DNA of 64,000 nucleotides from an uncultured Muribaculaceae bacterium (GCA_964606575.1 CAZSHA010000003.1:7570-71569); one strand, 5' to 3'; counted from the first letter of the stretch, positions 1-64,000 are shown. Numbers and translations: made by a program. Notes: a model not told the origin generated them from the sequence alone.

Positions 1-900
1 TGCCACTTCGCTATATAGCTTTTGGAACACAGGCTTAGTAGCATCATGGAATGGTCCCATCCAGTCAAGAGCACCACGTTGCGCTGTCGTAGAACAATTA
101 GCATACATCCAGTCCATACCCTTTTCTGCGAATAGAGGCATAAGTGATTGAGTCAATTCTTCAACAGTTTCATTGAATGCTTCCGATGGAGTGTGTCCGT
201 TTTCACGCAACACTTCATATTGAGCAAGAAGAAGACCTTGAATAGCACCCATCAGAGTACCACGTTCACCTGTCAAGTCGCTATACACCTCACGCTTGAA
301 TGTAGTTTCAAACAAATATCCGGAACCAACACCGATTCCTAGAGCCAAACAACGTTCTTTAGCCTTGCCAGTAGCATCTTGGAATATAGCGTAGCTAGAA
401 TTCAATCCACGACCTTGAAGGAACATTGTACGCAATGATGTTCCCGACCCCTTAGGAGCGACCAAGATTACATCGATATCAGCAGGAGGCACAATACCTG
501 TTCTTTCCTTGTAAGTGATACCGAAACCATGAGAGAAATACAAAGCCTTTCCATGTGTCAAGTGCTTCTTCAAAGCAGGCCACACTGCGATTTGAGCTGC
601 ATCTGAAAGCAAATACTCGATAATAGTACCGCGTTCAGCAGCTTCTTCTATTTCAAAAAGAGTTTCACCAGGAACCCAGCCGTCAGCTACAGCCTTGTCC
701 CAGCTCTTACTGTTCTTTCTTTGTCCTACAATCACATTGAAACCATTGTCACGAAGATTCATACTTTGACCAGGACCTTGCACACCGTAACCGATGACTG
801 CAATAGTTTCGTCTTTCAATATTTCTCTTGCTTTTTCCAATGGAAATTCTTCGCGGGTCATTACATTTTCTTCAATCCCGCCAAAATTCATTACTGCCAT
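1..900 (-). CDS. ilvC: ketol-acid reductoisomerase, first 300 codons; the 3' end runs off the window start
   Basis: Absent from the ORF track because there is no stop in the window. My reverse-strand translation from the ATG at 900-898 reads MAVMNFGGIEENVMTREEFPLEKAREILKDETIAVIGYGVQGPGQSMNLRDNGFNVIVGQRK... This has the GxGxQG Rossmann motif and a KARI N-terminus. It is the last gene of the ilv operon. Confidence 0.9.
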   Translation of the reverse strand, partial: MAVMNFGGIEENVMTREEFPLEKAREILKDETIAVIGYGVQGPGQSMNLRDNGFNVIVGQRKNSKSWDKAVADGWVPGETLFEIEEAAERGTIIEYLLSDAAQIAVWPALKKHLTHGKALYFSHGFGITYKERTGIVPPADIDVILVAPKGSGTSLRTMFLQGRGLNSSYAIFQDATGKAKERCLALGIGVGSGYLFETTFKREVYSDLTGERGTLMGAIQGLLLAQYEVLRENGHTPSEAFNETVEELTQSLMPLFAEKGMDWMYANCSTTAQRGALDWMGPFHDATKPVFQKLYSEVA

Positions 901-939
901 AATTAATGATTTTTAATTTAATATGTTAGTATAGTTAAG

Positions 940-1701
940 TTATTTTCTTTTTTCAAAAACAAATCTTGCACGACAATTAATTTCCCTTTCACCGCAACCG
1001 ACGATGTGAGATATTTCAACCTTAGCATCATTAACGTCACTCGCCTCGTTCACAATAACGTCTACTACCATTCCGCCAAAGCACTCTTTCAAAAAAGCTA
1101 TTTCAAAGCGTTTTATCCTGTGGCTCTCATAATATCTCATATCCCACTGATTCAACAACAGTTCCACATAACGAACGCTATTGACGTGGCAATTAATGTC
1201 GGTATCGGTATATTGGAAAGTATAATTGTTTATCCTGCCCTCATCTATATTCCTCATGCGTGATTGTGGTTTAATAGGACATTCTTTGTCATAAATATTA
1301 CTTATAACATAGCTTAAATTGGAAATATCAACCATCTCTCTAGCTACGGTATCTATAACAAGCCATATCGTACGAGCATAACCCAATACCTGCCCCTTAT
1401 AATCTACAATCTCGAAATTACGTTGAGAGTAATACCTATTATACCCCTCAACCCAAGTGTTTACCGTATACGCCTCATTGACATGAGGATAGTCATTCAT
1501 TTCTATCGTAACTCGCGATAACACCCAAGCCTGATTGCTTTCTTTGAGTTTGTCATATCCCACGCCCCACATATTGGCATGTTCTGTGGCAACTTCTATA
1601 AGACGAGTCACAAGAAGCGGAAGAGGCATTTCCTTTTGCGGAGTACACTCTCCAGCCGTCAAAAAATATTCGTGACTATAATATTTTAAATTATTATCCA
1701 T
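940..1701 (-). CDS. acyl-[acyl-carrier-protein] thioesterase-like protein (FatA/hotdog family)
   Basis: 253-aa ORF whose size and sequence character fit a double-hotdog acyl-ACP thioesterase. Its start overlaps the ilvN stop by 8 nt, and it lies between ilvN and ilvC, as in other Bacteroidales ilv operons. The family call is from memory, not from a search. Confidence 0.6.
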   Translation of the reverse strand: MDNNLKYYSHEYFLTAGECTPQKEMPLPLLVTRLIEVATEHANMWGVGYDKLKESNQAWVLSRVTIEMNDYPHVNEAYTVNTWVEGYNRYYSQRNFEIVDYKGQVLGYARTIWLVIDTVAREMVDISNLSYVISNIYDKECPIKPQSRMRNIDEGRINNYTFQYTDTDINCHVNSVRYVELLLNQWDMRYYESHRIKRFEIAFLKECFGGMVVDVIVNEASDVNDAKVEISHIVGCGEREINCRARFVFEKRK

Positions 1702-2248
1702 TTGTTAATTGGTCTTTTGCCTGCTTTCTCTCTTCGATAAACATTGTAACATATTCGTTGGTGTCTTTTGTGACCGCAACACGACCACTACGCACAAATT
1801 GTCGAATATCATGACATTTCAAATCATCAAACAAAGCCTCCGTTTCTTCAGGATGACCAGTTTTTTCCAAGATTGTATAGTCACGCGACATCTCAAGGAT
1901 ACGAGCGTTATACTTTCTTATAATCTTCTCCAAGTTAGGCTCTTCAATAAGTTTATCGGTAGGCACTTTGTAAAGAGCGATTTCCTGATATACAATCTCA
2001 TCGTCGGTATAGAAAAACGATTTCAATACGCCTATACGCTTTTCTATCTGTTTCACCAATTTTTCTATTGTTTCACGGTCACTATATGATGTGATTGTGA
2101 ATTTATGAACACCTTTTATTGATGATGGAGAAACCGAAAGGCTCTCTATATTCAACTTTCTACGTGTATATATTATTGAGATTTGGTTCAACAAACCAAC
2201 TCGGTTTTCCGAAAACACCGTTACCGTATATAATGTCTTTTCTTCCAT
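1694..2248 (-). CDS. ilvN: acetolactate synthase small (regulatory) subunit
   Basis: 184 aa. The N-terminal ACT domain reads YTVTVFSENRVGLLNQISIIYTRRKLNIESLSVS. It lies immediately downstream of the large subunit. Confidence 0.9.
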   Translation of the reverse strand: MEEKTLYTVTVFSENRVGLLNQISIIYTRRKLNIESLSVSPSSIKGVHKFTITSYSDRETIEKLVKQIEKRIGVLKSFFYTDDEIVYQEIALYKVPTDKLIEEPNLEKIIRKYNARILEMSRDYTILEKTGHPEETEALFDDLKCHDIRQFVRSGRVAVTKDTNEYVTMFIEERKQAKDQLTNG

Positions 2249-2255
2249 ATCGTTC

Positions 2256-3977
2256 TCAATTTTTTGGTTGATATTTCTCGCCTGGTGCTAGAATGGTGTT
2301 GATCATCGTGCTTCCCGCAGGAACCATAGGAAACACATATCCCTCGGTTTCTATATTCACATTTAGCACATATGCTCCATCATATGCCATCATTCGCTCT
2401 ATAGCTCCATCCAACTCCTCACGGTTCATAACATCTTCAGCTTGTATTCCGTAAGCCTTTGCTAATGCCACAAAATCCGGATTCACCATAGGAGTTTCTG
2501 AGTAACGCTTATTATAGAATATATCTTGCCATTGGCGAACCATTCCCAAGAAATTATTATTCAATATTATGATTTTCACAGCTACACCATATTGGAGAAT
2601 CACACCAAGCTCTTCTACCGTCATCTGGATTCCGCCATCACCCACAAAGAAACAAACAGGACGCTCTGGCGCACCTATCTTAGAACCTATAGCGGCAGGC
2701 AATCCGAATCCCATAGTACCAAGTCCGCCTGATGTAACGATACTCTTAGGTTTTGAATATTGGAAATATCGTGACGACATCATCTGGTTTTGACCCACAT
2801 CTGTCACCAAAATAGCATTCTCGCCTGCAACTTTTGACACTTTATAGACAACCTCGCCCATCTTCAAGTCACCTTGCGTCGGGAATACTTCCTTGTCTAT
2901 CACCTTTTCTTGTTCTAGTTTCTCATCATCTTCAAAACTTGCAATCCACTGCGTGTGTTTAGCCTCATTCACTTTTGGCAACAGCTTCTCTAGCACAGTT
3001 TTAGCATCGCCTAATATTGTTGCATCAGCCTTTATATTCTTATTGAATTCCGACTCATCAATATCAATATGAACCACCTTTGATTGTTTAGCGAACTCTT
3101 TAACATCGCCTGTCACACGGTCATCAAACCTCATACCGATTGCAATCAACAAATCGCAACGGTTGGTAGCCATATTAGGAGCCACATTGCCATGCATTCC
3201 AAGCATACCCTTATTTAACGGATGAGCCGTAGGGATTGTAGACAATCCTAACAACGTGGTCGAAACTGGAATATCAGCTTTCTCAGCAAGAGTAGCTAAT
3301 TCCTTTTCTGCTTCGGCTATCATAACGCCATGACCAGAAACTATCAACGGACGCTCTGATTTATTAATCAAATCAGCTACCGCATCCAACTCGTCCTCAT
3401 CAACTTCAGGATAAGGTATATAACTACGTATATAATTACATTTCTTATATTCAGTCCATTCTATTAACTCATTTTGAGCGTTCTTGGCAAAATCCAGCAC
3501 AACAGGGCCAGGACGACCAGTAGATGCGATGAAAAAAGCGCGTGACACAGCCCATTCTATTTCATCGGCAGTTCGTATCTGATGACTCCATTTTGTTACT
3601 GGTTGAGTAATACCTATCACATCGGTTTCTTGGAACGCATCACTTCCTAGCGATTCGCTAGAAACCTGACCAGTAATAACGACCAACGGAGTACTGTCCA
3701 TCATAGCATCGCTAAGACCAGTAATAACATTCGTAGCACCTGGACCTGATGTAACAAACACGACACCAGTTTTTCCGCTCACTCTGGCATAACCTTGTGC
3801 CGCATGTGTAGCTCCTTGCTCATGACGCACCAAGATGTGACATAACTTGTCCTTATGGTCATAAAGACGGTCAAAAACTGGAATTATAGCACCGCCAGGA
3901 TAGCCGAATACAGTATCTACACCTTCAGCCTCAATTGACCTAAGCAACGCTTCTGCTCCTGTTATCTTTTCACTCAT
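2256..3977 (-). CDS. ilvB: acetolactate synthase large (catalytic) subunit
   Basis: ThDP-enzyme motifs are present: MSEKITGAEALLRSIEAEGVDTVFGYPGG..., GLGTMGFGLPAAIG and GDGGIQM. I moved the start to Met67 of the track ORF (cat at 3975-3977), because the longer form overlaps ilvD and has no homologous N-terminus. Confidence 0.92.
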   Translation of the reverse strand: MSEKITGAEALLRSIEAEGVDTVFGYPGGAIIPVFDRLYDHKDKLCHILVRHEQGATHAAQGYARVSGKTGVVFVTSGPGATNVITGLSDAMMDSTPLVVITGQVSSESLGSDAFQETDVIGITQPVTKWSHQIRTADEIEWAVSRAFFIASTGRPGPVVLDFAKNAQNELIEWTEYKKCNYIRSYIPYPEVDEDELDAVADLINKSERPLIVSGHGVMIAEAEKELATLAEKADIPVSTTLLGLSTIPTAHPLNKGMLGMHGNVAPNMATNRCDLLIAIGMRFDDRVTGDVKEFAKQSKVVHIDIDESEFNKNIKADATILGDAKTVLEKLLPKVNEAKHTQWIASFEDDEKLEQEKVIDKEVFPTQGDLKMGEVVYKVSKVAGENAILVTDVGQNQMMSSRYFQYSKPKSIVTSGGLGTMGFGLPAAIGSKIGAPERPVCFFVGDGGIQMTVEELGVILQYGVAVKIIILNNNFLGMVRQWQDIFYNKRYSETPMVNPDFVALAKAYGIQAEDVMNREELDGAIERMMAYDGAYVLNVNIETEGYVFPMVPAGSTMINTILAPGEKYQPKN

Positions 3978-4023
3978 ATATATACTCTTATTTTTCAGTA
4001 TTATAATCTTCACTCTAAATGGA

Positions 4024-5847
4024 TCACTCTCTAACGCCGCCCTTGTCAGCCGATGTAACCATTGATGCGTAAGCCTGTAAAGCCTTAGACACGACACGTT
4101 GGCGATATTTAGGAGTAAATGCCGACTTACCACGTTTTTCTTCCTCGGCACGTCGTGAGGCAAGCTCCCCATCACTCAATTTAACACTTATACTGCGTGA
4201 TGGAATGTCTATTACAATAATGTCGCCCTCTCTCACTAGTCCAATATTACCTCCAGCTGCAGCTTCTGGTGATATGTGACCTATCGACAAGCCTGATGTT
4301 CCACCCGAGAAACGACCATCGGTAATCAATGCACAAGCCTTTCCTAAATGTTTAGACTTAATGTAAGATGTAGGATAAAGCATTTCTTGCATACCAGGAC
4401 CACCCTTTGGACCTTCGTGAGTAATAACAACAACATCACCAGCCTGCACCTTATCTCCTAAGATGCCTTCAACAGCATCATCTTGCGACTCAAATACTTT
4501 AGCCGTCCCCTCAAAATGGAATATGCTTTCGTCAACTCCCGCAGTCTTCACGACACAGCCATCTTTAGCTATGTTGCCATAAAGCACCGCAATACCGCCA
4601 TCTTTCACGTATGCGTGTTCAAAATCACGTATACATCCTGCCGAACGGTCGGTTTCTAAATCTTTATAATAATTTGATTGTGATGCCATCTTGATATTAC
4701 GCACATTGCATGGCGCGCTTAACCACATCTTCTTTGCATCTTCACCAAAGTTTTTCCCTTCTATCGCATAATTATCTATTGCTTCACCCAAAGTCATGCC
4801 ATCCACTCTCTTAACGTTAGTATCAAGTAGCCCTTGAGCCGACAATTGATACATAATAGACATTATACCACCAGCCCTGTTAACATCTTGCACATGATAA
4901 TGTCCATTAGGAGCTACCTTACACAAAACTGGTGTCTTGCGGCTTAGAGCATCAATATCTTTCATTGTGAAATCAGCACCCGCTTCATTAGCCACAGCTA
5001 GCAAGTGAAGCACTGTATTAGTGCTGCCGCCCATAGCTATATCAAGCGACATGGCATTAAGCATGGCATTGCGTGTAGCTATACTACGAGGAAGCACGCT
5101 TTCATCTTCTTCCTCATAATACTTACGGCAATTTTCAACAATTTGAGCCGCAGCTTTACGGAACAATTCTCTACGGTTCTCATGGGTCGACAATATAGTA
5201 CCATTGCCTGGAAGAGCCAATCCTATCGCCTCATTCAGGCAGTTCATGCTGTTGGCTGTAAACATTCCCGAACAACATCCGCACGTAGGACAACCAGCAT
5301 CCTCAATCTTAGCAACAGTATCATCGTCTACAGTAGGATCGGCAGAATCAATCATTACATCAATTAAATCTAACGGACGTTTTCCAAGCCAACCTGCCTC
5401 CATAGGACCACCGCTCACAAATATCGCAGGTATGTTCAAACGCATTGCCGCCATCATCATACCCGGTGTTATTTTATCGCAATTGCTTATGCACACCATA
5501 GCATCGGCACGATGAGCATTCACCATATATTCCACGCTATCGGCTATCAAATCACGAGAAGGCAAAGAATACAACATGCCGTCATGTCCCATAGCTATAC
5601 CATCGTCAATCGCAATTGTGTTAAATTCGGCAGCAAAACATCCAAGTTTCTCAATTTCGCTTTTCACATATTGCCCTATCTCATGCAAATGCGTATGCCC
5701 TGGCACAAATTGTGTAAAAGAATTAACTATGGCAATCACAGGTTTGCCCATTTGCTCCACTTTCATTCCGTTAGCGCGCCACAACGCTCTAGCCCCAGCC
5801 ATACGGCGACCGTTCATTGATATTGAACTTCTTAATGGTATGCTCAT
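4024..5847 (-). CDS. ilvD: dihydroxy-acid dehydratase
   Basis: [28 protein letters not shown]... is a typical IlvD N-terminus, and the Fe-S Cys residues are present ([12 protein letters not shown]). The start is set to Met11 of the track ORF (cat at 5845-5847). Confidence 0.93.
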
Positions 5848-5860
5848 AATTTCCTTGTAA

Positions 5861-5897
5861 TTAAAAAACCTTTCCAACGCTACTAGGAGGAAAGGTT
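5861..5897 (-). terminator. intrinsic terminator/attenuator hairpin in the ilvD leader
   Basis: The minus-strand RNA reads AACCUUUCC-(13 nt loop)-GGAAAGGUU followed by UUUUUU. The arms are at 5889-5897 and 5867-5875, and the U-run corresponds to 5861-5866. It sits only about 14 nt before the ilvD ATG. Confidence 0.65.
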
Positions 5898-5953
5898 CAA
5901 TATATCTTCTTAATGTTTATTTTTATCGTTGTAGATTTTAACACGATTCCTCC

Positions 5954-6049
5954 TTAACAATTACGCATAACGACCACGACGACATCCACTAATGCCACCA
6001 GCAGTACATTCAGACTAATTATAACAGTTGAAATCATAACGTTAAGCAT
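5954..6049 (-). CDS. candidate ilv leader peptide (31 aa from the ATG at 6049, or 27 aa from the ATG at 6037)
   Basis: The 3' part of the 77-aa track ORF reads MLNVMISTVIISLNVLLVALVDVVVVVMRNC*. By my count, 18 of 31 residues are Val/Leu/Ile, including a VVVVV run four codons before the stop. A -7 box lies just upstream and a terminator about 55 nt downstream. Confidence 0.55.
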   Translation of the reverse strand: MLNVMISTVIISLNVLLVALVDVVVVVMRNC

Positions 6050-6065
6050 ATTTCTAATATTATTG

Positions 6066-6073
6066 CAAAGGTA
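6066..6073 (-). promoter_or_regulatory. Bacteroidetes -7 promoter box (TACCTTTG) for the ilv leader/operon
   Basis: The plus strand reads caaaggta, whose reverse complement TAccTTTG matches TAnnTTTG. It lies 17 nt upstream of the leader ATG at 6049. Confidence 0.4.
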
Positions 6074-6292
6074 AAGGCTTCTTTCGTGAAAAACAAATAT
6101 TTCGCACAAATAAATCACTTTTTCTTTCAATTTATTCAAAATCGACCGAAACATCTTACAATTTTCGACCACATACTCTTCTTTCACTTATTATACGCCT
6201 CTTATTTATAATAAGGTGATTAATATCTTACTTTTCCTATAATCTTTATGTCAATGTAAAACCACATTACGCCAACAACTGCATATTTTTAT

Positions 6293-6300
6293 TATCTTTG
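6293..6300 (+). promoter_or_regulatory. -7 promoter box (TATCTTTG)
   Basis: Exact TAnnTTTG match 36 nt upstream of the ATG at 6336. Confidence 0.45.
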
Positions 6301-6335
6301 CATCGCTTTTTAGAAAACATTATCATTTTCAATTG

Positions 6336-8663
6336 ATGCTTAGACGAATAAGTCCTTTTTATATTATAATCCTATCGGTACTAGTTGCTATGCTGAGCGC
6401 ATGCAGCTCAACTAAACATGTACCTCAGGGCAAATATCTCGTCAACAAAGTAAGTATCAACGTGCATGACAACGAGAACATAAAAGGTTCCGATTACATC
6501 AACTACCTCAAGCAGCTCCCGAATCACGCAGTTCTCGGAGGCATGAAACTGCAACTAGGTCTGTACAATCTGTCAGGGCGTGATAGCAGCAAGCGTGTGA
6601 ACAAATGGCTAAAATCATTAGGCGAAGCCCCTGTTATTTACAACCAAGCATCAACCAATGCATCACAAAAGGAGTTAACTACGCTACTCATAAATAAAGG
6701 CTATCTAAGCACTAAAGTAACCGTAGATACCGTAATTAATGATAAGAAAAGAAAAATAGATGTCACCTATAATGTGACAACAGGCAAACAACACAGAATC
6801 AAAACTGTTTCTTACAACATTCCCAACGACACTTTAAGGAATCTGATTCTAGCCGATACGGCACAATCTTTGATAAAGCCTAATTCGGCATTCGACCGCA
6901 ACATACTGAGCCAGCAACGGGATGCAATAACAAAGAAGCTGCGGGAAAAAGGCTATTACGCATTCAATAAAGAGTATATCACATTCACAGCCGACACTAC
7001 CGCTGGCTCTATGGACGTTGACCTAACTCTGAACACAATGCCGCCCTATTCCAACGACAAAATGAAATATTACACTTCACATAAGCCGTTTTATGTGCGG
7101 AACGTCATTTTCGTCACCAATTACGACCCGCTAACAATGCATGATTCCGATTCATACGTAGCGAAAGACACTGTAGTTTATAACAACATCACCATACTTT
7201 ATGGCGAATCTCATTATCTAAGACGAAAAGTCATCGACGAATGCTGTTTTATAGAGCCAGGAAGCCTATACAACGCCGCAAACGTGACCAAAACCTACCA
7301 AGCGCTAGGACGACTAGAAATCCTTAAATTCATCAACATCGAAATTAAACCCATAGGCGAATTTGATGGAAAAATATGGCTTGACACCTATGTGCTTCTT
7401 ACCGCTGGCAAGTCGCAATCACTATCATTATCTCTTGAAGGAACGAATTCGGCTGGTGACTTGGGATTCGGTATAGGTACAGGGTATCAACACCGCAATA
7501 TCGCACGAGGCGCAGAAACGCTAAACACTAAATTCCGAGTTTCCTACGAGAGCCTGTCAGGCAACTTGAACGGTCTTATAAATGATAAATATTCAGAATA
7601 CGCTGGAGAAGTAGGTATCACCTACCCTAAGTTCAAAGCTCCTTTTCTGAGCAAGCAGTTCAAGCAGAAGATATTAGCATCAACCGAGCTATCAACTCAA
7701 TTCAACTACCAGCAACGCCCTGAATACACTCGTATCATAGCGGGTGCTGCTTGGAAATACCTTTGGAGCGAAAAGGATAAGAATACACGGCATACGGTAA
7801 CTTTGCTTGATTTGAACTACGTTTATTTGCCCGAAAGCCAAATAAATTTTTTAGACAGCATTGCAAATCCGCTACTAAGATACTCTTACGAAGACCACTT
7901 TATAATGCGTCTTGCCTACTCTTTCTACCACTCGAATAAAAAAGAACGTGACTTTTTCGGCTCACAATTCCAAGACAACGTATATACAATACGTGCTGGT
8001 GTAGAAACCGCAGGAAATGTTTTATATGCCCTATCACGAATAGGCGGATTCCTAAAGGAGAATGACGGATATGAAATTTTCGGCATAAGGTATTCGCAAT
8101 ATGTAAAATTCGATTTAGATTACGCCGTCACGCATAATTTCAGCCGTCGCAACTCATTGTCATTCCACCTAGGGCTAGGAGTTGCCTTACCATACGGGAA
8201 CTCCAATGTGCTACCGTTTGAGAAGCGCTTCTATTCTGGCGGAGCTAACAGCGTAAGAGGTTGGGGAGTCAGAACTCTAGGACCAGGTAGCTATAACGGC
8301 AAAAACTCAGTAAACAATTTTATTTATCAATGTGGCGATATAAGATTTGACTTGAACCTTGAGTATCGTATGAAATTGTTCTGGAAATTTGAGCTTGGAG
8401 CATTTATAGATGCTGGAAATATATGGACCATCCGAAATTACGAAGATCAGCCTGGGGGCGTGTTCAAAATAAACGAGTTCTACAAGCAGATAGCCCTTTC
8501 CTACGGTTTAGGTCTGCGTATGGACTTTGATTACTTCCTACTACGCCTTGACGTGGGAATGAAAGCTCACAACCCTGCCAGCGGACAGGAAAGGTGGCCA
8601 TTGTTACATCCTAGATGGAATAGAGATTCGGCATTCCATTTTTCCGTTGGTTATCCATTCTAA
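6336..8663 (+). CDS. BamA/TamA (Omp85) family outer membrane protein
   Basis: It has a lipoprotein-like signal (MLRRISPFYIIILSVLVAMLSAC). The C-terminal surface-antigen barrel carries RFYSGGANSVRGW (a VRG loop-6-like motif) and ends in F. The track start at 6333 is TTG; I prefer the ATG at 6336. Confidence 0.8.
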   Translation: MLRRISPFYIIILSVLVAMLSACSSTKHVPQGKYLVNKVSINVHDNENIKGSDYINYLKQLPNHAVLGGMKLQLGLYNLSGRDSSKRVNKWLKSLGEAPVIYNQASTNASQKELTTLLINKGYLSTKVTVDTVINDKKRKIDVTYNVTTGKQHRIKTVSYNIPNDTLRNLILADTAQSLIKPNSAFDRNILSQQRDAITKKLREKGYYAFNKEYITFTADTTAGSMDVDLTLNTMPPYSNDKMKYYTSHKPFYVRNVIFVTNYDPLTMHDSDSYVAKDTVVYNNITILYGESHYLRRKVIDECCFIEPGSLYNAANVTKTYQALGRLEILKFINIEIKPIGEFDGKIWLDTYVLLTAGKSQSLSLSLEGTNSAGDLGFGIGTGYQHRNIARGAETLNTKFRVSYESLSGNLNGLINDKYSEYAGEVGITYPKFKAPFLSKQFKQKILASTELSTQFNYQQRPEYTRIIAGAAWKYLWSEKDKNTRHTVTLLDLNYVYLPESQINFLDSIANPLLRYSYEDHFIMRLAYSFYHSNKKERDFFGSQFQDNVYTIRAGVETAGNVLYALSRIGGFLKENDGYEIFGIRYSQYVKFDLDYAVTHNFSRRNSLSFHLGLGVALPYGNSNVLPFEKRFYSGGANSVRGWGVRTLGPGSYNGKNSVNNFIYQCGDIRFDLNLEYRMKLFWKFELGAFIDAGNIWTIRNYEDQPGGVFKINEFYKQIALSYGLGLRMDFDYFLLRLDVGMKAHNPASGQERWPLLHPRWNRDSAFHFSVGYPF

Positions 8664-8688
8664 AAACTATATTCATACATATTATTTT

Positions 8689-9360
8689 ATGAAGAAATTA
8701 GCTATTTTCGACTTAGACGGAACGTTGCTAAACACAATAGAAGATTTAGGACGTGCATGCAATTATGCCCTTGAACAGAAAGGTCTACCAATCCACAATA
8801 TGGCATCCTACCCTTTCTTGGTCGGTAACGGGGTGAAGAATCTTGTGTTAAGAGCAGTACCCGAAAGTTACCGCACCGAAAGCGCTATCGGGGACATTCT
8901 TGCGGAATTTAAAGAATACTACAACCAGCACAACTGCGACTTCACCACTCCTTATATAGGTATACCTGAGCTACTAGAATCACTATCTGGAATGGGAGTG
9001 AAAATAGCGGTGGCTTCAAACAAGTATCAACAAGCTACCGAAAAGATAGTAAGACACTTCTTCCCCGGCTTTGATTTCGTAACAATAAACGGCCAACAAG
9101 AAGGTATTCCAGTTAAACCCGACCCTTCAATCGTATTCGACATTTTAGCTAAAGCACAAGTCGCCAAAGACGAAACAATCTTCATCGGCGACTCTGGTGT
9201 CGATATGGAAACTGCCCGCAGGGCTTGCATCGACTCTATCGGAGTGACATGGGGATTTCGTCCGGAAAAAGAGTTAACCGAACACTACGCAAACCACATC
9301 GTGCATAGTCCAACCGAGATTTTAGAGATTGTTAAAAACAATTCGTCAAAAGTTGTGTGA
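8689..9360 (+). CDS. HAD-superfamily hydrolase (phosphoglycolate phosphatase-like)
   Basis: MKKLAIFDLDGTLLNT is HAD motif I, and VASNK and GDSGVDM are motifs II and IV. The start is moved to the ATG at 8689, removing the overlap with the upstream gene. Confidence 0.8.
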   Translation: MKKLAIFDLDGTLLNTIEDLGRACNYALEQKGLPIHNMASYPFLVGNGVKNLVLRAVPESYRTESAIGDILAEFKEYYNQHNCDFTTPYIGIPELLESLSGMGVKIAVASNKYQQATEKIVRHFFPGFDFVTINGQQEGIPVKPDPSIVFDILAKAQVAKDETIFIGDSGVDMETARRACIDSIGVTWGFRPEKELTEHYANHIVHSPTEILEIVKNNSSKVV

Positions 9361-9421
9361 ATCCAAGGGATTTTTAAACAGTTTCTAAATCTTTTTAGTT
9401 GGTCATACCAAAAATAAGTCC

Positions 9422-9429
9422 TACATTTG
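9422..9429 (+). promoter_or_regulatory. -7 promoter box (TACATTTG)
   Basis: TAnnTTTG match about 70 nt upstream of the ATG at 9500. Confidence 0.4.
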
Positions 9430-9499
9430 CACAAAATTTCAAAAAACGGGCATATAGCCCTAAAAAGCCAATATACAAATTAAAATTCCTACGTTTATT

Positions 9500-11176
9500 A
9501 TGGAATGGTTTCAAGATTTATTGTTTAATAGCGAATCGATAGCTCATGCAATCTTAATTTACGCATTTGTCATCGCATTCGGGGTTTTATTGGGAAAAGT
9601 TAAGATTTTCGGAGTGTCGCTAGGCGTGACATTCGTCTTATTCGTAGGATTGCTTGTGGGTCATTTCGGCTTTGCTATCAATCCTAATGTATTAAAATTC
9701 ATTCAAGAATTTGGTCTTATCTTGTTTATCTTCTCCATCGGATTACAAGTTGGTCCCGGATTCTTCTCATCATTCAAGAAAGGCGGGCTACTACTCAATG
9801 GTCTTGCCGTACTGCTCATTTCGCTTAATATCATTGTGGCATTAATCATATATTACACAGCTGGCAATGTTTCGCTCACCGATATGGTTGGTATCTTGTC
9901 GGGAGCTGTAACCAACACGCCTGGATTAGGTGCTGCCCAACAAACTCTAGCCGAGATACAAGGCTCTGGGGCAACAACCGCTATACAAGGCATGTCTATG
10001 GGTTATGCTGCTGCTTATCCGCTTGGTGTCGTAGGCATTATTCTTTCAATGATTCTATTAAAGACAATTTTCAGAATCAAGTTAGAAAATGAAACCCAAA
10101 TGCTGGAAGAAGAAAACGACCAAAGCCAATTAATGCCATACGTTGTCACTCTACGTGTCGAAAACTCTGGTATTTTCAACAAGACTGTAAAGGAACTGCA
10201 CGATGTGATAGGACGTAATTTTGTAATATCACGCATGCTTAGCGACGGAAAGTTCACGATTCCCACATCGGGAACTATAGTGAAAGAAGGAGATTTGCTA
10301 CTTCTTGTTATATCAGTGCAAGACGAGGCTGCCTACACTTCTATCATCGGTCCAAAAATTGAGCACGACTGGGAAATCGAAAGCAGCCCTGTAGTTTCAC
10401 GCCGAATACTGATAACCAACAACCAAATAAGCGGTAAGAAGTTAGGAACAATGCGACTACACGCTGGTTATAAACTAAACGTGACACGCATCAACCGTGC
10501 CGGCGTGGATCTATTAGCAAGCCCTAATTTGTCATTGCAAATAGGCGACCGCATCACTGTTGTAGGCAACATCAACGACATAGAGCGATTGGCTTCAAAA
10601 TTAGGAAACTCATTGAAACGTCTTAACGAGCCTAATATTTTCACAATGTTTATAGGTATTCTGTTAGGTATAGTCCTTGGCTCTATTCCATTTGCGCTTC
10701 CAGGGATGTCAGTGCCTATGAAACTAGGTCTAGCAGGCGGACCTCTTATCGTAGCGATATTATTAAGCCGTTTCGGTTACAAGTTCAAAGTTATCACTTA
10801 CACATCATCAGCCGCCAATCTGCTATTACGTGAAGTAGGCATCTGCCTATTCCTCGCATCAGTCGGCTTAAGTGCCGGTGCAGGGTTTACCGATACAGTA
10901 TTCAACTCGACTGGAGCAATGTGGGTGCTTTACGGATTCTTGATAACATTCATACCGCTGGTAATAGTAAGCATTATAGCAAGAGCTAAATTTAAAATCA
11001 ACTATTACACTATAACCGGTCTTATGTCGGGTGCGACAACCGACCCACCAGCTCTAGCATACGCCAATAAGACGGCAAACAACGATGCTCCAGCTGTAGC
11101 ATATTCCACTGTCTATCCATTGACAATGTTCTTACGGGTGATCACGGCACAACTGCTCATATTATTCTTAGCATAG
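9500..11176 (+). CDS. putative transporter of the YidE/YbjL (AspT-like) duplication family with central RCK_C/TrkA_C domains
   Basis: 558 aa. Two polytopic hydrophobic halves flank a soluble region of about 170 aa containing two TrkA_C-like segments (VTLRVENSGIFNKTVKEL..., RRILITNNQISGKKLGTM...). Confidence 0.75.
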   Translation: MEWFQDLLFNSESIAHAILIYAFVIAFGVLLGKVKIFGVSLGVTFVLFVGLLVGHFGFAINPNVLKFIQEFGLILFIFSIGLQVGPGFFSSFKKGGLLLNGLAVLLISLNIIVALIIYYTAGNVSLTDMVGILSGAVTNTPGLGAAQQTLAEIQGSGATTAIQGMSMGYAAAYPLGVVGIILSMILLKTIFRIKLENETQMLEEENDQSQLMPYVVTLRVENSGIFNKTVKELHDVIGRNFVISRMLSDGKFTIPTSGTIVKEGDLLLLVISVQDEAAYTSIIGPKIEHDWEIESSPVVSRRILITNNQISGKKLGTMRLHAGYKLNVTRINRAGVDLLASPNLSLQIGDRITVVGNINDIERLASKLGNSLKRLNEPNIFTMFIGILLGIVLGSIPFALPGMSVPMKLGLAGGPLIVAILLSRFGYKFKVITYTSSAANLLLREVGICLFLASVGLSAGAGFTDTVFNSTGAMWVLYGFLITFIPLVIVSIIARAKFKINYYTITGLMSGATTDPPALAYANKTANNDAPAVAYSTVYPLTMFLRVITAQLLILFLA

Positions 11177-11243
11177 ACAGATTTCCATATATCGAATTGT
11201 AATAATACTCATTTATAGGAAAATAAGAATTCCCATTATATCA

Positions 11244-11271
11244 GCCTCGGTCTTACTCACCGAGGCTTTTT
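11244..11271 (+). terminator. intrinsic terminator after the transporter gene
   Basis: GCCTCGGT-cttactc-ACCGAGGC (8-bp stem) followed by TTTTT. Confidence 0.75.
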
Positions 11272-11348
11272 CATCCCTCTACCTCTGTTTTATTTATTAT
11301 AATTAAAATCTTAGAACATTCAAATTTCGTTTAATCCTAAACATTTCC

Positions 11349-11356
11349 TATATTTG
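11349..11356 (+). promoter_or_regulatory. -7 promoter box (TATATTTG) in front of the structured intergenic RNA candidate
   Basis: Exact TAnnTTTG match. There is no ORF downstream until 11688. Confidence 0.4.
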
Positions 11357-11425
11357 CACACATCAATAACACTAAAATCACACTGCCTATGTAACATAGC
11401 AAAAGAAAAAAAGACATATTAAAAT

Positions 11426-11597
11426 AAAAAAGCGTTAGCTTTATTCTTGCTTTTTCAAAATCGCCAATTTAGAAAAATGCTATCAAGAGTAATTGTCTAT
11501 CGCTCGTGTCGTATGGCGCGGGCTTTTACTCGTTTGATAGCAATGGTGTTTGGCGATACCTGAAAAAGCAGACAAAGTAATTGGTCCGCGTTTTTTT
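11426..11597 (+). ncRNA. candidate structured ncRNA: a long imperfect rod-like hairpin (6S-like architecture); identity unproven
   Basis: Nested Watson-Crick helices: 11448-11457/11561-11570 (10 bp), 11461-11467/11550-11556 (7 bp), 11478-11486/11534-11542 (9 bp) and 11487-11492/11526-11531 (6 bp). A closing GCG/CGC pairs at 11432-11434/11587-11589, with flanking A5/T5. The structure ends in T7 (11591-11597). The strand was chosen from the upstream -7 box and the T-run; the helices themselves are strand-symmetric. Confidence 0.4.
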
Positions 11598-11687
11598 ATT
11601 GTCTATATCCGAAACACTCTAGGACTAAAATAGGATTTAAACATTAACTTATTCAGAATATTATCAAACTAATAAACAATTGTTTTT

Positions 11688-12872
11688 ATGGAAAAACTCA
11701 TGAAAAAATTTGCTATGCTACTTCTATTGACCATAGTAGCCAGCACTGTATTAACCTCGTGCAGTAAAGAAGATGATGAACCTGACAGTTCCAGCATTTA
11801 TTCTAATCATGAACTTTTAGGATATTGGGAAGTTGAAGGACAGTCTAGACGGTCATTACGTTTTTATGCCGATGGCACCGGATTAGAAGATGAACGAAAG
11901 TTTCCTACGGAGTTCACTTGGAAAGCCAGCACTGAAAACAAAATGCTTTTTATTACCAAACAGGGCGGTTCTACTCTGACTTTATATTATGAAATAATGG
12001 AAGGCATGCTTGTCGTATATGAGAACGGCCTCGAACTCTACGGCTCATACGCTGAACAGGAAAAATTCACAGGCTCTACCACCGGAGCTGCAGGCAATAA
12101 TATCACCTATCGCTTAGATTTGAATAGCGGTACTATCACATTCAGCGGCACTGGCGACATGTATAATTATAAAAACCTCAAAGACCGCCCTTGGCATAAC
12201 TCGGGAATAAAGAAAGCTGTTATCGAAAAAGGCATTACCAGCCTAGGTGAGAGTGCGTTCTACGGATTCCGTTCACTAATCGACATCGAGCTTCCTGAGG
12301 GTATAATCGTAATAAACAAATTTAGTTTATTTGGTGTGAACTTCGGTCACCTTACTATCCCAAACAGCGTGAAAACAATTAAAGAAAATGCATTTAATAG
12401 ATATGCTTGGATGGATGATTACGACTACCGATTAACTAGTTATTATAATCAAGTAAGTTTTGGTAAAGACTCAAAACTTGAAGTAATTGAAGACGAAGCT
12501 GGAGTTCCTATGGTTGGCTACTTAGTATGTCTTCCAAACTCGCTAAAAAAGATTGGTAGTTATGCTATAAATGCTCATGACCTATCATATATCGAATTAG
12601 GCCCGAACATAACATATATAGGCGCTCAAGCATTCCTTACTGACGAGAGGAATTGGGGTGATTTCTATATAGATTGCATCACGCCACCTACAACCAAGTA
12701 TTCTTCTGGATATATAATCGGAGTTCTAGAAAATCTTAACAACTATCCTATGGCTTTTATGCCTGTGACAATTGACAGTTATTGGACATTACATGTGCCT
12801 GAAGGAAGCAAATCAGCTTATGCGAAAGTCGATGCTTGGAGAAATTTCTATGAAATCGAAATAGAATCTTAA
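11688..12872 (+). CDS. lipoprotein with a BspA-type leucine-rich repeat (LRR_5-like) C-terminal region
   Basis: The lipobox signal is MKKFAMLLLLTIVASTVLTSC. Repeats of the type IEKGITSLGESAFYGFRSLIDIELPEGI and IPNSVKTIKENAFN follow. The start may instead be the ATG at 11700. Confidence 0.65.
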   Translation: MEKLMKKFAMLLLLTIVASTVLTSCSKEDDEPDSSSIYSNHELLGYWEVEGQSRRSLRFYADGTGLEDERKFPTEFTWKASTENKMLFITKQGGSTLTLYYEIMEGMLVVYENGLELYGSYAEQEKFTGSTTGAAGNNITYRLDLNSGTITFSGTGDMYNYKNLKDRPWHNSGIKKAVIEKGITSLGESAFYGFRSLIDIELPEGIIVINKFSLFGVNFGHLTIPNSVKTIKENAFNRYAWMDDYDYRLTSYYNQVSFGKDSKLEVIEDEAGVPMVGYLVCLPNSLKKIGSYAINAHDLSYIELGPNITYIGAQAFLTDERNWGDFYIDCITPPTTKYSSGYIIGVLENLNNYPMAFMPVTIDSYWTLHVPEGSKSAYAKVDAWRNFYEIEIES

Positions 12873-12883
12873 ATTAATAATCT

Positions 12884-13780
12884 ATGAAACTGAAACTAAC
12901 AATTATGCTTGCCGGCTGGATGCTACTAGCATCGGCATTCAATAGTTGCCGGCAAGAAGAGGAGAAGCCGTTGGTTGACGTGCCGGCTCTTATAGCGGAG
13001 CGTGACTCTATAAGAAGCATCAACGACCAACAACAGCAACAACTAGACGAACTTAACTTGTTTGTCACAACCATCTCAAGCAGCCTCGACAGCATTGCCA
13101 CTCAAGAGTCGTTGCTATTCGTAAGTTCCGACCCAGAGCGCACTCTCACAAAAAAGGACATTAGAGAACGCATCGAGGCTCTAGAACAGCTGATAGGCAG
13201 ACAACGCCAACGCATCACTGCTCTTGAGGACTCAATACGGCTGAGGGGCATGGGCGACAGTTTGAAACTAGACAAGTTCCAAAGCATAATATCTTTTTTG
13301 AAAGTACAGCTCGGCGAAAAAGACAAGGAAATTGCTAAACTTAGAGAAGACGTTAGCCGCAAGAACAAACGAATCACCAAGTTGCAATCGAGTGTAGAAG
13401 AGCTAAGCAGCAACATCGCTACACTAGAACAAAAGACAGCCGTACTTGACAAGGCTTTGACAACACAAGACGAAATGATAAATAAATGCTACCTGAAAAT
13501 AGGGACTAAAAAAGAGTTGGAACAAGCAGGTATCATCTCTAAAGGCAATATTTTCAAAAAAGCAAAACTCAACTACACGAATTTTGCCAATGCCAATTTC
13601 AACGAGGTTGACATACGCAACCTTAAAGAAATCACCATAAACTCTAAGAATCCCAAAATACTCACACCAGTAACTGCTGGCACTTATGAGCTTGCAGGCA
13701 ATGGCTACAATACTATTCTAAGGATTCTCAACCCGACAAAGTTTTGGGAGGTTTCTAATTATCTTGTAATACAAATATAA
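12884..13780 (+). CDS. coiled-coil lipoprotein, function unknown
   Basis: The signal plus lipobox is LLASAFNSC. A heptad-rich central region of about 170 aa follows (QQQQLDELN...LEQLIGRQRQRITALEDS...KLQSSVEELSSNIATLEQK). It starts 11 nt after the upstream gene. Confidence 0.6.
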   Translation: MKLKLTIMLAGWMLLASAFNSCRQEEEKPLVDVPALIAERDSIRSINDQQQQQLDELNLFVTTISSSLDSIATQESLLFVSSDPERTLTKKDIRERIEALEQLIGRQRQRITALEDSIRLRGMGDSLKLDKFQSIISFLKVQLGEKDKEIAKLREDVSRKNKRITKLQSSVEELSSNIATLEQKTAVLDKALTTQDEMINKCYLKIGTKKELEQAGIISKGNIFKKAKLNYTNFANANFNEVDIRNLKEITINSKNPKILTPVTAGTYELAGNGYNTILRILNPTKFWEVSNYLVIQI

Positions 13781-13804
13781 TGACATTAATATTAATCATT
13801 TTTT

Positions 13805-14578
13805 ATGAAACGTTTAATTTCACTAATGTGCGCTATCGCACTTTTTGCCATAATGGCGACAGCAACAGAGAGAACCCACATTGTTAAGAAAGGCGAAACT
13901 GCCGAGAGTATCGCTAAAACTTTCGGTATCTCAACCGAAAGCCTGCTAGAAGCAAATCCTGACTTGAAGCAATACATCTATGCAGGCATGACACTGAAGA
14001 TTCCTGCAGCAAGCACTCAAACGAAGCCAGGTAACGCCAACGAATCTACACAAACCACAAGTGCCACAACCAAACCAACAACTATAGTAGAAGCTGCACA
14101 AATGCAAGAATCAGAGAAGACAACAACTAATAGAGACGAAAGATTTGGTGTTACTTATGTTGCAGACTTAGATGCTTTTGAATACGGTATGTGGGGAATC
14201 ATGTATGATGGTATTACTCCAATGGGTTGGGACGGAGGCATACGCTGCGTAACAGACCTAGGAATAGATGGCACAAAATTCAAAGATGCAAGCTTTCTCG
14301 TTAAAGCTGGTCCCAACTATTGTCCAAGTTATACCGACTCTTATTCGTTCTTTATTCCTATAATGTTTAACTTCACAGCCTATAATGAGTATACGTTAAA
14401 TGAAAAAGATGAATATGAAAGCAAACCCAAATTTGGTTATGGACTTTCATTAGAGCCTACGGTTGCGGTTAATCTAGGAGGGGCACATCTTAGCGCCGGC
14501 TTGGATATCAACTGGCAAAACTATACTAAAAAAATAAATATAGAAATCGCACTCGGATTAACATTCAACCTTCAATAA
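13805..14578 (+). CDS. LysM domain protein with a T/Q-rich linker and a C-terminal beta-rich (barrel-like) domain
   Basis: After the signal peptide, a LysM domain reads HIVKKGETAESIAKTFGISTESLLEANPDLKQYIYAGMTLKIP. The C-terminal 150 aa show alternating hydrophobic beta-strand patterns. Confidence 0.7.
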   Translation: MKRLISLMCAIALFAIMATATERTHIVKKGETAESIAKTFGISTESLLEANPDLKQYIYAGMTLKIPAASTQTKPGNANESTQTTSATTKPTTIVEAAQMQESEKTTTNRDERFGVTYVADLDAFEYGMWGIMYDGITPMGWDGGIRCVTDLGIDGTKFKDASFLVKAGPNYCPSYTDSYSFFIPIMFNFTAYNEYTLNEKDEYESKPKFGYGLSLEPTVAVNLGGAHLSAGLDINWQNYTKKINIEIALGLTFNLQ

Positions 14579-14588
14579 TCTCTTATTT

Positions 14589-14627
14589 AAGCGGTGTTTT
14601 GCCCAAATGAGCAAAACACCGCTTTTT
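14589..14627 (+). terminator. strong intrinsic terminator
   Basis: 14-bp perfect stem AAGCGGTGTTTTGC-ccaaatga-GCAAAACACCGCTT followed by a T-run. Confidence 0.85.
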
Positions 14628-14768
14628 GTGTCATGATACCATAAAAGAATCTTAACATTTGTTGTAGCTTTCAACAAGCATTTTAGCTTTTAATGTGTTA
14701 AAACAGCATACTTTGGGTTATAAGCCCTTATTTTATCTATTTCATTTTAAAACTTCGTATAAAGAAAA

Positions 14769-14776
14769 TATCTTTG
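14769..14776 (+). promoter_or_regulatory. -7 promoter box (TATCTTTG)
   Basis: Exact TAnnTTTG match 70 nt upstream of the ATG at 14847. Confidence 0.4.
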
Positions 14777-14846
14777 CAAATAAGAAATAAGGCTTTTTAT
14801 AGATTCTTGTCCTAAATTACAACTACTCCTATAGAAGCTATCAGAT

Positions 14847-15974
14847 ATGAGTAACAGTTTAAACATTTCGCACATGGGAAGCAATGAGTCAAAAAAGATT
14901 CGTTGGACAAAGAGAATATCGCATTTGCTGATATTGCTAGTCATTTTCTTAGGTCCAGAACTGGCGTTCTCTTTAGGTCATCACATGCCAAAGATTTTAT
15001 ATATCGGTCCGGCATGCTATATAGCCGTATTCTACATAAATTACTACTACTTAATCAACAAATTCCTTTTCAACAGCAAGAAACGATGGATATATATAGC
15101 TATCAACCTACTCATACTGCTGTGCGTTATAGGCATCTTTTACTATATACACTCTCTATCTAGACCAGAGATGGGACATCATCTACCTCCAAAATTCGGC
15201 TTATTGCCCCCTCCGCCGCCATTAAGTCCAGAGCAAATGATTCATCATCATTTTATAGGCGCTATCAAAACGCTTCCTCGCATAGGGGTACTCGTATTGA
15301 TGGCAATCGCTTTAGGTATAGTGCTTAGGCTTGGAGAAAAATGGATTAAATGGGACAGAATGGAGAGGCAGATGAAAGCCGAGCTGCAAGAAAACGAATT
15401 GAAGAACTTGAAAAATCAGCTCAACCCGCACTTCCTTTTCAACACTCTCAACAACATATACGCGCTTATCCCTATAAGCCAAGAAAAAGCACAAGCCACG
15501 GTGCATGAGCTAAGCCAGTTACTACGTTACATGCTGTATGACAACAACGAGCGTGAAGTTCCTTTAGAGAAGGATTTACTATTCGTTAAAAACTATATAT
15601 CTTTAATGCGGTTAAGGCTTAACCAACTTGTCACGCTCACCGAGGACATCAACGAGAAGGAAGGAAAGGGCAAGACAATAGCTCCCCTACTCTTCATTTC
15701 TCTTATCGAAAATGCCTTTAAACATGGTGTGAGCGGTGACAAGACTTCGTTCATCAACATCAGCATAAAGACCGATGAAGAAACGGTTATATGCCATGTG
15801 GAGAATAGCCACTTTCCTAAAAAGGAAAACGACAAAAGCTGCAGCGGTATAGGCATCTCTAATATGATAAAACAATTAGATATTTTATATGCCGGCAGAT
15901 ATACCTTCACAACCGACATTAAAGACAATAAATATATTGCCGAACTAATGATAAAACTGACACCACAAAAATAA
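14847..15974 (+). CDS. LytS/YehU-family sensor histidine kinase
   Basis: Several N-terminal TM segments are followed by LKNQLNPHFLFNTLNNIYALI (the family H-box) and an ATPase domain. A LytTR regulator follows directly. Confidence 0.85.
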   Translation: MSNSLNISHMGSNESKKIRWTKRISHLLILLVIFLGPELAFSLGHHMPKILYIGPACYIAVFYINYYYLINKFLFNSKKRWIYIAINLLILLCVIGIFYYIHSLSRPEMGHHLPPKFGLLPPPPPLSPEQMIHHHFIGAIKTLPRIGVLVLMAIALGIVLRLGEKWIKWDRMERQMKAELQENELKNLKNQLNPHFLFNTLNNIYALIPISQEKAQATVHELSQLLRYMLYDNNEREVPLEKDLLFVKNYISLMRLRLNQLVTLTEDINEKEGKGKTIAPLLFISLIENAFKHGVSGDKTSFINISIKTDEETVICHVENSHFPKKENDKSCSGIGISNMIKQLDILYAGRYTFTTDIKDNKYIAELMIKLTPQK

Positions 15975-15980
15975 ATCGAT

Positions 15981-16715
15981 ATGAGAAATTTAAGATGTTG
16001 CATAATTGACGATGAGCCGTTAGCTCAAGAGCTAATTAAATCTTATGTGGCAAAGACTCCTTTTTTGGAGCTAGTCAACACGTTTCCATCGGCTTCAATG
16101 GCAGTGAAAACAATTATTGAAGATAATATTGATGTCGTTTTCCTTGACATACAAATGTCGGAACTTAACGGCATAGAATTTGCAAAAGTAATACCGTCCA
16201 CTTGCAAAATCATCTTCATCACGGCATTCGAGCAGTACGCATTAGAGGGATTTAAGGCTAACGCTATCGACTACCTGTTGAAGCCAGTAAACTACAACGA
16301 GTTTTTAGCCGCAGTCAACAAGGCATTAAGTTGGTTCAAAATGGCAGATTGCTCCAAGAGCGACAATGAAAGCAACGAGTATATCATAATAAAAAGCGAA
16401 TATAAATTATATCAAATAGCAATATCTAATATTTTATATATTGAGGGGCTGAAAGATTATGTGAAAATATATCTTGAAGACAGCAACAGCAGAATATTGT
16501 CACTCATGAGCCTGAAAACACTTGAAGCAAGCCTGCCTCAAGACCGCTTTTTGCGTGTTCACCGTTCGTTTATCGTACAAACCTCGAAAATCAAAGTCAT
16601 TGAACGCAACCGCATCGTATTCGGCAAACAATATATTCCTGTTTCCGACACCTACAGAGATGCATTCAGCGATTACATCAATCGCAGGACATTGACTCCG
16701 GTAAAAGACATCTAA
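15981..16715 (+). CDS. LytR/AlgR-family response regulator (receiver + LytTR DNA-binding domain)
   Basis: The receiver reads CCIIDDEPLA...VVFLDIQM, and the C-terminal LytTR domain reads ...FLRVHRSFIVQTSKI. Confidence 0.9.
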   Translation: MRNLRCCIIDDEPLAQELIKSYVAKTPFLELVNTFPSASMAVKTIIEDNIDVVFLDIQMSELNGIEFAKVIPSTCKIIFITAFEQYALEGFKANAIDYLLKPVNYNEFLAAVNKALSWFKMADCSKSDNESNEYIIIKSEYKLYQIAISNILYIEGLKDYVKIYLEDSNSRILSLMSLKTLEASLPQDRFLRVHRSFIVQTSKIKVIERNRIVFGKQYIPVSDTYRDAFSDYINRRTLTPVKDI

Positions 16716-16775
16716 AATAGATACTTCTTTTATACACTATATCTCTTATACATATTAATTTTATGGTTAATAATG

Positions 16776-16808
16776 TGCCAAGGTTCGTGAGAATATTGGC
16801 ATTTTTTT
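16776..16808 (+). terminator. candidate intrinsic terminator
   Basis: TGCCAA-(14 nt)-TTGGCA followed by T7. The stem is short, so this is only moderate. Confidence 0.45.
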
Positions 16809-16863
16809 ACATCATATCCAAGAATTAAAACCACATCTTAATTGGCATATCTCAATTAGTTTG

Positions 16864-16871
16864 TATCTTTG
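16864..16871 (+). promoter_or_regulatory. -7 promoter box (TATCTTTG) abutting the ruvX start, implying a leaderless or near-leaderless mRNA
   Basis: TAnnTTTG ends 7 nt before the ATG at 16879. Confidence 0.4.
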
Positions 16872-16878
16872 CAGTAAT

Positions 16879-17295
16879 ATGGGAAGAATTTTAGGCATAG
16901 ATTATGGAAAGAAAAGGTGCGGTATCGCAGTAACCGATCCCCTGAAACTGATTGCAAACGGACTTACAACCGTTCCATCGCACACGTTGATTGATTTTCT
17001 GCAAAAGTATACGGCAAGTGAGAACGTTGAACGGATAGTTGTAGGATTACCTAAACAGCTGAACGGCGAGCCAAGCGAAAGCATGAAATACATAACGCCA
17101 TTCCTAAACAGATTGAAGAAAGTATTGCCCGACATTCCCGTAACGATGTACGATGAGCGCTTCACCTCGGCAATAGCCCACAAGGCTATGATTGATGGAG
17201 GCATGAAAAAAATCGCACGTCAGAACAAAGAGATTGTTGATACAATTGCGGCATCAATCATCTTAAATGATTATTTACAAAGCAACAAATTTTAA
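16879..17295 (+). CDS. ruvX: Holliday junction resolvase-like / pre-16S rRNA nuclease YqgF
   Basis: [20 protein letters not shown] is the YqgF N-terminal motif. The track start at 16861 is TTG; I prefer the ATG at 16879. Confidence 0.88.
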
Positions 17296-17300
17296 ACAAA

Positions 17301-17864
17301 ATGATATTACCAATCTATCTATACGGACATCCAGTCCTACGGAAACAATCAACCGATATCACTCCCGACTACCCTAAGTTGAGCGAGCTAATCGAAAATA
17401 TGAAAACAACCATGTATGAGAGCGACGGCATAGGCATCGCCGCTCCGCAAGTAGGTTTGAACATCCGACTTGTTTACATAGATGTTGATGTGTTGAAAGA
17501 TACATATCCAGAATTAGCCGGCAGAAGTTTCATACTTATAAATCCACGTATCGAGGTGCTTGAAGACGGAAAGAAGACCAATCGTGAAGAAGGCTGCTTG
17601 AGTCTACCGGGCATACACGAATCAGTCCCACGCATCGAGAAGATTAAAGTCAACTGGCTTGATGAGAACTTTGAAGCACACGAGGAAATCATAGAAGGCT
17701 ATCTAGCACGGGTATTCCAACACGAATGCGACCATCTTGAGGGCAAAGTGTTCATAGATCATATTTCATCAATACGCAAGCAATTAATACGCAACAAGTT
17801 GCGTAACATCGTTGACGGTAAAGTGAGATGCGGCTACCGCACACGCAGTTTCAACAAGAAATAA
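17301..17864 (+). CDS. def: peptide deformylase
   Basis: Motifs [16 protein letters not shown] and HECDHL are present. Confidence 0.93.
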
Positions 17865-17906
17865 TAATAACGTTATCAACCTATACTCTAAACAAATAAA
17901 AGCATT

Positions 17907-19592
17907 ATGGCTGACGACAAAAAGGTTATATTCTCAATGGTGGGAGTAAGCAAGATATTCCCTCCACAAAAACAAGTTTTAAAAAATATCTACCTATCAT
18001 TCTTCTATGGAGCTAAAATAGGTATCATCGGCTTAAACGGTTCTGGTAAATCTACTCTTTTGAAGATTATAGCTGGTATAGACAATCAATATCAAGGAGA
18101 AGTAGTTTTCTCACCCGGATATTCTGTAGGCTATTTTGAGCAAGAGCCAAAACTTGACCCTGAAAAAACCGTGAAAGAAATAGTGCAAGAAGGTATGCAA
18201 CCTACGCTTGACCTACTTGCCGAGTTTGATAAAGTGAACGAAAGTTTCGGCGACCCAGACGTTCTTGAAGACCCTGAGAAAATGGATAAGCTCATTGCCC
18301 GTCAAGCCGAACTACAAGACAAGCTAGATGCAATAGATGCATGGAATCTTGACAACAAATTGGAACGGGCTATGGATGCGTTAAGATGCCCACCGGAAGA
18401 CCAGCTTGTAGGCACTCTTTCTGGAGGAGAACGTCGCCGTGTAGCTCTTTGCCGATTATTACTGCAACAACCTGACATCCTTCTACTAGATGAGCCTACC
18501 AACCACCTTGACGCAGAATCTATCGACTGGTTGGAACAGCATTTGCAACAATATCCTGGAACCGTCATAGCAGTAACACACGACCGTTACTTCCTTGACC
18601 ACGTCGCAGGCTGGATTCTTGAGTTAGACCGTGGCGAGGGTATTCCTTGGAAAGGTAACTATTCTTCATGGCTAGACCAGAAGACAAAGAGAATGGCACA
18701 AGAGGAAAAGCAAGCAAGCAAACGCCGCAAGACTCTAGAACGGGAACTTGAATGGGTGCGTATGGCTCCTAAAGCACGACAAGCCAAAGGCAAAGCACGA
18801 CTTTCATCTTATGACAGACTTCTTAACGAAGACCAAAAGGAACGTGAAGAAAAACTTGAAATATTCATCCCTAACGGTCCTCGCCTAGGAAACAAAGTGA
18901 TTGAAGCCCAACACGTAGCTAAAGCGTTTGGAGATAAGGTGTTATTTGACGACCTTAATTTCATGTTGCCACCAAATGGTATTGTAGGCATAATAGGACC
19001 TAACGGAGCAGGAAAGACCACCATGTTCCGCCTTATCATGGGATTGGAAAAAGCCGACAAAGGCACTTTTGACATAGGGGAAACAGTGAAAGTGGCATAC
19101 GTGGATCAAACTCACAAAGATTTACATCCCGAAAGCACAGTTTATCAAGTTCTTTCACAAGGAAATGAAACTTTCCGTATGGGAGGACGTGAAATGAACG
19201 CAAGAGCCTATCTCTCTAAATTCAACTTCACAGGAGCCGACCAAGAGAAAAAAATCGGAATGCTATCGGGTGGTGAACGCAACCGCTTACACTTAGCAAT
19301 GGCACTGAAAGAAGAAGGCAACGTGCTACTACTAGATGAGCCAACCAATGATATTGACGTAAATACATTGAGAGCATTGGAAGAAGGTTTGGAGAACTTT
19401 GCTGGATGTGCCGTAATCATCTCGCACGACCGCTGGTTCTTAGACCGCATCTGCACACACATTCTTGCATTTGAAGGTGATAGCAAGGTATTCTATTACG
19501 AAGGTTCTTATTCCGACTATGAAGAAAACAAAAAGGCTCGATTAGGCGATACAGAACCTCACCGCATAAGATACAAGAAACTAATTGAATAA
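17907..19592 (+). CDS. ettA: ABC-F translational throttle ATPase EttA
   Basis: 561 aa with two ABC cassettes (GLNGSGKST/LSGGERRR and GPNGAGKTT/LSGGERNR). The N-terminus is collinear with E. coli EttA (..VPPxKxxLKNIxLSFFxGAKIG..). Confidence 0.9.
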   Translation: MADDKKVIFSMVGVSKIFPPQKQVLKNIYLSFFYGAKIGIIGLNGSGKSTLLKIIAGIDNQYQGEVVFSPGYSVGYFEQEPKLDPEKTVKEIVQEGMQPTLDLLAEFDKVNESFGDPDVLEDPEKMDKLIARQAELQDKLDAIDAWNLDNKLERAMDALRCPPEDQLVGTLSGGERRRVALCRLLLQQPDILLLDEPTNHLDAESIDWLEQHLQQYPGTVIAVTHDRYFLDHVAGWILELDRGEGIPWKGNYSSWLDQKTKRMAQEEKQASKRRKTLERELEWVRMAPKARQAKGKARLSSYDRLLNEDQKEREEKLEIFIPNGPRLGNKVIEAQHVAKAFGDKVLFDDLNFMLPPNGIVGIIGPNGAGKTTMFRLIMGLEKADKGTFDIGETVKVAYVDQTHKDLHPESTVYQVLSQGNETFRMGGREMNARAYLSKFNFTGADQEKKIGMLSGGERNRLHLAMALKEEGNVLLLDEPTNDIDVNTLRALEEGLENFAGCAVIISHDRWFLDRICTHILAFEGDSKVFYYEGSYSDYEENKKARLGDTEPHRIRYKKLIE

Positions 19593-19616
19593 TACGCTCA
19601 AAACGAATCTATAAAT

Positions 19617-19645
19617 AAAGGCTGTCACCACGACAGCCTTTATCA
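19617..19645 (+). terminator. intrinsic terminator after ettA
   Basis: AAAGGCTGTC-accac-GACAGCCTTT is a 10-bp stem. The T tract is weak. Confidence 0.6.
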
Positions 19646-19758
19646 TTACTTAAATCCTAAAACTAATCCTTATAAAAACACAGTGCAAATATAGTAATTC
19701 ATCCATAAAACACGTGTCTGATTCAAACGGTTCACATCTTAACTTTTTTTTGCACTGT

Positions 19759-19798
19759 ATTACAAATAGAATTTGTAATTTTACAATCGTATTACAAT
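19759..19798 (+). promoter_or_regulatory. phased TTACAA repeats / palindrome: candidate operator upstream of the OmpR-type regulator
   Basis: ATTACAAAT-aga-ATTTGTAAT is a perfect 9-bp inverted repeat (19759-19779). It is followed by TTTACAAT (19780-19787) and ATTACAAT (19791-19798). TTACAA begins at 19760, 19781 and 19792, giving 21- and 11-nt spacing. Confidence 0.4.
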
Positions 19799-19813
19799 AT
19801 AGTGACATGAGAT

Positions 19814-20536
19814 ATGGGAACTAGAATTCTTATTGTTGATGACGAACACGAAATTTGCGAGATTTTAAAATACAATCTCCAAATAGAGGGCTACGAAGTT
19901 GACGTAGCTTATAGCGCAACCGAAGCCCTTAGCTATAATCTTGCATCTTATTCATTAATTATCTTGGATATAATGATGAATAACATTAACGGATTTGAAT
20001 TAGCAAAACGTTTGAAAAACGACCCTAGCACCGAGTTTATACCTATCATATTCTGCTCAGCTCTAAGTGGAGAAGACGAGCATATAATGGGGCTTAACAT
20101 CGGAGCTGACGATTATATTACCAAACCATTTCGTACTCGTGAGGTTATAGCCAGAGTGAGAAGCGTGCTTAGACGTTCTAATGTTACAAAAATATTAACA
20201 AGCCAACGCCAAGCCGCATCACACAACAATTTCGCACCCGATTTGAGTTACCGTACGTTACGCATTGACCAAAACACAAAACAATGCTACATAAACGGAA
20301 CGCCTATCAATCTCACAAAGACTGAATATGAATTGCTGGTGTTCTTCTTGACACATAAAAACAGCATTTACACAAGAAAAGAGTTGCTTCTTAAAATATG
20401 GGACAACTCTACCAATGTTTCCAACCGTACAATTGACACCAACATAACCCGACTTCGCAAGAAGCTAGGAGATTATGGAAGTTGCATAACTACACGTCTT
20501 GGCTATGGATATGGATTTCAAGAAGTTATTATATGA
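19814..20536 (+). CDS. OmpR/PhoB-family response regulator
   Basis: The receiver reads RILIVDDEHEI...LDIMM. The winged helix reads LTKTEYELLVFFL...RTIDTNITRLRKKL. Confidence 0.9.
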   Translation: MGTRILIVDDEHEICEILKYNLQIEGYEVDVAYSATEALSYNLASYSLIILDIMMNNINGFELAKRLKNDPSTEFIPIIFCSALSGEDEHIMGLNIGADDYITKPFRTREVIARVRSVLRRSNVTKILTSQRQAASHNNFAPDLSYRTLRIDQNTKQCYINGTPINLTKTEYELLVFFLTHKNSIYTRKELLLKIWDNSTNVSNRTIDTNITRLRKKLGDYGSCITTRLGYGYGFQEVII

Positions 20537-20537
20537 G

Positions 20538-22004
20538 ATGCCTAATAGGTTCTTTTATCTCATCATAACTGTTTTTTGGCTTGTCATTGGCTCGCTCATC
20601 TTCTTGTACTGGAACAAATATTCAGCAACCAACTTCAATACGGCAAGAAAACAAATACAGATTGTAAACAATTATATGCTTACAATCAACCCCGATGACA
20701 CCACACGATTGATCACATCATCGGAGGCTCTTATCAACAACAATAATGAAACTCCTATTGACAAGTTGTTTTATACCATATACGACACAAAGGGAGATGT
20801 GTTATTCTCCAACACCAACTCAAAAAAGAATCTGAAAGTACCTTCTATAGACAAACTTAACGCAGTAGTTAAAGAAGGTACTACATTCTATCAGAGCAAA
20901 TATAGAACTTATTATGACCCCGTTCTGCAACAAGAATGCCTAATCACATCAACTTACTCACCCAAAGCAGGCAGAATTATTGTATCGGAAGCGCCAATCA
21001 AAGACATATTAAGCCTTAACAACTTCATAACTAAATTTTCAATAGAACTTATTATAATCATAGTATTATCAATCTTGGGAGTAATTTGCATCATAATGCT
21101 ACACAAGCATTTAAGCAATATAGCACGTGTGAAGAAACATCTGAATATACTAAAAGAGAAAAATGATATTATAGAATACAGAGATAGATACAAAAGCGAT
21201 ATAAATGACATACTCCATGATTTATACGCCATTTACAAAACTAAAATCAACATAATCGAACAAAAAGATAAAGAGCGGGAAAAATCTATATTAGACGAGA
21301 AAAACAGACTGCACTCAAAACGAATGCTCGCCAACAATCTAAATCATGAAATTAAAACACCTATCGGCATAATTATAGGTTACCTAGATACGCTTATCAA
21401 CCATCCTAGCATAGACAACAGCACAAAAACACAATTCTTGAAAAAATGCCTTTTCAATGCACAACGCCTTCAAAATATGGTGGTTAACATTGCTATGATC
21501 AACCGCATTGAGGACGGAAGCAGTTCTATTGCATTAGAGGAAACTAATATATGGGAAATAGCCAACCTTGTAAAAGAAGACTTAAAGTTCACTATATCAG
21601 AGAACAATATGGCATTCTCAATATCCGTAGAACCAGACACATACGTGATGTCAAACGAGATGCTGCTATATAATATCCTCAGCAACCTAGTTAAAAACAG
21701 CTGTTTATATTCAGGAGGAACTAATATAACACTTAAAACCGTCAAGACAACCGAATCTATTATAACCTTCTCATTCAGCGATAATGGAAAAGGTGTCCCA
21801 GCTGAAGCCATACCAAGACTTTTCGACCGCTTCTATAGACTTGAGCAAGACAAAAGCATGCTACACGGCACAGGGCTTGGATTGCCTATCGTAAAAGAAT
21901 CTATCAACTTATGCGGTGGAAATATAAGCGTTGATAACCGTATAGGTGGCGGACTTGAATACACATTCTCATTGCCGATAACATATAATTCCCTCTCCGA
22001 ATAA
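20538..22004 (+). CDS. sensor histidine kinase (HisKA + HATPase_c), partner of the upstream regulator
   Basis: It has two TM segments, the H-box LNHEIKTPIGII and the G-boxes DNGKGV and GTGLGLPIV. I chose the start ATG at 20538, 2 nt after the regulator stop, over the overlapping ATG at 20499. Confidence 0.85.
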   Translation: MPNRFFYLIITVFWLVIGSLIFLYWNKYSATNFNTARKQIQIVNNYMLTINPDDTTRLITSSEALINNNNETPIDKLFYTIYDTKGDVLFSNTNSKKNLKVPSIDKLNAVVKEGTTFYQSKYRTYYDPVLQQECLITSTYSPKAGRIIVSEAPIKDILSLNNFITKFSIELIIIIVLSILGVICIIMLHKHLSNIARVKKHLNILKEKNDIIEYRDRYKSDINDILHDLYAIYKTKINIIEQKDKEREKSILDEKNRLHSKRMLANNLNHEIKTPIGIIIGYLDTLINHPSIDNSTKTQFLKKCLFNAQRLQNMVVNIAMINRIEDGSSSIALEETNIWEIANLVKEDLKFTISENNMAFSISVEPDTYVMSNEMLLYNILSNLVKNSCLYSGGTNITLKTVKTTESIITFSFSDNGKGVPAEAIPRLFDRFYRLEQDKSMLHGTGLGLPIVKESINLCGGNISVDNRIGGGLEYTFSLPITYNSLSE

Positions 22005-22015
22005 TGAGGTTTGCT

Positions 22016-22942
22016 TTAATCGCAACGCTCACTTCCTTGGCGAGTGGAAGTAGAACGTATTTTATTCATCAACAAGTTAGTAAATTCATAATTTTTCAAT
22101 CCCCAACGCGGTGATACAAGCAAATGTTCTGGAGATTGAGAAACAAAACGCTCAACAGCAATCCGAGGTGACAACCGACGCAAAAACGCCAAGCAAACAT
22201 CAATATATTCTTCAGCGCTCCATTGCATCACCCTAACTTCTCCATTCACAACCTGGCTCATTAATTTCGTGCCTTTTATCAACTGCATTTGATGTAATTT
22301 CACAGTATCAATCGGCAAATGCGACACGGCATCAGCTGTGCTTAATATATCGCTTATATCCTCATTTGGCAGTCCTAAAATCAAATGTATTCCACATAAA
22401 ATACCATGCGATTTTGTACGATTAACAGCATCAACTGCATCTTCCCACAAATGTCCCCTATTTATCACCTTCAAGGTATCATTTTTTGAACTTTCCACAC
22501 CATACTCTACAAGCACGAAACACCTCTCGCACAAGTTTTCTAGGTAATCCAACAATTCCTCGGGCATACAATCGGGACGTGTACCTATTACCAATCCCAC
22601 AACATCATCAACAGCCAAAGCCTCTTCATAAAGCGCTTTCAACCTTGATATTTCTGCATAAGTATTGGTATAAGCCTGAAAATAAGCGAGATATTTCATT
22701 TGCGGATATTTTCGAGAAAAAAAACGCTTTCCTTCTTCCAATTGCTCCGCTACGCTTTTTATAGGTTTGCAGTAATCAGGGTTAAATGTCTGATTATTGC
22801 AATAAGTACATCCCCCAACGCCCTTTTTCCCATCACGGTTAGGACATGTGAACCCCGCATTTACCGAAATTTTTTGAACCTTATAAGGAAAATGGCGGCC
22901 TAAAAATTCAGAAAAATCGTAATAACCCTTTTCTTCACTCAC
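22016..22942 (-). CDS. TIGR01212 (YhcC)-family radical SAM protein
   Basis: The sequence [24 protein letters not shown] is typical of this family. 308 aa. Confidence 0.8.
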
Positions 22943-24015
22943 AGCTTTGTTGCCTTATTCATCAAATAATTGTCTAATAGCACCATCGCCGTCATAGCCT
23001 CTACTATAGGCACAGCACGAGGCAACACGCATGGATCATGGCGACCCTTGGCATGCAACACTATACTATTGCCATCGGCATCAATCGTATCTACTTCACG
23101 CAACAACGTAGCTACCGGTTTAAATGCTACTCTAAAATAAACATCCTCACCGTTTGATATTCCGCCTTGTATTCCGCCAGAATTATTGGTCAAGGTAGAC
23201 ACTACTCCATCCTTAGCAACAAAAGCATCGTTCACCTCACTGCCACGTTTCTCTGCAAAATCAAAACCTAATCCATATTCAAATCCTTTAACCGCATTTA
23301 TGCTAAGCATAGCAGCACCCAATTGAGCATGCAACTTACCAAACACAGGCTCACCTAGACCAACAGGAACTCCTTTAGCCACACATGTAATCACGCCTCC
23401 AATGGTGTCACCCTCTTTCTTAACCTCGCTTATAAGCTCTATCATATCATTAGCCCTAGCGGCATCTGGGCAACGCACAATATTTGTTTCAATATTAGAC
23501 TTGTCATAAAGCCTATAATCATTTTCCAATTTAATATGTCCCACCTGTGATGTGTAAGCATACACATCTATTCCCAATTGTTCCAAGGCTTGGCGTGCAA
23601 ATGCCCCTGCAACTACACGGGCTGCCGTTTCACGTGCCGACGAACGGCCTCCACCACGATAATCACGAATACCATACTTTGATGTATAAGTATAATCAGC
23701 ATGGGAGGGACGGAAAGCATCCTTTATATTAGAATAATCATTTGAATGTTGATTATTATTCTCAATAACAAAACCAATCGACGTACCAGTTGTTACCCCA
23801 TCAAACACGCCCGATAGTATTTTCACCTTATCGCTCTCGTTACGTGCTGTAACAATTGACGACTGACCTGGACGACGCCGATCCAATTCTTGTTGCACAC
23901 GCTCCACATCTATACTAACTCCAGCAGGCATTCCATCGATCACACCACCTATAGCAGTGCCATGTGATTCTCCGAAGCTAGTCAAACTGTATATCGTTCC
24001 TATTCTATTTCTCAT
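22939..24015 (-). CDS. aroC: chorismate synthase
   Basis: The N-terminus is [19 protein letters not shown], and [14 protein letters not shown] is present. 358 aa. Confidence 0.93.
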
Positions 24016-24026
24016 CAGAATGTATT

Positions 24027-24512
24027 TTATTCATTATCTGTAAGGTCGGCTAGTTCAGCACGCACATATTCGACAAGTTCTTTAGGACTTATCTTCAACT
24101 GCAAACCTCTAACGCCAGCACTCACATATATATATTCAAACTGTTCACACGAATTATTAAAATATGTCGGAAAAGCCTTTTTCATTCCGACAGGAGAACA
24201 ACCGCCCCTGATATATCCAGTTGTTGGAAGTAATTCCTTCATTGGAATTAAATCTGCTTTCTTATTACCGCTCACCTTAGCCGCTTTTTTCAAGTTCACT
24301 TCCTCGTCACCGGGTATAACACAAACGAAATATCCATTTTTATCGCCACGTAGCACTAATGTTTTAAACACTTGCTTGATATTCTCGCCCAACTGTTCAG
24401 CTATATGCGTAGCAGCTAAGTCGTTTTCATCAACCACGTATGGCACCAACTCATACTTTATCTTAGCCTTATCAAGCAACCTTGCCACATTTGTTTTGTT
24501 TATCCCTGCCAT
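24027..24512 (-). CDS. ybaK: Cys-tRNA(Pro)/Cys-tRNA(Cys) deacylase YbaK
   Basis: [23 protein letters not shown]... is a YbaK-type N-terminus. The longer track form (start at 24548) cannot be excluded. Confidence 0.75.
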
Positions 24513-24594
24513 ATCACAAGCAATAAAGCACTTTTTATTAATAAACATATTAATCTAATTGCAAAAATAACTATTTAATTATAAATATACATCA

Positions 24595-24624
24595 CAAAAA
24601 AGCCGCACTTTGCAAAAGTGCGGC
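24595..24624 (-). terminator. intrinsic terminator downstream of rho
   Basis: The minus-strand RNA reads GCCGCACUUUUGCAAAGUGCGGC followed by UUUUUU. The plus strand shows an A-run at 24595-24601 followed by gccgcac...gtgcggc. Confidence 0.8.
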
Positions 24625-24659
24625 ATATTCAACTATATAAAACTATCAATATTCGTTTT

Positions 24660-26687
24660 CTAGTCATTCATTGTGAGAAGCAATTCCTCATTTGAGCGAG
24701 TCCGCTCCATTTTATCTTTGATGAACTCCATCGCTTCCAACGATGTGCGGTCTCCTAAGAATCGACGAAGAATCCACATTCGGTTCAAAGTGTCTTGATT
24801 CAACAGCAAGTCGTCACGTCGAGTGCTTGAAGCAATAATATCTACAGCCGGGAATATGCGTTTATTAGACAACTTGCGATCAAGTTGAAGTTCCATATTA
24901 CCAGTTCCCTTAAATTCTTCAAAAATTACTTCATCCATCTTAGAGCCTGTTTCTATTAGGGCTGTAGCTATTATAGTCAAACTACCTCCATTCTCAATGT
25001 TACGGGCAGCACCAAAGAAACGTTTTGGGCGTTGAAGCGCATTAGCATCAACACCCCCCGAAAGGATCTTGCCCGATGCAGGAGAAACAGTATTATAGGC
25101 ACGTGCCAATCGTGTTATTGAGTCAAGCAGAATCACTACATCATGACCACATTCCACCATGCGTTTAGCCTTTTCAAGAACCAATCCAGCAATCTTCACA
25201 TGGCGTTCTGCAGGTTCATCAAATGTAGATGCGATAACCTCGGCATTAACGCTCCTAGCCATGTCGGTCACTTCCTCTGGGCGCTCGTCTATCAATAGAA
25301 TCATCATGTAAGTATCAGGATGATTTTCCGCAATAGCATTAGCTATATCTTTTAGCAACACTGTCTTACCAGTCTTAGGAGGGGCAACAATCAAGCCGCG
25401 TTGTCCTTTTCCTATTGGAGCAAACATATCAACCACACGAGTAGACAAGTTACATGTTTTTCCGCTTGTCAAATCAAATTTTTCGTCTGGGAACAACGGC
25501 ACTAAATGCTCAAAAGGAATACGGTCACGAATAAATTCAGGAGTTCTTCCGTTAACTGACTCTATACGGCTCAACGGGAAATATTTCTCCCCTTCTTTGG
25601 GTGGACGTATAAAACCCTCAACCACATCACCAGTTTTCAAACCATTATTCTTTATTTGCGATTGCGACACATATATGTCATCTGGCGAAGTTAAATAATT
25701 ATAGTCGCTTGAACGTAAGAATCCATAACCGTCAGGCATAACCTCTAGCACGCCTACACCTTTCAAGATTCCGTCAAAGATAAACGTTTCCTCTTGTTGA
25801 GTTGGTTGTTCCTGCGTTTGTTGTTGCTTTTGTTGCTGTTTTTTCTTTTTATTGTTTTTAGATTGTGGAGCAACTGGTTCTGGCTGAGGTGTTGGCTCTT
25901 TTATTATTATCGTTGCCTTAGCCGCCTTCTCTGCCGCTTCTCTCTCTGCCGCTTCACGTTCTTGGCGAGAGCGAGGAGTAAACGTTTTTCGCTCGGCTGT
26001 ATTGAAGAACATACCCAATGAGAACTCAGGCTTTTTCACTTCTGCCACTTGTTCCTTCTTTTCTTCATCCGCAACTTCAGACTTAGCAGGTTCTTCTTGT
26101 ATTGCCTTTGCTTCAGTTTCTACGGTTGCTATATCTTGCGCCAAATCTTCTTTTATTGGTTCAACTTGATTTTCAACCTCAACAACAGGCTCTGCAACCG
26201 ATTCCGATTGAGCTGGCAATGTTTCCGGTTCTACGCTCTTAGCATTTTCAGGAATCGATAAGATATTTTCAGCCCCACGGACAAATCTCTTACGCTTTTC
26301 TTTTTTAGGCTTCAACTCACCTTCCATCACTGTTTGCGAAGAAACATTCTGTTGTTCGTCATCCGCAGTTGACACCGCTGGTTGCGTTCCTGTTACTGCA
26401 ACACTTTCGGCTGGTTTGTCTTCTTTCAACGTTTCCGATGCCTGCAAAGACTCTTCCCGCTTGCCGTCAGCTTGTTTATTTTGCTTCTCGGCAGGTTTTC
26501 TTCCTCTTTGTTTTTTTACAGCGACTTTAGCAACCGATGCTTTCGAACGGTCTATTGCCTGTTGATCAAGAATCTTATAAATCAGCTCATCCTTTTCTAT
26601 CGAATCTAACTTATTTAGTCCCATAGACTCAGCTATAGCTTTCAATTCAGATTCTTCTTTAGAGCTTAATTCTGAAATATTATACAT
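24660..26687 (-). CDS. rho: transcription termination factor Rho with a ~254-aa low-complexity insertion
   Basis: Domain order: an N-terminal helix bundle (aa 1-46), a K/E/Q/A-rich insertion (aa 47-300), the OB fold [15 protein letters not shown], and a RecA core with Walker A APPKTGKT. Confidence 0.95.
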
Positions 26688-26852
26688 AGATTTATATTAG
26701 TGAATTCATTTTTTGTATTGGAGCAATCTCAAACACCCCAAGACAGAATACATTTTCTAAATGTAAGCTAAAATTGAATATCAGAAATTTAATGGATTGC
26801 CATTGCCACCGTCATTGTGCAACGATTGGCAACGTTTTTTTGAAATCGGGAA

Positions 26853-26860
26853 CAAATTTA
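26853..26860 (-). promoter_or_regulatory. candidate -7 promoter box (TAAATTTG) for rho
   Basis: The plus strand reads caaattta. It would give a leader of about 160 nt. A second identical box lies at 26880-26887. Confidence 0.3.
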
Positions 26861-26964
26861 CAACTTTTTATTTTAAAAACAAATTTATATTAAAAAAGTT
26901 TCGGCGATTATGCCAAACGATAAATTTATAGCTACATTTTATTGCTTTTATCAAGTATTTCATA

Positions 26965-26972
26965 TATTTTTG
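26965..26972 (+). promoter_or_regulatory. -7 promoter box (TATTTTTG) for the plus-strand arm of the caspase/CHASE2 cluster
   Basis: TAnnTTTG match about 90 nt upstream of the ATG at 27063. Confidence 0.35.
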
Positions 26973-27062
26973 TAATAGAAATAGTAGATTTAACAGCACA
27001 CAACATAAAAACAAACATATAGAGAGAAAATTAAATTTAATAATAATTAAACACTATTTATC

Positions 27063-27686
27063 ATGTTAAGGACTAAATTAACTGCTATCTTATTAGCAAT
27101 CGTTTTTGCATTTTCAGGAGCAGGCGTAACTACAGTATACGCTCAAAAAATCTCAAAAGAAGCCAAGAAAGAGGCTAAACGCTTAAAGAAAGAAGGTTGG
27201 ACTATCATCGCTGGCGGCATTCCTCTAGAACGACAAATGGATCGCACTATGGCATTACGCGAAGAGCTTAATGAAGATAACTTTCCTAAATACTTGTTCG
27301 GTGTGGGTCAAAGCGTAGCCGAAGCCTACGATGCTGCTAGAATGCAAGCTACTGAAGTTGCAAAGCAAGACCTCGCAAAGCAAATCCAAACCGAGTTGAC
27401 TTCGGAGATAAAGAGTACCATAGCCAACAACCAAATCAGTCCAGAAGAGGCTGCTACGGCTGTTGAAGTGATTGAAGCTAGCCGCAGCCTTATCACGCAA
27501 AGCATAGGTAGAGTCTTGATTATCACCGACATTTATCGTACTCTAGAAAACAAGAACATTGAAGTGCTAATCCGTATCGCCTACGACTCTAACAACATCA
27601 AGAAACTTGCGAAGCAAGCTATTCGTAACGATATGAGAAAAAGAGGCAACAACATGCACAAAAAACTTGAAGAAATATTGAAATAA
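27063..27686 (+). CDS. exported LPP20-like protein
   Basis: The signal peptide is MLRTKLTAILLAIVFAFSGAGVTTVYAQ. The core GVGQSVAEAYDAARMQATEVAKQDLAKQIQTELTSEIKS resembles LPP20-family lipoproteins. This is a similarity judged from memory. Confidence 0.5.
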   Translation: MLRTKLTAILLAIVFAFSGAGVTTVYAQKISKEAKKEAKRLKKEGWTIIAGGIPLERQMDRTMALREELNEDNFPKYLFGVGQSVAEAYDAARMQATEVAKQDLAKQIQTELTSEIKSTIANNQISPEEAATAVEVIEASRSLITQSIGRVLIITDIYRTLENKNIEVLIRIAYDSNNIKKLAKQAIRNDMRKRGNNMHKKLEEILK

Positions 27687-27796
27687 TTCTATACAGCAGG
27701 TAATTAGTTGTGCCTGTGCTGATTCGGCTAGGCACAACTATTATAACTTTTAAGGATTTGTTTTTCTCCATCAGACTAACACTTATTTTTCACAAC

Positions 27797-29428
27797 ATGA
27801 AACTCAACAAATTCATCACAGCAATAATATTTTTCAGTACAACGGTAGCAACCTCTTTGGCTGGCACAAGCGTTTCTGGCAAGCCTCAAATGCCAGGCGA
27901 TGACATGCTTATTAACGCCAAAGAATCCTACGAAGAATATAAACGACGCGCACAAGAGAGTTATCAAACCTACCAAGACGAGGCAATAACAAGATACCTC
28001 GACTTCCGTGACAGCGTATTGCTTGAATTTGTCAAAAGCATGAAACAGCCTTGGAAAAAAGAGGCGAGCAAACCTGCTGTTCCTAAACCTGTGGACAATT
28101 CCATTGAACCTGAAATTGTAACAATAGAAGAAGGGTTGAAACAGCTAGATCAAAAAAGGCAACAAAACAGCAACAGCGAGCCACAAGTTAAGCCAATCGA
28201 CATTTCAGAAAAAGCCAATAAACAAGTAACAGTAAAATCTACAGTTGTCGTCCCTGAGCTGGAAGAAATCCAGCCAGCCGAACCCTTTGTCCCTGTAATA
28301 ACTAGTCCCGATGACACTCCAGAAACGTTTAATTTCTTGTTTTACGGAACTATGTTATCAGCTAGAATTGACGACAGTTGCAAATTTAAAATCGAAACTA
28401 TCGACAACAATGGCGTTGCTAAAGCAATGGCACAAATCGTGTCAAACAACATGTTGCACACAACACTTAGCGACTGCATCGAAATAAGAGATAAATATAA
28501 ACTATGTGATTGGGCTTATATGCAAATGCTTGTAACCCTAGGTTATGAGTTCTTCGGTGGGGCGACCAACGAAGCCACATTGCTCACGGGATATTTATAT
28601 TGCATGTCGGGATATAAGATGCGTTATGGCTATGATAACAACAATAACCTTCGCATACTTTTTGCTTGCGACCAGCACATCACCGACATCCCGTTTATTA
28701 GCCTAAGAAGTGACGGTTTCAAGAACTATTACATCTTAAACGGCTCAAAAGAGAAAAACGAAATGCACATTTGCGACTATTCGTTCCCGCAAGAGAAAGC
28801 CATGTCGCTTTATGTGAAAGATATACCACTTTTCGACAACGACCTAAGCAACTTTAACATGAAATTGCACTCTTACCCTATCCAACTAACTTACAAGATA
28901 AACAAGAACCTGATTGACTTCTATGAAAGTTATCCTACACCTCGCACAGGCAACGATGTATACTCAAAATGGGAATACTACGCTCGCACACCTCTAAGCG
29001 AAGAAGCTAAAAACGCAATCTACCCTATTCTTAAAAAAGAGCTTGCAGGAAAGAGCGAACTTGAATCGGTCAACATACTAATGGACTGGATTGAAACTTA
29101 TAAATACGGTTATGATTCAAAAATATGGGGCTACGACAGGGCATTTTTCCCAGACGAAACTCTTTTCTATCCATCTAGCGACTGTGAAGACCACGCTATC
29201 CTATTAACTAGATTAGTTAGCGACCTTTTGGGATTAAAAACCGCTTTCATTTATTACCCTGGGCATTTGGCTGCGGCCGTTAAATTCACCGAAGATGTTC
29301 CTGGCGACTACATAATGCACGAAAGCGATAAATATACCGTATGCGACCCGACTATTTATTATGGGAAAGCAGGCAGGACTATGAAAGATGTAAGCAACGA
29401 TGAAGCCACTGTTATCGTATTACCATAA
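27797..29428 (+). CDS. exported protein with a C-terminal transglutaminase-core-like (Cys-His-Asp) domain
   Basis: I chose the start at the ATG at 27797 (MKLNKFITAIIFFSTTVATSLAG, a signal peptide). The C-terminus reads SSDCEDHAILLTRLVSDLLGLKTAFIYYPGHLAAAVKF...YTVCDPT, which fits the C..H..D(P)T pattern of the transglutaminase/papain-like fold. The Cys codon is at 29183-29185. Confidence 0.55.
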   Translation: MKLNKFITAIIFFSTTVATSLAGTSVSGKPQMPGDDMLINAKESYEEYKRRAQESYQTYQDEAITRYLDFRDSVLLEFVKSMKQPWKKEASKPAVPKPVDNSIEPEIVTIEEGLKQLDQKRQQNSNSEPQVKPIDISEKANKQVTVKSTVVVPELEEIQPAEPFVPVITSPDDTPETFNFLFYGTMLSARIDDSCKFKIETIDNNGVAKAMAQIVSNNMLHTTLSDCIEIRDKYKLCDWAYMQMLVTLGYEFFGGATNEATLLTGYLYCMSGYKMRYGYDNNNNLRILFACDQHITDIPFISLRSDGFKNYYILNGSKEKNEMHICDYSFPQEKAMSLYVKDIPLFDNDLSNFNMKLHSYPIQLTYKINKNLIDFYESYPTPRTGNDVYSKWEYYARTPLSEEAKNAIYPILKKELAGKSELESVNILMDWIETYKYGYDSKIWGYDRAFFPDETLFYPSSDCEDHAILLTRLVSDLLGLKTAFIYYPGHLAAAVKFTEDVPGDYIMHESDKYTVCDPTIYYGKAGRTMKDVSNDEATVIVLP

Positions 29429-30561
29429 TGGATAACAAGAAATACATAATCTTCAAAATACTTATCGTAACCCTGATTACGGTAGTATTATCCAAATCAA
29501 TGGTGATGATACCGCTTGATTTCAGTGCTTTTTCATCAAACAACTCAGGCAGTATCAACCAATTCGACATCTATACCGATATTTTAAGCCGTTCGGGTGA
29601 TATCGAATACGAAGATAACGTTGTCGTGGTCACGATACCTGAAAGAGCAGGAAGAGCTGAACTGGCAGAAGCATTAAGCCTACTTGCTCAATGTCAACCA
29701 GCCACCATATCAGTTGATATTCATTTAGAAGGTAAGCGCGACGCAGAGGTTGACAGCATGCTGCTTGTTGCTGTTGAGGAGAATGAAAACGTTATTTTCC
29801 CATGTTTTACCGACAAATTACAAGACACTACAGGTTTTTTTATACAAACTGGAGAATACGGAATAAGTCGCGGATACGTCAACCTTGACAACTTCGGCAA
29901 AGAGAATGCAGTAATGCGTACTTTCACACCATATTACGTAGATGGCAACGACACCATATACAGTCTTTCATTAGAAGCCGTAAGACGCATATTCCCCGAA
30001 AAAGTTGAGCGGTTGAAACAACGTAAAGTTGACCATGATTTCATAAACTACATGCGCGAAATTCCTTGCTTCAATTACAAGGATATTCCAATATTCGCCG
30101 ATGAGATAACAGGAAAAATCGTATTGCTCGGATGCGATGCGCAATACGACACGCACCGCACACCTATTAACTCTAGACTATTAGGTCTTAAAGTTCATGC
30201 TTACACCGCATCGACTGTCATCAACGAGGCTTATATAGACCGACCGGCAACATGGGTTACAACATTCATAACGATTCTCACACTAGGTGTATTCTCATTT
30301 TTGTCTATATTATATGTGATTAAGACACCTAAATTTGCGGGGTTCTTTACACGTTCTACGACCTATCTAAGTTTTTTCACATTCCTAATATTAGGATTTA
30401 TTGTTTTTTACGAGTACAACCTATATATCGACTCAGCTTGGTTTCTTATAGGTATCGCATTTGCCCCATGGTCACTTGACTTATATAACTTCATTGAAAC
30501 AATGATAACTAAACTAAAGAAAAGGATTAAAAGTAAAAAAGATAATAACTTAAACACATAA
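29428..30561 (+). CDS. stand-alone CHASE2 domain membrane protein (no output domain)
   Basis: An N-terminal TM is followed by a domain of about 250 aa outside the membrane, with DNVVVVTIPERAGRAELAEALSLLAQCQPATISVDIHLE (the CHASE2 signature region), and then three C-terminal TM helices. The ATG overlaps the upstream stop (ATAATGG). Confidence 0.65.
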   Translation: MDNKKYIIFKILIVTLITVVLSKSMVMIPLDFSAFSSNNSGSINQFDIYTDILSRSGDIEYEDNVVVVTIPERAGRAELAEALSLLAQCQPATISVDIHLEGKRDAEVDSMLLVAVEENENVIFPCFTDKLQDTTGFFIQTGEYGISRGYVNLDNFGKENAVMRTFTPYYVDGNDTIYSLSLEAVRRIFPEKVERLKQRKVDHDFINYMREIPCFNYKDIPIFADEITGKIVLLGCDAQYDTHRTPINSRLLGLKVHAYTASTVINEAYIDRPATWVTTFITILTLGVFSFLSILYVIKTPKFAGFFTRSTTYLSFFTFLILGFIVFYEYNLYIDSAWFLIGIAFAPWSLDLYNFIETMITKLKKRIKSKKDNNLNT

Positions 30562-30568
30562 CATAAAT

Positions 30569-31321
30569 ATGAAACGCAGAATAACATTATTTTCGGCACT
30601 AGTTGTAACAGTTTGCACAATAATATGTATTGCTGTGAACAAAGATTACAAAGTGCTTGACATCAGGGGATCTATTATAGTGGACAACACTAAGACTGAA
30701 CTTGCTAAAGGACAGACTATAAAAGGTGGTGATATTCTTATTGCCGACCGCCAATCTTACATGAAAGTTCATGACACAAAGCGTTCTTACACGCTTCGTG
30801 TATCAGGTAAGCATTCTGTAAAGGAACTTATCGATAATATGCCTAGCAAATATAAATCGGCTATCTCTAACATTAAAGATAACCTGCTAAAGGCAAAAAA
30901 GACAAATATCGTATACGGTGTAGTGACTATGAACTTAGAAATGGACGGTTTTGAGCTAGAAGAAAACGAAGCCTTCGTACTTTGCAAAGAAGATTCACTA
31001 GGAAACTTAGCGGTAGCGTTCATGAGAAGCGGAATGGAAACACCTATGATGTACACACTTAACCCTCAATCTTACATTTATTTGTTAAAGATGTCACTTC
31101 TAACGGTTCAAGGTTATGAATACGCTTATGAGCTTGAAAACTCCGCTATTTATGATGTGCTATGGAAACCGCTTGAAAAATATTTCCAACCAGGCGACAT
31201 CGTTATGTTCTCGTTACCTGAAAGCTTAGCACACATCACAATGGAAGATATTCCAGTTGATGAAACACGTAATCTGTCTGACCTATATGAGTTGTATCAA
31301 TTAGACAGCGCAAGCGAATAA
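30569..31321 (+). CDS. membrane-anchored hypothetical protein, possibly FecR-like at the N-terminus
   Basis: An N-terminal TM (ITLFSALVVTVCTIICIAV) is followed by VLDIRGSIIVDNTKTELAKGQTIKGGDILIADRQSYMKVHD, which is reminiscent of FecR sensor domains. It starts 7 nt after the CHASE2 gene. Confidence 0.35.
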   Translation: MKRRITLFSALVVTVCTIICIAVNKDYKVLDIRGSIIVDNTKTELAKGQTIKGGDILIADRQSYMKVHDTKRSYTLRVSGKHSVKELIDNMPSKYKSAISNIKDNLLKAKKTNIVYGVVTMNLEMDGFELEENEAFVLCKEDSLGNLAVAFMRSGMETPMMYTLNPQSYIYLLKMSLLTVQGYEYAYELENSAIYDVLWKPLEKYFQPGDIVMFSLPESLAHITMEDIPVDETRNLSDLYELYQLDSASE

Positions 31322-31342
31322 ATCTCAAAATTTGAATAAAAT

Positions 31343-31379
31343 AAATTGCCGCACCTCCATCACGAAGTGCGGCAATTTT
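31343..31379. terminator. bidirectional intrinsic terminator between the two convergent arms
   Basis: AAATTGCCGCAC-(12 nt)-GTGCGGCAATTT is a 12-bp stem with A/T runs on both sides. Confidence 0.8.
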
Positions 31380-31420
31380 CATATCCCATCTTTTATTATT
31401 CTGCTTACACTCAAAATTAG

Positions 31421-32302
31421 TTATTTAAGACTAATCGTTACATCTTTTGGTATAAGAATCATTTTTGCATCACGGTCACGATTTGCCAACAACCATTTTT
31501 GGAAATCATCATAAGGCAAAGATCTAAGTTTCGTTATATCACCTTCACTTACTCTACCATTGTCAGAAGGACGGATAAACTCATTTGTTGAAAATATAAT
31601 ATAGATACGATTATACTCTATAGGTTTTTTCGTTGTCATTTTCACACGAGTAATTTCCTTTGTAGTTACTTCAATTGGATTCTTATGTTCCTTAGAGAAA
31701 AATATATAATCCCTATCGGCCTCTACAGGATAAGAACTAATACTTGTTTTATCGTATGGCAACATACGATATGCCATATCATCTTCACCCAATGAATAAA
31801 CAGCAAGATATCCGCTTACAGGCGTTCTGAAAGATAGATAAAGTTTATCACCGCTTACAAAATCAGCATCTTCTGACATTTCATCAGTATGATTTCTTAA
31901 CAGGCGAGCTGTCACGTCAAATCCTGCACCCACGATTTCACGAGCCCTGCCCCACACCTTTGCCCTAAGAACAGGCATTCCGGTATTAGGATCATTAGAC
32001 ATCGTTATCTCAGGAGATTTAGTATCACCAAGCCATACTCCTTTCACCTCACTCAATCCATACGAAACAAAGTCTGTTTTTCCATTTTTTGTTTTTGTTT
32101 GGTTCCTTTGCTGTATAAATGTTCCAAATTCCTCTGCTAGGGCAACTGTTCTAGCTCTCTCAATCGCTTTAAGTTGAGCTCCTTTATATGTATCTAATTC
32201 GTTCTGAACATATACAGCCTCGCCACTTACATTCTTCACTTTTTGAGCAAAACATGAACCAATAGCAAATGTCAACAATAATGCTGTTATATAAAATCTC
32301 AT
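31421..32302 (-). CDS. exported LPP20-like + DUF4384-like protein
   Basis: After the signal peptide MRFYITALLLTFAIGSCFAQ, the N-terminal part reads GAQLKAIERARTVALAEEFGTFIQQ (LPP20-like). The C-terminal part GDKLYLSFRTPVSGYLAVYSLGEDDMAYRMLPY matches my memory of DUF4384, a domain often fused to or found next to caspases. Confidence 0.5.
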   Translation of the reverse strand: MRFYITALLLTFAIGSCFAQKVKNVSGEAVYVQNELDTYKGAQLKAIERARTVALAEEFGTFIQQRNQTKTKNGKTDFVSYGLSEVKGVWLGDTKSPEITMSNDPNTGMPVLRAKVWGRAREIVGAGFDVTARLLRNHTDEMSEDADFVSGDKLYLSFRTPVSGYLAVYSLGEDDMAYRMLPYDKTSISSYPVEADRDYIFFSKEHKNPIEVTTKEITRVKMTTKKPIEYNRIYIIFSTNEFIRPSDNGRVSEGDITKLRSLPYDDFQKWLLANRDRDAKMILIPKDVTISLK

Positions 32303-32319
32303 TTCTTTCTATATGTTTT

Positions 32320-35022
32320 TTAATTTCTGATTTTTATATTCTTCCATGACATCATCAATGGATCTGATGGCATAACATCTGGAGTTTGTGTCTTACTATC
32401 CTTATTATCAAGGGTTGACTGACGGATAACATTTTCCTTTACATAATCATATAGTTCTCCCATAGTTACATCACCCTTAGTTTCCTTCAACTTCTTCAAC
32501 AAGAAATATGTAAACAAGCCATGACCTTTACCTTCATACGGATAAGCCATTTCATCACCAGAGCAAGCTGTCATAACAATCATATTACCTTCTGTCAATT
32601 CTTCTTCATCAGTATCTACTACGACACCACGTGCAGCAAAAAGCATTTCACCACTTCTAGAACCTCCACTGAAACAACAATCCAAGAATACATTGACATG
32701 CTCTGCTCCAGCTTCCACTATTTTATTATAAAACTCATTCATTGAGAATGCGCCTTCCAAACTTTTTGGGTTTCCATCTTTAGATAAGAAATAAGCCTTA
32801 GATGTGCTGTAATCCGGTACGCCATGACCTGAATAATATATCACGGCTTTAGCTCCTTCTCCGTATACTTTTAACTTTTTTACGTATGTTTCTATTTGTG
32901 TCTTCATTTGCAAATAACTTGCATCTGGCACAAACGTTACGTTCTTTTCAGGAATTCCTAGAACTGAAGTACAATAATTAGCGAATGAACGTCCATCTGC
33001 TATCGCACAAGTAACATCACCCACATTATCATAATGCTCATTACTTATAATCAAAGCAAATGTATTATCATTAACCACATCAGTAACTACAGGAACATCA
33101 ATATCCACATCGCTCTTCTTATTTGCACCACCAATTGTTCTTGTTCCAGTTGTTTGTTTTGATTGACCTTGAGCCCTAGCTAGAAGGTTTTCATCCAGTA
33201 CATCACCCAAACCAATAGGATTAGTAATCGTTACGTCAACATCCTCATAAGCCAATTCCTCACGCATGTCATACTTATACGAAGGACCGCCAGATATTGA
33301 TATAAAATCCAAACCAGCTAACACTAAAGTATCCCCAACAACATCAAATTTTGGATTCTTTATAGATATATCTTTCTTTTCCCACGCCGTACTAAAATTT
33401 TGAGCCTCATTATTCGCCATTGGCACTTTAACCAACATATAACCCAAGTTATAGCTTAGCTTATACACTTCATTGTCGGCATCATAATCACTCAACTTGA
33501 TACCTCCTTTTTGAAGTGATGCCAAAATAGTTATAGAATATCTATCTATATAAGCCTTTTTAGCCTCATTAATCAATTCCAATCGCTTATTCTTTAATGA
33601 TTCACCTGATGTACGAAGCTCATAATCCGCAGTTTTTTCGTATGTACCCTTTTGTCGCCACACCATCAAGCGTTCAGCCACATAATCGTATGCATAAATA
33701 GGAAAGATTGGAACACCCAATGACGATACCTTTCGAGAACCGTTATCCTTACTCACATTAGCTTTCGCATAGGCAAACATAGATTCCTCAGCAAGAAGTT
33801 CAGCTTTTCTTTGGGTATCAATCATTTCACCATTTTTAGCGGCCAACACACGTGCTTCTTCTTTACGGTCAAGCCAAACGTATGCGTCTATCAACGCTTT
33901 CAAATATTCACCTTTGAACCCTCTATCTACAACTTGCACTAGTAGTTTTGAAGCATTTTCCAAATATGGATATAACTCAGGCAACGGCTTGCCGAAATTA
34001 TCAACCTTGCCGTTCTTCCTTTCAGTTAGCACATAATTAAAGCTAGCACATGCAAATCGTTTGATATTATCAATATTATTTGTGTCTAAAGCATATAATT
34101 GCTCACATGCCGCAAGGCTTGAACGATAATCACCATTCAATTCGTGTATCCTAGATTTTAAGCTCAACACCTTCGATTGGTTCTTTTCTAGCCTTTCATA
34201 GTTCATCATGTGTACTTCTGCTTGAGCAACGTTACCAGTCATAATATGGTACTCCACGACATCATGCAAGATATTCATATCATTTGGCAACTTCTGAGCA
34301 CCTTTCATCAAAGTGAGAATTTGATCGTCACCTTGACCGCAGAAACCGTATGCTTTCGCCAACGATGTATATACTTTGCTTTCATATGTCTTATCATGAG
34401 TAAGCAAATATTCTTCCAACATCACAGTCGCTGCAGAGAATTCCTTAGCGTTAAATTTATGGGATGCCACATAATACACAAGTTGTGGATAACTTGATGG
34501 ATTCTCAAAAGCCTCATCCTTAAAGAAGTCATGTTTCGGAATCAATATGTATTTTTCAAGCATGCTTACAGCCATTTCTGTATTATTCCTTTTGCTATAA
34601 GCGATACCGCCATTCATCAAAGTCGGGCGTAAAGTCCTCAATCGGCTCTTAGCAGTAATGTAATGTGCAACTAAGGCAGTATCGTTAAGCACTTTCATAC
34701 AGCTCTCGCCACATTCGTCAACAACATAATATAACCTATCACCAGTCACATTACTTTTCACCAACGATTCGTATACAGCATATAGACTATCAGCCCTGTC
34801 GGCTTCAGTTTTTTCCACAACAGGTTTTGCTGAATCAAGCGTGTCTGCCATTCCCATGTTGTCAGAAAGAACTTCTGCATCATTAGTAGACACTTCAACG
34901 GTCTCACCTGGTAGCGGAGTATGCGTTTCCGACGGATTTTGAGCATTTACCGCAAAAAATCCAACTGACACTACAATAGCTAAACTATATAAAAAATACT
35001 TTTTCATAATTGTTTTAAACAA
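32320..35022 (-). CDS. exported TPR-repeat protein with a C-terminal caspase-fold (peptidase C14) domain
   Basis: It has a signal peptide (YSLAIVVSVGFFAVNAQ) and a helical TPR-like region at aa ~90-400. The C14 domain spans aa ~650-880 with VIYYSGHG (His733, codon 32824-32826) and FLDCCFSGG (Cys783, codon 32674-32676), which is the canonical SGHG...DxCxSG dyad. Confidence 0.85.
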   Translation of the reverse strand: MFKTIMKKYFLYSLAIVVSVGFFAVNAQNPSETHTPLPGETVEVSTNDAEVLSDNMGMADTLDSAKPVVEKTEADRADSLYAVYESLVKSNVTGDRLYYVVDECGESCMKVLNDTALVAHYITAKSRLRTLRPTLMNGGIAYSKRNNTEMAVSMLEKYILIPKHDFFKDEAFENPSSYPQLVYYVASHKFNAKEFSAATVMLEEYLLTHDKTYESKVYTSLAKAYGFCGQGDDQILTLMKGAQKLPNDMNILHDVVEYHIMTGNVAQAEVHMMNYERLEKNQSKVLSLKSRIHELNGDYRSSLAACEQLYALDTNNIDNIKRFACASFNYVLTERKNGKVDNFGKPLPELYPYLENASKLLVQVVDRGFKGEYLKALIDAYVWLDRKEEARVLAAKNGEMIDTQRKAELLAEESMFAYAKANVSKDNGSRKVSSLGVPIFPIYAYDYVAERLMVWRQKGTYEKTADYELRTSGESLKNKRLELINEAKKAYIDRYSITILASLQKGGIKLSDYDADNEVYKLSYNLGYMLVKVPMANNEAQNFSTAWEKKDISIKNPKFDVVGDTLVLAGLDFISISGGPSYKYDMREELAYEDVDVTITNPIGLGDVLDENLLARAQGQSKQTTGTRTIGGANKKSDVDIDVPVVTDVVNDNTFALIISNEHYDNVGDVTCAIADGRSFANYCTSVLGIPEKNVTFVPDASYLQMKTQIETYVKKLKVYGEGAKAVIYYSGHGVPDYSTSKAYFLSKDGNPKSLEGAFSMNEFYNKIVEAGAEHVNVFLDCCFSGGSRSGEMLFAARGVVVDTDEEELTEGNMIVMTACSGDEMAYPYEGKGHGLFTYFLLKKLKETKGDVTMGELYDYVKENVIRQSTLDNKDSKTQTPDVMPSDPLMMSWKNIKIRN

Positions 35023-35094
35023 TCCTTATAATACTTCCTTTTAATATCTTTATATTCTGCCAGAGCAGATTGAGGTTAAAATTACGCTTTATTA

Positions 35095-37185
35095 TTATTT
35101 TTTCATTTGCTCTTTGAAAGTGTCAACGAACTTCAACGCCACCTTGATACGGCGGAACTCGCTACCCTTTTCTTTCGACACTTCCACATTGTATTTATAT
35201 TCAATAGGCATATTGGCATTGGCAAATGTGGTCTTTGCCAAATAATCACTTACACCTATCGCGCGAATCAACGCAAGTTGCTCATTTGACTTTATACCGG
35301 CAGCCTTAGTGATTGTCATATTTGTCAACTCACCGTCTTGTGCAGCCAACTGATTCTCGATGTCGCCATACTCGCCATTATATCTTAACTTACCTATAAT
35401 AGGTGTTGCATCAGCCGAGCCTGTGATTGAAACCACAAGTTTCTTGCTGTCGCCCATATATTTCGCAAAATCACCTTTTATAGAGTTGTCGATAATGTTA
35501 AGCATTTGAACAGCTGCATTAGATTCTGTAGCCACATATTTACCAGCTTTGAAATCATCGCGCGCTGAAAATTCCTCCTCAACTTGATACATATAGCTAA
35601 CGTTGTAGTTAAGAATTTTGTTACCATCGGCATCAACGTCCTGTTCAACTTCGGTATTAACGGTAATGTGAGTATGGTCAGTAAGCAAGCTCTGAGTCTT
35701 AGCCTCTTCCACCACTTCCTCTTTCATTGTCTCCAATTTTGCTGCTTCAACGTTAGCCAATTGAATCACCTCCATTGGCACGAACGAACTTTCATCATAA
35801 ACTAACTTTTCACGGTTACGGTTGTCATACATATACACCTTACCAGTTTTCTTGTTTCTAGCCTCAGTATATATGACCTCAAAATTGTCGTTAGCATCAA
35901 GACCATAGACCGTATTGATGAATTCCAAGTCATTGATATTGTTCAAGTCGTTCAATTCGGCAGAAGGAATATTCAAATAAATTGAAGGCATATTGTCGAA
36001 ATTAACGGCAAGGGCTTGATTTGTTTCTACATAATTACCAAGTTTAGCGCCGTCATTTGCAATCAAGTTACCTGCCATCGCAGTAACAAGGTCGTTTTCA
36101 AGCTGCAATGCTTTTTGAGCGCGGGTTTCGTCGTTTACACGGGCACGGTAGTCTGCTTCCGACTCTCCCGGTTGCATCTTAGCCCACTCCGTCAATTCCA
36201 AACCAAGCCGCATCTTCAAGTCTTTTGCGTGATAACGCTCAATATTAGACAAAGGATATACACCTACCGTTCCAGGCTTGATATATAGCAAATTATCTTT
36301 CCCGAATGAATCGCTGAACAAATCAAGATTCAACAAATCGCTACCATCAACACTTATCAAATAATCGACCTTTGATGTCAACAAGTTCACCAATTCAAAA
36401 GATTTACCAGCATTAACAATAACATATTTTCCTTGCGGATGGAAGATACAGTTTTTAGCTCCTGATATTGCCGGGTATGATTTCTTTTCTTTCAAATCGG
36501 CAATGTCTACCACTTTCAATGTTCCGTCAGCAAGCAACACAGCAAACTCTCTATAATCGTCAGAAAAATCTATATCAAGCACAGGTTGACCATAATTCAA
36601 AACTTTACGGCTCGTGCCACGCTCAAGGTTGAATACTTCCACATTATCACCCTCAAGCATTAATGCCACATTACTAGCCTTGTTGATTTGAACTTTAGTG
36701 GGAGTTCCCGCCAATTGTACAGAATATTTCGTTTTATCTTTAACTTTCTCATCGGTAACACACTTATTCACCTTGTTGTCCATAGTAAAGACTAACACAA
36801 ATGTTCCGTCAGGAGAATAAGCCAAGCTCCATATTTGATTCTTCTTTTCGGTCTTGAAAAGAACTTTTCCCTCTTCTTCAGTGTATGGGTCAAACAACCT
36901 CACCTTCTTTTCATCGCAATAAAGCACCTTTCCTCCAATAAGAGGTGACAATGTCCACTTAACCGGCTTAAACCCTTCCATTTTAAATCCTGAATATACA
37001 CTCATATCGCCCTTCAGGCTTTGACCCAGCACAAAGTATGAGTTGTTTTGTGCTTTCACATAAGGTTCGCCTTTGAGTTTCAACAAGAACAAGCTATCAG
37101 GAGACAGAAACTCTTGGGCATTTAACATTGCAGGTGCGCAAGTCAGCGCAACACCGGCAATTACTGTCAACATTTTTCCTTTCAT
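35095..37185 (-). CDS. exported beta-propeller (WD40/TolB-like) protein with a C-terminal OmpA-like peptidoglycan-binding domain
   Basis: I chose the start at MKGKMLTVIAGVALTCAPAMLNAQ (cat at 37183-37185). The repetitive beta-rich aa 40-330 include ...LAYSPDGTF... The C-terminus reads ITGSADATPI...SNEQLALIRAIGVSDYL...GSEFRRIKVAL, a degenerate OmpA_C pattern. Confidence 0.6.
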   Translation of the reverse strand: MKGKMLTVIAGVALTCAPAMLNAQEFLSPDSLFLLKLKGEPYVKAQNNSYFVLGQSLKGDMSVYSGFKMEGFKPVKWTLSPLIGGKVLYCDEKKVRLFDPYTEEEGKVLFKTEKKNQIWSLAYSPDGTFVLVFTMDNKVNKCVTDEKVKDKTKYSVQLAGTPTKVQINKASNVALMLEGDNVEVFNLERGTSRKVLNYGQPVLDIDFSDDYREFAVLLADGTLKVVDIADLKEKKSYPAISGAKNCIFHPQGKYVIVNAGKSFELVNLLTSKVDYLISVDGSDLLNLDLFSDSFGKDNLLYIKPGTVGVYPLSNIERYHAKDLKMRLGLELTEWAKMQPGESEADYRARVNDETRAQKALQLENDLVTAMAGNLIANDGAKLGNYVETNQALAVNFDNMPSIYLNIPSAELNDLNNINDLEFINTVYGLDANDNFEVIYTEARNKKTGKVYMYDNRNREKLVYDESSFVPMEVIQLANVEAAKLETMKEEVVEEAKTQSLLTDHTHITVNTEVEQDVDADGNKILNYNVSYMYQVEEEFSARDDFKAGKYVATESNAAVQMLNIIDNSIKGDFAKYMGDSKKLVVSITGSADATPIIGKLRYNGEYGDIENQLAAQDGELTNMTITKAAGIKSNEQLALIRAIGVSDYLAKTTFANANMPIEYKYNVEVSKEKGSEFRRIKVALKFVDTFKEQMKK

Positions 37186-37277
37186 TTGTTTATTTATTTC
37201 GACATGATTCCTAACCACATCTGGTTAATATTTTATTGATTTTTAGCAATAATCTACTATCAAGGCATTTTCTTTTG

Positions 37278-37285
37278 CAAAATTA
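37278..37285 (-). promoter_or_regulatory. -7 promoter box (TAATTTTG) for the minus-strand arm (propeller-caspase-DUF4384)
   Basis: The plus strand reads caaaatta. It lies about 93 nt upstream of the ATG at 37185. Confidence 0.35.
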
Positions 37286-37349
37286 GTAATTTATTGTACA
37301 ATTATCAAAAAAATAGCACAATTAAATGCTTGCTAACATAACTGATTTT

Positions 37350-38723
37350 TCACATTTTATGGCTTAATCTCAAATATGCCGCATCTTCAGCATCTACCGA
37401 ATAGCACCTTGAGGCTCTAAGTCCTAAAACCCATACCACTTCGTCATCTATACACAACAACCACGCTGCACGCTTTTGCACCTCGGTATATTTTGCATCG
37501 GTAAAAATATCGCTCACCAATTTAGACCCTTTCATCCCAAAAGGCTTTATCCTATCGCCTTCTCTCCAACGTCGCAACACGCATTTCACGTCACGCTTCA
37601 GCAAATCTAGATTCAGAGCAACAACACGTTTTCCGTCAACGCCCTCTATCTTCCTCACCCCTAAGGTCTTTTCTGCAACTTCAGCTACAAACGGGACTCC
37701 AACACTACCTGATACCAACACGCATTTCAAGTCCACATCTATTTCATCATCTAATGACATACCACCTATCGGAAACACCTCAATTTTGTCACCAGAAAGC
37801 ACTGCTTCATACTCACTTGAATAAAAACGCTTTCCTTTCTCTCTTAGTGACAACAACACATAAATGTCTTCCACTTGGGCAGAATTAAATCCGAAATCTC
37901 TCAATATTTCATAAAGAGCAGCTTGACGACCTCGACCAATCCCAGATAGTACGCTAAAATCTACGACATAATTCCCAACTTCGTTTCTCATGACAGCACG
38001 CCCTTTCAACGTACCCACGTAGCCTTGATATAAATCATTACATGACTGCACATCACACAAAGTTCTTGCCACTCCCGCATCTACATTAGGGAACAGTTCC
38101 CGAAGTGTAGGAATCAGCACATTCCTTATCTTATTCCGCTTGTAATCATTCGCTAAATTGGTACTATCCACCACATAATCCTGCCCCAACGAATCCAAAT
38201 AATTCTCGACATCCTCCCTGGTGACACACAACAACGGTCTTACTATATAACCATTTTTCGGCTTAATCCCGGCAAGCCCTTGTATACCAGTTCCCCTAAC
38301 AACGTTCAAGAAAAATGTTTCAACATTATCATCATGATGATGCGCCACAGCGATAGAAGAACAGCCTTTTCTCACACGCATCTCTTCAAACCACTTGTAG
38401 CGCAATTCACGGCATGCCATTTCAGTGGACACTTTGTTTTTACGCTCATATTCAGCCACATCGAAACTCATCACATCAAGCGGTACGCCCAATTCACGGC
38501 ACAAATCACGCACAAACAGTTCATCCCTATCCGATTCCTCGCCACGCAATCCAAAATTACAATGTAACGCATGACATCTTACGCCTATCGACAGCATGAC
38601 ACGAAGCAAAGCCACTGAATCAGCTCCACCACTCAATGCCACAACAACATTGTCGCAAGCAGCCAATAATCCATGCTCTTTCACATATTCTGCAACCTTT
38701 TCTTCAAAATCATGCTTTTCCAT
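37350..38723 (-). CDS. tilS: tRNA(Ile)-lysidine synthetase
   Basis: The PP-loop VVALSGGADSVALL is present. 457 aa from the ATG at 38723 (Met6 of the track ORF). Confidence 0.9.
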   Translation of the reverse strand: MEKHDFEEKVAEYVKEHGLLAACDNVVVALSGGADSVALLRVMLSIGVRCHALHCNFGLRGEESDRDELFVRDLCRELGVPLDVMSFDVAEYERKNKVSTEMACRELRYKWFEEMRVRKGCSSIAVAHHHDDNVETFFLNVVRGTGIQGLAGIKPKNGYIVRPLLCVTREDVENYLDSLGQDYVVDSTNLANDYKRNKIRNVLIPTLRELFPNVDAGVARTLCDVQSCNDLYQGYVGTLKGRAVMRNEVGNYVVDFSVLSGIGRGRQAALYEILRDFGFNSAQVEDIYVLLSLREKGKRFYSSEYEAVLSGDKIEVFPIGGMSLDDEIDVDLKCVLVSGSVGVPFVAEVAEKTLGVRKIEGVDGKRVVALNLDLLKRDVKCVLRRWREGDRIKPFGMKGSKLVSDIFTDAKYTEVQKRAAWLLCIDDEVVWVLGLRASRCYSVDAEDAAYLRLSHKM

Positions 38724-38727
38724 GTGG

Positions 38728-38735
38728 CAAAGATA
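38728..38735 (-). promoter_or_regulatory. -7 promoter box (TATCTTTG) for tilS; implies a leaderless mRNA
   Basis: The plus strand reads caaagata. The box ends 4 nt before the tilS ATG. Confidence 0.4.
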
Positions 38736-38746
38736 CATTTTTTTCG

Positions 38747-38754
38747 TAACTTTG
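38747..38754 (+). promoter_or_regulatory. -7 promoter box (TAACTTTG) for pheS
   Basis: TAnnTTTG match 26 nt upstream of the ATG at 38781, and divergent from the tilS box only 12 nt away. Confidence 0.4.
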
Positions 38755-38780
38755 TCGAATAATTTTACTTGTACATCACA

Positions 38781-39803
38781 ATGCTAGAGAAAATAGAAAA
38801 ACTCACAGAAGAGATTCAGGCTTTACAAGCATCCAACGCCGAAGAGTTGGAGGCTTTGCGTATTAAATATTTAAGTAAAAAAGGAGAAATACCTGCACTT
38901 TTCAACGATTTCCGTAACGTACCAAACGAACAGAAGAAAGAGATAGGACAAAAGCTCAACGTGCTAAAGACTTTCGCAACCGACAAAATCAATTCATTGC
39001 GTGCCGCCTTTGAAGAAAAGAAGAACGATGACGACACTATAGACTTGACCCGTTCGGCAGCACCGGCACAACTAGGAACACGCCACCCGATTTCTCTTGT
39101 ACGCGAGGAGATTATCGACATATTCTCCCGTCTAGGTTTCACTCTTGCCGAAGGTCCTGAAATTGAAGACGATTGGCACGTGTTCGGAGCTATGAACTTT
39201 GCCGATGATCACCCTGCTCGTGATATGCAAGATACGTTCTTTATCCAACGCAACCCTGCCGATGTGTTGCTACGCACACACACATCATCAGTACAAAGCC
39301 GCACAATGGAGCATACGCAACCGCCTATTCGCATAATCTGCCCTGGTCGTGTTTACCGTAACGAAGCGATATCATATCGCGCACACTGCTTCTTCCACCA
39401 AGTAGAAGCCCTTTATGTCGACAAAAACGTTTCATTCACCGACTTGAAGCAAGCACTGTTATATTTCGCTCGTGAAATGTTCGGTCCAGAAACCAAGATA
39501 CGCCTACGTCCTTCATATTTCCCATTCACAGAGCCATCAGCCGAAATGGATATTTCTTGCGACCTATGCGGTGGCAAGGGATGCGCTTTCTGCAAAGGTA
39601 CTGGATGGGTAGAGATTTTGGGATGCGGCATGGTAGATCCTAACGTGCTAGAAGCATGCGGAATCGACAGCAAAGAATACTCTGGCTACGCACTTGGTAT
39701 GGGCATTGAGCGTATCACCAACTTGAAATATCGTGTTAAGGACTTACGCATGTTCTCCGAGAACGACATGAGATTCTTGGAAGAGTTCAAGCCGGCACAC
39801 TAG
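38781..39803 (+). CDS. pheS: phenylalanine--tRNA ligase alpha subunit
   Basis: The N-terminus MLEKIEKLTEEIQALQ... is a coiled coil. Class II motifs are present (HPARDMQDTFF, FRNEAIS-like YRNEAISYRAH, GMGIERI). The track start at 38769 is TTG. Confidence 0.93.
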   Translation: MLEKIEKLTEEIQALQASNAEELEALRIKYLSKKGEIPALFNDFRNVPNEQKKEIGQKLNVLKTFATDKINSLRAAFEEKKNDDDTIDLTRSAAPAQLGTRHPISLVREEIIDIFSRLGFTLAEGPEIEDDWHVFGAMNFADDHPARDMQDTFFIQRNPADVLLRTHTSSVQSRTMEHTQPPIRIICPGRVYRNEAISYRAHCFFHQVEALYVDKNVSFTDLKQALLYFAREMFGPETKIRLRPSYFPFTEPSAEMDISCDLCGGKGCAFCKGTGWVEILGCGMVDPNVLEACGIDSKEYSGYALGMGIERITNLKYRVKDLRMFSENDMRFLEEFKPAH

Positions 39804-39876
39804 ACGAAACCCAATATAAACATAACTATATGCAAGGCTCTCATGTGAGGGCCTTATTAATTAACAAATACTGCTT

Positions 39877-40518
39877 ATGACTACAAAAGAGCGTTATCAA
39901 GGTGTCATCGAATACTTCAAAGCAACAATGCCGTCACCTGAAACCGAACTGCATTATCGCACCCCTTACGAACTGCTAGTAGCAGTCATCTTGTCGGCAC
40001 AATGTACCGACAAGCGTATCAACATGGTTACACCCGCTCTTTTTGAAGCATATCCCACCCCTTATGACATGGCTAAAGCCACAGTCGATGACATTTTCCA
40101 ATATATTAAAAGCGTAACGTTTCCTAACAACAAGTCAAAATCGCTCCTCGGCATGGCAAACATGCTTGTTGACAAGTATAACGGAGAAGTGCCAGCCAGC
40201 ATAGACGAGCTTGTTAAGATACCGGGCGTGGGTCGTAAAACGGCTAACGTAATCCTTTCTGTTGTATTCAACCAAGCTACAATGGCTGTAGACACGCATG
40301 TATTCCGAGTATCAAACAGGATAGGATTAACCGACAACTCGCCAAATCCATTAGCCACAGAAAAGACGCTTGTTAAAAATTTCCCTCAGGAATTAATAGC
40401 AACCGCACATCATTGGCTTATACTGCATGGCAGATATGTGTGTACAGCACGTAAACCCAACTGCCCAGAATGTGGTTTAAAGCCATTTTGCAAATATTTC
40501 AGCAGTTTCAACAAATAA
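39877..40518 (+). CDS. nth: endonuclease III
   Basis: The HhH-GPD element LVKIPGVGRKTANVIL is present, with a C-terminal 4Fe-4S cluster loop CTARKPNCPECGLKPFC. Confidence 0.92.
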   Translation: MTTKERYQGVIEYFKATMPSPETELHYRTPYELLVAVILSAQCTDKRINMVTPALFEAYPTPYDMAKATVDDIFQYIKSVTFPNNKSKSLLGMANMLVDKYNGEVPASIDELVKIPGVGRKTANVILSVVFNQATMAVDTHVFRVSNRIGLTDNSPNPLATEKTLVKNFPQELIATAHHWLILHGRYVCTARKPNCPECGLKPFCKYFSSFNK

Positions 40519-40642
40519 TTTTGCATTTGTTTATACTATTTCAACATTTTTCTCTAACTTTACAGGGTTTTTAAGAAAATATATAAAATCTCAAATAGGA
40601 AAAAACATATTATAATTAATAACATACAAACCACAACAGCTT

Positions 40643-42424
40643 ATGAAGAAATTTACACCGCTATTCATTGCGGCAAGCGGATTGTTGCTATCTGCGACTT
40701 TCGTTTCTTGCGACAATGAATATGACTTGTCAAAAGACATTGACACCGACATCAACGTTGGTAAGAATTTCACAATTCCTGTAGGACAAACAGTAAAAAT
40801 CAACCTAGGACGTATCATCGAAGATGGTGACCTTCAAACAAACGGAGAAGGTATCTACGAGCTACACTCAAATGGCGAATTTAATGCTCACATCGCCGAT
40901 GTCGACCCATTCGTGATCAACGGTCTTGACCCAGACTTTGAAGATTTCAACGCAGGGAAACTATCCAGTCTTCCTATTCCAGGTGACTTCAATATACCTC
41001 TTGACGTGTTAACTCAAGCAAACTACATCCCTGTGGAAACTGAAACAGCTATGCCTATCGAGGTACAAGAAATGTATCTTGCCGAATTTAATTACGGTGA
41101 AGGAGCTAAGGGTGAAATTAAAATACGTATTAGCAACTTGGCTGGTATCAACAGCGTAACACTCAAGGATATCGACCTAGTGTTCCCTGACCTAGTTACT
41201 ATCCACGGCTCAAATGCAGCTAATGCACACGAAATTAGAATTCCCGAACTTGTACTTAACAAGAGCAACAACTTTGAGGGGTCTATTCCTGTAAACATCC
41301 TTCGTTTTGAAATCTCAGAAAACGACCAAAAGACTTATTTCTCTGACAAGTATTTCGACGGTAGCAAAGATGCTGAAGGTCGACTAATTTTCCGACTAGA
41401 CAAAAAAATCCTTCTATCGGCAAAAACTACTGTAAACGTAACACCTTCAGAATTGCCTAACGAAGAATTCCACCTATACTTCGGCTACACAATTCCTCAA
41501 ACTTCAGTAACTAAGGTTAACGGTGTCATAACGCCTAACGTAAAGATTGAAGAGCAACTTGTTCTTAACGACCTTCCAGAGTTCGTAACCGACAAATCTT
41601 CATCTTTCACTCCTAACGATTTGAAATTCACAATTTCGTTGAAGAATCCTATTGATTTGGCTTTCGCTACATCTTTCACCATCACTCCATGGAATGACGA
41701 AACTAATTCGGCTCTAGGTGAACCTATCGTTATCCCTGTAAGCGGCGAAACTGCAATCAAGCCTTCAACCACTACTGGTTATGTTATTTCTAACGAACCT
41801 TGTAAAGTGCCTAGCGGATATATCAACATTGTTGAGCCAAACATACCTAGCCTACTTGCTACAATCCCAGATTCTTACAAAATTGTGTCGGGCGCTATCA
41901 CAGCCGACGGCGGTGAAGGCTCAGGCTTCAACCTTGGCGAGAATTTGGCTATAGAAGGTAACTACGACATCGAAGTTCCTTTCAACTTCAAGAACTTCAG
42001 CATTAACTACACTGGAGAAATCGACAATCTTCTAAGCGATTTGGAAGATGCTGCTGAGTTGACCGACAAGATTATCCTTTCAATGAATGCAGTAAGCACA
42101 ATACCTGTTGAGCTTATCGCTGACATAAAGCTATATGACTATTATGGAAATGAATTAAAGGAAATCAACGTCACTGGAACATCTCGCAACAAAGTTACAA
42201 TAAAGGCTTCACCAGACGGTAGCACAGAAACTACAACTCCGCTCACCATCACATTGGAAGAGCCACAAGGTAGCGACCAACTTGAAGAACTTGAAAAGAT
42301 AGTATACACTATCAAAGCGGCAAGTCCATCTAGCGATGGCGAATATATTTTGAAATCTAGTCAATATTTGATTCTAAAAGATGGTGTTGCTAAGGTTCCT
42401 AATGGTCTAACTCTTGAACTTTAA
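40643..42424 (+). CDS. large lipoprotein, function unknown
   Basis: The lipobox signal is MKKFTPLFIAASGLLLSATFVSC. It is 593 aa and beta-rich, and I recognise no motif. Confidence 0.55.
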   Translation: MKKFTPLFIAASGLLLSATFVSCDNEYDLSKDIDTDINVGKNFTIPVGQTVKINLGRIIEDGDLQTNGEGIYELHSNGEFNAHIADVDPFVINGLDPDFEDFNAGKLSSLPIPGDFNIPLDVLTQANYIPVETETAMPIEVQEMYLAEFNYGEGAKGEIKIRISNLAGINSVTLKDIDLVFPDLVTIHGSNAANAHEIRIPELVLNKSNNFEGSIPVNILRFEISENDQKTYFSDKYFDGSKDAEGRLIFRLDKKILLSAKTTVNVTPSELPNEEFHLYFGYTIPQTSVTKVNGVITPNVKIEEQLVLNDLPEFVTDKSSSFTPNDLKFTISLKNPIDLAFATSFTITPWNDETNSALGEPIVIPVSGETAIKPSTTTGYVISNEPCKVPSGYINIVEPNIPSLLATIPDSYKIVSGAITADGGEGSGFNLGENLAIEGNYDIEVPFNFKNFSINYTGEIDNLLSDLEDAAELTDKIILSMNAVSTIPVELIADIKLYDYYGNELKEINVTGTSRNKVTIKASPDGSTETTTPLTITLEEPQGSDQLEELEKIVYTIKAASPSSDGEYILKSSQYLILKDGVAKVPNGLTLEL

Positions 42425-42446
42425 TCAAAAAACGCTTAAAAAGTAA

Positions 42447-43817
42447 ATGATTATGAAAAATTCAATCAAACATATACTTACGGTAGCTTTAGTTACCATT
42501 TTAGGATTTTCAGCTTCGGCTCAAACCCTAAACTCACTATACTTCCTTGACGGTAATACACAACGTCACAATCTAAACCCTGCTTTCACATGTGATAAGG
42601 GGTGGATTACCACACCGCTTTTAGTTCCGTCATTGTCGGTTAATTTAAATAGCAACATCGGCTTGGAAGCTATTATGCGACCATCGACAATCAACAACGA
42701 TGAAATGGTTACATTCTTGCATCCTAGCATAACTGCCGAAGATGCAATGTCTAAGTTCCAAGACATGAACACTCTTGAAACAGACATCTCCCTAAACATC
42801 CTTACTATCGGATTTAAGGGATTCGGAGGTACTAACACCATTGCCTTGAACGTGAAAAGCAATACTGGTCTATATATTCCAAAAGACATTTTCCGTTTCC
42901 TAAAGGAAGGACAAGAGGAAGACGGTACTACCGAATACAATATTGACAACTTTGGGGTTCGCACACAAAACTATGCAGAAATCGCATTAGGTCATGCTCG
43001 TGACATCAACAGCAAGCTATCTGTCGGTGCTAAGGTTAAGTTCCTTCTAGGAGCAGGCTACGCCAATGCTGATATTGAACACATACGTATCTACATGAGC
43101 GGCAACGAATGGACTATTGAGCAACAAAGCTCACTAGTAGCATCAAAAGGTATGAGCCTAATAACTAAGGACAACGGAAAAATCGACGATTTTGAATATG
43201 AGTTCAAAATGGGCGGTTTCGGTCTTGGATTCGACCTAGGTGCAATATATCGCCTACAAGACAATTTGAACCTATCGTTTGCAATCACCGATCTTGGTTT
43301 CATCAACTGGAGCGATGCTACTAAGCACACCAACGTAAGAGAGTCTTATACTTATGACGGTTTTGACAACTTCGCTGCAGAAGAAAGTAAAGATTTCGAG
43401 GATGCCGCTGAAGACGTAGGAGATGCTCTTGAAGAATTTATCCGATTCAAAGAAGACACAGAATCTACTTCACAAACATCCTCACTTTACACAACATTCC
43501 GTGCAGGTGCTGAATATGGACTAGTTAAAGATAAAATAACTCTAGGTTTCTTAGGTACAATGAGAGTTGGCACACCTAAAACTTACACTGAAGGTATGTT
43601 AACATTGAATTTAAAGCCATCATCACACTTCAACATGGCTATTAACGGCTCATTGTCAAGCACACACGGTTCTATGGGTGCTACATTAAACTTCAATCCT
43701 AGCTTCATGAACTTCTTTATCGGAGCTGATTATTTGCTGGCAAAATACAGCAAGCAAGTTATTCCGGTCGATGCCGCTAAGTTCAACTTCGCAATGGGTA
43801 TGAGTTTCCGCCTATAA
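42447..43817 (+). CDS. outer-membrane beta-barrel protein, PorP/SprF- or DUF5723-like
   Basis: After the signal peptide ...GFSASAQ comes TLNSLYFLDGNTQRHNLNPAF (an N-terminal NPA-type motif). Alternating beta-strand patterns run throughout, and the C-terminus FNFAMGMSFRL is aromatic-rich. It starts 22 nt after the lipoprotein gene. Confidence 0.45.
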   Translation: MIMKNSIKHILTVALVTILGFSASAQTLNSLYFLDGNTQRHNLNPAFTCDKGWITTPLLVPSLSVNLNSNIGLEAIMRPSTINNDEMVTFLHPSITAEDAMSKFQDMNTLETDISLNILTIGFKGFGGTNTIALNVKSNTGLYIPKDIFRFLKEGQEEDGTTEYNIDNFGVRTQNYAEIALGHARDINSKLSVGAKVKFLLGAGYANADIEHIRIYMSGNEWTIEQQSSLVASKGMSLITKDNGKIDDFEYEFKMGGFGLGFDLGAIYRLQDNLNLSFAITDLGFINWSDATKHTNVRESYTYDGFDNFAAEESKDFEDAAEDVGDALEEFIRFKEDTESTSQTSSLYTTFRAGAEYGLVKDKITLGFLGTMRVGTPKTYTEGMLTLNLKPSSHFNMAINGSLSSTHGSMGATLNFNPSFMNFFIGADYLLAKYSKQVIPVDAAKFNFAMGMSFRL

Positions 43818-43837
43818 TACAACAAACAATACTAACA

Positions 43838-43875
43838 TAAAAAATCCAGTGGGAAATATCTCACTGGATTTTTTA
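43838..43875. terminator. bidirectional intrinsic terminator
   Basis: AAAAAA-TCCAGTG-(10 nt)-CACTGGA-TTTTTT, lying between convergent genes. Confidence 0.75.
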
Positions 43876-43996
43876 TCACTTAGAAGCTGTTTAAAATTTA
43901 TTTCGAGATTATTTTAAGAGAGGTGTTTTGGAATGAGTTTTCCAACAAAAAGCGCAGGTAATAGCGGGCTATTTCCAAGCTATCCCCTATAGTGTA

Positions 43997-45331
43997 TTAC
44001 TGGTTTATGCCATATTTTTCCATACGGCGATACAACGCTCCACGACTTATGCCTAAAGCATTCGCCACTTGTGTCATATTACCTTGATGTTGAGATATTG
44101 CTGTCAATATTGCTTTTCGCTCCATATCGTCAAGCGTCATACCAGATAAGGCTTGTACGTCATCAGCAACATTCTTACTATTTTCATATTGCGACCTAAA
44201 ATCATCTAGCGAAAGCGTATCACCTGCACTAACAAGCAAAGTGCGTTCCACAAGGTTCTTCAGTTCACGTATGTTGCCCGAATATGGAAGACCTTTAAGA
44301 TAATTCATAGCATCGGTCGATACTTTCACCTTCTTGATGCCACCTGACTTGCTCATGCTCTTGATAAAATGATTGACGAGTAACGGTATATCCTCAGTAC
44401 GTTCACGCAACGGTTGCAAATGAAGCGTTATTAAATTTATACGATATAACAAATCTTCACGGAACGTGCCATTTGCCACCATACTACGCAAATCGGCATT
44501 CGTAGCAGAAATCACCCTTACATCAGTTCTGCGTTGGCGACTATCACCAAGCACCTCATAGGTTCTATCTTGCAACACACGCAACAATTTCACCTGGCAT
44601 GACTTATCCAAGTCCCCTATCTCATCTAGAAATATAGTACCCTCGTCTGCCAACTCAAAACGCCCTTGGCGATCGGACACAGCCCCAGTAAACGAGCCTT
44701 TTTTATGACCGAACATCTCGCTTTCAAACAAGCTATGTGAGATACCGCCCAAATTGACTTTAACAAATGGCTTATCAGCCCTAATGCTGTTTCGATGTAT
44801 AGCTTCAGCTATAAGTTCCTTTCCTGTTCCACTCTCGCCAGTAATAAGCACCGAAGCATTAGTCTTAGATATTCGTTTTACTGTTTCTAGAACCGATTTC
44901 AACGAGCTACTCTCGCCTATTATTCCGCATCTATCAAACTCATCGGAATTAACTGGAGCATCATCACTCAATTGTATAGCTGTTTCTATACGCTGCAACA
45001 GTGCCCTATTATCCCACGGTTTAGTTATAAAATCGAATGCTCCAGCCTTGATACCATTCACTGCAAGCTCTATACTACCCCATGCCGTCATAAGCATCAC
45101 AGGCACTTGCTGACGGAATAGCTTGACTTGCTTAAGCAAAGTCAACCCTTCTTCACCATCAGTAGACAACGAGTAGTTCATATCCATCAATATGAGCTGT
45201 GGAGCGACAGAACGCACCACATCGGCGGCTTCCGCTGGTGATGCAACCGCCTTAACCTCATATCCCGCCCTTTTCAATACAAACGATAAAGAGGAACGTA
45301 TCGCAATATCATCATCTACTACAAGTATCAT
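43997..45331 (-). CDS. sigma-54-dependent (NtrC-family) response regulator
   Basis: The receiver reads ILVVDDDIAIR. The AAA+ domain has GESGTGKE, GSFTGA (a GAFTGA-loop variant) and FLDEIGD. The C-terminal Fis-type HTH reads ISRGALYRRMEKYGI. Confidence 0.92.
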   Translation of the reverse strand: MILVVDDDIAIRSSLSFVLKRAGYEVKAVASPAEAADVVRSVAPQLILMDMNYSLSTDGEEGLTLLKQVKLFRQQVPVMLMTAWGSIELAVNGIKAGAFDFITKPWDNRALLQRIETAIQLSDDAPVNSDEFDRCGIIGESSSLKSVLETVKRISKTNASVLITGESGTGKELIAEAIHRNSIRADKPFVKVNLGGISHSLFESEMFGHKKGSFTGAVSDRQGRFELADEGTIFLDEIGDLDKSCQVKLLRVLQDRTYEVLGDSRQRRTDVRVISATNADLRSMVANGTFREDLLYRINLITLHLQPLRERTEDIPLLVNHFIKSMSKSGGIKKVKVSTDAMNYLKGLPYSGNIRELKNLVERTLLVSAGDTLSLDDFRSQYENSKNVADDVQALSGMTLDDMERKAILTAISQHQGNMTQVANALGISRGALYRRMEKYGINQ

Positions 45332-45355
45332 AATCTACATACAAAGTTACTTATT

Positions 45356-46828
45356 TCATTTAATTATAGCCTCAAAATCGGCATCAATTCCCGTATTTGT
45401 AGCAAAATCCCACAATGTGAGGCTTCTCAATTGATAATAGTAGTACCAATAATAAAACAACTCGTTTATACGCTTTTGCCGTGCCGTGTCCTTACTCGAT
45501 TGAGCATCATTCAAATCAAGAGTGCTAATCTTGCCTATCATAAAAGTTTCCACATTAGTATGATAACGTTTTTCGGCAATCTCATCGGCTTCACAAGCTA
45601 TCTGCAACTGCCTACGCTGGTTGTTAAACTGCTCTGTCAAGATAAACAAATCTTGGTGAAAATTCATAGTTTCTTTTCGTAACGTGCTTTGAGTAACTTC
45701 ACGGTTACTTTCAGCAACCTTCACCTGACCACGACGTTTACCCCAATCCAATATAGGAATTTTCACACCTACTTCTACAATCTGATTATCCTTCAAATGA
45801 CGATAAGAAGATGTAAAATCGCTATGAGTGCCAGTATATCCCACTTGAGCATAAAGTGAAATTTCCCTTAAATTTCCCTTGGCTTTCGCCACTTCATAAT
45901 CAGCTTCTAACTGGCGGCGGCGAATATTCAACGCAAATGAGTTGTTCTCCAATGCCTTGTCCAGCACATCCTTATATATCAATTCTACTTGCGGGATAGA
46001 ATCAGGCAGAACTGGTATCACTTCCTCCGTCTTGTCATCCAACCCAAGAAACGATATGAGTTTGAACATGTTGCTTTTCATAGAGCTTTCATTACTTGTC
46101 AAATTAGATTCAGCATTCAGCTCATTTAGTTTCAATTGCAACACATCGTTCTCACTTATCTTGCCCATCTCTCGCTTCGCTTGGGCTACCTTGTATAACT
46201 TTCTGGCATTATCCAAATTTTGCTTAGATATTGCCACGTTCTCGCGCGACATTAACAAATTAAAAAAATAGTTAATCGTGGTCAACGTCACTTCTTCAGT
46301 AGCCGATAAAAATTCAGCCTTTGCCTCCTTATATCGCAACGGCTCTATCTTGCGATTCCATTTTATAGTGTTAACTCCGAAAACAGGTTGAGTAAGAGTT
46401 AATGCTATTGGCACACTCATAAATTGGCGAGTCTTATCTCCGCTTAATTGTTTTAAGAAATCAAGCGAAGTGGATAACGACAATTTACCGCCTGTGAGCC
46501 ATATATTCTGGTCTATCGACAACTCGCCGTCAAGCCCTAAATAGTCATTTCTAACGTATGTATAGCTACCGTCGCTCTGCTGATAAGTATTATACCTCTT
46601 GTTGTAAGTAGGCAACGTGGAAGTGAAATTCACTTCGGGCAGCAAATCGGCTCGAAATGTCCGGTATTCCCAATATGCCGTTTTCAACTCGTTTAGAGCA
46701 ACAGCAGCATTCACACTGTTCTTTCGGGCAATAGCTATAGCTTCATCTAAAGTCATCTGCCGTAATACATCTTGTGCCTGAGCCGTGAATCCACACAGCA
46801 CCAATATCGACATCAATATCTTCTTCAT
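45356..46828 (-). CDS. TolC-family outer membrane efflux protein
   Basis: The signal peptide is MKKILMSILVLCGFTAQAQ. It is 490 aa with a two-repeat OEP architecture and lies in the efflux operon. Confidence 0.85.
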   Translation of the reverse strand: MKKILMSILVLCGFTAQAQDVLRQMTLDEAIAIARKNSVNAAVALNELKTAYWEYRTFRADLLPEVNFTSTLPTYNKRYNTYQQSDGSYTYVRNDYLGLDGELSIDQNIWLTGGKLSLSTSLDFLKQLSGDKTRQFMSVPIALTLTQPVFGVNTIKWNRKIEPLRYKEAKAEFLSATEEVTLTTINYFFNLLMSRENVAISKQNLDNARKLYKVAQAKREMGKISENDVLQLKLNELNAESNLTSNESSMKSNMFKLISFLGLDDKTEEVIPVLPDSIPQVELIYKDVLDKALENNSFALNIRRRQLEADYEVAKAKGNLREISLYAQVGYTGTHSDFTSSYRHLKDNQIVEVGVKIPILDWGKRRGQVKVAESNREVTQSTLRKETMNFHQDLFILTEQFNNQRRQLQIACEADEIAEKRYHTNVETFMIGKISTLDLNDAQSSKDTARQKRINELFYYWYYYYQLRSLTLWDFATNTGIDADFEAIIK

Positions 46829-46845
46829 CTTAAATCCTTTATTTA

Positions 46846-48162
46846 TTATTCATCACGCAAAGCATCAGCTGGGAGTTCCGTCACAGCCCCACTAACAGGA
46901 ATAAGCGTTCCTATCAATGTGGTTACAAGCATTATAACATAAGTAACCGCACTCACAACGGTAAACGTTTTTATCGTATCATTCTGCCAATAGCTTTTAT
47001 CTGCCACGTCGTTATCGGAGAATATAAACACGCCTAGATTTTCAGACCACAGACCGTTCTTGTTCACATATAAAGCAACAAGCGACAAACTTACGACAAG
47101 CGCAAACGTAAGCAACATTGACGATTCCGCGCAGAACTGTCTTAAAATGCTCCATTTTGAAGCACCTATACTACGCATTATTCCTATCTCTTGGCGACGA
47201 GTACTAACCCTTATCCAGAACGTACCCACTATTCCTAAGAAAGCACATACAATTCCAAACAGAGCAAACGAGCTATTTAAACGCATTTTATTATACTCAC
47301 CCGTATCTTCAGCAAGCGTAACCGACATTTCATCGAAAGACGTGATACCTGAAACATAAAAATTTCCCGACTTCAATTCAGGTTGTACCTCAGTTTCAAA
47401 ACGTTTCTCAAAATCACTGGCACTCACTCCGTCCTTCAAGCGAAATATAATACAATAGTCATAACCAAACATGCTTGGATTCATTGAGATAACCACAGGA
47501 TATGGCTGGCAATAGTCACGTGCCTTATAATTCTCAAACACCCCTGCTATCTTCAACTTTTTTCCACTGTGATAATATTCTTTTCCCGCTACGTCACTAG
47601 TGCCGAACAACTGTTTTGCTAGATTCTCCGATAGATATTTATAATTATCGGCATCACCTTCTGGCACAACTTTCATTATTTCGCCAGTATTCACATCTTT
47701 AATACCTAAAGTGGTAAACATATCACTACCTTCCATTAGCACTGTAAAGTAGTCAAATGCAAGTATTTTGCTAGTCTGTGTCTTTGTCGTGTCTGCTACC
47801 ATTCCGCCACTTATATTTAACGCCGATGCATTTGGCATAGAGAAATCCATGTTTAACGAGAAACTTTTCACCTCTGGTAAATGCTTTATTTCTCTAACTA
47901 TATTCATATAATGCATCCTTTTTATGGAATCACTTGCCTCAGCATCCTTATCGTAAGTAGGATGCAACTGAGGAAGTCGCTCCAAATTAACCCTATAGGT
48001 TCTAGATGTATCATGACCATTAGGAATGTTCTTATTAGCAATCTGCACACATAACGGATTAAGCACAATCCACAAGAAACAGCCCACTAATAGTAACTCA
48101 AAGAATATCCACACGTTAGATTTACGTTGACTCCACAACTGCCTTAAAATTAACCTTATCAT
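46846..48162 (-). CDS. FtsX/MacB-type ABC permease, subtype A, copy 1
   Basis: The N-terminus is MIRLILRQLWSQRKSNVWIFFELLLVGCFLW. TM1 is followed by a large periplasmic domain and three C-terminal TMs. The C-terminus is ELPADALRDE. Confidence 0.85.
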   Translation of the reverse strand: MIRLILRQLWSQRKSNVWIFFELLLVGCFLWIVLNPLCVQIANKNIPNGHDTSRTYRVNLERLPQLHPTYDKDAEASDSIKRMHYMNIVREIKHLPEVKSFSLNMDFSMPNASALNISGGMVADTTKTQTSKILAFDYFTVLMEGSDMFTTLGIKDVNTGEIMKVVPEGDADNYKYLSENLAKQLFGTSDVAGKEYYHSGKKLKIAGVFENYKARDYCQPYPVVISMNPSMFGYDYCIIFRLKDGVSASDFEKRFETEVQPELKSGNFYVSGITSFDEMSVTLAEDTGEYNKMRLNSSFALFGIVCAFLGIVGTFWIRVSTRRQEIGIMRSIGASKWSILRQFCAESSMLLTFALVVSLSLVALYVNKNGLWSENLGVFIFSDNDVADKSYWQNDTIKTFTVVSAVTYVIMLVTTLIGTLIPVSGAVTELPADALRDE

Positions 48163-48169
48163 AGTAACA

Positions 48170-49459
48170 TCAATGCTTTTGGTTCAATGAATAAACAATA
48201 TTTTTACGTAACGATAATAATGCCGGTACAATTCCCGAAATGAGATTCAAGACAAACACCAGAATCAACATTCCGCCAAATACGGTCCAATTGAACAACA
48301 TTTCCAGCGACAATTTATCGGCTGCAACACCCGAGCGGTTTTTGCCGCTTTCATCAAATAACGTTATAAACCAGTCACCTGCCGTTACAGCTATCATGTA
48401 GCATAACGCCAACCCCAAAAGACCGCCTATTAAAGTCAAAACGAGATTTTCCCACATCACTTGCGATAATATCGAACCGTTAGTTGCACCAAACACCTTG
48501 CGTATACCCATTTCTGGCAAGCGGTCGTTCATCTTAGAAGATATAAGCCCACTTAAATTCAACGCCGGTATCAAAAGCAATGCAAGTAGTATGTACCAGA
48601 ATTTTTCCATTCCTGCTTCATTTTCATCCAAACCAAATGAGATTTCAAACTGCTTAAAGGGTCTGTCATCCCAGATAGAATATATAAACTCTTTGTCTTG
48701 ACTATTATATTTGTCAAACACAGCTTTCACATCTTCCGCCAATGCGGCTTCATCACCAGAATTTCTTACAGTCATAAATATATAGCAAGAACCTATCATC
48801 CACGATTTGCCAAAAATAGTTTCATTTAAATTAAGAGGAATCCACATATCAGCTACCGTTACTTCAGACATTGACCGTGCCACATCTTTCACTACAGCGC
48901 ACACCCGCTTTGCCACTCCATCTACTAGCACCGTTTTACCTACGGCATCATCGCTATTAAATATTTTCTTAGCAAAACTGCTTGTCACTATTACCTTGCT
49001 GGAAGCGGAAACTATATCATCTCTGCTAAAAGGCTTACCTGATATAAATTCAAAATCGAACACATTCCAATACCCATCATCAACTTTCAACTGCGTGCCT
49101 TTTACCGACCCTTTCAGCTTATCGGTTTCTACTTGCACTTCTCTCGCTGGAACTATACCAGAAATATACTCCAAATGCGGCATATCTCTCATCAGCTCCA
49201 CCCATTTATAATTAGCACGTGCTGTTCTTGTATTCCTATTAAGCGTATCACGTGTAGTTTGCCTTATTGTTTTTATTACAAATGTCCTATCACGATTATA
49301 CTCTGGATAAAGCGGAGCTGCCTTAATATATAATATTATTATCAATATCATAGCAAGCCCAACTGATAACGCTGTTCCAGCAATGTAAATGCCTGAATAC
49401 AGCTTGTTCTGCCTCAACAGTGTCCATGCCTGACGTATGTATAATCCTATCTTATTCAT
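48170..49459 (-). CDS. FtsX/MacB-type ABC permease, subtype B, copy 1
   Basis: The N-terminus is ...IRQAWTLLRQNKLYSGIYIAGTALSVGLAM...YPEYNRDRT, and the C-terminus is ...LRKNIVYSLNQKH. Confidence 0.85.
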   Translation of the reverse strand: MNKIGLYIRQAWTLLRQNKLYSGIYIAGTALSVGLAMILIIILYIKAAPLYPEYNRDRTFVIKTIRQTTRDTLNRNTRTARANYKWVELMRDMPHLEYISGIVPAREVQVETDKLKGSVKGTQLKVDDGYWNVFDFEFISGKPFSRDDIVSASSKVIVTSSFAKKIFNSDDAVGKTVLVDGVAKRVCAVVKDVARSMSEVTVADMWIPLNLNETIFGKSWMIGSCYIFMTVRNSGDEAALAEDVKAVFDKYNSQDKEFIYSIWDDRPFKQFEISFGLDENEAGMEKFWYILLALLLIPALNLSGLISSKMNDRLPEMGIRKVFGATNGSILSQVMWENLVLTLIGGLLGLALCYMIAVTAGDWFITLFDESGKNRSGVAADKLSLEMLFNWTVFGGMLILVFVLNLISGIVPALLSLRKNIVYSLNQKH

Positions 49460-49522
49460 TATTTCACTTATTTATAGGCATTGATAATATTCATGCCGAT
49501 TTATCGACTTCGTTGTTCACTC

Positions 49523-50197
49523 TCAACAAACCTGGCGACCATCGAAGAATCGAACTATACGATCGGTCAACTTAGCTTGCTCCTCATTGTGAGTAACCAT
49601 AACGATAGTTCTACCGTCCTCCTTGTTTAACTGATGCAATATACCCATTACCTCTGCACCCATTTTGGAGTCTAGATTACCAGTAGGTTCGTCAGTGAGT
49701 ATAATCTCTGGCTCGCCTATTATAGCACGAGCTATTGCCACACGCTGACATTGACCGCCCGAAAGCTGTGAAGGCATGTGACGCATACGATGACTCAACC
49801 CCACCCTTTCCAATACGGCTTTAGCCTTTGCCACCGACTCACTATGAGAAACTCCACGATAAATCAATGGCAATTGAACATTATCAAGCACATTAAGCGA
49901 CGGTATCAAATGGAACGACTGGAACACGAATCCCAATGTCGCATTACGGAACTTCGCCAATTCGCTGTCCTTCATCTTTGTATCAATCTTCTTGCCGTTT
50001 ATTTCTATAGTTCCGCTTGTAGGAGCATCAAGCAAGCCTATTATGTTCAACAATGTTGACTTTCCGCAACCCGATGGTCCCATTATGCTCAAAAACTCAC
50101 CTTTCTCTACTAGCAAATTAACATTTTCTAGTGCTTGTGTTTCAATCTCATCAGTGTGGTAAACCTTGTTTATACCAGTCAATTTAATCATTTCCAT
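49523..50197 (-). CDS. ABC transporter ATP-binding protein (LolD/MacB-NBD type); the only NBD in the operon
   Basis: Walker A is GPSGCGKST, the signature is LSGGQCQRVAIARA, and Walker B is IILTDEPT. Confidence 0.93.
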   Translation of the reverse strand: MEMIKLTGINKVYHTDEIETQALENVNLLVEKGEFLSIMGPSGCGKSTLLNIIGLLDAPTSGTIEINGKKIDTKMKDSELAKFRNATLGFVFQSFHLIPSLNVLDNVQLPLIYRGVSHSESVAKAKAVLERVGLSHRMRHMPSQLSGGQCQRVAIARAIIGEPEIILTDEPTGNLDSKMGAEVMGILHQLNKEDGRTIVMVTHNEEQAKLTDRIVRFFDGRQVC

Positions 50198-50236
50198 AAT
50201 GTTGTTTATTTTAATTTGTTATTAATATTTTAATTT

Positions 50237-51559
50237 TCACTCGTCACGCAAAGCATCAGCTGGAAGCTCTTGCGACACCTTTAGCACTGGAACTATTGTT
50301 CCTACTAATGCCGTTGCTGTTATCACCAGCCAAGTTATAGCCGAAATCACAGCATAATGCTTCAATGGATTGTTTTGCCAATACTCAGGATTATAATTCC
50401 TTATGGTCATGCCACCCAATGGTTGCGCAAAAAATCCGTTATTGTATACATAATACCCCATAAGCAACAGCACCATTACAAATGCTATTGAAACCAGCAT
50501 CATTGTTTCCGTTACAAATTGTGCTGAAATCTGGGTTGTTGAAGCACCTATACTACGCATCACGCCTATCTCCTGCCTACGGTTTTTAGCTTTAACCCAA
50601 AAAGTTCCTATAGTTCCTAAAAGCACGCACAACAAGCCGAACGAAGCTAATAATATATTTCTCCTTATTACATTAAACACACCGCTCACCTCGCCAAAAT
50701 CATCGGAAATCTTATCCATTGCTATAAGCCCTTTGCAATAATAATTACCTGCTCTAGCGGCATTATTTTCAAAATTTCGCATGAAATCTGCCTTATCAGC
50801 CGAACTTTTCAACTTCACTATAAGATTGTAATAATTATTCATCTCAGTCGTAGGTTCTAGATTTGGTTTCACGTATACGACCATATACTCTGGTTGGTCA
50901 TAGTCCCTAAATTTATAAGAAGCAAAAACTCCAGCTATCTCTGCTTGATACAAAGTAGAACCATTATTAACCCATACTTCTTTACCTTGTACACTCTCGT
51001 CTACTGAAATAGCTTTCGCCATATCTTCCGACACATAAATCTGTCCGTTAACTCCAGCATTTGTGTCTACCGACAAGACTTCACCAGTCCTCGCATCCTT
51101 TAGACCATAAGTTCGCAGCATATCACCCTTTCCTTCTTGATAGAATACGTATCGTATACCTAAAATATATTTGCCAGACATGACATCAGTACTATCCCGA
51201 TACAAGAATGTACCCATAACACCTCGACTATTAGGATAATTCTGAGAGCCTGTCACAGCATAACAATCAATTTCGGGCATAGATACTATTTGATTTACGA
51301 TTTGCTTATAATACTCACAGTTTAACGAATCGTTTTCAATTTCTGCATTAAATTCCAATTGTTTATCGGAATATTTTCTAATATCCACTAAGTATAGTTC
51401 TTGGGTGTCACGCCCTGAATCCATTACAAGCGTTCCTAGAAAAACGCACAACGGATCCAGCACAACCCATAACAACAAGCCAGCAAACATCAGTTCAAAG
51501 AATATCCAAGCATTATTCCTACGCTCGTACCACAATCGGTTGAATATAATCCTAAACAT
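50237..51559 (-). CDS. FtsX/MacB-type ABC permease, subtype A, copy 2
   Basis: The N-terminus is MFRIIFNRLWYERRNNAWIFFELMFAGLLLW, and the C-terminus is ELPADALRDE. Confidence 0.85.
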   Translation of the reverse strand: MFRIIFNRLWYERRNNAWIFFELMFAGLLLWVVLDPLCVFLGTLVMDSGRDTQELYLVDIRKYSDKQLEFNAEIENDSLNCEYYKQIVNQIVSMPEIDCYAVTGSQNYPNSRGVMGTFLYRDSTDVMSGKYILGIRYVFYQEGKGDMLRTYGLKDARTGEVLSVDTNAGVNGQIYVSEDMAKAISVDESVQGKEVWVNNGSTLYQAEIAGVFASYKFRDYDQPEYMVVYVKPNLEPTTEMNNYYNLIVKLKSSADKADFMRNFENNAARAGNYYCKGLIAMDKISDDFGEVSGVFNVIRRNILLASFGLLCVLLGTIGTFWVKAKNRRQEIGVMRSIGASTTQISAQFVTETMMLVSIAFVMVLLLMGYYVYNNGFFAQPLGGMTIRNYNPEYWQNNPLKHYAVISAITWLVITATALVGTIVPVLKVSQELPADALRDE

Positions 51560-51567
51560 AACTCCTC

Positions 51568-52884
51568 CTACTTTTTAGAATTTAAAGAATTAATAATCGA
51601 GCATCTCAATGCTAAAGCTGCAGGTATAATTGCCGACACGACATTCAACACGACACAAAATAACAATGTACAGCAGAACACGGGCAGATTAAACAACATT
51701 CCAGTTGTGATATTGCCTGATAATACAGGAGGTTTACTATTGCTTTCACTTAAAATTGAGGTTATCCAACTATCAGCTGACACAACAATGATAAAACATA
51801 ATATCAAGCCCAAAACGCCACCAATAAACGTCAATAGCAAATTTTCCCAAAACACTTGAGAAAGCAACATAGAATTAGTTGCCCCGTAAGATTTCCTTAT
51901 CCCCAGTTCAGATCTACGGTCACTCATTTTTGATGAAATTAATCCGCTCAAATTCATAGCTGGTATTATCAACAATGCTAACAATATATATATTAATCCA
52001 TCCGCAATGCCAGAAATATATGATCCGCTAAATATAGCCTCGCTCATCACAACAGGTCTATCGGGTATAATGTAATTATACACTTTATCTTGCTCGCTAT
52101 ACTTATTGATGTTATCCATAGCCTCCTCACACAAAGCATCCACAACTCCGCTTGATTTAGCCGTAAGCAGTACTGTGATGTCACCCATCAATCCGTTTGA
52201 GCCTACAGCATTCAAATCGTCTTCATTATCAAAAGGCAACCACATATCACTCGTCACATACGACGACATTGAAGCTGGAACATCTTTCACCACACCGCAC
52301 ACCACGTATGGAATATTGTCCACATTCACAGTCTTACCGACCACCCTATCGGTAGCAAATAGTTGCTTTGCCAAACTTTGTGACAAAACAAGTGTTTTTG
52401 AAAATGACGTAACATCATTTTGATTGAAAGGCTTACCACTTAAAAACTCAAATCCGAAAACGCTCCAATATCCGCCATCAACACCTAGTGGCGTACATTC
52501 TACCTCAGTTTTAGTATTAGGATTCATGACAATTTTAGGCTTATCCATAAATCCGTTATATTTTTTCACTGCACATGCACTTTCCAGATGTGAAAGCCCT
52601 TTCATCATCTTCAGCATATAGTAAGATGCACGATTACCCCACACGTCTTTCTTGTTTGTCGTGTCTTTTGGCACACGAAAAACTTCTGAAATCACCAAGG
52701 TTCTATCTCTATTGTATTCTGGATATATAGATGCGATGTTTACATAAAGCACAATGAACAATGTCATAGCAAGTGCTATAGATAGCCCAGTTCCAGCTAT
52801 ATATATACCCGAGAATAAACGATTTTGCCTTATAATCGTCCAAGACTGCAATATATATAATCTTACCAAACCCATTTTGCCCAT
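51568..52884 (-). CDS. FtsX/MacB-type ABC permease, subtype B, copy 2
   Basis: The N-terminal region reads ...ILQSWTIIRQNRLFSGIYIAGTGLSIALAM...YPEYNRDRT, and the C-terminus is ...LRCSIINSLNSKK. Confidence 0.85.
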   Translation of the reverse strand: MGKMGLVRLYILQSWTIIRQNRLFSGIYIAGTGLSIALAMTLFIVLYVNIASIYPEYNRDRTLVISEVFRVPKDTTNKKDVWGNRASYYMLKMMKGLSHLESACAVKKYNGFMDKPKIVMNPNTKTEVECTPLGVDGGYWSVFGFEFLSGKPFNQNDVTSFSKTLVLSQSLAKQLFATDRVVGKTVNVDNIPYVVCGVVKDVPASMSSYVTSDMWLPFDNEDDLNAVGSNGLMGDITVLLTAKSSGVVDALCEEAMDNINKYSEQDKVYNYIIPDRPVVMSEAIFSGSYISGIADGLIYILLALLIIPAMNLSGLISSKMSDRRSELGIRKSYGATNSMLLSQVFWENLLLTFIGGVLGLILCFIIVVSADSWITSILSESNSKPPVLSGNITTGMLFNLPVFCCTLLFCVVLNVVSAIIPAALALRCSIINSLNSKK

Positions 52885-52893
52885 TGTTTTTAT

Positions 52894-54207
52894 TTATTCG
52901 TCACGCAAAGCATCGGCAGGAAGCTCCTGTGATGCCTTTACCACTGGTATCACAGTCCCTATAATTGATGTAACAAGCATTATAAGATATGTAACTGCCG
53001 AAACAACGACAAAACGTAGAATGTCATTATTTTGCCAATATTGCGGATCTAACTTCTCAAAATTAGTCCTTACACGAGTGAAAAATCCCTCTTTATACAC
53101 ATAGATACCAATAAGTACAAGCACTATAGCAAAAGCTATTGTAACCATATTCAACGATTCTGCCAAGAACTGCTCAACTATCTTTCTTTTTGATGCACCG
53201 ATACTACGCATCACCCCTATTTCTTGCCTACGAGCCTCGGTTGTAATCCAGAATGTTCCCACCATGCCTAAGAATACGCATAACACGCCAAATATAACGA
53301 ATATAGTGTTTTTACGGAACTCGTTATGCACTCCCGATTGTTCATTATACTCATAATTCATGCTTACATAAGAATCAATACCGGAACAATAAAAATTACC
53401 AGCTTTAAGAGTAGGCTTAACCTCAGTATTAAATCTATCAACAAATTCTTTCTCATTCACACCATCCTTCAACTTCAAGAAAAGGTTAACCTTATAAACC
53501 GATTTTCCTTTTAAGCCGTTTACAACATGAATAACATGCTTGACTGGTTGCATCATTTCTCTGAATTTATAAGTTTTGAACACACCGCCTATTTCATAAT
53601 CATTTATATCATCTATAGTACCAGTCCATATAGTTTTACCTACAATATCGGCAGTACCGTATAACGAAAGAGCTAAATCCTCCGACACATATACGAGTTG
53701 TCGCACAGCTGCATCTTTATCTATCGTCATCGGCTTATTTGTCAACGCATTCATAAATCCGAAAGTCTTGAACATATCACTGCCCGCCTCCTGATAAGTA
53801 TAATTAACTACATGTAACTCGCTTTTTGCCTCTCTTATATTAGCACTATCTTTCAATGCGAAATCACTCATATTATTGCCACTATTAGGATAATCCCACA
53901 TAAATGCATAATCTGCGATTTCTGGCATGTTAGCAAGCGTTGTATATAAATGCCTATAATGCTCTTTACACAATTCAGCACTATCAATAGAGGCATTATA
54001 TCTAATGCTATTCTCACCGTATTTCTTTATACTCACCTTGTATACTCCTTTGTCATCCCACCCCTTAGGTAGCGACTTATCGGCATAATTGACACATAAA
54101 GGATCTAGTATCGACCACAAGAATATTCCGGCTATAATCAGTTCCAAGAAAATCCAAACGTTTTGTTTACGCTGGTTCCATAATTGTTTCAAAATCAATC
54201 TTAACAT
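52894..54207 (-). CDS. FtsX/MacB-type ABC permease, subtype A, copy 3
   Basis: The N-terminus is MLRLILKQLWNQRKQNVWIFLELIIAGIFLW, and the C-terminus is ELPADALRDE. Confidence 0.85.
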   Translation of the reverse strand: MLRLILKQLWNQRKQNVWIFLELIIAGIFLWSILDPLCVNYADKSLPKGWDDKGVYKVSIKKYGENSIRYNASIDSAELCKEHYRHLYTTLANMPEIADYAFMWDYPNSGNNMSDFALKDSANIREAKSELHVVNYTYQEAGSDMFKTFGFMNALTNKPMTIDKDAAVRQLVYVSEDLALSLYGTADIVGKTIWTGTIDDINDYEIGGVFKTYKFREMMQPVKHVIHVVNGLKGKSVYKVNLFLKLKDGVNEKEFVDRFNTEVKPTLKAGNFYCSGIDSYVSMNYEYNEQSGVHNEFRKNTIFVIFGVLCVFLGMVGTFWITTEARRQEIGVMRSIGASKRKIVEQFLAESLNMVTIAFAIVLVLIGIYVYKEGFFTRVRTNFEKLDPQYWQNNDILRFVVVSAVTYLIMLVTSIIGTVIPVVKASQELPADALRDE

Positions 54208-54215
54208 AGCTGATA

Positions 54216-55538
54216 TTATTTTTTTAGGTTTAACGAATTAATAATTGTTTGGCGTAATGCCACAACTGCCGGTATAATAGCTGAAACAATGTTTAAAATA
54301 AAGCATATCAAAAGTGTGAACATGAACACTTGCCAATTGAAAAGCATTGCCGGCGATAATTTTCCGCTCGTCAACGTTACATTATAATCTACGGCTGTAT
54401 TGAACAAAGCAATCATCCACTCCTGGGTTGTAAACACCACAAGCAAACATAAAACCAACCCAACAACACCGCCTATCGTGGTCAACAACATATTTTCCCA
54501 TAGCACTTGAGATAGCAACATGCCGTTTGTCGCTCCATAGGTTTTGCGTATACCCAATTCAGGTAAGCGCTTATTCATCTTCGACGAAATGAGTCCGCTA
54601 AGGTTCAAAGCAGGTATGAATATAAGGGCTAGCAATATATACAAAAGTTTATTAGACATTTCTAGACCATTCTCGGTCATAGTCTTAAAAATATTATTTA
54701 TATACAAATCCGGACCAAACTTAACACTATGCTCATATTTTTTATCTTGCTGGCTGAAACGCTTGAACACATCATTTATTTCGGCTTTTAGTTCATCTAC
54801 GTCATTGTTGCTCTTAGCCACCAACAACAATTTTAAATCACCCATCAAAGACTCCGTGTTATTCACATATTCTTGATTAGGAGCTACTGAATATGGCAGC
54901 CATATATCAGATGTCGTATAGTTAGACATTGCCGACGGTACGTCTTTTACTACTCCGCACACCTTATATTCTACGCCATTTATATGTAACAGTTTACCGA
55001 CAACATCATCGGAAGCATATATAAGTTTCGCAAAACTTTGCGATAACACAGCTACTCTCGTGAACGATTCAAAATCGACTTTATAGAACGGCTTCCCATG
55101 TAGAAAATTAAAATCGAACACTCTCCAATATCCATCATCTACATAAAGCGGAAACGCTGGATATTGTTCTTGAGAACCTGCCACTTCAATATAGCTTTCA
55201 GAACCCGCCTCATAATAATTCTGCGTAGATGCTCCTATCTCCTCTAGATGAGGTAAGTTTTCCAACATCTTCAATAAATTGTAAGATGCTAAACGATTCA
55301 TACTCTCTATTCTACCTCCTGTAGTATCTCTCAATGCCTTCTGCACGTAAACGACTTCTAGCGTGCGATCACGCTTATATTCAGGATAAAGCGGAGCCGT
55401 TTTCACATATATCACAATAAATAAGGTCATTATCAAGGCTATAGATAATCCGGTTCCTAGCACATAAATAGCTGAAAACAATTTATTTTGTTTAGCTATT
55501 GCCCATGACTGACGTATGTACAATTTTATATTTCTCAT
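54216..55538 (-). CDS. FtsX/MacB-type ABC permease, subtype B, copy 3
   Basis: The N-terminal region reads ...IRQSWAIAKQNKLFSAIYVLGTGLSIALIM...YPEYKRDRT, and the C-terminus is ...LRQTIINSLNLKK. Confidence 0.85.
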   Translation of the reverse strand: MRNIKLYIRQSWAIAKQNKLFSAIYVLGTGLSIALIMTLFIVIYVKTAPLYPEYKRDRTLEVVYVQKALRDTTGGRIESMNRLASYNLLKMLENLPHLEEIGASTQNYYEAGSESYIEVAGSQEQYPAFPLYVDDGYWRVFDFNFLHGKPFYKVDFESFTRVAVLSQSFAKLIYASDDVVGKLLHINGVEYKVCGVVKDVPSAMSNYTTSDIWLPYSVAPNQEYVNNTESLMGDLKLLLVAKSNNDVDELKAEINDVFKRFSQQDKKYEHSVKFGPDLYINNIFKTMTENGLEMSNKLLYILLALIFIPALNLSGLISSKMNKRLPELGIRKTYGATNGMLLSQVLWENMLLTTIGGVVGLVLCLLVVFTTQEWMIALFNTAVDYNVTLTSGKLSPAMLFNWQVFMFTLLICFILNIVSAIIPAVVALRQTIINSLNLKK

Positions 55539-55561
55539 TTTTTGTTATGTTTTTTGTTATG

Positions 55562-56806
55562 TTATTTGAACCCTACAGTCTTATTAGACTTGAAACGTTT
55601 CATGTCACTTATCACAACTTGATCTCCTTCTTTCAAGCCACTCACCACTTCCACATAATCATAGCTGCTCTCGCCAAGCTCTACTACACGTTTAACAAGT
55701 TCGTCGTTTTCTTCCACAAACAAGCTATATTCGCCAGCACCCACATAAAAAGATGAATTTGGCAATCTAAGTACATTTTCTTTTATAGAATTCACTACAA
55801 ATATATCGGCTCTCAAACCAGAGCGTAAACGCTTATGGTTATCATCTTTAAGCATCACAGTAAAGTGTATCACTCCGTTTTTGCTTAACGGATTAACACT
55901 TCCCACCGTTCCTTCCATATTCTCATTTCCAATCTTCACTATCACTTTTCCACCAGCCTGTACATACTCGCCGTAGGCATCAGCTATAGTTCCGTCTACC
56001 CTGAAATGACTCAAATCGCTCACTACGGCAATCTTACTGCCTTGGCTCACTTGCGCTCCCACTTCATCTACAATCTCTGTTATTATTGCCTTCCTTGGTG
56101 AACGTATTTGGGCATCTTCCAATGTACGCTTAATTTCAGCCAAATTGCGGCTAGCCACATTTATAACAAGCTGTTTTTCCCTTTCATCGGCAGCTTTCAT
56201 TTTTCGCTCGTTTACCAACTGTTGGCGCAACTGCTCTAATTCCAGTCGACTTGTGTTGCATGAGAACTCCACCTCTTTCACCTTATCATGCGTTCCTGAG
56301 CCCAAGCTGTCAAGATAACGTTCGTTTCTCAACTCTGCTTCTAGGCGGTCAAGCTTCATTGCCGCAACTTTAACTTTCATAGCCAAATCATCAAGATAAG
56401 TCTTATTGCTTATCTTTAACCGTTCAAACTCGCTATAACGCATTTTTAACTGGTCTGCCTCACGCTGATAGTCATCTTCGGCACTTTGCAAGTCCAAACG
56501 TAGCAACGGAGTTCCTTCATCCACCGCATCACCGCTATGATGATATATTTCTTTTATCTGAGAATTTATAGGGCAAGTTATCATTTCTTGTTTTGAAGGA
56601 ACTACAGTTCCAGAGCCAGTCAAACTAGGTTCTATATCACCACGCCCAACGATGGCTATATTTATATCGCTTCTTTTCACCTCGGCTTGCGAAAGATCAA
56701 ATATGAATGCTACAATTGCTACACACACAGCCACAGCTATGGCTATACGCAATATCATCTTATTCCTACGTTTCTGTTTTTCTTCTTTCGATATTTCTCT
56801 GTCCAT
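55562..56806 (-). CDS. HlyD/MacA-family periplasmic adaptor (membrane fusion protein)
   Basis: I chose the start at Met45 of the track ORF (MDREISKEEKQKRRNKMILRIAIAVAVCVAIVAF; cat at 56804-56806), which leaves room for the promoter. The protein has a single TM, a coiled-coil hairpin and barrel domains. Confidence 0.85.
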   Translation of the reverse strand: MDREISKEEKQKRRNKMILRIAIAVAVCVAIVAFIFDLSQAEVKRSDINIAIVGRGDIEPSLTGSGTVVPSKQEMITCPINSQIKEIYHHSGDAVDEGTPLLRLDLQSAEDDYQREADQLKMRYSEFERLKISNKTYLDDLAMKVKVAAMKLDRLEAELRNERYLDSLGSGTHDKVKEVEFSCNTSRLELEQLRQQLVNERKMKAADEREKQLVINVASRNLAEIKRTLEDAQIRSPRKAIITEIVDEVGAQVSQGSKIAVVSDLSHFRVDGTIADAYGEYVQAGGKVIVKIGNENMEGTVGSVNPLSKNGVIHFTVMLKDDNHKRLRSGLRADIFVVNSIKENVLRLPNSSFYVGAGEYSLFVEENDELVKRVVELGESSYDYVEVVSGLKEGDQVVISDMKRFKSNKTVGFK

Positions 56807-56839
56807 AAATAATACAAATATTGTTTTTGCATTATTATA

Positions 56840-56858
56840 GAACATATACCGTGCCAAA
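56840..56858 (-). promoter_or_regulatory. candidate sigma-54 (-24/-12) promoter of the efflux operon
   Basis: The minus strand reads TTTGGCACGGTATATGTT. The -24 element TGGCAC is perfect (56856-56851). The -12 element ATGT deviates from TTGC, retaining the G with C changed to T. It lies about 35 nt upstream of the adaptor ATG, and an NtrC-type activator is encoded in the same locus. Confidence 0.5.
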
Positions 56859-56900
56859 ATCATAAACCACTGATTAGCAAGGTATAGCATTTTCAAGAAG

Positions 56901-56929
56901 TGTCCATTTTCGGACAGTATGTCCATTTT
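56901..56929 (-). promoter_or_regulatory. candidate enhancer/UAS: TGTCC-N6-GGACA palindrome plus an extra GTCCATTTT half-site
   Basis: The sequence is TGTCCATTTTCGGACAgtatGTCCATTTTT, located 45-75 nt upstream of the -24 element. This is the typical position for bEBP binding sites. Confidence 0.35.
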
Positions 56930-56937
56930 TATGAACA

Positions 56938-58239
56938 CTATGAGAATCTTATAGAGAAGCGTGTTATACCATCATCGCCAGTACGTAATGAGAATTGGCA
57001 ATTATGCTTCATTAACACCTCACGGATAAAAATTAATCCCAATCCTTGTCCGTTAGGCTTAGTAGAAAAGAATGGAGTGAACAATTTATCGGCAGTTTCA
57101 GAGCTAATTCCCTTGCCATTATCAGCAATTTCTATAGTGGGTGACGGTATCTTTTTTGTGGTTATTACAATCTTTCCGCTACGCCCTATACTTTCTACGC
57201 TATTCTTAATGATATTTACAAGTACATGCTCTATAAGAACTGAATCTATAGAGATAGGAAGTTCTCCATTATATAACTTCATTTCTATGTTTATATCAAA
57301 ATTGCCGCACAAGTTTTCCATTACGGTTTTACATCGATTTGCACACACGTTCAAGTCTTCTGTATTCAACACAGGTTCTGGAATCTTCACAACCTCAGCA
57401 AATCGTGTTATAAAATTGCTCATACCGTAACAGCGTTCTATACACATCTGCATAACCTCTTGCAAATCGGAAGTATCGTCGATTGAGTCAAGAGCATCTT
57501 TCAATGAATCTAATGAAGAGGCAACTCCCGCGACACTATTATTAACCTCATGAGCTATCATGCGTATCACTTTCTCGTATGCTTTCTTTTCGGCTTTCAT
57601 CACCTCTGTCGTCAAGCTCTCTATCAATATAAACGGATGATAAAACCCCCTATCTACAAATGACAAACGTGAACAACGATAGATCATAGCATCGCCAACA
57701 CGCACCGTTTCTGTAGAGCCTTGAGTCAACTCACAAAGCCTCTCAGCCAGCGGAGATGGCAAATTCTTCAGGTGCTTTCCTAATGCATCGTCCTCATTCT
57801 CGCACGAAAGAAATCCTATTGCCGACGAATTAATAGAGCTAATCTCACCATCGAAGTTCAGTATCACTACCCCCATAGGAGATTTTTTTATAATTAACTC
57901 CAAAAAGAAATTTTGCTCATGCACACGCAAACGCTCGGTCTTCAATTGAGCCATCATCCTATTGAACAAATCCACTATGCGATCGGCATCATGCTGATTC
58001 ACAGGCGACAAACGGCTTCCAAAATCTTGTTCTTTCAGAAGTTCGACTCCATTGACAACTATATTCAACGTTTTAAGCACTTTAACATAGAAATATATCA
58101 TGAAGCACACGCACAAGAACAAAAAGCCCTCGGCATAATAAAGCATGTCGCTATCTAACTTTGCCGAAATAGCTATCAACATGCCACCTGCCAAAAGCAA
58201 TAACACCACCAGAATGATAAATAAAGTCCTTAACCTCAT
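56938..58239 (-). CDS. NtrB/AtoS-like sensor histidine kinase
   Basis: It has two N-terminal TMs, a PAS-like segment, the H-box RMIAHEVNNSVAGV, and the ATPase boxes DNGKGIS and GQGLGLIF. Confidence 0.88.
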   Translation of the reverse strand: MRLRTLFIILVVLLLLAGGMLIAISAKLDSDMLYYAEGFLFLCVCFMIYFYVKVLKTLNIVVNGVELLKEQDFGSRLSPVNQHDADRIVDLFNRMMAQLKTERLRVHEQNFFLELIIKKSPMGVVILNFDGEISSINSSAIGFLSCENEDDALGKHLKNLPSPLAERLCELTQGSTETVRVGDAMIYRCSRLSFVDRGFYHPFILIESLTTEVMKAEKKAYEKVIRMIAHEVNNSVAGVASSLDSLKDALDSIDDTSDLQEVMQMCIERCYGMSNFITRFAEVVKIPEPVLNTEDLNVCANRCKTVMENLCGNFDINIEMKLYNGELPISIDSVLIEHVLVNIIKNSVESIGRSGKIVITTKKIPSPTIEIADNGKGISSETADKLFTPFFSTKPNGQGLGLIFIREVLMKHNCQFSLRTGDDGITRFSIRFS

Positions 58240-58267
58240 CTCACGCCTATATTTCTATGTGATAGTG

Positions 58268-58275
58268 CAAAGATA
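58268..58275 (-). promoter_or_regulatory. -7 promoter box (TATCTTTG) for the kinase gene
   Basis: The plus strand reads caaagata, 29 nt upstream of the ATG at 58239. Confidence 0.4.
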
Positions 58276-58311
58276 AGGCTATTTTATTGATTTATATTAG
58301 CCGTTTTTTAT

Positions 58312-58319
58312 TAATTTTG
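58312..58319 (+). promoter_or_regulatory. -7 promoter box (TAATTTTG)
   Basis: TAnnTTTG match 27 nt upstream of the ATG at 58346. Confidence 0.4.
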
Positions 58320-58345
58320 CACTCACAAAAAAAGAAGCATAATCA

Positions 58346-58975
58346 ATGGAAATTACATTCCTACTCATAGTAGAAATAATTGGCACTTTAGCATTTGCTA
58401 TAAGCGGTATAAGGCTTGCTGCCGTAAAGCATTTCGATTGGTTCGGGGCATATATAGTAGGATTAGTCACTGCCATAGGTGGCGGTACTATACGTGATCT
58501 GTTCCTTAGCACTACCCCTTTCTGGATGCTCAATTACTGGTATCTTATAGTTACCGCTATTGCCTTGGGGTTGGTAATTATATTTAAAAAATATCTGGTA
58601 AGGCTAGACCACACGGTATTTATTTTCGATACCATAGGACTCGCTTTATTTGTCGTTATCGGAATGCAAAAATCTCTTGATTTCGGTTTTCCTATGTGGG
58701 TGGCGATTATCATGGGTACAATCACCGGGGCTTTCGGAGGTGTACTGCGTGACATTCTCATTAACGAGGAGCCTCTTATCTTCCGAAAAGAGGTGTATGC
58801 GACAGCTTGCATCGCTGGCGGGCTTATATATTGGATAATATATTGTATGAACGGTTCAACCGTGCTACAGCAAGTGGCATGCGCGAGTATCATCATAGTT
58901 GTGCGTATCCTTTCCGTCATCTATAATTGGAGATTGCCTATTTTAGGCAACGAGAACAAGGACAAAACATCATAA
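58346..58975 (+). CDS. trimeric intracellular cation channel (TRIC/UPF0126, YadS-like) family protein
   Basis: A two-fold repeat with glycine-rich motifs is present: AIGGGTIRD and AFGGVLRD. It has seven predicted TMs. Confidence 0.8.
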   Translation: MEITFLLIVEIIGTLAFAISGIRLAAVKHFDWFGAYIVGLVTAIGGGTIRDLFLSTTPFWMLNYWYLIVTAIALGLVIIFKKYLVRLDHTVFIFDTIGLALFVVIGMQKSLDFGFPMWVAIIMGTITGAFGGVLRDILINEEPLIFRKEVYATACIAGGLIYWIIYCMNGSTVLQQVACASIIIVVRILSVIYNWRLPILGNENKDKTS

Positions 58976-58983
58976 CAGCATTT

Positions 58984-59649
58984 ATGGCTAAAAAAATAGA
59001 ATCTAAAACTGCGCTATCCTGCCTACTGGCAGTAATTAACGCTCTCATTATATTGCCTATCATCGACAGGCTTGGCATCGGGTATGTCAATGCTCTCTCT
59101 ATAACTATTTTGTCAATAGGAGTTTTCCTAATTGATAGCCGTAGAGGCAACCTCAATCGTTCGTTCTTATCATCGCTAGTTTTCATGGCTACTGCTCTCA
59201 CTTTAGACAACGCATACAAAGATACGTTCGTAATATTACCCATGCTGACTCAAATATTCGGTATATTACTTATCATAGGCTTATTCTTTTTAACTCCATT
59301 CATCGTGAATTGGATGTTGAAACATTTCCAGAGGCATCCAGAGGCATTGCTGATAACCGGACGTATTATCGCTACAGTCGCAGCCGGTGGAGCAGTCTTA
59401 TTTATCCTGCTTAAGTCTGGATTAACGTTAAATATTGAGCCTTATGTTATAAGTATAACTCAAGGATGGACATTCTGGTCGCTATTTGTAACAGCATGGA
59501 TCTTCATCCAACTATACCAAATATGGCGTAACAAAAGGGATTTAACCGCCAATCACCGTTTTCTTTATAATGCTGTGGCACTATACTTATTATCGCTGAT
59601 TATATACATCGGATATATCCGTGATGCAATAATAATCCAAAATTTATAA
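58984..59649 (+). CDS. polytopic membrane protein, function unknown
   Basis: I chose the start at the ATG at 58984 (MAKKIESKTALSCLLAVINALIIL). There are about 6 hydrophobic helices and no motif I recognise. Confidence 0.5.
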   Translation: MAKKIESKTALSCLLAVINALIILPIIDRLGIGYVNALSITILSIGVFLIDSRRGNLNRSFLSSLVFMATALTLDNAYKDTFVILPMLTQIFGILLIIGLFFLTPFIVNWMLKHFQRHPEALLITGRIIATVAAGGAVLFILLKSGLTLNIEPYVISITQGWTFWSLFVTAWIFIQLYQIWRNKRDLTANHRFLYNAVALYLLSLIIYIGYIRDAIIIQNL

Positions 59650-61086
59650 TATATTCTTGGGGGTTAACCCCATTTCAGCTGCTTTGGCAAGCATATAGGC
59701 GTATGCTTCATCATGATTATTACCTATTTCACCATCCAATATGGCATTCTTTATTTTTTCTTTCAGCAAGCCTATTTCACGGCATGGTTCAAGACCGAAA
59801 ACACGCATTATCTCCAAACCATCAACTGGCGGCTGGAAATTGCGGATTCGGTCTTTTTCCTCAATTTCTTTCATCTTTTCTCTTACAAGCATGAAATTGT
59901 CAAGGAAACGTTTCACCTTTTCTTGATTCTTCGATGTTATATCAGCCTCGCACAAAGTCATTAAATCATCTATATCGTCACCAGCATCAAATATCATCCT
60001 ACGCACAGCAGAATCAGTGACAGTGTCCTCCACAAGCGCAATGGGACGCATGTGCAATTCAACTAATTTCTGCACATATTTCATTTTAGCGTCCATCGGC
60101 ATTTTCATCTTCTTGAAAATGCGAGGTATCATCTTAGAACCTATATAGTTATGATTATGAAAAGTCCAACCTAAGTTCTTATCATATTGCTTAGTGACAG
60201 GTTTTGCTATATCATGAAACAAGGCAGCCCAGCGCAACCACACATAATTGCTTTTTTCGGCTACATTATCCAGTACTTGAAGCGTATGCTCGAAATTGTC
60301 TTTATGACCTCTGCCGTTCATCACTTCCACTCCGCTCAACGCCACCAATTCTGGCATTATCAGTTCTAGCAGACCACTTTCTTTAAGCAAATAAAAACCT
60401 CGTGACGGTTTAGCCGACTTCATTATCTTCATCAATTCATCGACTATACGTTCACGTGTAATAATCTTTATTCTTTCCTTGTTGCGTGCTATCGCTTGGA
60501 ATGTTTCGGGATAAATATCAAAACCCAGCTGAGTGGCAAACCGTATTGCCCGCATCATACGCAACGGGTCGTCAGAAAACGTTATATCAGGGTCTAATGG
60601 GGTACGTATAATCTTACGCTCCATGTCGCCTATGCCATCGAAAGGATCAAGCAACATACCATAATTATCCTTGTTGACACAAATCGCCATCGCATTCACC
60701 GTGAAGTCACGACGACGCTGGTCATCGGCTAACGTTCCATCTTCAACAATAGGATTACGGCTATCATGCGTATATGATTCCTTGCGCGCACCCACAAACT
60801 CTAATTCCAATCCATGAGATTTAACTTGAGCTGTACCATAGGTACGGAACACGGCTAGCGATGTGTGACGACCAAATTTCCTTGCAACCTCTTCAGCTAC
60901 CTCGATTCCACTACCAAGTGTTACAAAATCTATGTCTTTTGACGGTCGAGACAATAGAATATCACGAACATATCCTCCCACCACATAACATTCTCGTCCC
61001 ATACTATCGGCTACCTTGCCTACGGTGTGAAACACCGTAGCCGATAAATGCTCTGCTATACGCTTTTCTATCTCACTCTTTACCAT
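59644..61086 (-). CDS. CCA tRNA nucleotidyltransferase / poly(A) polymerase-family protein with an HD domain
   Basis: The nucleotidyltransferase head reads GGYVRDILLSRPSKDIDF, and the HD motif reads ALFHDIAKP. 480 aa. Confidence 0.85.
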   Translation of the reverse strand: MVKSEIEKRIAEHLSATVFHTVGKVADSMGRECYVVGGYVRDILLSRPSKDIDFVTLGSGIEVAEEVARKFGRHTSLAVFRTYGTAQVKSHGLELEFVGARKESYTHDSRNPIVEDGTLADDQRRRDFTVNAMAICVNKDNYGMLLDPFDGIGDMERKIIRTPLDPDITFSDDPLRMMRAIRFATQLGFDIYPETFQAIARNKERIKIITRERIVDELMKIMKSAKPSRGFYLLKESGLLELIMPELVALSGVEVMNGRGHKDNFEHTLQVLDNVAEKSNYVWLRWAALFHDIAKPVTKQYDKNLGWTFHNHNYIGSKMIPRIFKKMKMPMDAKMKYVQKLVELHMRPIALVEDTVTDSAVRRMIFDAGDDIDDLMTLCEADITSKNQEKVKRFLDNFMLVREKMKEIEEKDRIRNFQPPVDGLEIMRVFGLEPCREIGLLKEKIKNAILDGEIGNNHDEAYAYMLAKAAEMGLTPKNIL

Positions 61087-61102
61087 TCCTCTTATAAACA
61101 GC

Positions 61103-62266
61103 TTAATAAAGTTCTGTTATCTCCTCAGGAAAATTCGTTATGCACACTAGTCCTTTCGTAGTGACCACATAGGTGCTTTCTATTCCCACCGCACCCACAT
61201 GTGGAATCACATATTTAGGTTCTAGGGCAATCACATTGCCCTCTTCTAAGACTTCTCGGCTACGAGGAGCCAAGACTGGAGCCTCATTCACCTCTATACC
61301 AACTCCATGACCTATATAGCCAGCTTGCTGCTTGTGTCCCATAAAATAAGACTCAAGACCAGCCTCCTTGGTCATCTCCATAGCAATCTCATACAATCGG
61401 CTGGCAGGAACACCAGGCTTAGCCTCAACAACCAGCCTATGATGTATCGCTCTTGACAATTCATGAGCCTTTAGTGCCAGCTCATCAAGATGACCAACAT
61501 AGAAACAACGTGTCATATCGGTCATATAGCCGTTGAAATTACCGCACATATCCACCATCACGGTCATTCCTGGTTTTATAGTTGTCCCATTGCATCCTAC
61601 AGGCAAAGATTCGTCGAGTCCAGCACCACCCATAGCAAAATCGTAAGGGGAAGGAGCATCTGCGTTATCTCCACACATCACATTACCCATGAAAAGTTCC
61701 ATACTCTCACCATGAATACGGAAAATGCCAAGAGAACCATCTAGACGTAACTGACGTTCTATCTCAATTTGCAATTCTATATCGGTCATGCCTTCACGAT
61801 ACATCTTATGAATATGCTTATATGCCTCATCGTGATGCACACCGCTCTCTTTTAGTTTTGAAATCTCATACTCAGTTTTCACTGAACGTAACCTGCGTAA
61901 AATAGAAGAAGCATCAACCACTTCACTGCTTGCAAATACCTTGCACAAACGATTATAATCATTCACAGTCAAGCTATCAAGTTCTAATGCTATTTTTGCA
62001 GGCTTTTGTGCCAATAGCTCAACTATCTGCTCTGGCTTGCGTATATATTTTACATTATTTCCATCAAGCCCAACGGGACGCTTTACGAAATACGTAACGC
62101 CTCCACAAGAATCAATATATGTATACCCGCTATACACCCTTCCTGATGTATAGTATAGATTGGCATTACTGCTCACCAACATTGCATCATAGCCACTAGA
62201 CTTCAAAACGTCACTGATACGGCTCACACGCAACTGAATCTCTTTCTCTAAAAATGGTAAAATCAT
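61103..62266 (-). CDS. M24-family Xaa-Pro aminopeptidase/dipeptidase
   Basis: Pita-bread fold signatures are present: VDMCGNFNGYMTDMTR, GHGVGIEVNEAP and IALEP. Confidence 0.82.
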   Translation of the reverse strand: MILPFLEKEIQLRVSRISDVLKSSGYDAMLVSSNANLYYTSGRVYSGYTYIDSCGGVTYFVKRPVGLDGNNVKYIRKPEQIVELLAQKPAKIALELDSLTVNDYNRLCKVFASSEVVDASSILRRLRSVKTEYEISKLKESGVHHDEAYKHIHKMYREGMTDIELQIEIERQLRLDGSLGIFRIHGESMELFMGNVMCGDNADAPSPYDFAMGGAGLDESLPVGCNGTTIKPGMTVMVDMCGNFNGYMTDMTRCFYVGHLDELALKAHELSRAIHHRLVVEAKPGVPASRLYEIAMEMTKEAGLESYFMGHKQQAGYIGHGVGIEVNEAPVLAPRSREVLEEGNVIALEPKYVIPHVGAVGIESTYVVTTKGLVCITNFPEEITELY

Positions 62267-62314
62267 ATAATCACTCCTTTCTTTATTTATAACAATTATA
62301 GGGCATTTAGTACT

Positions 62315-62842
62315 TTACTCGTTCACTGGCATTATTGTGACACCTACTCGGCACACGCTCTTCAACGTGTCTTCCTCCATACCTTGCCACAATATTATTT
62401 TATCAAAAAGTCCCGCTTGAACATTGTCCAGCACATTGACCTCATGCTGATAAGCCACTCCAAACCCGCAGCTCCTCTTATTTCCATCAGCATCGGCAAA
62501 TGTGCAATCGGCAATTTTCCTCAACACAACAGAATCATTCTTGACAAAATCGGCTACAACGCTTATATTTCTATACTGATAGCTATACTCATAACATATC
62601 GCTATCTTCACATCATATATAGCAGCCGTATCTCCGAATTGAGGTATATACACACATGGATCGGCTTTAATCCATCCTATTTCGGGGATTTCTTTAAATT
62701 CACTATACGAAGAATGCTTAGGAGAACATGCTCCTAAGCATAATAAAGTCAATACTAAGAAAAGGTTGCACTTATAGCAATCTATACATACCGACTTATT
62801 AATCAGTATTTTTGGCAGTATGCTTTTCACCACCTTTTTCAT
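62315..62842 (-). CDS. gldH: gliding-motility/T9SS-associated lipoprotein GldH
   Basis: The lipobox is LTLLCLGAC. The mature part is about 150 aa with W-containing N-terminal and Y.Y.N central motifs as in GldH, and the position downstream of a PSP1 gene is typical for Bacteroidota. I chose the start at Met37 of the track ORF (cat at 62840-62842). It overlaps the PSP1 3' end by 44 nt. Confidence 0.55.
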   Translation of the reverse strand: MKKVVKSILPKILINKSVCIDCYKCNLFLVLTLLCLGACSPKHSSYSEFKEIPEIGWIKADPCVYIPQFGDTAAIYDVKIAICYEYSYQYRNISVVADFVKNDSVVLRKIADCTFADADGNKRSCGFGVAYQHEVNVLDNVQAGLFDKIILWQGMEEDTLKSVCRVGVTIMPVNE

Positions 62843-64000
62843 TATTTTGAACGTCGTTTTGTCTGTTTCTAGGCTCACCATGACGTTGTTGTCCATTTTC
62901 CCCACGTTGACGGTTTCTATTATTGTTACGTGGGCGGCGCTGTTCATCATTTACCGCATTACCATCCTCGCCACGCCTTCTAGGCTGTTTTTGTTGAGTT
63001 TTATCCTCTGCATTAGCCTGACGGTTACGTTGGTCGTTATTGTTTCTCGCTCCACCACCGCCGTTGTTACGGTTCTTGTTTTTCTTCTTTTTAGCTTTAT
63101 CAAAACGTGTTACGCTCTCTTGCTCAATAATATCACCAAACATTTTCATCTCTTGCTGGCGCTCTTTCGAATCAATGTTCAACTTATCAGGTTTAACACC
63201 GTTCTTATTCAAAGCTATCACCTCAAACACACGGTCGGCAGTCAACGTAACCAAGTTGGCAGGAACATTTCTATCGGTTGAATAAGTTATCTCACGTTTG
63301 AGCGTATCCGATTTGAATTGGTAATAATTACTGTCTTTCGTTTCAAGCACGACATTCTTTTCTGGCATCTGTTTTACAGCCTCCACATAAGAATCTATCT
63401 CAAAATTCAGACAGCATTTCAACTTAGCACATTGTCCCGCCAATTTCTGCGGGTTCAACGATATATCTTGATAACGTGCTGCACTAGTGGCAACCGACAC
63501 GAAATTTGACATCCAGCTAGAGCAACACAATGGACGACCGCATGGTCCGATACCTCCTATACGTCCGGCTTCTTGTCTTGCACCTATCTGCTTCATCTCG
63601 ATTCGCACTTTGAACACATCAGCCAAGACCTTAATCAATTGACGGAAATCGACACGCTCATCTGCTATATAATAGAAAATAGCCTTGTTGCCGTCGCCTT
63701 GATACTCTACATCGCCTATTTTCATATTCAACTTCAAGTCCTCGGCTATCTTGCGTGAGCGAATCATCGTATCCACTTCTTTTGCCTTTGCCTCTTCAAA
63801 GCGTTCCAAATCGCTTTGCTTAGCCTTACGGAACACTCTCAATATCTCCAAATCGGGACGTAAATTGGCTCGCTTCATCTGAAGTTTTACCAATTTGCCA
63901 GTCAAAGACACTCTGCCTATATCATGACCGGGATTCGCCTCAACAGCTACCAAATCTCCCACTTGAAGAGGAATGTGCGAACTATTCTTATAAAAGCCCT
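62799..64000 (-). CDS. PSP1-domain (RicT/YaaT-like) protein with an R/N/Q-rich C-terminal tail; the 5' end lies beyond the window
   Basis: The PSP1 core reads YYIADERVDFRQLIKVLADVFKVRIEMKQIGARQEA...GPCGRPLCCSSW. The reading frame stays open to position 64000 (..GFYKNSSHIPLQVGDLVAVE), so the track M at 63962 is an internal GTG. Confidence 0.85.
   Translation of the reverse strand, partial: GFYKNSSHIPLQVGDLVAVEANPGHDIGRVSLTGKLVKLQMKRANLRPDLEILRVFRKAKQSDLERFEEAKAKEVDTMIRSRKIAEDLKLNMKIGDVEYQGDGNKAIFYYIADERVDFRQLIKVLADVFKVRIEMKQIGARQEAGRIGGIGPCGRPLCCSSWMSNFVSVATSAARYQDISLNPQKLAGQCAKLKCCLNFEIDSYVEAVKQMPEKNVVLETKDSNYYQFKSDTLKREITYSTDRNVPANLVTLTADRVFEVIALNKNGVKPDKLNIDSKERQQEMKMFGDIIEQESVTRFDKAKKKKNKNRNNGGGGARNNNDQRNRQANAEDKTQQKQPRRRGEDGNAVNDEQRRPRNNNRNRQRGENGQQRHGEPRNRQNDVQNNEKGGEKHTAKNTD

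Follow-up and report, generated by a model that had tools for sequence, protein, structure and literature searches.

A conserved WD40-caspase gene pair and its modular accessories in gut Bacteroidales: a candidate system for proteolysis in the cell envelope

Bacterial homologues of caspases are usually discussed as cytoplasmic effectors of cell death or defence. What, then, is the role of a caspase-fold protease that is predicted to be exported, and whose gene lies amid six others for exported or membrane-anchored proteins in a 64,000-nucleotide stretch of DNA from an uncultured Muribaculaceae bacterium (the window)? A sequence-only reading of the window had viewed these seven genes as a unit of 'sensor, two proteases and anchors', engaged in ligand-triggered signalling, envelope remodelling or abortive defence, and had taken such a periplasmic module in Bacteroidales to be without a known functional description; we too found no paper describing such an exported caspase system in the literature.

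The layout that it described holds: the open reading frames form two convergent arms, P1-P4 on the plus strand and P5-P7 on the minus strand, with intergenic gaps of 0-110 nt in the plus arm and 17-87 nt in the minus arm, in a cluster of ordinary GC content. A hydrophobic N-terminal segment is present in 7/7 proteins, in line with the claim of a signal peptide or membrane anchor in each, and export signals are predicted in all seven and in nearly all of their relatives, fusion proteins included. As had also been noted, each arm is preceded by a TAnnTTTG box, the candidate Bacteroidota -7 promoter element: TATTTTTG (26965..26972, plus strand) lies ~90 nt upstream of P1 and TAATTTTG (37278..37285, minus strand) ~90 nt upstream of the P7 start. 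Since matches to this motif are at about the chance level in the window (78 versus 70.5 expected), it is the position of the boxes alone that is informative, and this is only suggestive of promoter elements. Between the arms is a hairpin (31343..31378) with a 15-bp stem, including 7 GC pairs, and A- and T-rich runs on its flanks, which is probably the bidirectional intrinsic terminator that had been proposed; strong hairpins of other sequence occupy the same position in five orthologous loci (L001, L003, L012, L017 and L022). With the terminator between them, the arms are separate transcription units in the window. This convergent arrangement, with a promoter box for each arm and a terminator at their meeting point, is also what favours a rival account of the locus, namely that two or three unrelated envelope operons (P1-P4, P5-P7) are adjacent by coincidence or inheritance, in a syntenic stretch of the Muribaculaceae chromosome, while being functionally uncoupled. 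We return to it with the gene neighbourhoods below.

The predicted protease is P6 (32320..35007, minus strand), an exported protein of 895 aa, or of 900 aa if read from the TTG at 35022, the form that residue numbers follow here. On the minus strand it is made up of a TPR-like helical region (residues ~70-420, nt 33763-34815), a domain that we name X (residues ~450-600, nt 33223-33675) and a Peptidase_C14 domain (residues 655-883, nt 32374-33060). The last of these matches PF00656 with 60.2 bits (cut-off 21.4, E=3e-16) and has both motifs of the catalytic dyad, H733 in SGHG (codon 32824-32826) and C783 in DCCFSG (codon 32674-32676), which bears out the earlier assignment of a C14 peptidase with an intact dyad and is the likeness that P6 has to the orthocaspases and bacterial metacaspases (MEROPS C14). 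Both residues are invariant in 9 P6 orthologues; across 98 homologues, H733 is kept in 95 and C783 in 94, the remainder being alignment gaps, and this conservation in essentially all homologues implies selection for catalysis. The EACC1-associated caspase model (NCBIfam NF047832) scores 71.9 bits on P6, below its cut-off of 140, and no EACC1-like gene neighbours it at the locus.

Its partner P7 (35095..37185, minus strand; open from the GTG at 37218) is an exported protein of 696 aa, comprising a WD40 beta-propeller (residues ~60-320, nt 36229-37011), a second copy of X (residues ~321-470, nt 35779-36228) and a C-terminal domain, for which we coin the name Y (residues ~485-694, nt 35107-35736). 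The propeller had been recognized in the earlier reading and stands: single-sequence Pfam propeller matches have E down to 6e-10, and the P7 family profile (A9) matches the PDB entry 2ymu with E=1.2e-71 and the Apaf-1 WD40 region with E=6e-36. The X domain, which is unmodelled, is common to P6 and P7. In 36 P6-like proteins, positions ~315-470 of the P7 profile align to the segment that immediately precedes the caspase domain, at E values as low as 3e-16; pairwise BLASTP gives 2e-4, and hhalign of shallow P6 and P7 alignments only E=0.17 for X. The Y domain ties P7 to the caspase in another way, through fusions in other Bacteroidota: in 23 of the best 150 P7 relatives, it lies directly upstream of a P6-type caspase domain in a single chain, and in 5 of those 23 fusion proteins that chain carries propeller, X, Y and caspase together. 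One relative, P0193, fuses a DUF3857 domain, a transglutaminase core and X-Y in one protein.

The other half of the earlier claim on P7, an OmpA-like domain, fares less well. The Y domain has the signature G-x-x-D...N-x-x-L-x-x-x-R, which resembles that of OmpA_C, with G122, D125, N167, L170 and R174 invariant in 22 diverse Y domains, and it has an insertion of ~38 residues; hhalign against approximate sequences of OmpA, Pal and MotB covers the whole domain with E=0.068. P7 itself has no Pfam match to OmpA (PF00691), just 2 of the 22 Y-domain sequences match it, with E of about 0.1, and PDB searches with the P7 profiles A4 and A9 and the Y profile A8 (the latter taken to E 10) yield neither PorE nor any chain of the OmpA family. 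The OmpA-like identity of Y is hence taken here as only suggestive.

These domains recall PorE (PG1058) of the Porphyromonas type IX secretion system, which is reported to be periplasmic and to combine TPR, WD40 and an OmpA_C-like peptidoglycan-binding domain (PMC5053529, PMC12773672). One could accordingly envisage P7 and P6 as, in the main, a structural or biogenesis scaffold by which an outer-membrane machine is tethered to peptidoglycan, the caspase having a minor or self-processing part; the mirrored domain set, the high conservation of P7 and the Y residues shared with OmpA_C would all suit such a role. However, the wide conservation of the catalytic His and Cys speaks for selection on catalysis, the PDB searches just described return no PorE, and type IX secretion genes are unlinked, none lying near the cluster in the loci examined. 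Moreover, in contrast to PorE, the domains are here distributed between two proteins and combined with a caspase, and a CRD domain is absent. We regard this account as very unlikely.

Which of the seven genes belong together can be judged from their neighbourhoods, counted over 50 dereplicated lineages carrying the caspase pair. P6 comes directly after P7 in every one of the ~46 dereplicated lineages with downstream DNA, P5 adjoins the pair in 36/50, P2-like genes adjoin it in 20/50, in at least six orders, and P3, the CHASE2 protein, is present with P4 in 8/50. P7-P6 stands alone in at least five lineages with full flanks; three loci have P1-P4 alone, with no caspase nearby (L014, L015, L103), another has P1-P2 with P5 only (L102), and in L021 the caspase arm lies 9 kb from P1-P2, and P3-P4 are missing. 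The occurrence of P7-P6 on its own and of P1-P4 without a caspase thus points to a modular system and not an obligate seven-gene unit. By this comparison of loci, P7 and P6 are its invariant core, with P5, P1 and P2 as accessories in many lineages and P3-P4 in fewer, and it is widespread in gut Bacteroidales, being found in Bacteroides fragilis, Rikenellaceae and Muribaculaceae.

All seven families are nevertheless contiguous in three gene orders in different lineages, and this supports the functional link between them that the sequence-only reading had proposed. The first order is the convergent one, shared by the window and the five orthologous loci with a hairpin; the second is a tandem P1-P2-P3-P4-P7-P6-P5 (L018), and the third is P3-P4-P7-P6-P5-P1-P2 (L034, L048, L072), the latter two lying on one strand, with gaps of tens of bases and flanks unlike those of the convergent loci. 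Several of these layouts may derive from a single ancestral juxtaposition and therefore are not fully independent observations. It is against this background that the account of uncoupled arms can be weighed. The cluster is kept between rho and tilS across divergent genomes in which P6 identity is 42-55%, and since the housekeeping genes on either side are likewise conserved, synteny would by itself suffice to hold the two arms side by side; furthermore, every part of the cluster is found alone elsewhere. Yet synteny does not explain how the seven families came to be contiguous in the two other orders, with different flanks, nor why P1 and P2 travel with P7-P6, without CHASE2, in still further orders (L044, L058, L054, L026, L074), nor the joining of a transglutaminase core to X-Y in P0193. 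We consequently deem functionally uncoupled arms improbable.

Among the accessories, P5 (31421..32302, minus strand) is an exported protein of 293 aa, in which an N-terminal alpha/beta domain is joined by a DUF4384-like one (residues ~148-239). It had been called an LPP20/DUF4384-like lipoprotein, and of this description only the DUF4384 part remains plausible: the P5 of the window stays at 19 bits, short of the cut-off of 27, and its orthologues reach 16.6, 20.9 and 32.8, the last of which passes. LPP20 has no match to P5. As the cysteine of its signal peptide is not conserved, P5 is probably a substrate of signal peptidase I rather than a lipoprotein. Neither does P1 (27063..27686, plus strand) qualify as LPP20-like, as had been suggested: this exported protein of 207 aa, with a signal peptide ending in YAQ and a conserved KKEGW motif, reaches 14.7 bits against a cut-off of 25.9, in one sequence only, with no match for its orthologue in L014, and it has no cysteine; P1 is thus left without an assigned family. 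P1-like genes are found together with P2 and P5 in more than one gene order.

P2 (27797..29428, plus strand; open from the GTG at 27710) is an exported protein of 543 aa, in which a long helix, a Pro/Lys/Glu-rich linker and middle domains precede a predicted C-terminal thiol peptidase core of the transglutaminase fold. The earlier claim of such a core stood in its catalytic triad and fell short in its profile match. Transglut_core (PF01841) stays sub-threshold: four homologues score 14.3, 16.8, 16.2 and 16.0 bits (cut-off 23), and each time the match falls on the same C-terminal region. The triad residues C463 (codon 29183-29185), H490 (29264-29266) and D517 (29345-29347) are invariant in 45 aligned homologues; among 36 locus homologues, C463 and H490 are each kept in 35 and D517 in 31, four others having Glu in its place. 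A predicted model of P2 (pLDDT 83, pTM 0.81) has as top Foldseek matches 3kd4, LapG (4fgp), 3isr, TglA, PNGase, vasohibin and menin, every one with E >0.001; for 4fgp, the probability is 1.0, the target-normalised TM-score 0.47 and E 0.02. On the strength of the triad and this model, it is plausible that P2 is a Cys-His-Asp protein of the transglutaminase fold, resembling LapG-type proteases. The likeness extends to the gene neighbourhood, as P2 is exported and its gene adjoins that of an inner-membrane protein with a periplasmic domain. On the other hand, P2 is three times larger than LapG, with its extra domains and Pro-rich linker, and neither a LapD-type HAMP-GGDEF-EAL c-di-GMP receptor nor a LapA-type RTX adhesin is present in the window cluster or related loci.

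That inner-membrane neighbour, P3 (29428..30561, plus strand; 377 aa), has hydrophobic segments at residues 11-29 and 280-334, i.e., one N-terminal helix and C-terminal helices, as does its orthologue in L014, bounding a periplasmic CHASE2 domain (residues 58-291, nt 29599-30300, plus strand) that matches PF05226 with 59.3 bits (cut-off 26.3, E=6e-16). Pfam detects no cytoplasmic output domain (kinase, cyclase or GGDEF), and the protein ends ~20 residues past its last helix, confirming the description of a CHASE2 protein without an output. P4 (30569..31321, plus strand; 250 aa), which is always downstream of CHASE2, has a single N-terminal anchor, followed by a small beta-domain and, after it, a conserved domain without a known relative. 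Its proposed kinship to FecR is not supported by the searches: Pfam gives no hit at E up to 1 in the window or L014 orthologues, there is no structural match to the FecR fold for the P4 model (pLDDT 68), and no significant match of the P4 HMM to E. coli FecR (an approximate sequence).

P3 and P4 have the sensing part in the view that the cluster is a ligand-triggered periplasmic signalling or abortive-defence system, in which they would respond to a signal such as phage, bile or peptides and set off both the caspase and the transglutaminase-fold protease, with remodelling or death of the cell as the outcome. In its favour, CHASE2 is a true sensor domain of the extracytoplasmic kind; it is fused to a metacaspase in Trichodesmium (PMC3501461) and paired with periplasmic FecR-domain proteins in Burkholderia (PMC5192318), and caspase-fold proteases do act in some defence systems, with the PADLOC caspase model matching P6 at 2.7e-11. 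However, CHASE2 and P4 are absent from 42/50 caspase-pair lineages, B. fragilis included, and they occur with P1-P2 where there is no caspase; found in so few of the lineages, they are to be seen as accessory, and the logic that placed CHASE2 at the centre has to give way to one centred on P7-P6. A FecR-like character could not be demonstrated for P4, the cluster is devoid of an NTPase, nuclease or pore-forming effector, and the PADLOC match is to a generic caspase model, the other six proteins matching nothing in that set. The cluster keeps its place in the core genome, its GC is unremarkable, and P7 changes slowly, being by sequence identity about as conserved as rho (67-78% where rho has 75-79%); these features argue against a mobile defence system, and the abortive-defence option is thereby disfavoured. 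Overall, we consider this view decidedly improbable. The parallels are also inexact: the caspase of the Trichodesmium fusion is cytoplasmic, whereas the CHASE2 protein here has no cytoplasmic part; and in the Burkholderia BiofilmReg operon (COG4254), where the gene of a CHASE2 membrane protein likewise adjoins that of a small exported or anchored partner (PMC5192318), CHASE2 belongs to a histidine kinase with a response regulator, unlike the output-less P3, and the partner has a FecR domain, while P4 has no detectable FecR or LysM domain.

On balance, we favour the reading that the genes specify one modular proteolytic system acting in the cell envelope, with P7 as platform, P6 as protease and the others as accessories. 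P7 would bind P6, perhaps X to X, and hold it at a fixed envelope site; Y may tether P7 to peptidoglycan, and the WD40 and TPR surfaces could recruit substrates or partners. P6 would cleave exported proteins, and P2 might serve as a further thiol peptidase or else as a cross-linking enzyme, with either the substrates of P6 or the complex itself as its target. In lineages that have them, CHASE2 and P4 could gate the system from the inner membrane, and because CHASE2 is without a cytoplasmic output, this gating would proceed via periplasmic protein contacts, for which the closest parallel, by analogy, is LapD holding LapG. Such a system probably serves to mature envelope proteins, or to turn them over in a regulated manner, and not to bring about cell suicide.

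The association of caspases with WD40, TPR, DUF4384 and CHASE2 is known from domain surveys (PMC3501461, PMC7475262). The present system differs from orthocaspases and metacaspases in that each partner is an exported protein of its own, encoded in a conserved operon, the caspase is predicted to be extracytoplasmic, the pair is linked by the unmodelled X and Y, and NACHT or other NTPases are lacking. Similarly, it shares WD40 and TPR scaffolds with a caspase-fold protease with the Apaf-1 apoptosome and the bacterial STAND-caspase conflict systems (Kaur et al. 2020, PMC7159879); those are cytoplasmic and NTPase-driven, in contrast to the exported, NTPase-free set considered here. It is tempting to go further, if only tentatively, and see in P7 and P6, paired via X, with Y as wall tether and tuned by P2 and in some lineages by CHASE2, an NTPase-free extracytoplasmic counterpart of the apoptosome in gut Bacteroidales. 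It would possibly represent a new class of regulated proteolysis in the envelope, and would be a candidate for the Arg/Lys-type protease that processes surface proteins in Bacteroides species without gingipains.

An entire caspase family bearing predicted export signals, fusion forms included, thus occupies core-genome positions in abundant gut bacteria. If P6 acts on envelope or surface proteins, it would close a gap in how exported proteins are matured or turned over in Bacteroidales, and would widen the known range of caspase-fold enzymes to the periplasm. X and Y are two new domains that can be converted to profiles, and the catalytic residues define clear point mutants, H733A and C783A in P6 and C463A in P2. 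The minimal two-gene unit is available in a genetically tractable species, B. fragilis, which has the P7-P6 pair only, at a fixed site.

The region at window positions 27063-37218 contains seven closely spaced ORFs in two convergent groups, and the arrangement that a sequence-only reading had described here is largely correct. The plus arm comprises P1 (27063-27686), P2 (an ORF from 27710 with a probable ATG start at 27797), P3 (29428-30561, overlapping the P2 stop) and P4 (30569-31321); the minus arm comprises P7 (35095-37185, in an ORF open to 37218), P6 (32320-35007, or to 35022 with a TTG start) and P5 (31421-32302), and gaps within the arms are 0-110 nt. Between the arms, where a shared bidirectional terminator had been proposed, lies a hairpin with a 15-bp stem (31343-31378). 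In orthologous loci of the same layout, a hairpin of equal strength but unrelated in sequence occupies this spot, which is the expected appearance of a functional bidirectional terminator. The TAnnTTTG box assigned to each arm is indeed found about 90 nt upstream, but the motif occurs across the window at chance frequency (78 versus 70.5 expected), and hence its placement alone is informative. Each of the seven products has a hydrophobic segment at its start, in line with the signal peptide or TM anchor predicted for each. In the four soluble exported proteins, P1, P5, P6 and P7, the signal peptide ends in AQ, which fits the signal-peptidase-I cleavage before glutamine that is usual in Bacteroidota. 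In GC content the region resembles the remainder of the window, and the closest named relatives of these proteins are from Muribaculaceae.

The caspase assignment of P6 is borne out by a Peptidase_C14 domain (60 bits, E=3e-16) C-terminal to a TPR-like region, with the H733 and C783 dyad kept in essentially all of 98 homologues; as C782 is usually alanine in these, C783 is identified as the nucleophile. Against the NCBIfam 'EACC1-associated caspase' model P6 scores under the cut-off. P3 is likewise a CHASE2 protein (59 bits), with helices flanking the domain on both sides and, as previously proposed, no output domain found in it; the idea that CHASE2 might itself be a caspase-fold pseudo-enzyme was rejected (hhalign E=0.78). 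The beta-propeller of P7 is N-terminal and of the WD40 type: a profile built from 39 family sequences matches WD40 structures (E=1e-71) and the WD40 region of Apaf-1 (E=6e-36). The opposite end of P7, earlier read as OmpA-like, corresponds to a domain of 210 residues that we name Y, with a signature, G-x-x-D...N-x-x-L-x-x-x-R, invariant among 22 diverse sequences. This C-terminus has no match in Pfam or the PDB, and its HMM showed no significant similarity to approximate sequences of OmpA, Pal and MotB; a permissive local hhalign spans the whole OmpA_C domain, albeit with only E=0.068 and again against such approximate sequences. More generally, PDB sequence searches with profiles of P2, P7, P6, P5, P1 and Y returned only WD40 matches of use.

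The transglutaminase core proposed for P2 fared less evenly. Its Transglut_core matches are sub-threshold, although their position is identical in every homologue tested, and Cys463, His490 and Asp517 are invariant across 45 aligned homologues. An AlphaFold model (pLDDT 83, pTM 0.81) retrieved mostly transglutaminase-fold thiol peptidases, all with weak E-values, among its matches being BDI_1141, LapG (probability 1.0), a Cytophaga putative protease, TglA, PNGase and vasohibin. A transglutaminase fold is likely, and P2 is probably an active enzyme. Dozens of P2 homologues from a single Bacteroidales species group share 98-99% identity, their only difference being the length of a Pro/Lys/Glu-rich linker (L015:9299-9650; also the locus L014 and proteins P0044-P0125), such that the proteins range from 602 to 694 aa in 2-aa steps. 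The linker DNA contains a 30-nt tandem repeat in 5.6 copies, encoding APEPEKEVTP, along with 6-36-nt repeats, and the linker resembles a rigid, TonB-like spacer of strain-dependent length.

Several labels attached to the remaining proteins did not survive scrutiny. The LPP20 label for P1 and P5 goes back to one 14.7-bit match and was dropped, and P5 is not a lipoprotein as supposed, since the cysteine in its signal peptide is not conserved. Its DUF4384-like domain falls under threshold in the window protein, though one orthologue passes. The FecR-like assignment of P4, a small anchored protein, received no support from Pfam, from Foldseek with a moderate model or from HMM comparison. For P1, a match to Cag3 in the PDB profile search reflected lysine-rich low complexity, and homology to the P5 N-terminus was rejected, as hhalign had aligned only the signal-peptide end.

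Whether the seven genes are linked or merely adjacent cannot be read from the closest relatives: these keep all seven, but also the housekeeping flanks, rho on one side and tilS on the other, and their synteny therefore proves little. In all related Muribaculaceae loci a further pair, a 593-aa protein without Pfam match followed by a DUF5723 protein (40643-43817, plus strand), is kept beside tilS-pheS-nth. More distant loci separate the arms. In three lineages only P7-P6-P5 adjoin tilS; one of these still has P1-P2 by rho, with six housekeeping genes taking the place of the absent P3-P4. Other Bacteroidales have P1-P4 without the caspase arm, and one locus has P1-P2 facing P5 only. In L021:7498-20957 (GCA_964536025.1, Muribaculaceae), which lacks P3 and P4, P1-P2 still adjoin rho and P5-P6-P7 adjoin tilS, and a 9-kb block (lptF/G, tgt, C11 peptidase, mscS, recJ, recQ) lies between the two groups, placing the rearrangement breakpoints exactly at the module borders.

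Our first view, drawn from the loci L005-L008 and L014-L015, was accordingly that the two arms are independent; it was revised after the recovery of L018 and the metagenome loci. L018, a Muribaculaceae locus from a scan of species-representative genomes, encodes P1-P2-P3-P4-P7-P6-P5 on one strand with different flanks. A metagenome scan with the P7 alignment gave 206 loci, of which 80 were kept, family HMMs were mapped on all loci, and dereplication at 85% P7 identity yielded 50 lineages. P6 lies immediately downstream of P7 in every lineage with downstream DNA (about 46 of the 50). Counting features within about 10 kb of P7, P5 is found in 36 of the 50 lineages, a P2-like gene in 20, a P1-like gene in at least 10 and CHASE2 in eight. 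Three loci (L034, L048 and L072) again unite all seven families on a single strand, in the order P3-P4-P7-P6-P5-P1-P2, their P4-like and P1-like genes being called at weaker scores. Elsewhere the orders are P1-P5-P2-P7-P6, P7-P6-P1-P5-P2, P7-P6-P5-P2, and P1-P7-P6 with P5 and P2 opposed. Given that a P2-like gene occurs about once per genome and yet adjoins P7 in 20 of 50 lineages in many orders, we infer that chance adjacency is not a credible explanation. The earlier view of a linked set of genes holds, and the two protease folds look active, but the system is modular: its core is P7-P6, and the CHASE2 protein is an accessory. Some loci carry partial duplications, with two P6 genes in L033, two P7 genes in L055 and a core flanked by two P2 genes in L029, and in L035, L038 and L039 a second caspase gene lies upstream (about 6820-13711).

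The core pair has a wide reach. An initial homologue search returned only eight matches for P6, but its apparent rarity was a word-index artefact, as an exhaustive search and the locus scans uncovered hundreds of relatives; the exhaustive search with P7 gave 928, of which about 60 are full length, with 30-40% identity. These include one annotated Rikenellaceae sequence and one from Bacteroides fragilis, the latter 99.7% identical to eleven human-gut loci in which P7-P6 stand alone between genes for a CCA-adding enzyme and an M24 peptidase. In the window a gene of the CCA-adding/poly(A) polymerase family (59644-61086, minus strand) lies 22 kb from the pair, whereas in B. fragilis it is directly upstream; that neighborhood is therefore probably coincidental.

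The two core proteins also share a domain, which we name X: in 36 P6-like proteins, the segment that immediately precedes the caspase domain is matched by the P7 profile at about 315-470, with E-values as low as 3e-16. With shallow alignments of P6 and P7, hhalign had reached only E=0.17, and X was established with the deeper P7 profile; it has no relative in Pfam or the PDB. Y, in turn, immediately precedes a P6-type caspase domain in 23 of the best 150 P7 relatives, with N-terminal additions as varied as a WD40 propeller with X, CARDB and an outer-membrane beta-barrel, while in other relatives X-Y is joined to a DUF3857-transglutaminase protein or TonB_C. In the representative search, four such proteins (P0272, P0254, P0160 and P0193) combine Y or X-Y with other envelope domains, as beta-barrel+Y+caspase, CARDB+Y+caspase, TonB_C+propeller+X-Y, and DUF3857+transglutaminase core+X-Y, which suggests that envelope-anchored thiol proteases form a wider family. 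Signal peptides are present in nearly all P7 relatives, the fusion forms included. Such fusions are classical evidence of joint action by P7 and P6, and of an extracytoplasmic role for the family. An exported pair of a WD40-X-Y and a TPR-X-caspase protein is invariant, both thiol enzymes keep their catalytic residues, and the accessory genes recur around the pair in shuffled orders.

Parts of this vocabulary are familiar. Partners of bacterial metacaspases in domain surveys include WD40, TPR, DUF4384 and CHASE2, and some of these proteases have N-terminal helices that could be signal peptides (PMC3501461). However, the protease of the Trichodesmium metacaspase-CHASE2 fusion is cytoplasmic, as are the STAND/NTPase-based caspase systems (PMC7159879). 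The domain set of PorE, from the type IX secretion system, is similar but includes no protease, and comparison of the Y profile with the PDB detected no sequence relationship between PorE and P7. In a Burkholderia two-component operon, too, a CHASE2 protein has a periplasmic partner (PMC5192318). The present system differs from each of these, and a literature search on CHASE2/FecR/caspase, DUF4384, Bacteroides caspases and periplasmic orthocaspases found no description of it. It is set apart among caspase-homologue systems as exported, multi-component and NTPase-free, with two unmodeled domains.

We propose that P7 would serve as a platform binding P6, perhaps via their X domains, with Y as the envelope anchor of the complex, possibly on peptidoglycan. 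Substrates may be recruited by the repeat domains, and P6 would cleave exported proteins. P2 could be a second peptidase or a cross-linking enzyme, and P5 and P1 adaptors, inhibitors or substrates. Where present, P3 and P4 might tune the system from the inner membrane through protein contacts, for which the closest precedent is the sequestration of the transglutaminase-fold protease LapG by LapD. The sequence-only reading had suggested ligand-triggered proteolytic signaling, envelope remodeling or abortive defense; the evidence lends no support to triggered signaling or defense. Against a suicide or defense role, and in favor of a housekeeping or regulatory one, stand the fixed core-genome positions, the ordinary GC content, the conservation of P7, which is about that of rho (67-78% versus 75-79%) while P6 and P5 diverge faster, and a PADLOC run on the locus that returned nothing beyond a generic caspase match. 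Members of the family are abundant in the human gut, and B. fragilis, with its minimal pair, makes the system directly testable.

Elsewhere in the window, a long run of genes of about 430-460 aa (45356-58239, minus strand) adjoins a sigma-54 response regulator (43997-45331). Of three genes sampled from it, two match FtsX-type permease and one HlyD, and genes for an ABC ATPase (49523-50197) and for an outer-membrane efflux protein (45356-46828) are also part of it; the run has the look of a MacB-type exporter cluster, ordinary in kind though unusually expanded.

Follow-up and report, generated by a model that had tools for sequence, protein, structure and literature searches.

A probable multi-cassette variant of the MacAB-TolC/VarACDEF-type pump in an uncultured Muribaculaceae bacterium: three permease pairs beside a single ATPase gene

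Work on MacB-type pumps treats the transporter as a homodimer and assigns one transporter to each adaptor and outer-membrane duct. Among importers, ECF transporters combine one EcfAA'T module with several S components, and MsmX/MsmK-type proteins are multitask ATPases. Motor sharing is not described for type VII exporters in the reviews consulted, which present MacB as a homodimer and LolCDE as a heterodimer of two paralogous four-transmembrane (4-TM) permeases with a dimer of a stand-alone ATPase. VarACDEF of Vibrio cholerae is a characterized pump with two different permeases and a stand-alone ATPase (PMC5595328). The locus compared with these systems here lies in a 64,000-nucleotide stretch of DNA from an uncultured Muribaculaceae bacterium (GCA_964606575.1 CAZSHA010000003.1:7570-71569), referred to as the window, and is best read as a multi-cassette variant of the MacAB-TolC/VarACDEF-type pump. 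Its permeases have the fold of that in MacAB-TolC (type VII ABC; 5NIK, 5LIL, and 5GKO), in which the first two of four TM helices flank a large periplasmic domain and TM2 is linked to TM3 through a coupling helix, and, as in that pump, an adaptor and a TolC-like duct are encoded alongside. [quoted passage not shown] Likened by subunit plan alone, VarACDEF is a one-pair version of the same arrangement; it differs in having only one pair, a LysR-type regulator, and a link to a beta-lactamase (PMC5595328).

The operon consists of 11 tightly packed genes on the minus strand, encoding in order a histidine kinase, the adaptor (preceded by a predicted sigma-54 promoter), permeases B3, A3, B2, and A2, the ABC ATPase (NBD), permeases B1 and A1, a TolC-like outer-membrane factor, and a sigma-54-dependent response regulator. 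The coordinates and gene order given in an earlier sequence-only reading (HlyD-B3-A3-B2-A2-NBD-B1-A1-TolC-NtrC) were all correct on checking. Two corrections are made: a histidine kinase gene is added upstream on the same strand (positions 56938 to 58239), and the adaptor start is revised. The HlyD/MacA-type adaptor (MFP; 55562 to 56806) scored above the cut-off of TIGR01730 (RND_mfp; 106.6 versus 94.9 bits), also matched HlyD_3 and HlyD_D23, and has a single predicted N-terminal TM anchor. Its start is most likely the ATG at 56806, giving 414 amino acids (aa), rather than the GTG at 56938, since its orthologs are about 415 aa long; this start leaves a 131-nt gap, in which the predicted promoter is located. 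The outer-membrane factor (45356 to 46828) matched PF02321 (OEP) at 143.7 bits against a cut-off of 22 and was 60 to 80% identical to its orthologs. An adaptor and an outer-membrane factor encoded beside the transporter are the components of a tripartite pump, and nearly all related loci contained one gene for each. The operon's only ATPase (49523 to 50197; 224 aa) matched PF00005 (ABC_tran) at 123 bits, and its motifs read as complete (Walker A GPSGCGKS, LSGGQ, ILTDE, and the H-loop); the nearest NCBIfam models were DarD, LolD, and the MacB NBD, each scoring below its own cut-off.

All six permeases, B3 (54216 to 55538; 440 aa), A3 (52894 to 54207; 437 aa), B2 (51568 to 52884; 438 aa), A2 (50237 to 51559; 440 aa), B1 (48170 to 49459; 429 aa), and A1 (46846 to 48162; 438 aa), were intact, with no broken copy. 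Each contained FtsX (PF02687) above threshold, and hydropathy indicated one TM helix, about 250 residues, and then three TM helices. The MacB-like periplasmic core (PF12704, MacB_PCD) was found in B1 to B3 at 62 to 74 bits against a cut-off of 27. No Pfam match to PF12704 was found in A1 to A3 at an E value of ≤0.001; the corresponding domain, as in A3, is divergent and MacB-like, and many A homologs carry a precomputed PF12704 match. AF2 models of A1 (pLDDT, 90.7) and B1 (pLDDT, 83.4) both had a MacB-like fold, with MacB (5gko) as the best match (E values of 1.7e-14 and 2.4e-19, respectively) and LolE and LolC ranking lower; the A1 model also aligned to the MacB periplasmic-domain structures 5lj8, 3ftj, and 5c59. 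Profile searches of the PDB likewise ranked MacB first for both A and B. The permeases are placed in the type VII ABC (MacB/FtsX) superfamily by their four TM helices, the first two of which enclose a large extracytoplasmic domain, by an FtsX domain, and by a MacB-like periplasmic core.

Within that superfamily, the scores fell below the cut-offs of the named families. MacB proper (NF007826, an equivalog with a fused NBD) was rejected, as the permeases scored 21 to 70 bits against a cut-off of 966 and the NBD is encoded separately, as a 224-aa protein, and the darobactin exporter DarBCD (NF038007/8/10) was rejected at 261 versus 375 bits for the NBD, 84.8 versus 450 for the adaptor, and 18 to 22 versus 700 for the permeases. 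The sequence-only reading had likened each B-A pair to a LolC/LolE-type heterodimer. The subunit arrangement is indeed Lol-like, with two different permeases and a separate ATPase, but sequence and fold are nearer MacB. LolCDE has no adaptor or duct, whereas this operon encodes both, and membership in LolC/LolE (TIGR02212) was rejected on these grounds, on the lower fold rank, and on scores of 26 to 30 bits against a cut-off of 362. Other FtsX-family genes elsewhere in the genome could serve Lol and FtsX roles. Fused two-module FtsX permeases, namely ADOP (TIGR03434) and others such as Escherichia coli YbbP, resemble a whole pair, their N module corresponding to B and their C module to A, colinear with the B-then-A gene order; each of these is one chain of about 800 aa, whereas the permeases here are separate products of 429 to 440 aa and scored 49 to 124 bits against the ADOP cut-off of 622.

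As had been expected, the six permeases fell into two clades, with identities of 37 to 43% among A copies, 43 to 51% among B copies, and 17 to 20% between A and B, and with a tree in agreement. The N- and C-terminal motifs quoted for the copies were present, including ELPADALRDE, YPEY(N/K)RDRT, and SLN.K(H/K), with one small deviation (ILQ in B2 where IRQ had been written). Greater divergence of the periplasmic domains, another feature claimed from the sequence, largely held. Identity among paralogs was 29 to 33% (A) and 34 to 42% (B) in these domains, compared with 54 to 68% in the N terminus and TM1, 61 to 75% in the cytoplasmic TM2-TM3 (coupling) loop, 83 to 87% in TM2 of B, and 50 to 88% in the C tail; the exception was TM3 of A (33 to 52%), little above the A periplasmic domain. 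The three B-A cassettes are old paralogs, with branch lengths of 0.55 to 0.86.

The B gene was directly followed by its A gene in every one of approximately 79 pairs from 35 loci; these comprise 56 pairs from 26 loci of Muribaculaceae, together with pairs from other families, from Bacteroides, from a close strain, and from a second type of locus. No unpaired A or B gene was found in the loci examined, and A and B copy numbers were equal throughout. Trees of A and B contained the same clades, and their identity matrices were strongly correlated (r = 0.94; maximum of 2,000 permutations, 0.17), with nearest neighbors agreeing between A and B for 41 of 56 pairs. This co-phylogeny follows from the coinheritance of adjacent genes and is alone no proof of physical pairing. 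Among 11 fused permeases of about 800 aa, a B profile scored 50 to 112 bits on the N half of 10 and 14.5 bits on that of the remaining one, compared with -1 to 32 bits on the C halves. For every one of the 11 C halves, the A profile outscored the B profile, although in about 4 proteins it failed to separate the N from the C half. In the NCBIfam ADOP model, B aligned to positions 10 to 400 and A to positions 470 to 803. One-to-one adjacency, coevolution, and fused homologs are thus all found for A and B.

Strict B-then-A adjacency, mirrored trees, colinearity with fused permeases, and the whole-cassette indel between strains described below all point to each B-A pair being one evolutionary unit and probably also a physical one; the heterodimer that the sequence-only reading had suggested gains support that is comparative throughout. 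Each membrane unit would then pair one B with one A, equivalent to a fused ADOP-type permease split in two. A dimer of the operon's only, stand-alone ATPase would energize it, and the one adaptor would couple it to the one TolC-like duct, with efflux presumably from the periplasm or membrane. Promiscuous assembly, in which any B joins any A or homodimers form, would instead allow as many as nine pump cores, or more, where cognate pairing allows three. It is consistent with the homodimeric state of MacB in reviews and with conservation being highest in the dimer-interface helices and coupling elements (TM2 of B, 83 to 87%; coupling loop, 61 to 75%), but it is opposed by the equal copy numbers and lack of any unpaired gene, the codivergence of A and B within each cassette, and the joining of one B-like to one A-like module in fused homologs, and we consider it quite unlikely.

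The arrangement of several pairs beside a single ATPase, which had been called unusual, is real and common in Bacteroidales, where one to at least six pairs accompany a single ATPase. Among 64 Muribaculaceae genomes with the system, 39 had one pair, 25 had at least two A copies, and 9 had at least three; other Bacteroidales families had three to five pairs, and human-gut Bacteroides had at least six. A domain search bore out a single gene each for NBD, adaptor, and duct in the window, which makes sharing among the pairs the simplest reading. One NBD gene per locus was found in 34 of 35 loci, and the exception (G282), with two NBD genes and three pairs, indicates that NBD sharing is not obligatory. 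Literature searches did not find multipair, single-ATPase MacB-type operons described, and a paper on bile fitness of Bacteroides fragilis contained no relevant mention. A scan of genome contigs with a single peptide pattern returned mostly unrelated FtsX proteins of Firmicutes and Actinobacteria and helped only in assigning the family, Muribaculaceae. None of the window's flanking genes was found beside related loci within the flanks examined.

A close strain, at 97 to 98% DNA identity, lacked exactly the B2-A2 cassette, with the rest of the locus unchanged. The junction of this indel lies in the conserved 3' end of A3 (52881 to 52926, given on the plus strand), a repeat with other copies at 46833 to 46878 and 50224 to 50269. 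Cassettes are probably gained and lost whole by recombination at conserved gene ends. Recent gene conversion between pairs was rejected, as the inter-cassette DNA repeats were merely 60 to 82% identical and confined to short stretches. Between the close strain and the window, 47 of 57 amino acid differences fell in periplasmic domains (Fisher test, P = 1e-4). Pairs 1 and 3, to which the comparison applies because pair 2 is missing from that strain, are under purifying selection, with dN/dS ratios of 0.14 to 0.15 for A1, B1, and A3 and of 0.48 for B3, the last resting on just 11 substitutions.

These data bear on whether the three pairs might be redundant copies, doing the same job on similar substrates and kept for dosage or robustness. 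The fold and motifs common to all pairs, the sufficiency of one pair for many relatives (39 of 64 genomes), and the loss of pair 2 from a locus otherwise unchanged would fit such redundancy. Dosage copies are usually young and similar, however, and these are old (branch lengths of 0.55 to 0.86), only 37 to 51% identical, most diverged in their periplasmic domains, and, for pairs 1 and 3, under purifying selection, so that we assign redundancy a low probability. The cassettes appear to keep the cytoplasmic elements that would dock the ATPase while diverging mainly in the periplasm, the location of the substrate cavity in MacB, and the combination of conserved docking elements and diverged periplasmic domains most likely reflects three alternative cores with different substrate ranges. 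The full model of a MacAB-TolC-like (type VII ABC) tripartite efflux system, in which three alternative B-A heterodimer cores of differing substrate range share one chassis, is our favored interpretation of these sequences and somewhat probable overall. As a counterpoint, a single adaptor would need to dock with three periplasmic domains that have diverged. By analogy alone, we would guess that the substrates are toxic amphipathic compounds present in the gut, such as antimicrobial peptides.

A sigma-54-type promoter (TGGCACGGTATATGT; 56842 to 56856, minus strand) was predicted before the adaptor gene, ending 36 nt upstream of the adaptor ATG; it reads TGGCAC-N5-ATGT (56856 to 56842), with a -24 TGGCAC element and an imperfect -12 element. 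Of 24 related loci, 21 had a match of the TGGCAC-N5-NNNN type close to the start of the adaptor gene, in most cases with the consensus TGGCACG(G/A)T..(T/A)TG(C/T). Farther upstream (56895 to 56936, minus strand), two AAAATGGACA repeats surround the palindrome GGACAtacTGTCC, which an element scan also picked up at 56912 to 56924; judged from sequence, these are probable activator-binding sites. The response regulator (43997 to 45331) has receiver, AAA+, and HTH_8 domains (Response_reg, Sigma54_activat, and HTH_8; PF00158 at 229.9 bits) and carries GSFTGA at residues 212 to 217, and rpoN is present in the genome. These are the marks of a sigma-54-dependent operon with a bacterial enhancer-binding protein (EBP): a predicted -24/-12 promoter, albeit with an imperfect -12, an EBP bearing a GAFTGA-type loop, and a genomic rpoN. 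A scan of the operon for sigma-70 promoters and terminators, ill-suited to Bacteroidota, gave numbers close to those for shuffled sequences (57 versus 49.8 and 7 versus 8.3, respectively). Transcription would start from the sigma-54 promoter and be activated by the operon's own two-component pair, an NtrC-type activator and a kinase that has no sensor domain in the periplasm.

The kinase (HisKA and HATPase_c in Pfam) has two N-terminal TM helices, placed by hydropathy at residues 6 to 24 and approximately 40 to 58 with a joining loop of about 10 residues, and then a cytoplasmic HAMP/PAS-like region; it has no periplasmic sensor domain. The same topology (loop of ≤10 residues) was found in 20 of 21 orthologs, the remaining one having a single TM helix. 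In the BceAB-BceRS systems of Firmicutes, the genes for an FtsX-family transporter likewise accompany those for a two-component system, and the kinase has no extracellular sensor domain; BceB, however, has 10 TM helices in one protein, BceR is OmpR-type, and those systems have no adaptor, duct, or sigma-54. BceAB-S structures were among the fold matches of the A1 and B1 models, as were the other nontransporting relatives FtsEX and LolCDE. One or more pairs might be mechanotransmission or sensor modules, reporting substrate load to the kinase, as BceAB does to BceS, or acting on a periplasmic partner, as in FtsEX and LolCDE. The kinase topology, which invites this explanation, is nevertheless identical in one-pair loci, where the one pair must be the pump core; the PAS-like region could sense by itself, and the operon has no gene for a periplasmic partner. 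Sensor modules are for these reasons unlikely.

Compared with the shared-chassis model of three alternative pump cores, a bolder reading is a cartridge-type machine, in which interchangeable B-A cartridges fit a fixed chassis of one ATPase, adaptor, and duct and enter or leave genomes through recombination at the conserved ends of genes, the substrate range is tuned per strain, the kinase without a sensor domain may read pump load in a Bce-like manner, and sigma-54 provides autoinduction; this can be held only tentatively and is rather doubtful as a whole. If true, this would amount to a design principle that is general among type VII ABC exporters of Bacteroidales and has so far gone undescribed. 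The shared-chassis model, if true, would add shared-motor logic to tripartite exporters. We know this logic so far only from ECF and MsmX-type importers, where the concept of one energizing module for alternative modules is the same but the transporters are importers of unrelated folds. The model would also supply a concrete architecture for the "antimicrobial peptide permease" genes (COG0577), which are expanded in gut Bacteroidales. Copy numbers of one to at least six pairs, differences between strains at 97 to 98% identity, and change centered on the periplasm suggest a fast-adapting defense or export trait of gut commensals. Cultured Bacteroides carry the same locus, and the trait is testable there.

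The efflux operon comprised 11 minus-strand genes, separated by 7 to 63 nt as called. In order of transcription, these encoded a histidine kinase (56938-58239), a periplasmic adaptor (55562-56806), permeases B3 (54216-55538), A3 (52894-54207), B2 (51568-52884), and A2 (50237-51559), a stand-alone ABC ATPase (49523-50197), permeases B1 (48170-49459) and A1 (46846-48162), a TolC-like outer-membrane factor (the duct; 45356-46828), and a sigma-54-dependent response regulator (43997-45331). All six permeases matched FtsX above threshold, and the three B copies also matched MacB_PCD. The gene content and order given in the sequence-only reading were borne out, with Pfam and NCBIfam agreeing on every assignment, and the permease motifs it quoted were found in the window sequences; it had missed the upstream same-strand kinase gene, and the adaptor start has been moved. 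For the adaptor, ATG 56806 is almost certainly the true start, since the resulting 414-aa product fits the 415-aa orthologues; this start leaves a gap of 131 nt behind the kinase gene. The ATPase sequence retained intact Walker A, signature, Walker B, and H-loop motifs. Nine FtsX-domain genes were found in the host assembly (2.29 Mb in 125 contigs, ~92% complete), six of them within this operon.

The prediction that the six permeases would form an A clade and a B clade was correct, with within-class identities of 37 to 51% (A-A, 37 to 43%; B-B, 43 to 51%) versus 17 to 20% between A and B. Profile searches against PDB sequences returned MacB as the best match for both classes (A, E = 1e-16; B, E = 1e-25), followed by Spr0695, YtrF, LolF, and LolE. 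Confident AlphaFold2 models of A1 and B1 (mean pLDDT, 90.7 and 83.4, respectively) each placed an alpha/beta periplasmic domain of ~250 residues between a first transmembrane (TM) helix and three further TM helices. The top Foldseek match for both was Acinetobacter baumannii MacB (5gko; E = 1.7e-14 for A1 and 2.4e-19 for B1), ranked above LolE, LolC, HrtB, YbbP, and BceB. Because MacB ranked first in both kinds of search, the permeases are MacB-like in sequence and predicted fold. None of the curated NCBIfam equivalog models MacB, LolCE, ADOP, and DarB was reached by the operon proteins. The likeness to LolCDE is limited to the subunit plan of two different permeases with a stand-alone ATPase.

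Among 26 orthologous loci from other Muribaculaceae, each locus encoded a single adaptor, a single ATPase, and a single outer-membrane factor together with one to four permease pairs, with the regulator pair present wherever the contig allowed. The genes of a pair were adjacent without exception, in the order B then A, and pairs were variably placed in the adaptor-ATPase, ATPase-duct, or duct-regulator interval. The maximum-likelihood trees for A and B (56 sequences each) contained the identical two deep clades (23 and 33 members) and identical subclades. Pairwise-identity matrices of A and B were strongly correlated (r = 0.94; highest of 2000 label permutations, 0.17), and the nearest A and nearest B neighbors came from one pair in 41 of 56 cases. 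This co-phylogeny shows that pair members were duplicated and inherited together and, taken alone, does not prove physical contact. Support independent of the co-phylogeny comes from gene fusions, represented by 11 fused permeases of ~800 aa from other Bacteroidales. Their N halves scored 50 to 112 bits with the B profile in 10 of 11 cases (14.5 bits in the other), above the A profile in 10 of 11, and their C halves scored 42 to 69 bits with the A profile, above the B profile (-1 to 32 bits) in all 11. The NCBIfam ADOP model was likewise colinear, with B aligning to positions 10 to 400 and A to positions 470 to 803. The B-then-A gene order therefore matches the N-to-C order of natural fusions, which is a classical argument for two proteins in one complex. 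The earlier view of each B-A pair as a putative heterodimer is thus well supported by comparative evidence (adjacency, mirrored trees, and fusion colinearity).

Checked for pseudogenization, all six permease reading frames were intact and retained the family's invariant residues. Selection was estimated against a close strain (GCA_052830625.1, contig JAZMDC010000066.1), a comparison that excludes pair 2, which that strain lacks. The dN/dS ratios were 0.15 for A1, 0.14 for B1, 0.14 for A3, 0.48 for B3 (11 substitutions only), 0.04 for the ATPase, 0.11 for the adaptor, and 0.13 for the duct. Among the window paralogues, identity was 29 to 33% (A) and 34 to 42% (B) in the periplasmic domain, 27 to 41% in the TM3-TM4 loop, 54 to 68% in the N terminus and TM1, 61 to 75% in the TM2-TM3 cytoplasmic loop, and 50 to 88% in the C-terminal tail. 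The TM2-TM3 loop contains E-x-G-x5-G-A, the coupling helix of MacB-type proteins. Periplasmic domains also held 47 of the 57 amino acid differences from the close strain in A1, B1, A3, and B3 (Fisher P = 1e-4). This pattern is what would be expected if all pairs dock one ATPase but offer different periplasmic cavities, and the simplest reading is that the ATPase, adaptor, and duct are common to all three pairs.

The close strain, 97 to 98% identical in DNA, shared the same neighborhood, with only pairs 3 and 1 (DNA identity, 98.5% and 96.6% on the respective sides of the gap). The segment absent from it (52884-50290) was exactly B2 plus A2, and the flanking alignments overlapped by 65 nt in the conserved A-gene 3' end encoding ELPADALRDE. 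This exact absence and the position of the junction indicate that cassettes are gained or lost whole, evidently via recombination between conserved gene ends. Synonymous divergence from the close strain was mosaic (dS of 0.17 to 0.18 for pair 1 [46846-49459], 0.13 for the ATPase, 0.09 for the kinase, and just 0.014 to 0.04 for pair 3 [52894-55538]), a pattern suggestive of interstrain recombination inside the operon. The duplications themselves are old, as shown by branch lengths of 0.55 to 0.86 and inter-cassette DNA repeats of just 60 to 82% identity. In both trees, the window's three pairs grouped with the single pair of G012, a genome from a different genus (support, 100/100); pairs 2 and 3 were sisters (100/99 in the A tree and weaker in the B tree). 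All operon genes were nearer to those of G012 (locus L008; ATPase, 85%; duct, 79%; adaptor, 71%; regulators, 71 and 65%) than to those of same-genus genomes (loci L009, L011, L012, and L099; ATPase, ~75%; duct, ~64%). The same-genus genomes carried a different permease subclade, 26 to 28% identical to the window's, in another gene order, and the window's flanking genes were not found beside related loci, same-genus loci included. Together, these observations suggest that the operon travels as a whole from one lineage to another and may have been exchanged horizontally in its entirety.

The layout had been described as unusual, a claim that did not hold: one to at least six pairs per ATPase were found across Bacteroidales. 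Among 151 Muribaculaceae genomes sampled, an A-type profile detected the system in 64, with one A copy in 39, two in 16, three in 7, and four and five in one genome each. It was found in 12 of ~198 sampled genomes from other Bacteroidales families, including one locus with three pairs (G259) and one with five (G280; adaptor-[BA]x3-ATPase-[BA]x2). A locus in G282 (L123; G282:C2:548000-566000), the only one seen with more than one ATPase gene, had three pairs and two ATPase genes (adaptor-BA-ATPase-BA-ATPase-BA-duct) and thus shows that the ATPase gene can duplicate along with a cassette. A locus shared among human-gut Bacteroides (WP_118465169.1; adaptor-[BA]x3-ATPase-BA-DUF2807-BA-BA) had, over the 21 kb seen, at least six pairs and a single ATPase. 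Its 206-aa DUF2807 gene, located among the B-A pairs at locus positions 16050-16670, was observed on metagenome contigs (L113-L115). A second, more distant locus type (L125-L128; G018:C35, G016:C33, G090:C25, and G134:C25) encoded adaptor-ATPase-B-A-duct followed by a short response regulator (173 to 189 aa), apparently without a sigma-54 AAA+ domain, and a kinase; its single pair was also ordered B then A, and G018 and G134 carried it alongside the main type. The multipair arrangement is a widespread, variable feature of Bacteroidales and no peculiarity of the window genome.

Reviews covering MacB and tripartite pumps list the homodimers MacB and FtsX, one heterodimer (LolCE), and the fused BceB and YbbP, with no mention of several permease pairs per ATPase (PMC5985334, PMC8277102). 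A one-pair precedent has been characterized in Vibrio cholerae: VarACDEF combines an adaptor and a duct with a stand-alone ATPase and two 4-TM permeases and gives modest multidrug resistance, macrolides included (PMC5595328). MacB-family counts in Bacteroides have been tabulated without analysis of architecture, with as many as 19 B. fragilis matches for a single TC entry (PMC6281302), and enrichment of COG0577 in adult gut microbiomes was noted in 2007 (PMC2533590). No description of the multicassette architecture was found in the literature searched. The window operon is best filed as a multicassette variant of a MacAB-TolC/VarACDEF-type pump; by analogy, our guess is that its substrates could be antimicrobial peptides or other amphipathic compounds present in the gut.

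A sigma-54-type promoter match, TGGCACGGTATATGT (56856-56842), ended 36 nt ahead of the adaptor ATG; the repeat AAAATGGACA, present twice, and a palindrome, GGACAtacTGTCC, lay upstream of this match. Of 24 related loci, 21 had a similar match close to the start of the adaptor gene, in most cases fitting the consensus TGGCACG(G/A)T..(T/A)TG(C/T) (chance expectation, ~0.1 TGGCAC per 450-nt window). The host genome contained rpoN, and the response regulator combined receiver, AAA+ (containing GSFTGA), and HTH_8 domains. An association between sigma-54 promoters and COG0577 permeases in Bacteroidia was reported independently in a 2025 in silico study (PMC12316311). In the kinase and in 20 of 21 orthologues, two TM helices were joined by a loop of ≤10 residues; these kinases thus lack a periplasmic sensor domain, a topology resembling, by analogy only, that of intramembrane-sensing kinases such as BceS. 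In relatives, the regulator and kinase genes were located at the operon 3' end, which implies that the operon would be auto-induced there; the window kinase gene instead lay upstream of the promoter match. Beyond the operon, a 593-aa protein without a Pfam match and then a DUF5723 protein were encoded on the plus strand (40643-43817), convergent with the operon end, and this gene pair was kept in the close strain. A 240-aa ORF without a Pfam match (58927-59649, plus strand) was located downstream of a glycine-transporter-family gene; a 221-aa gene was called at the same place in the close strain.
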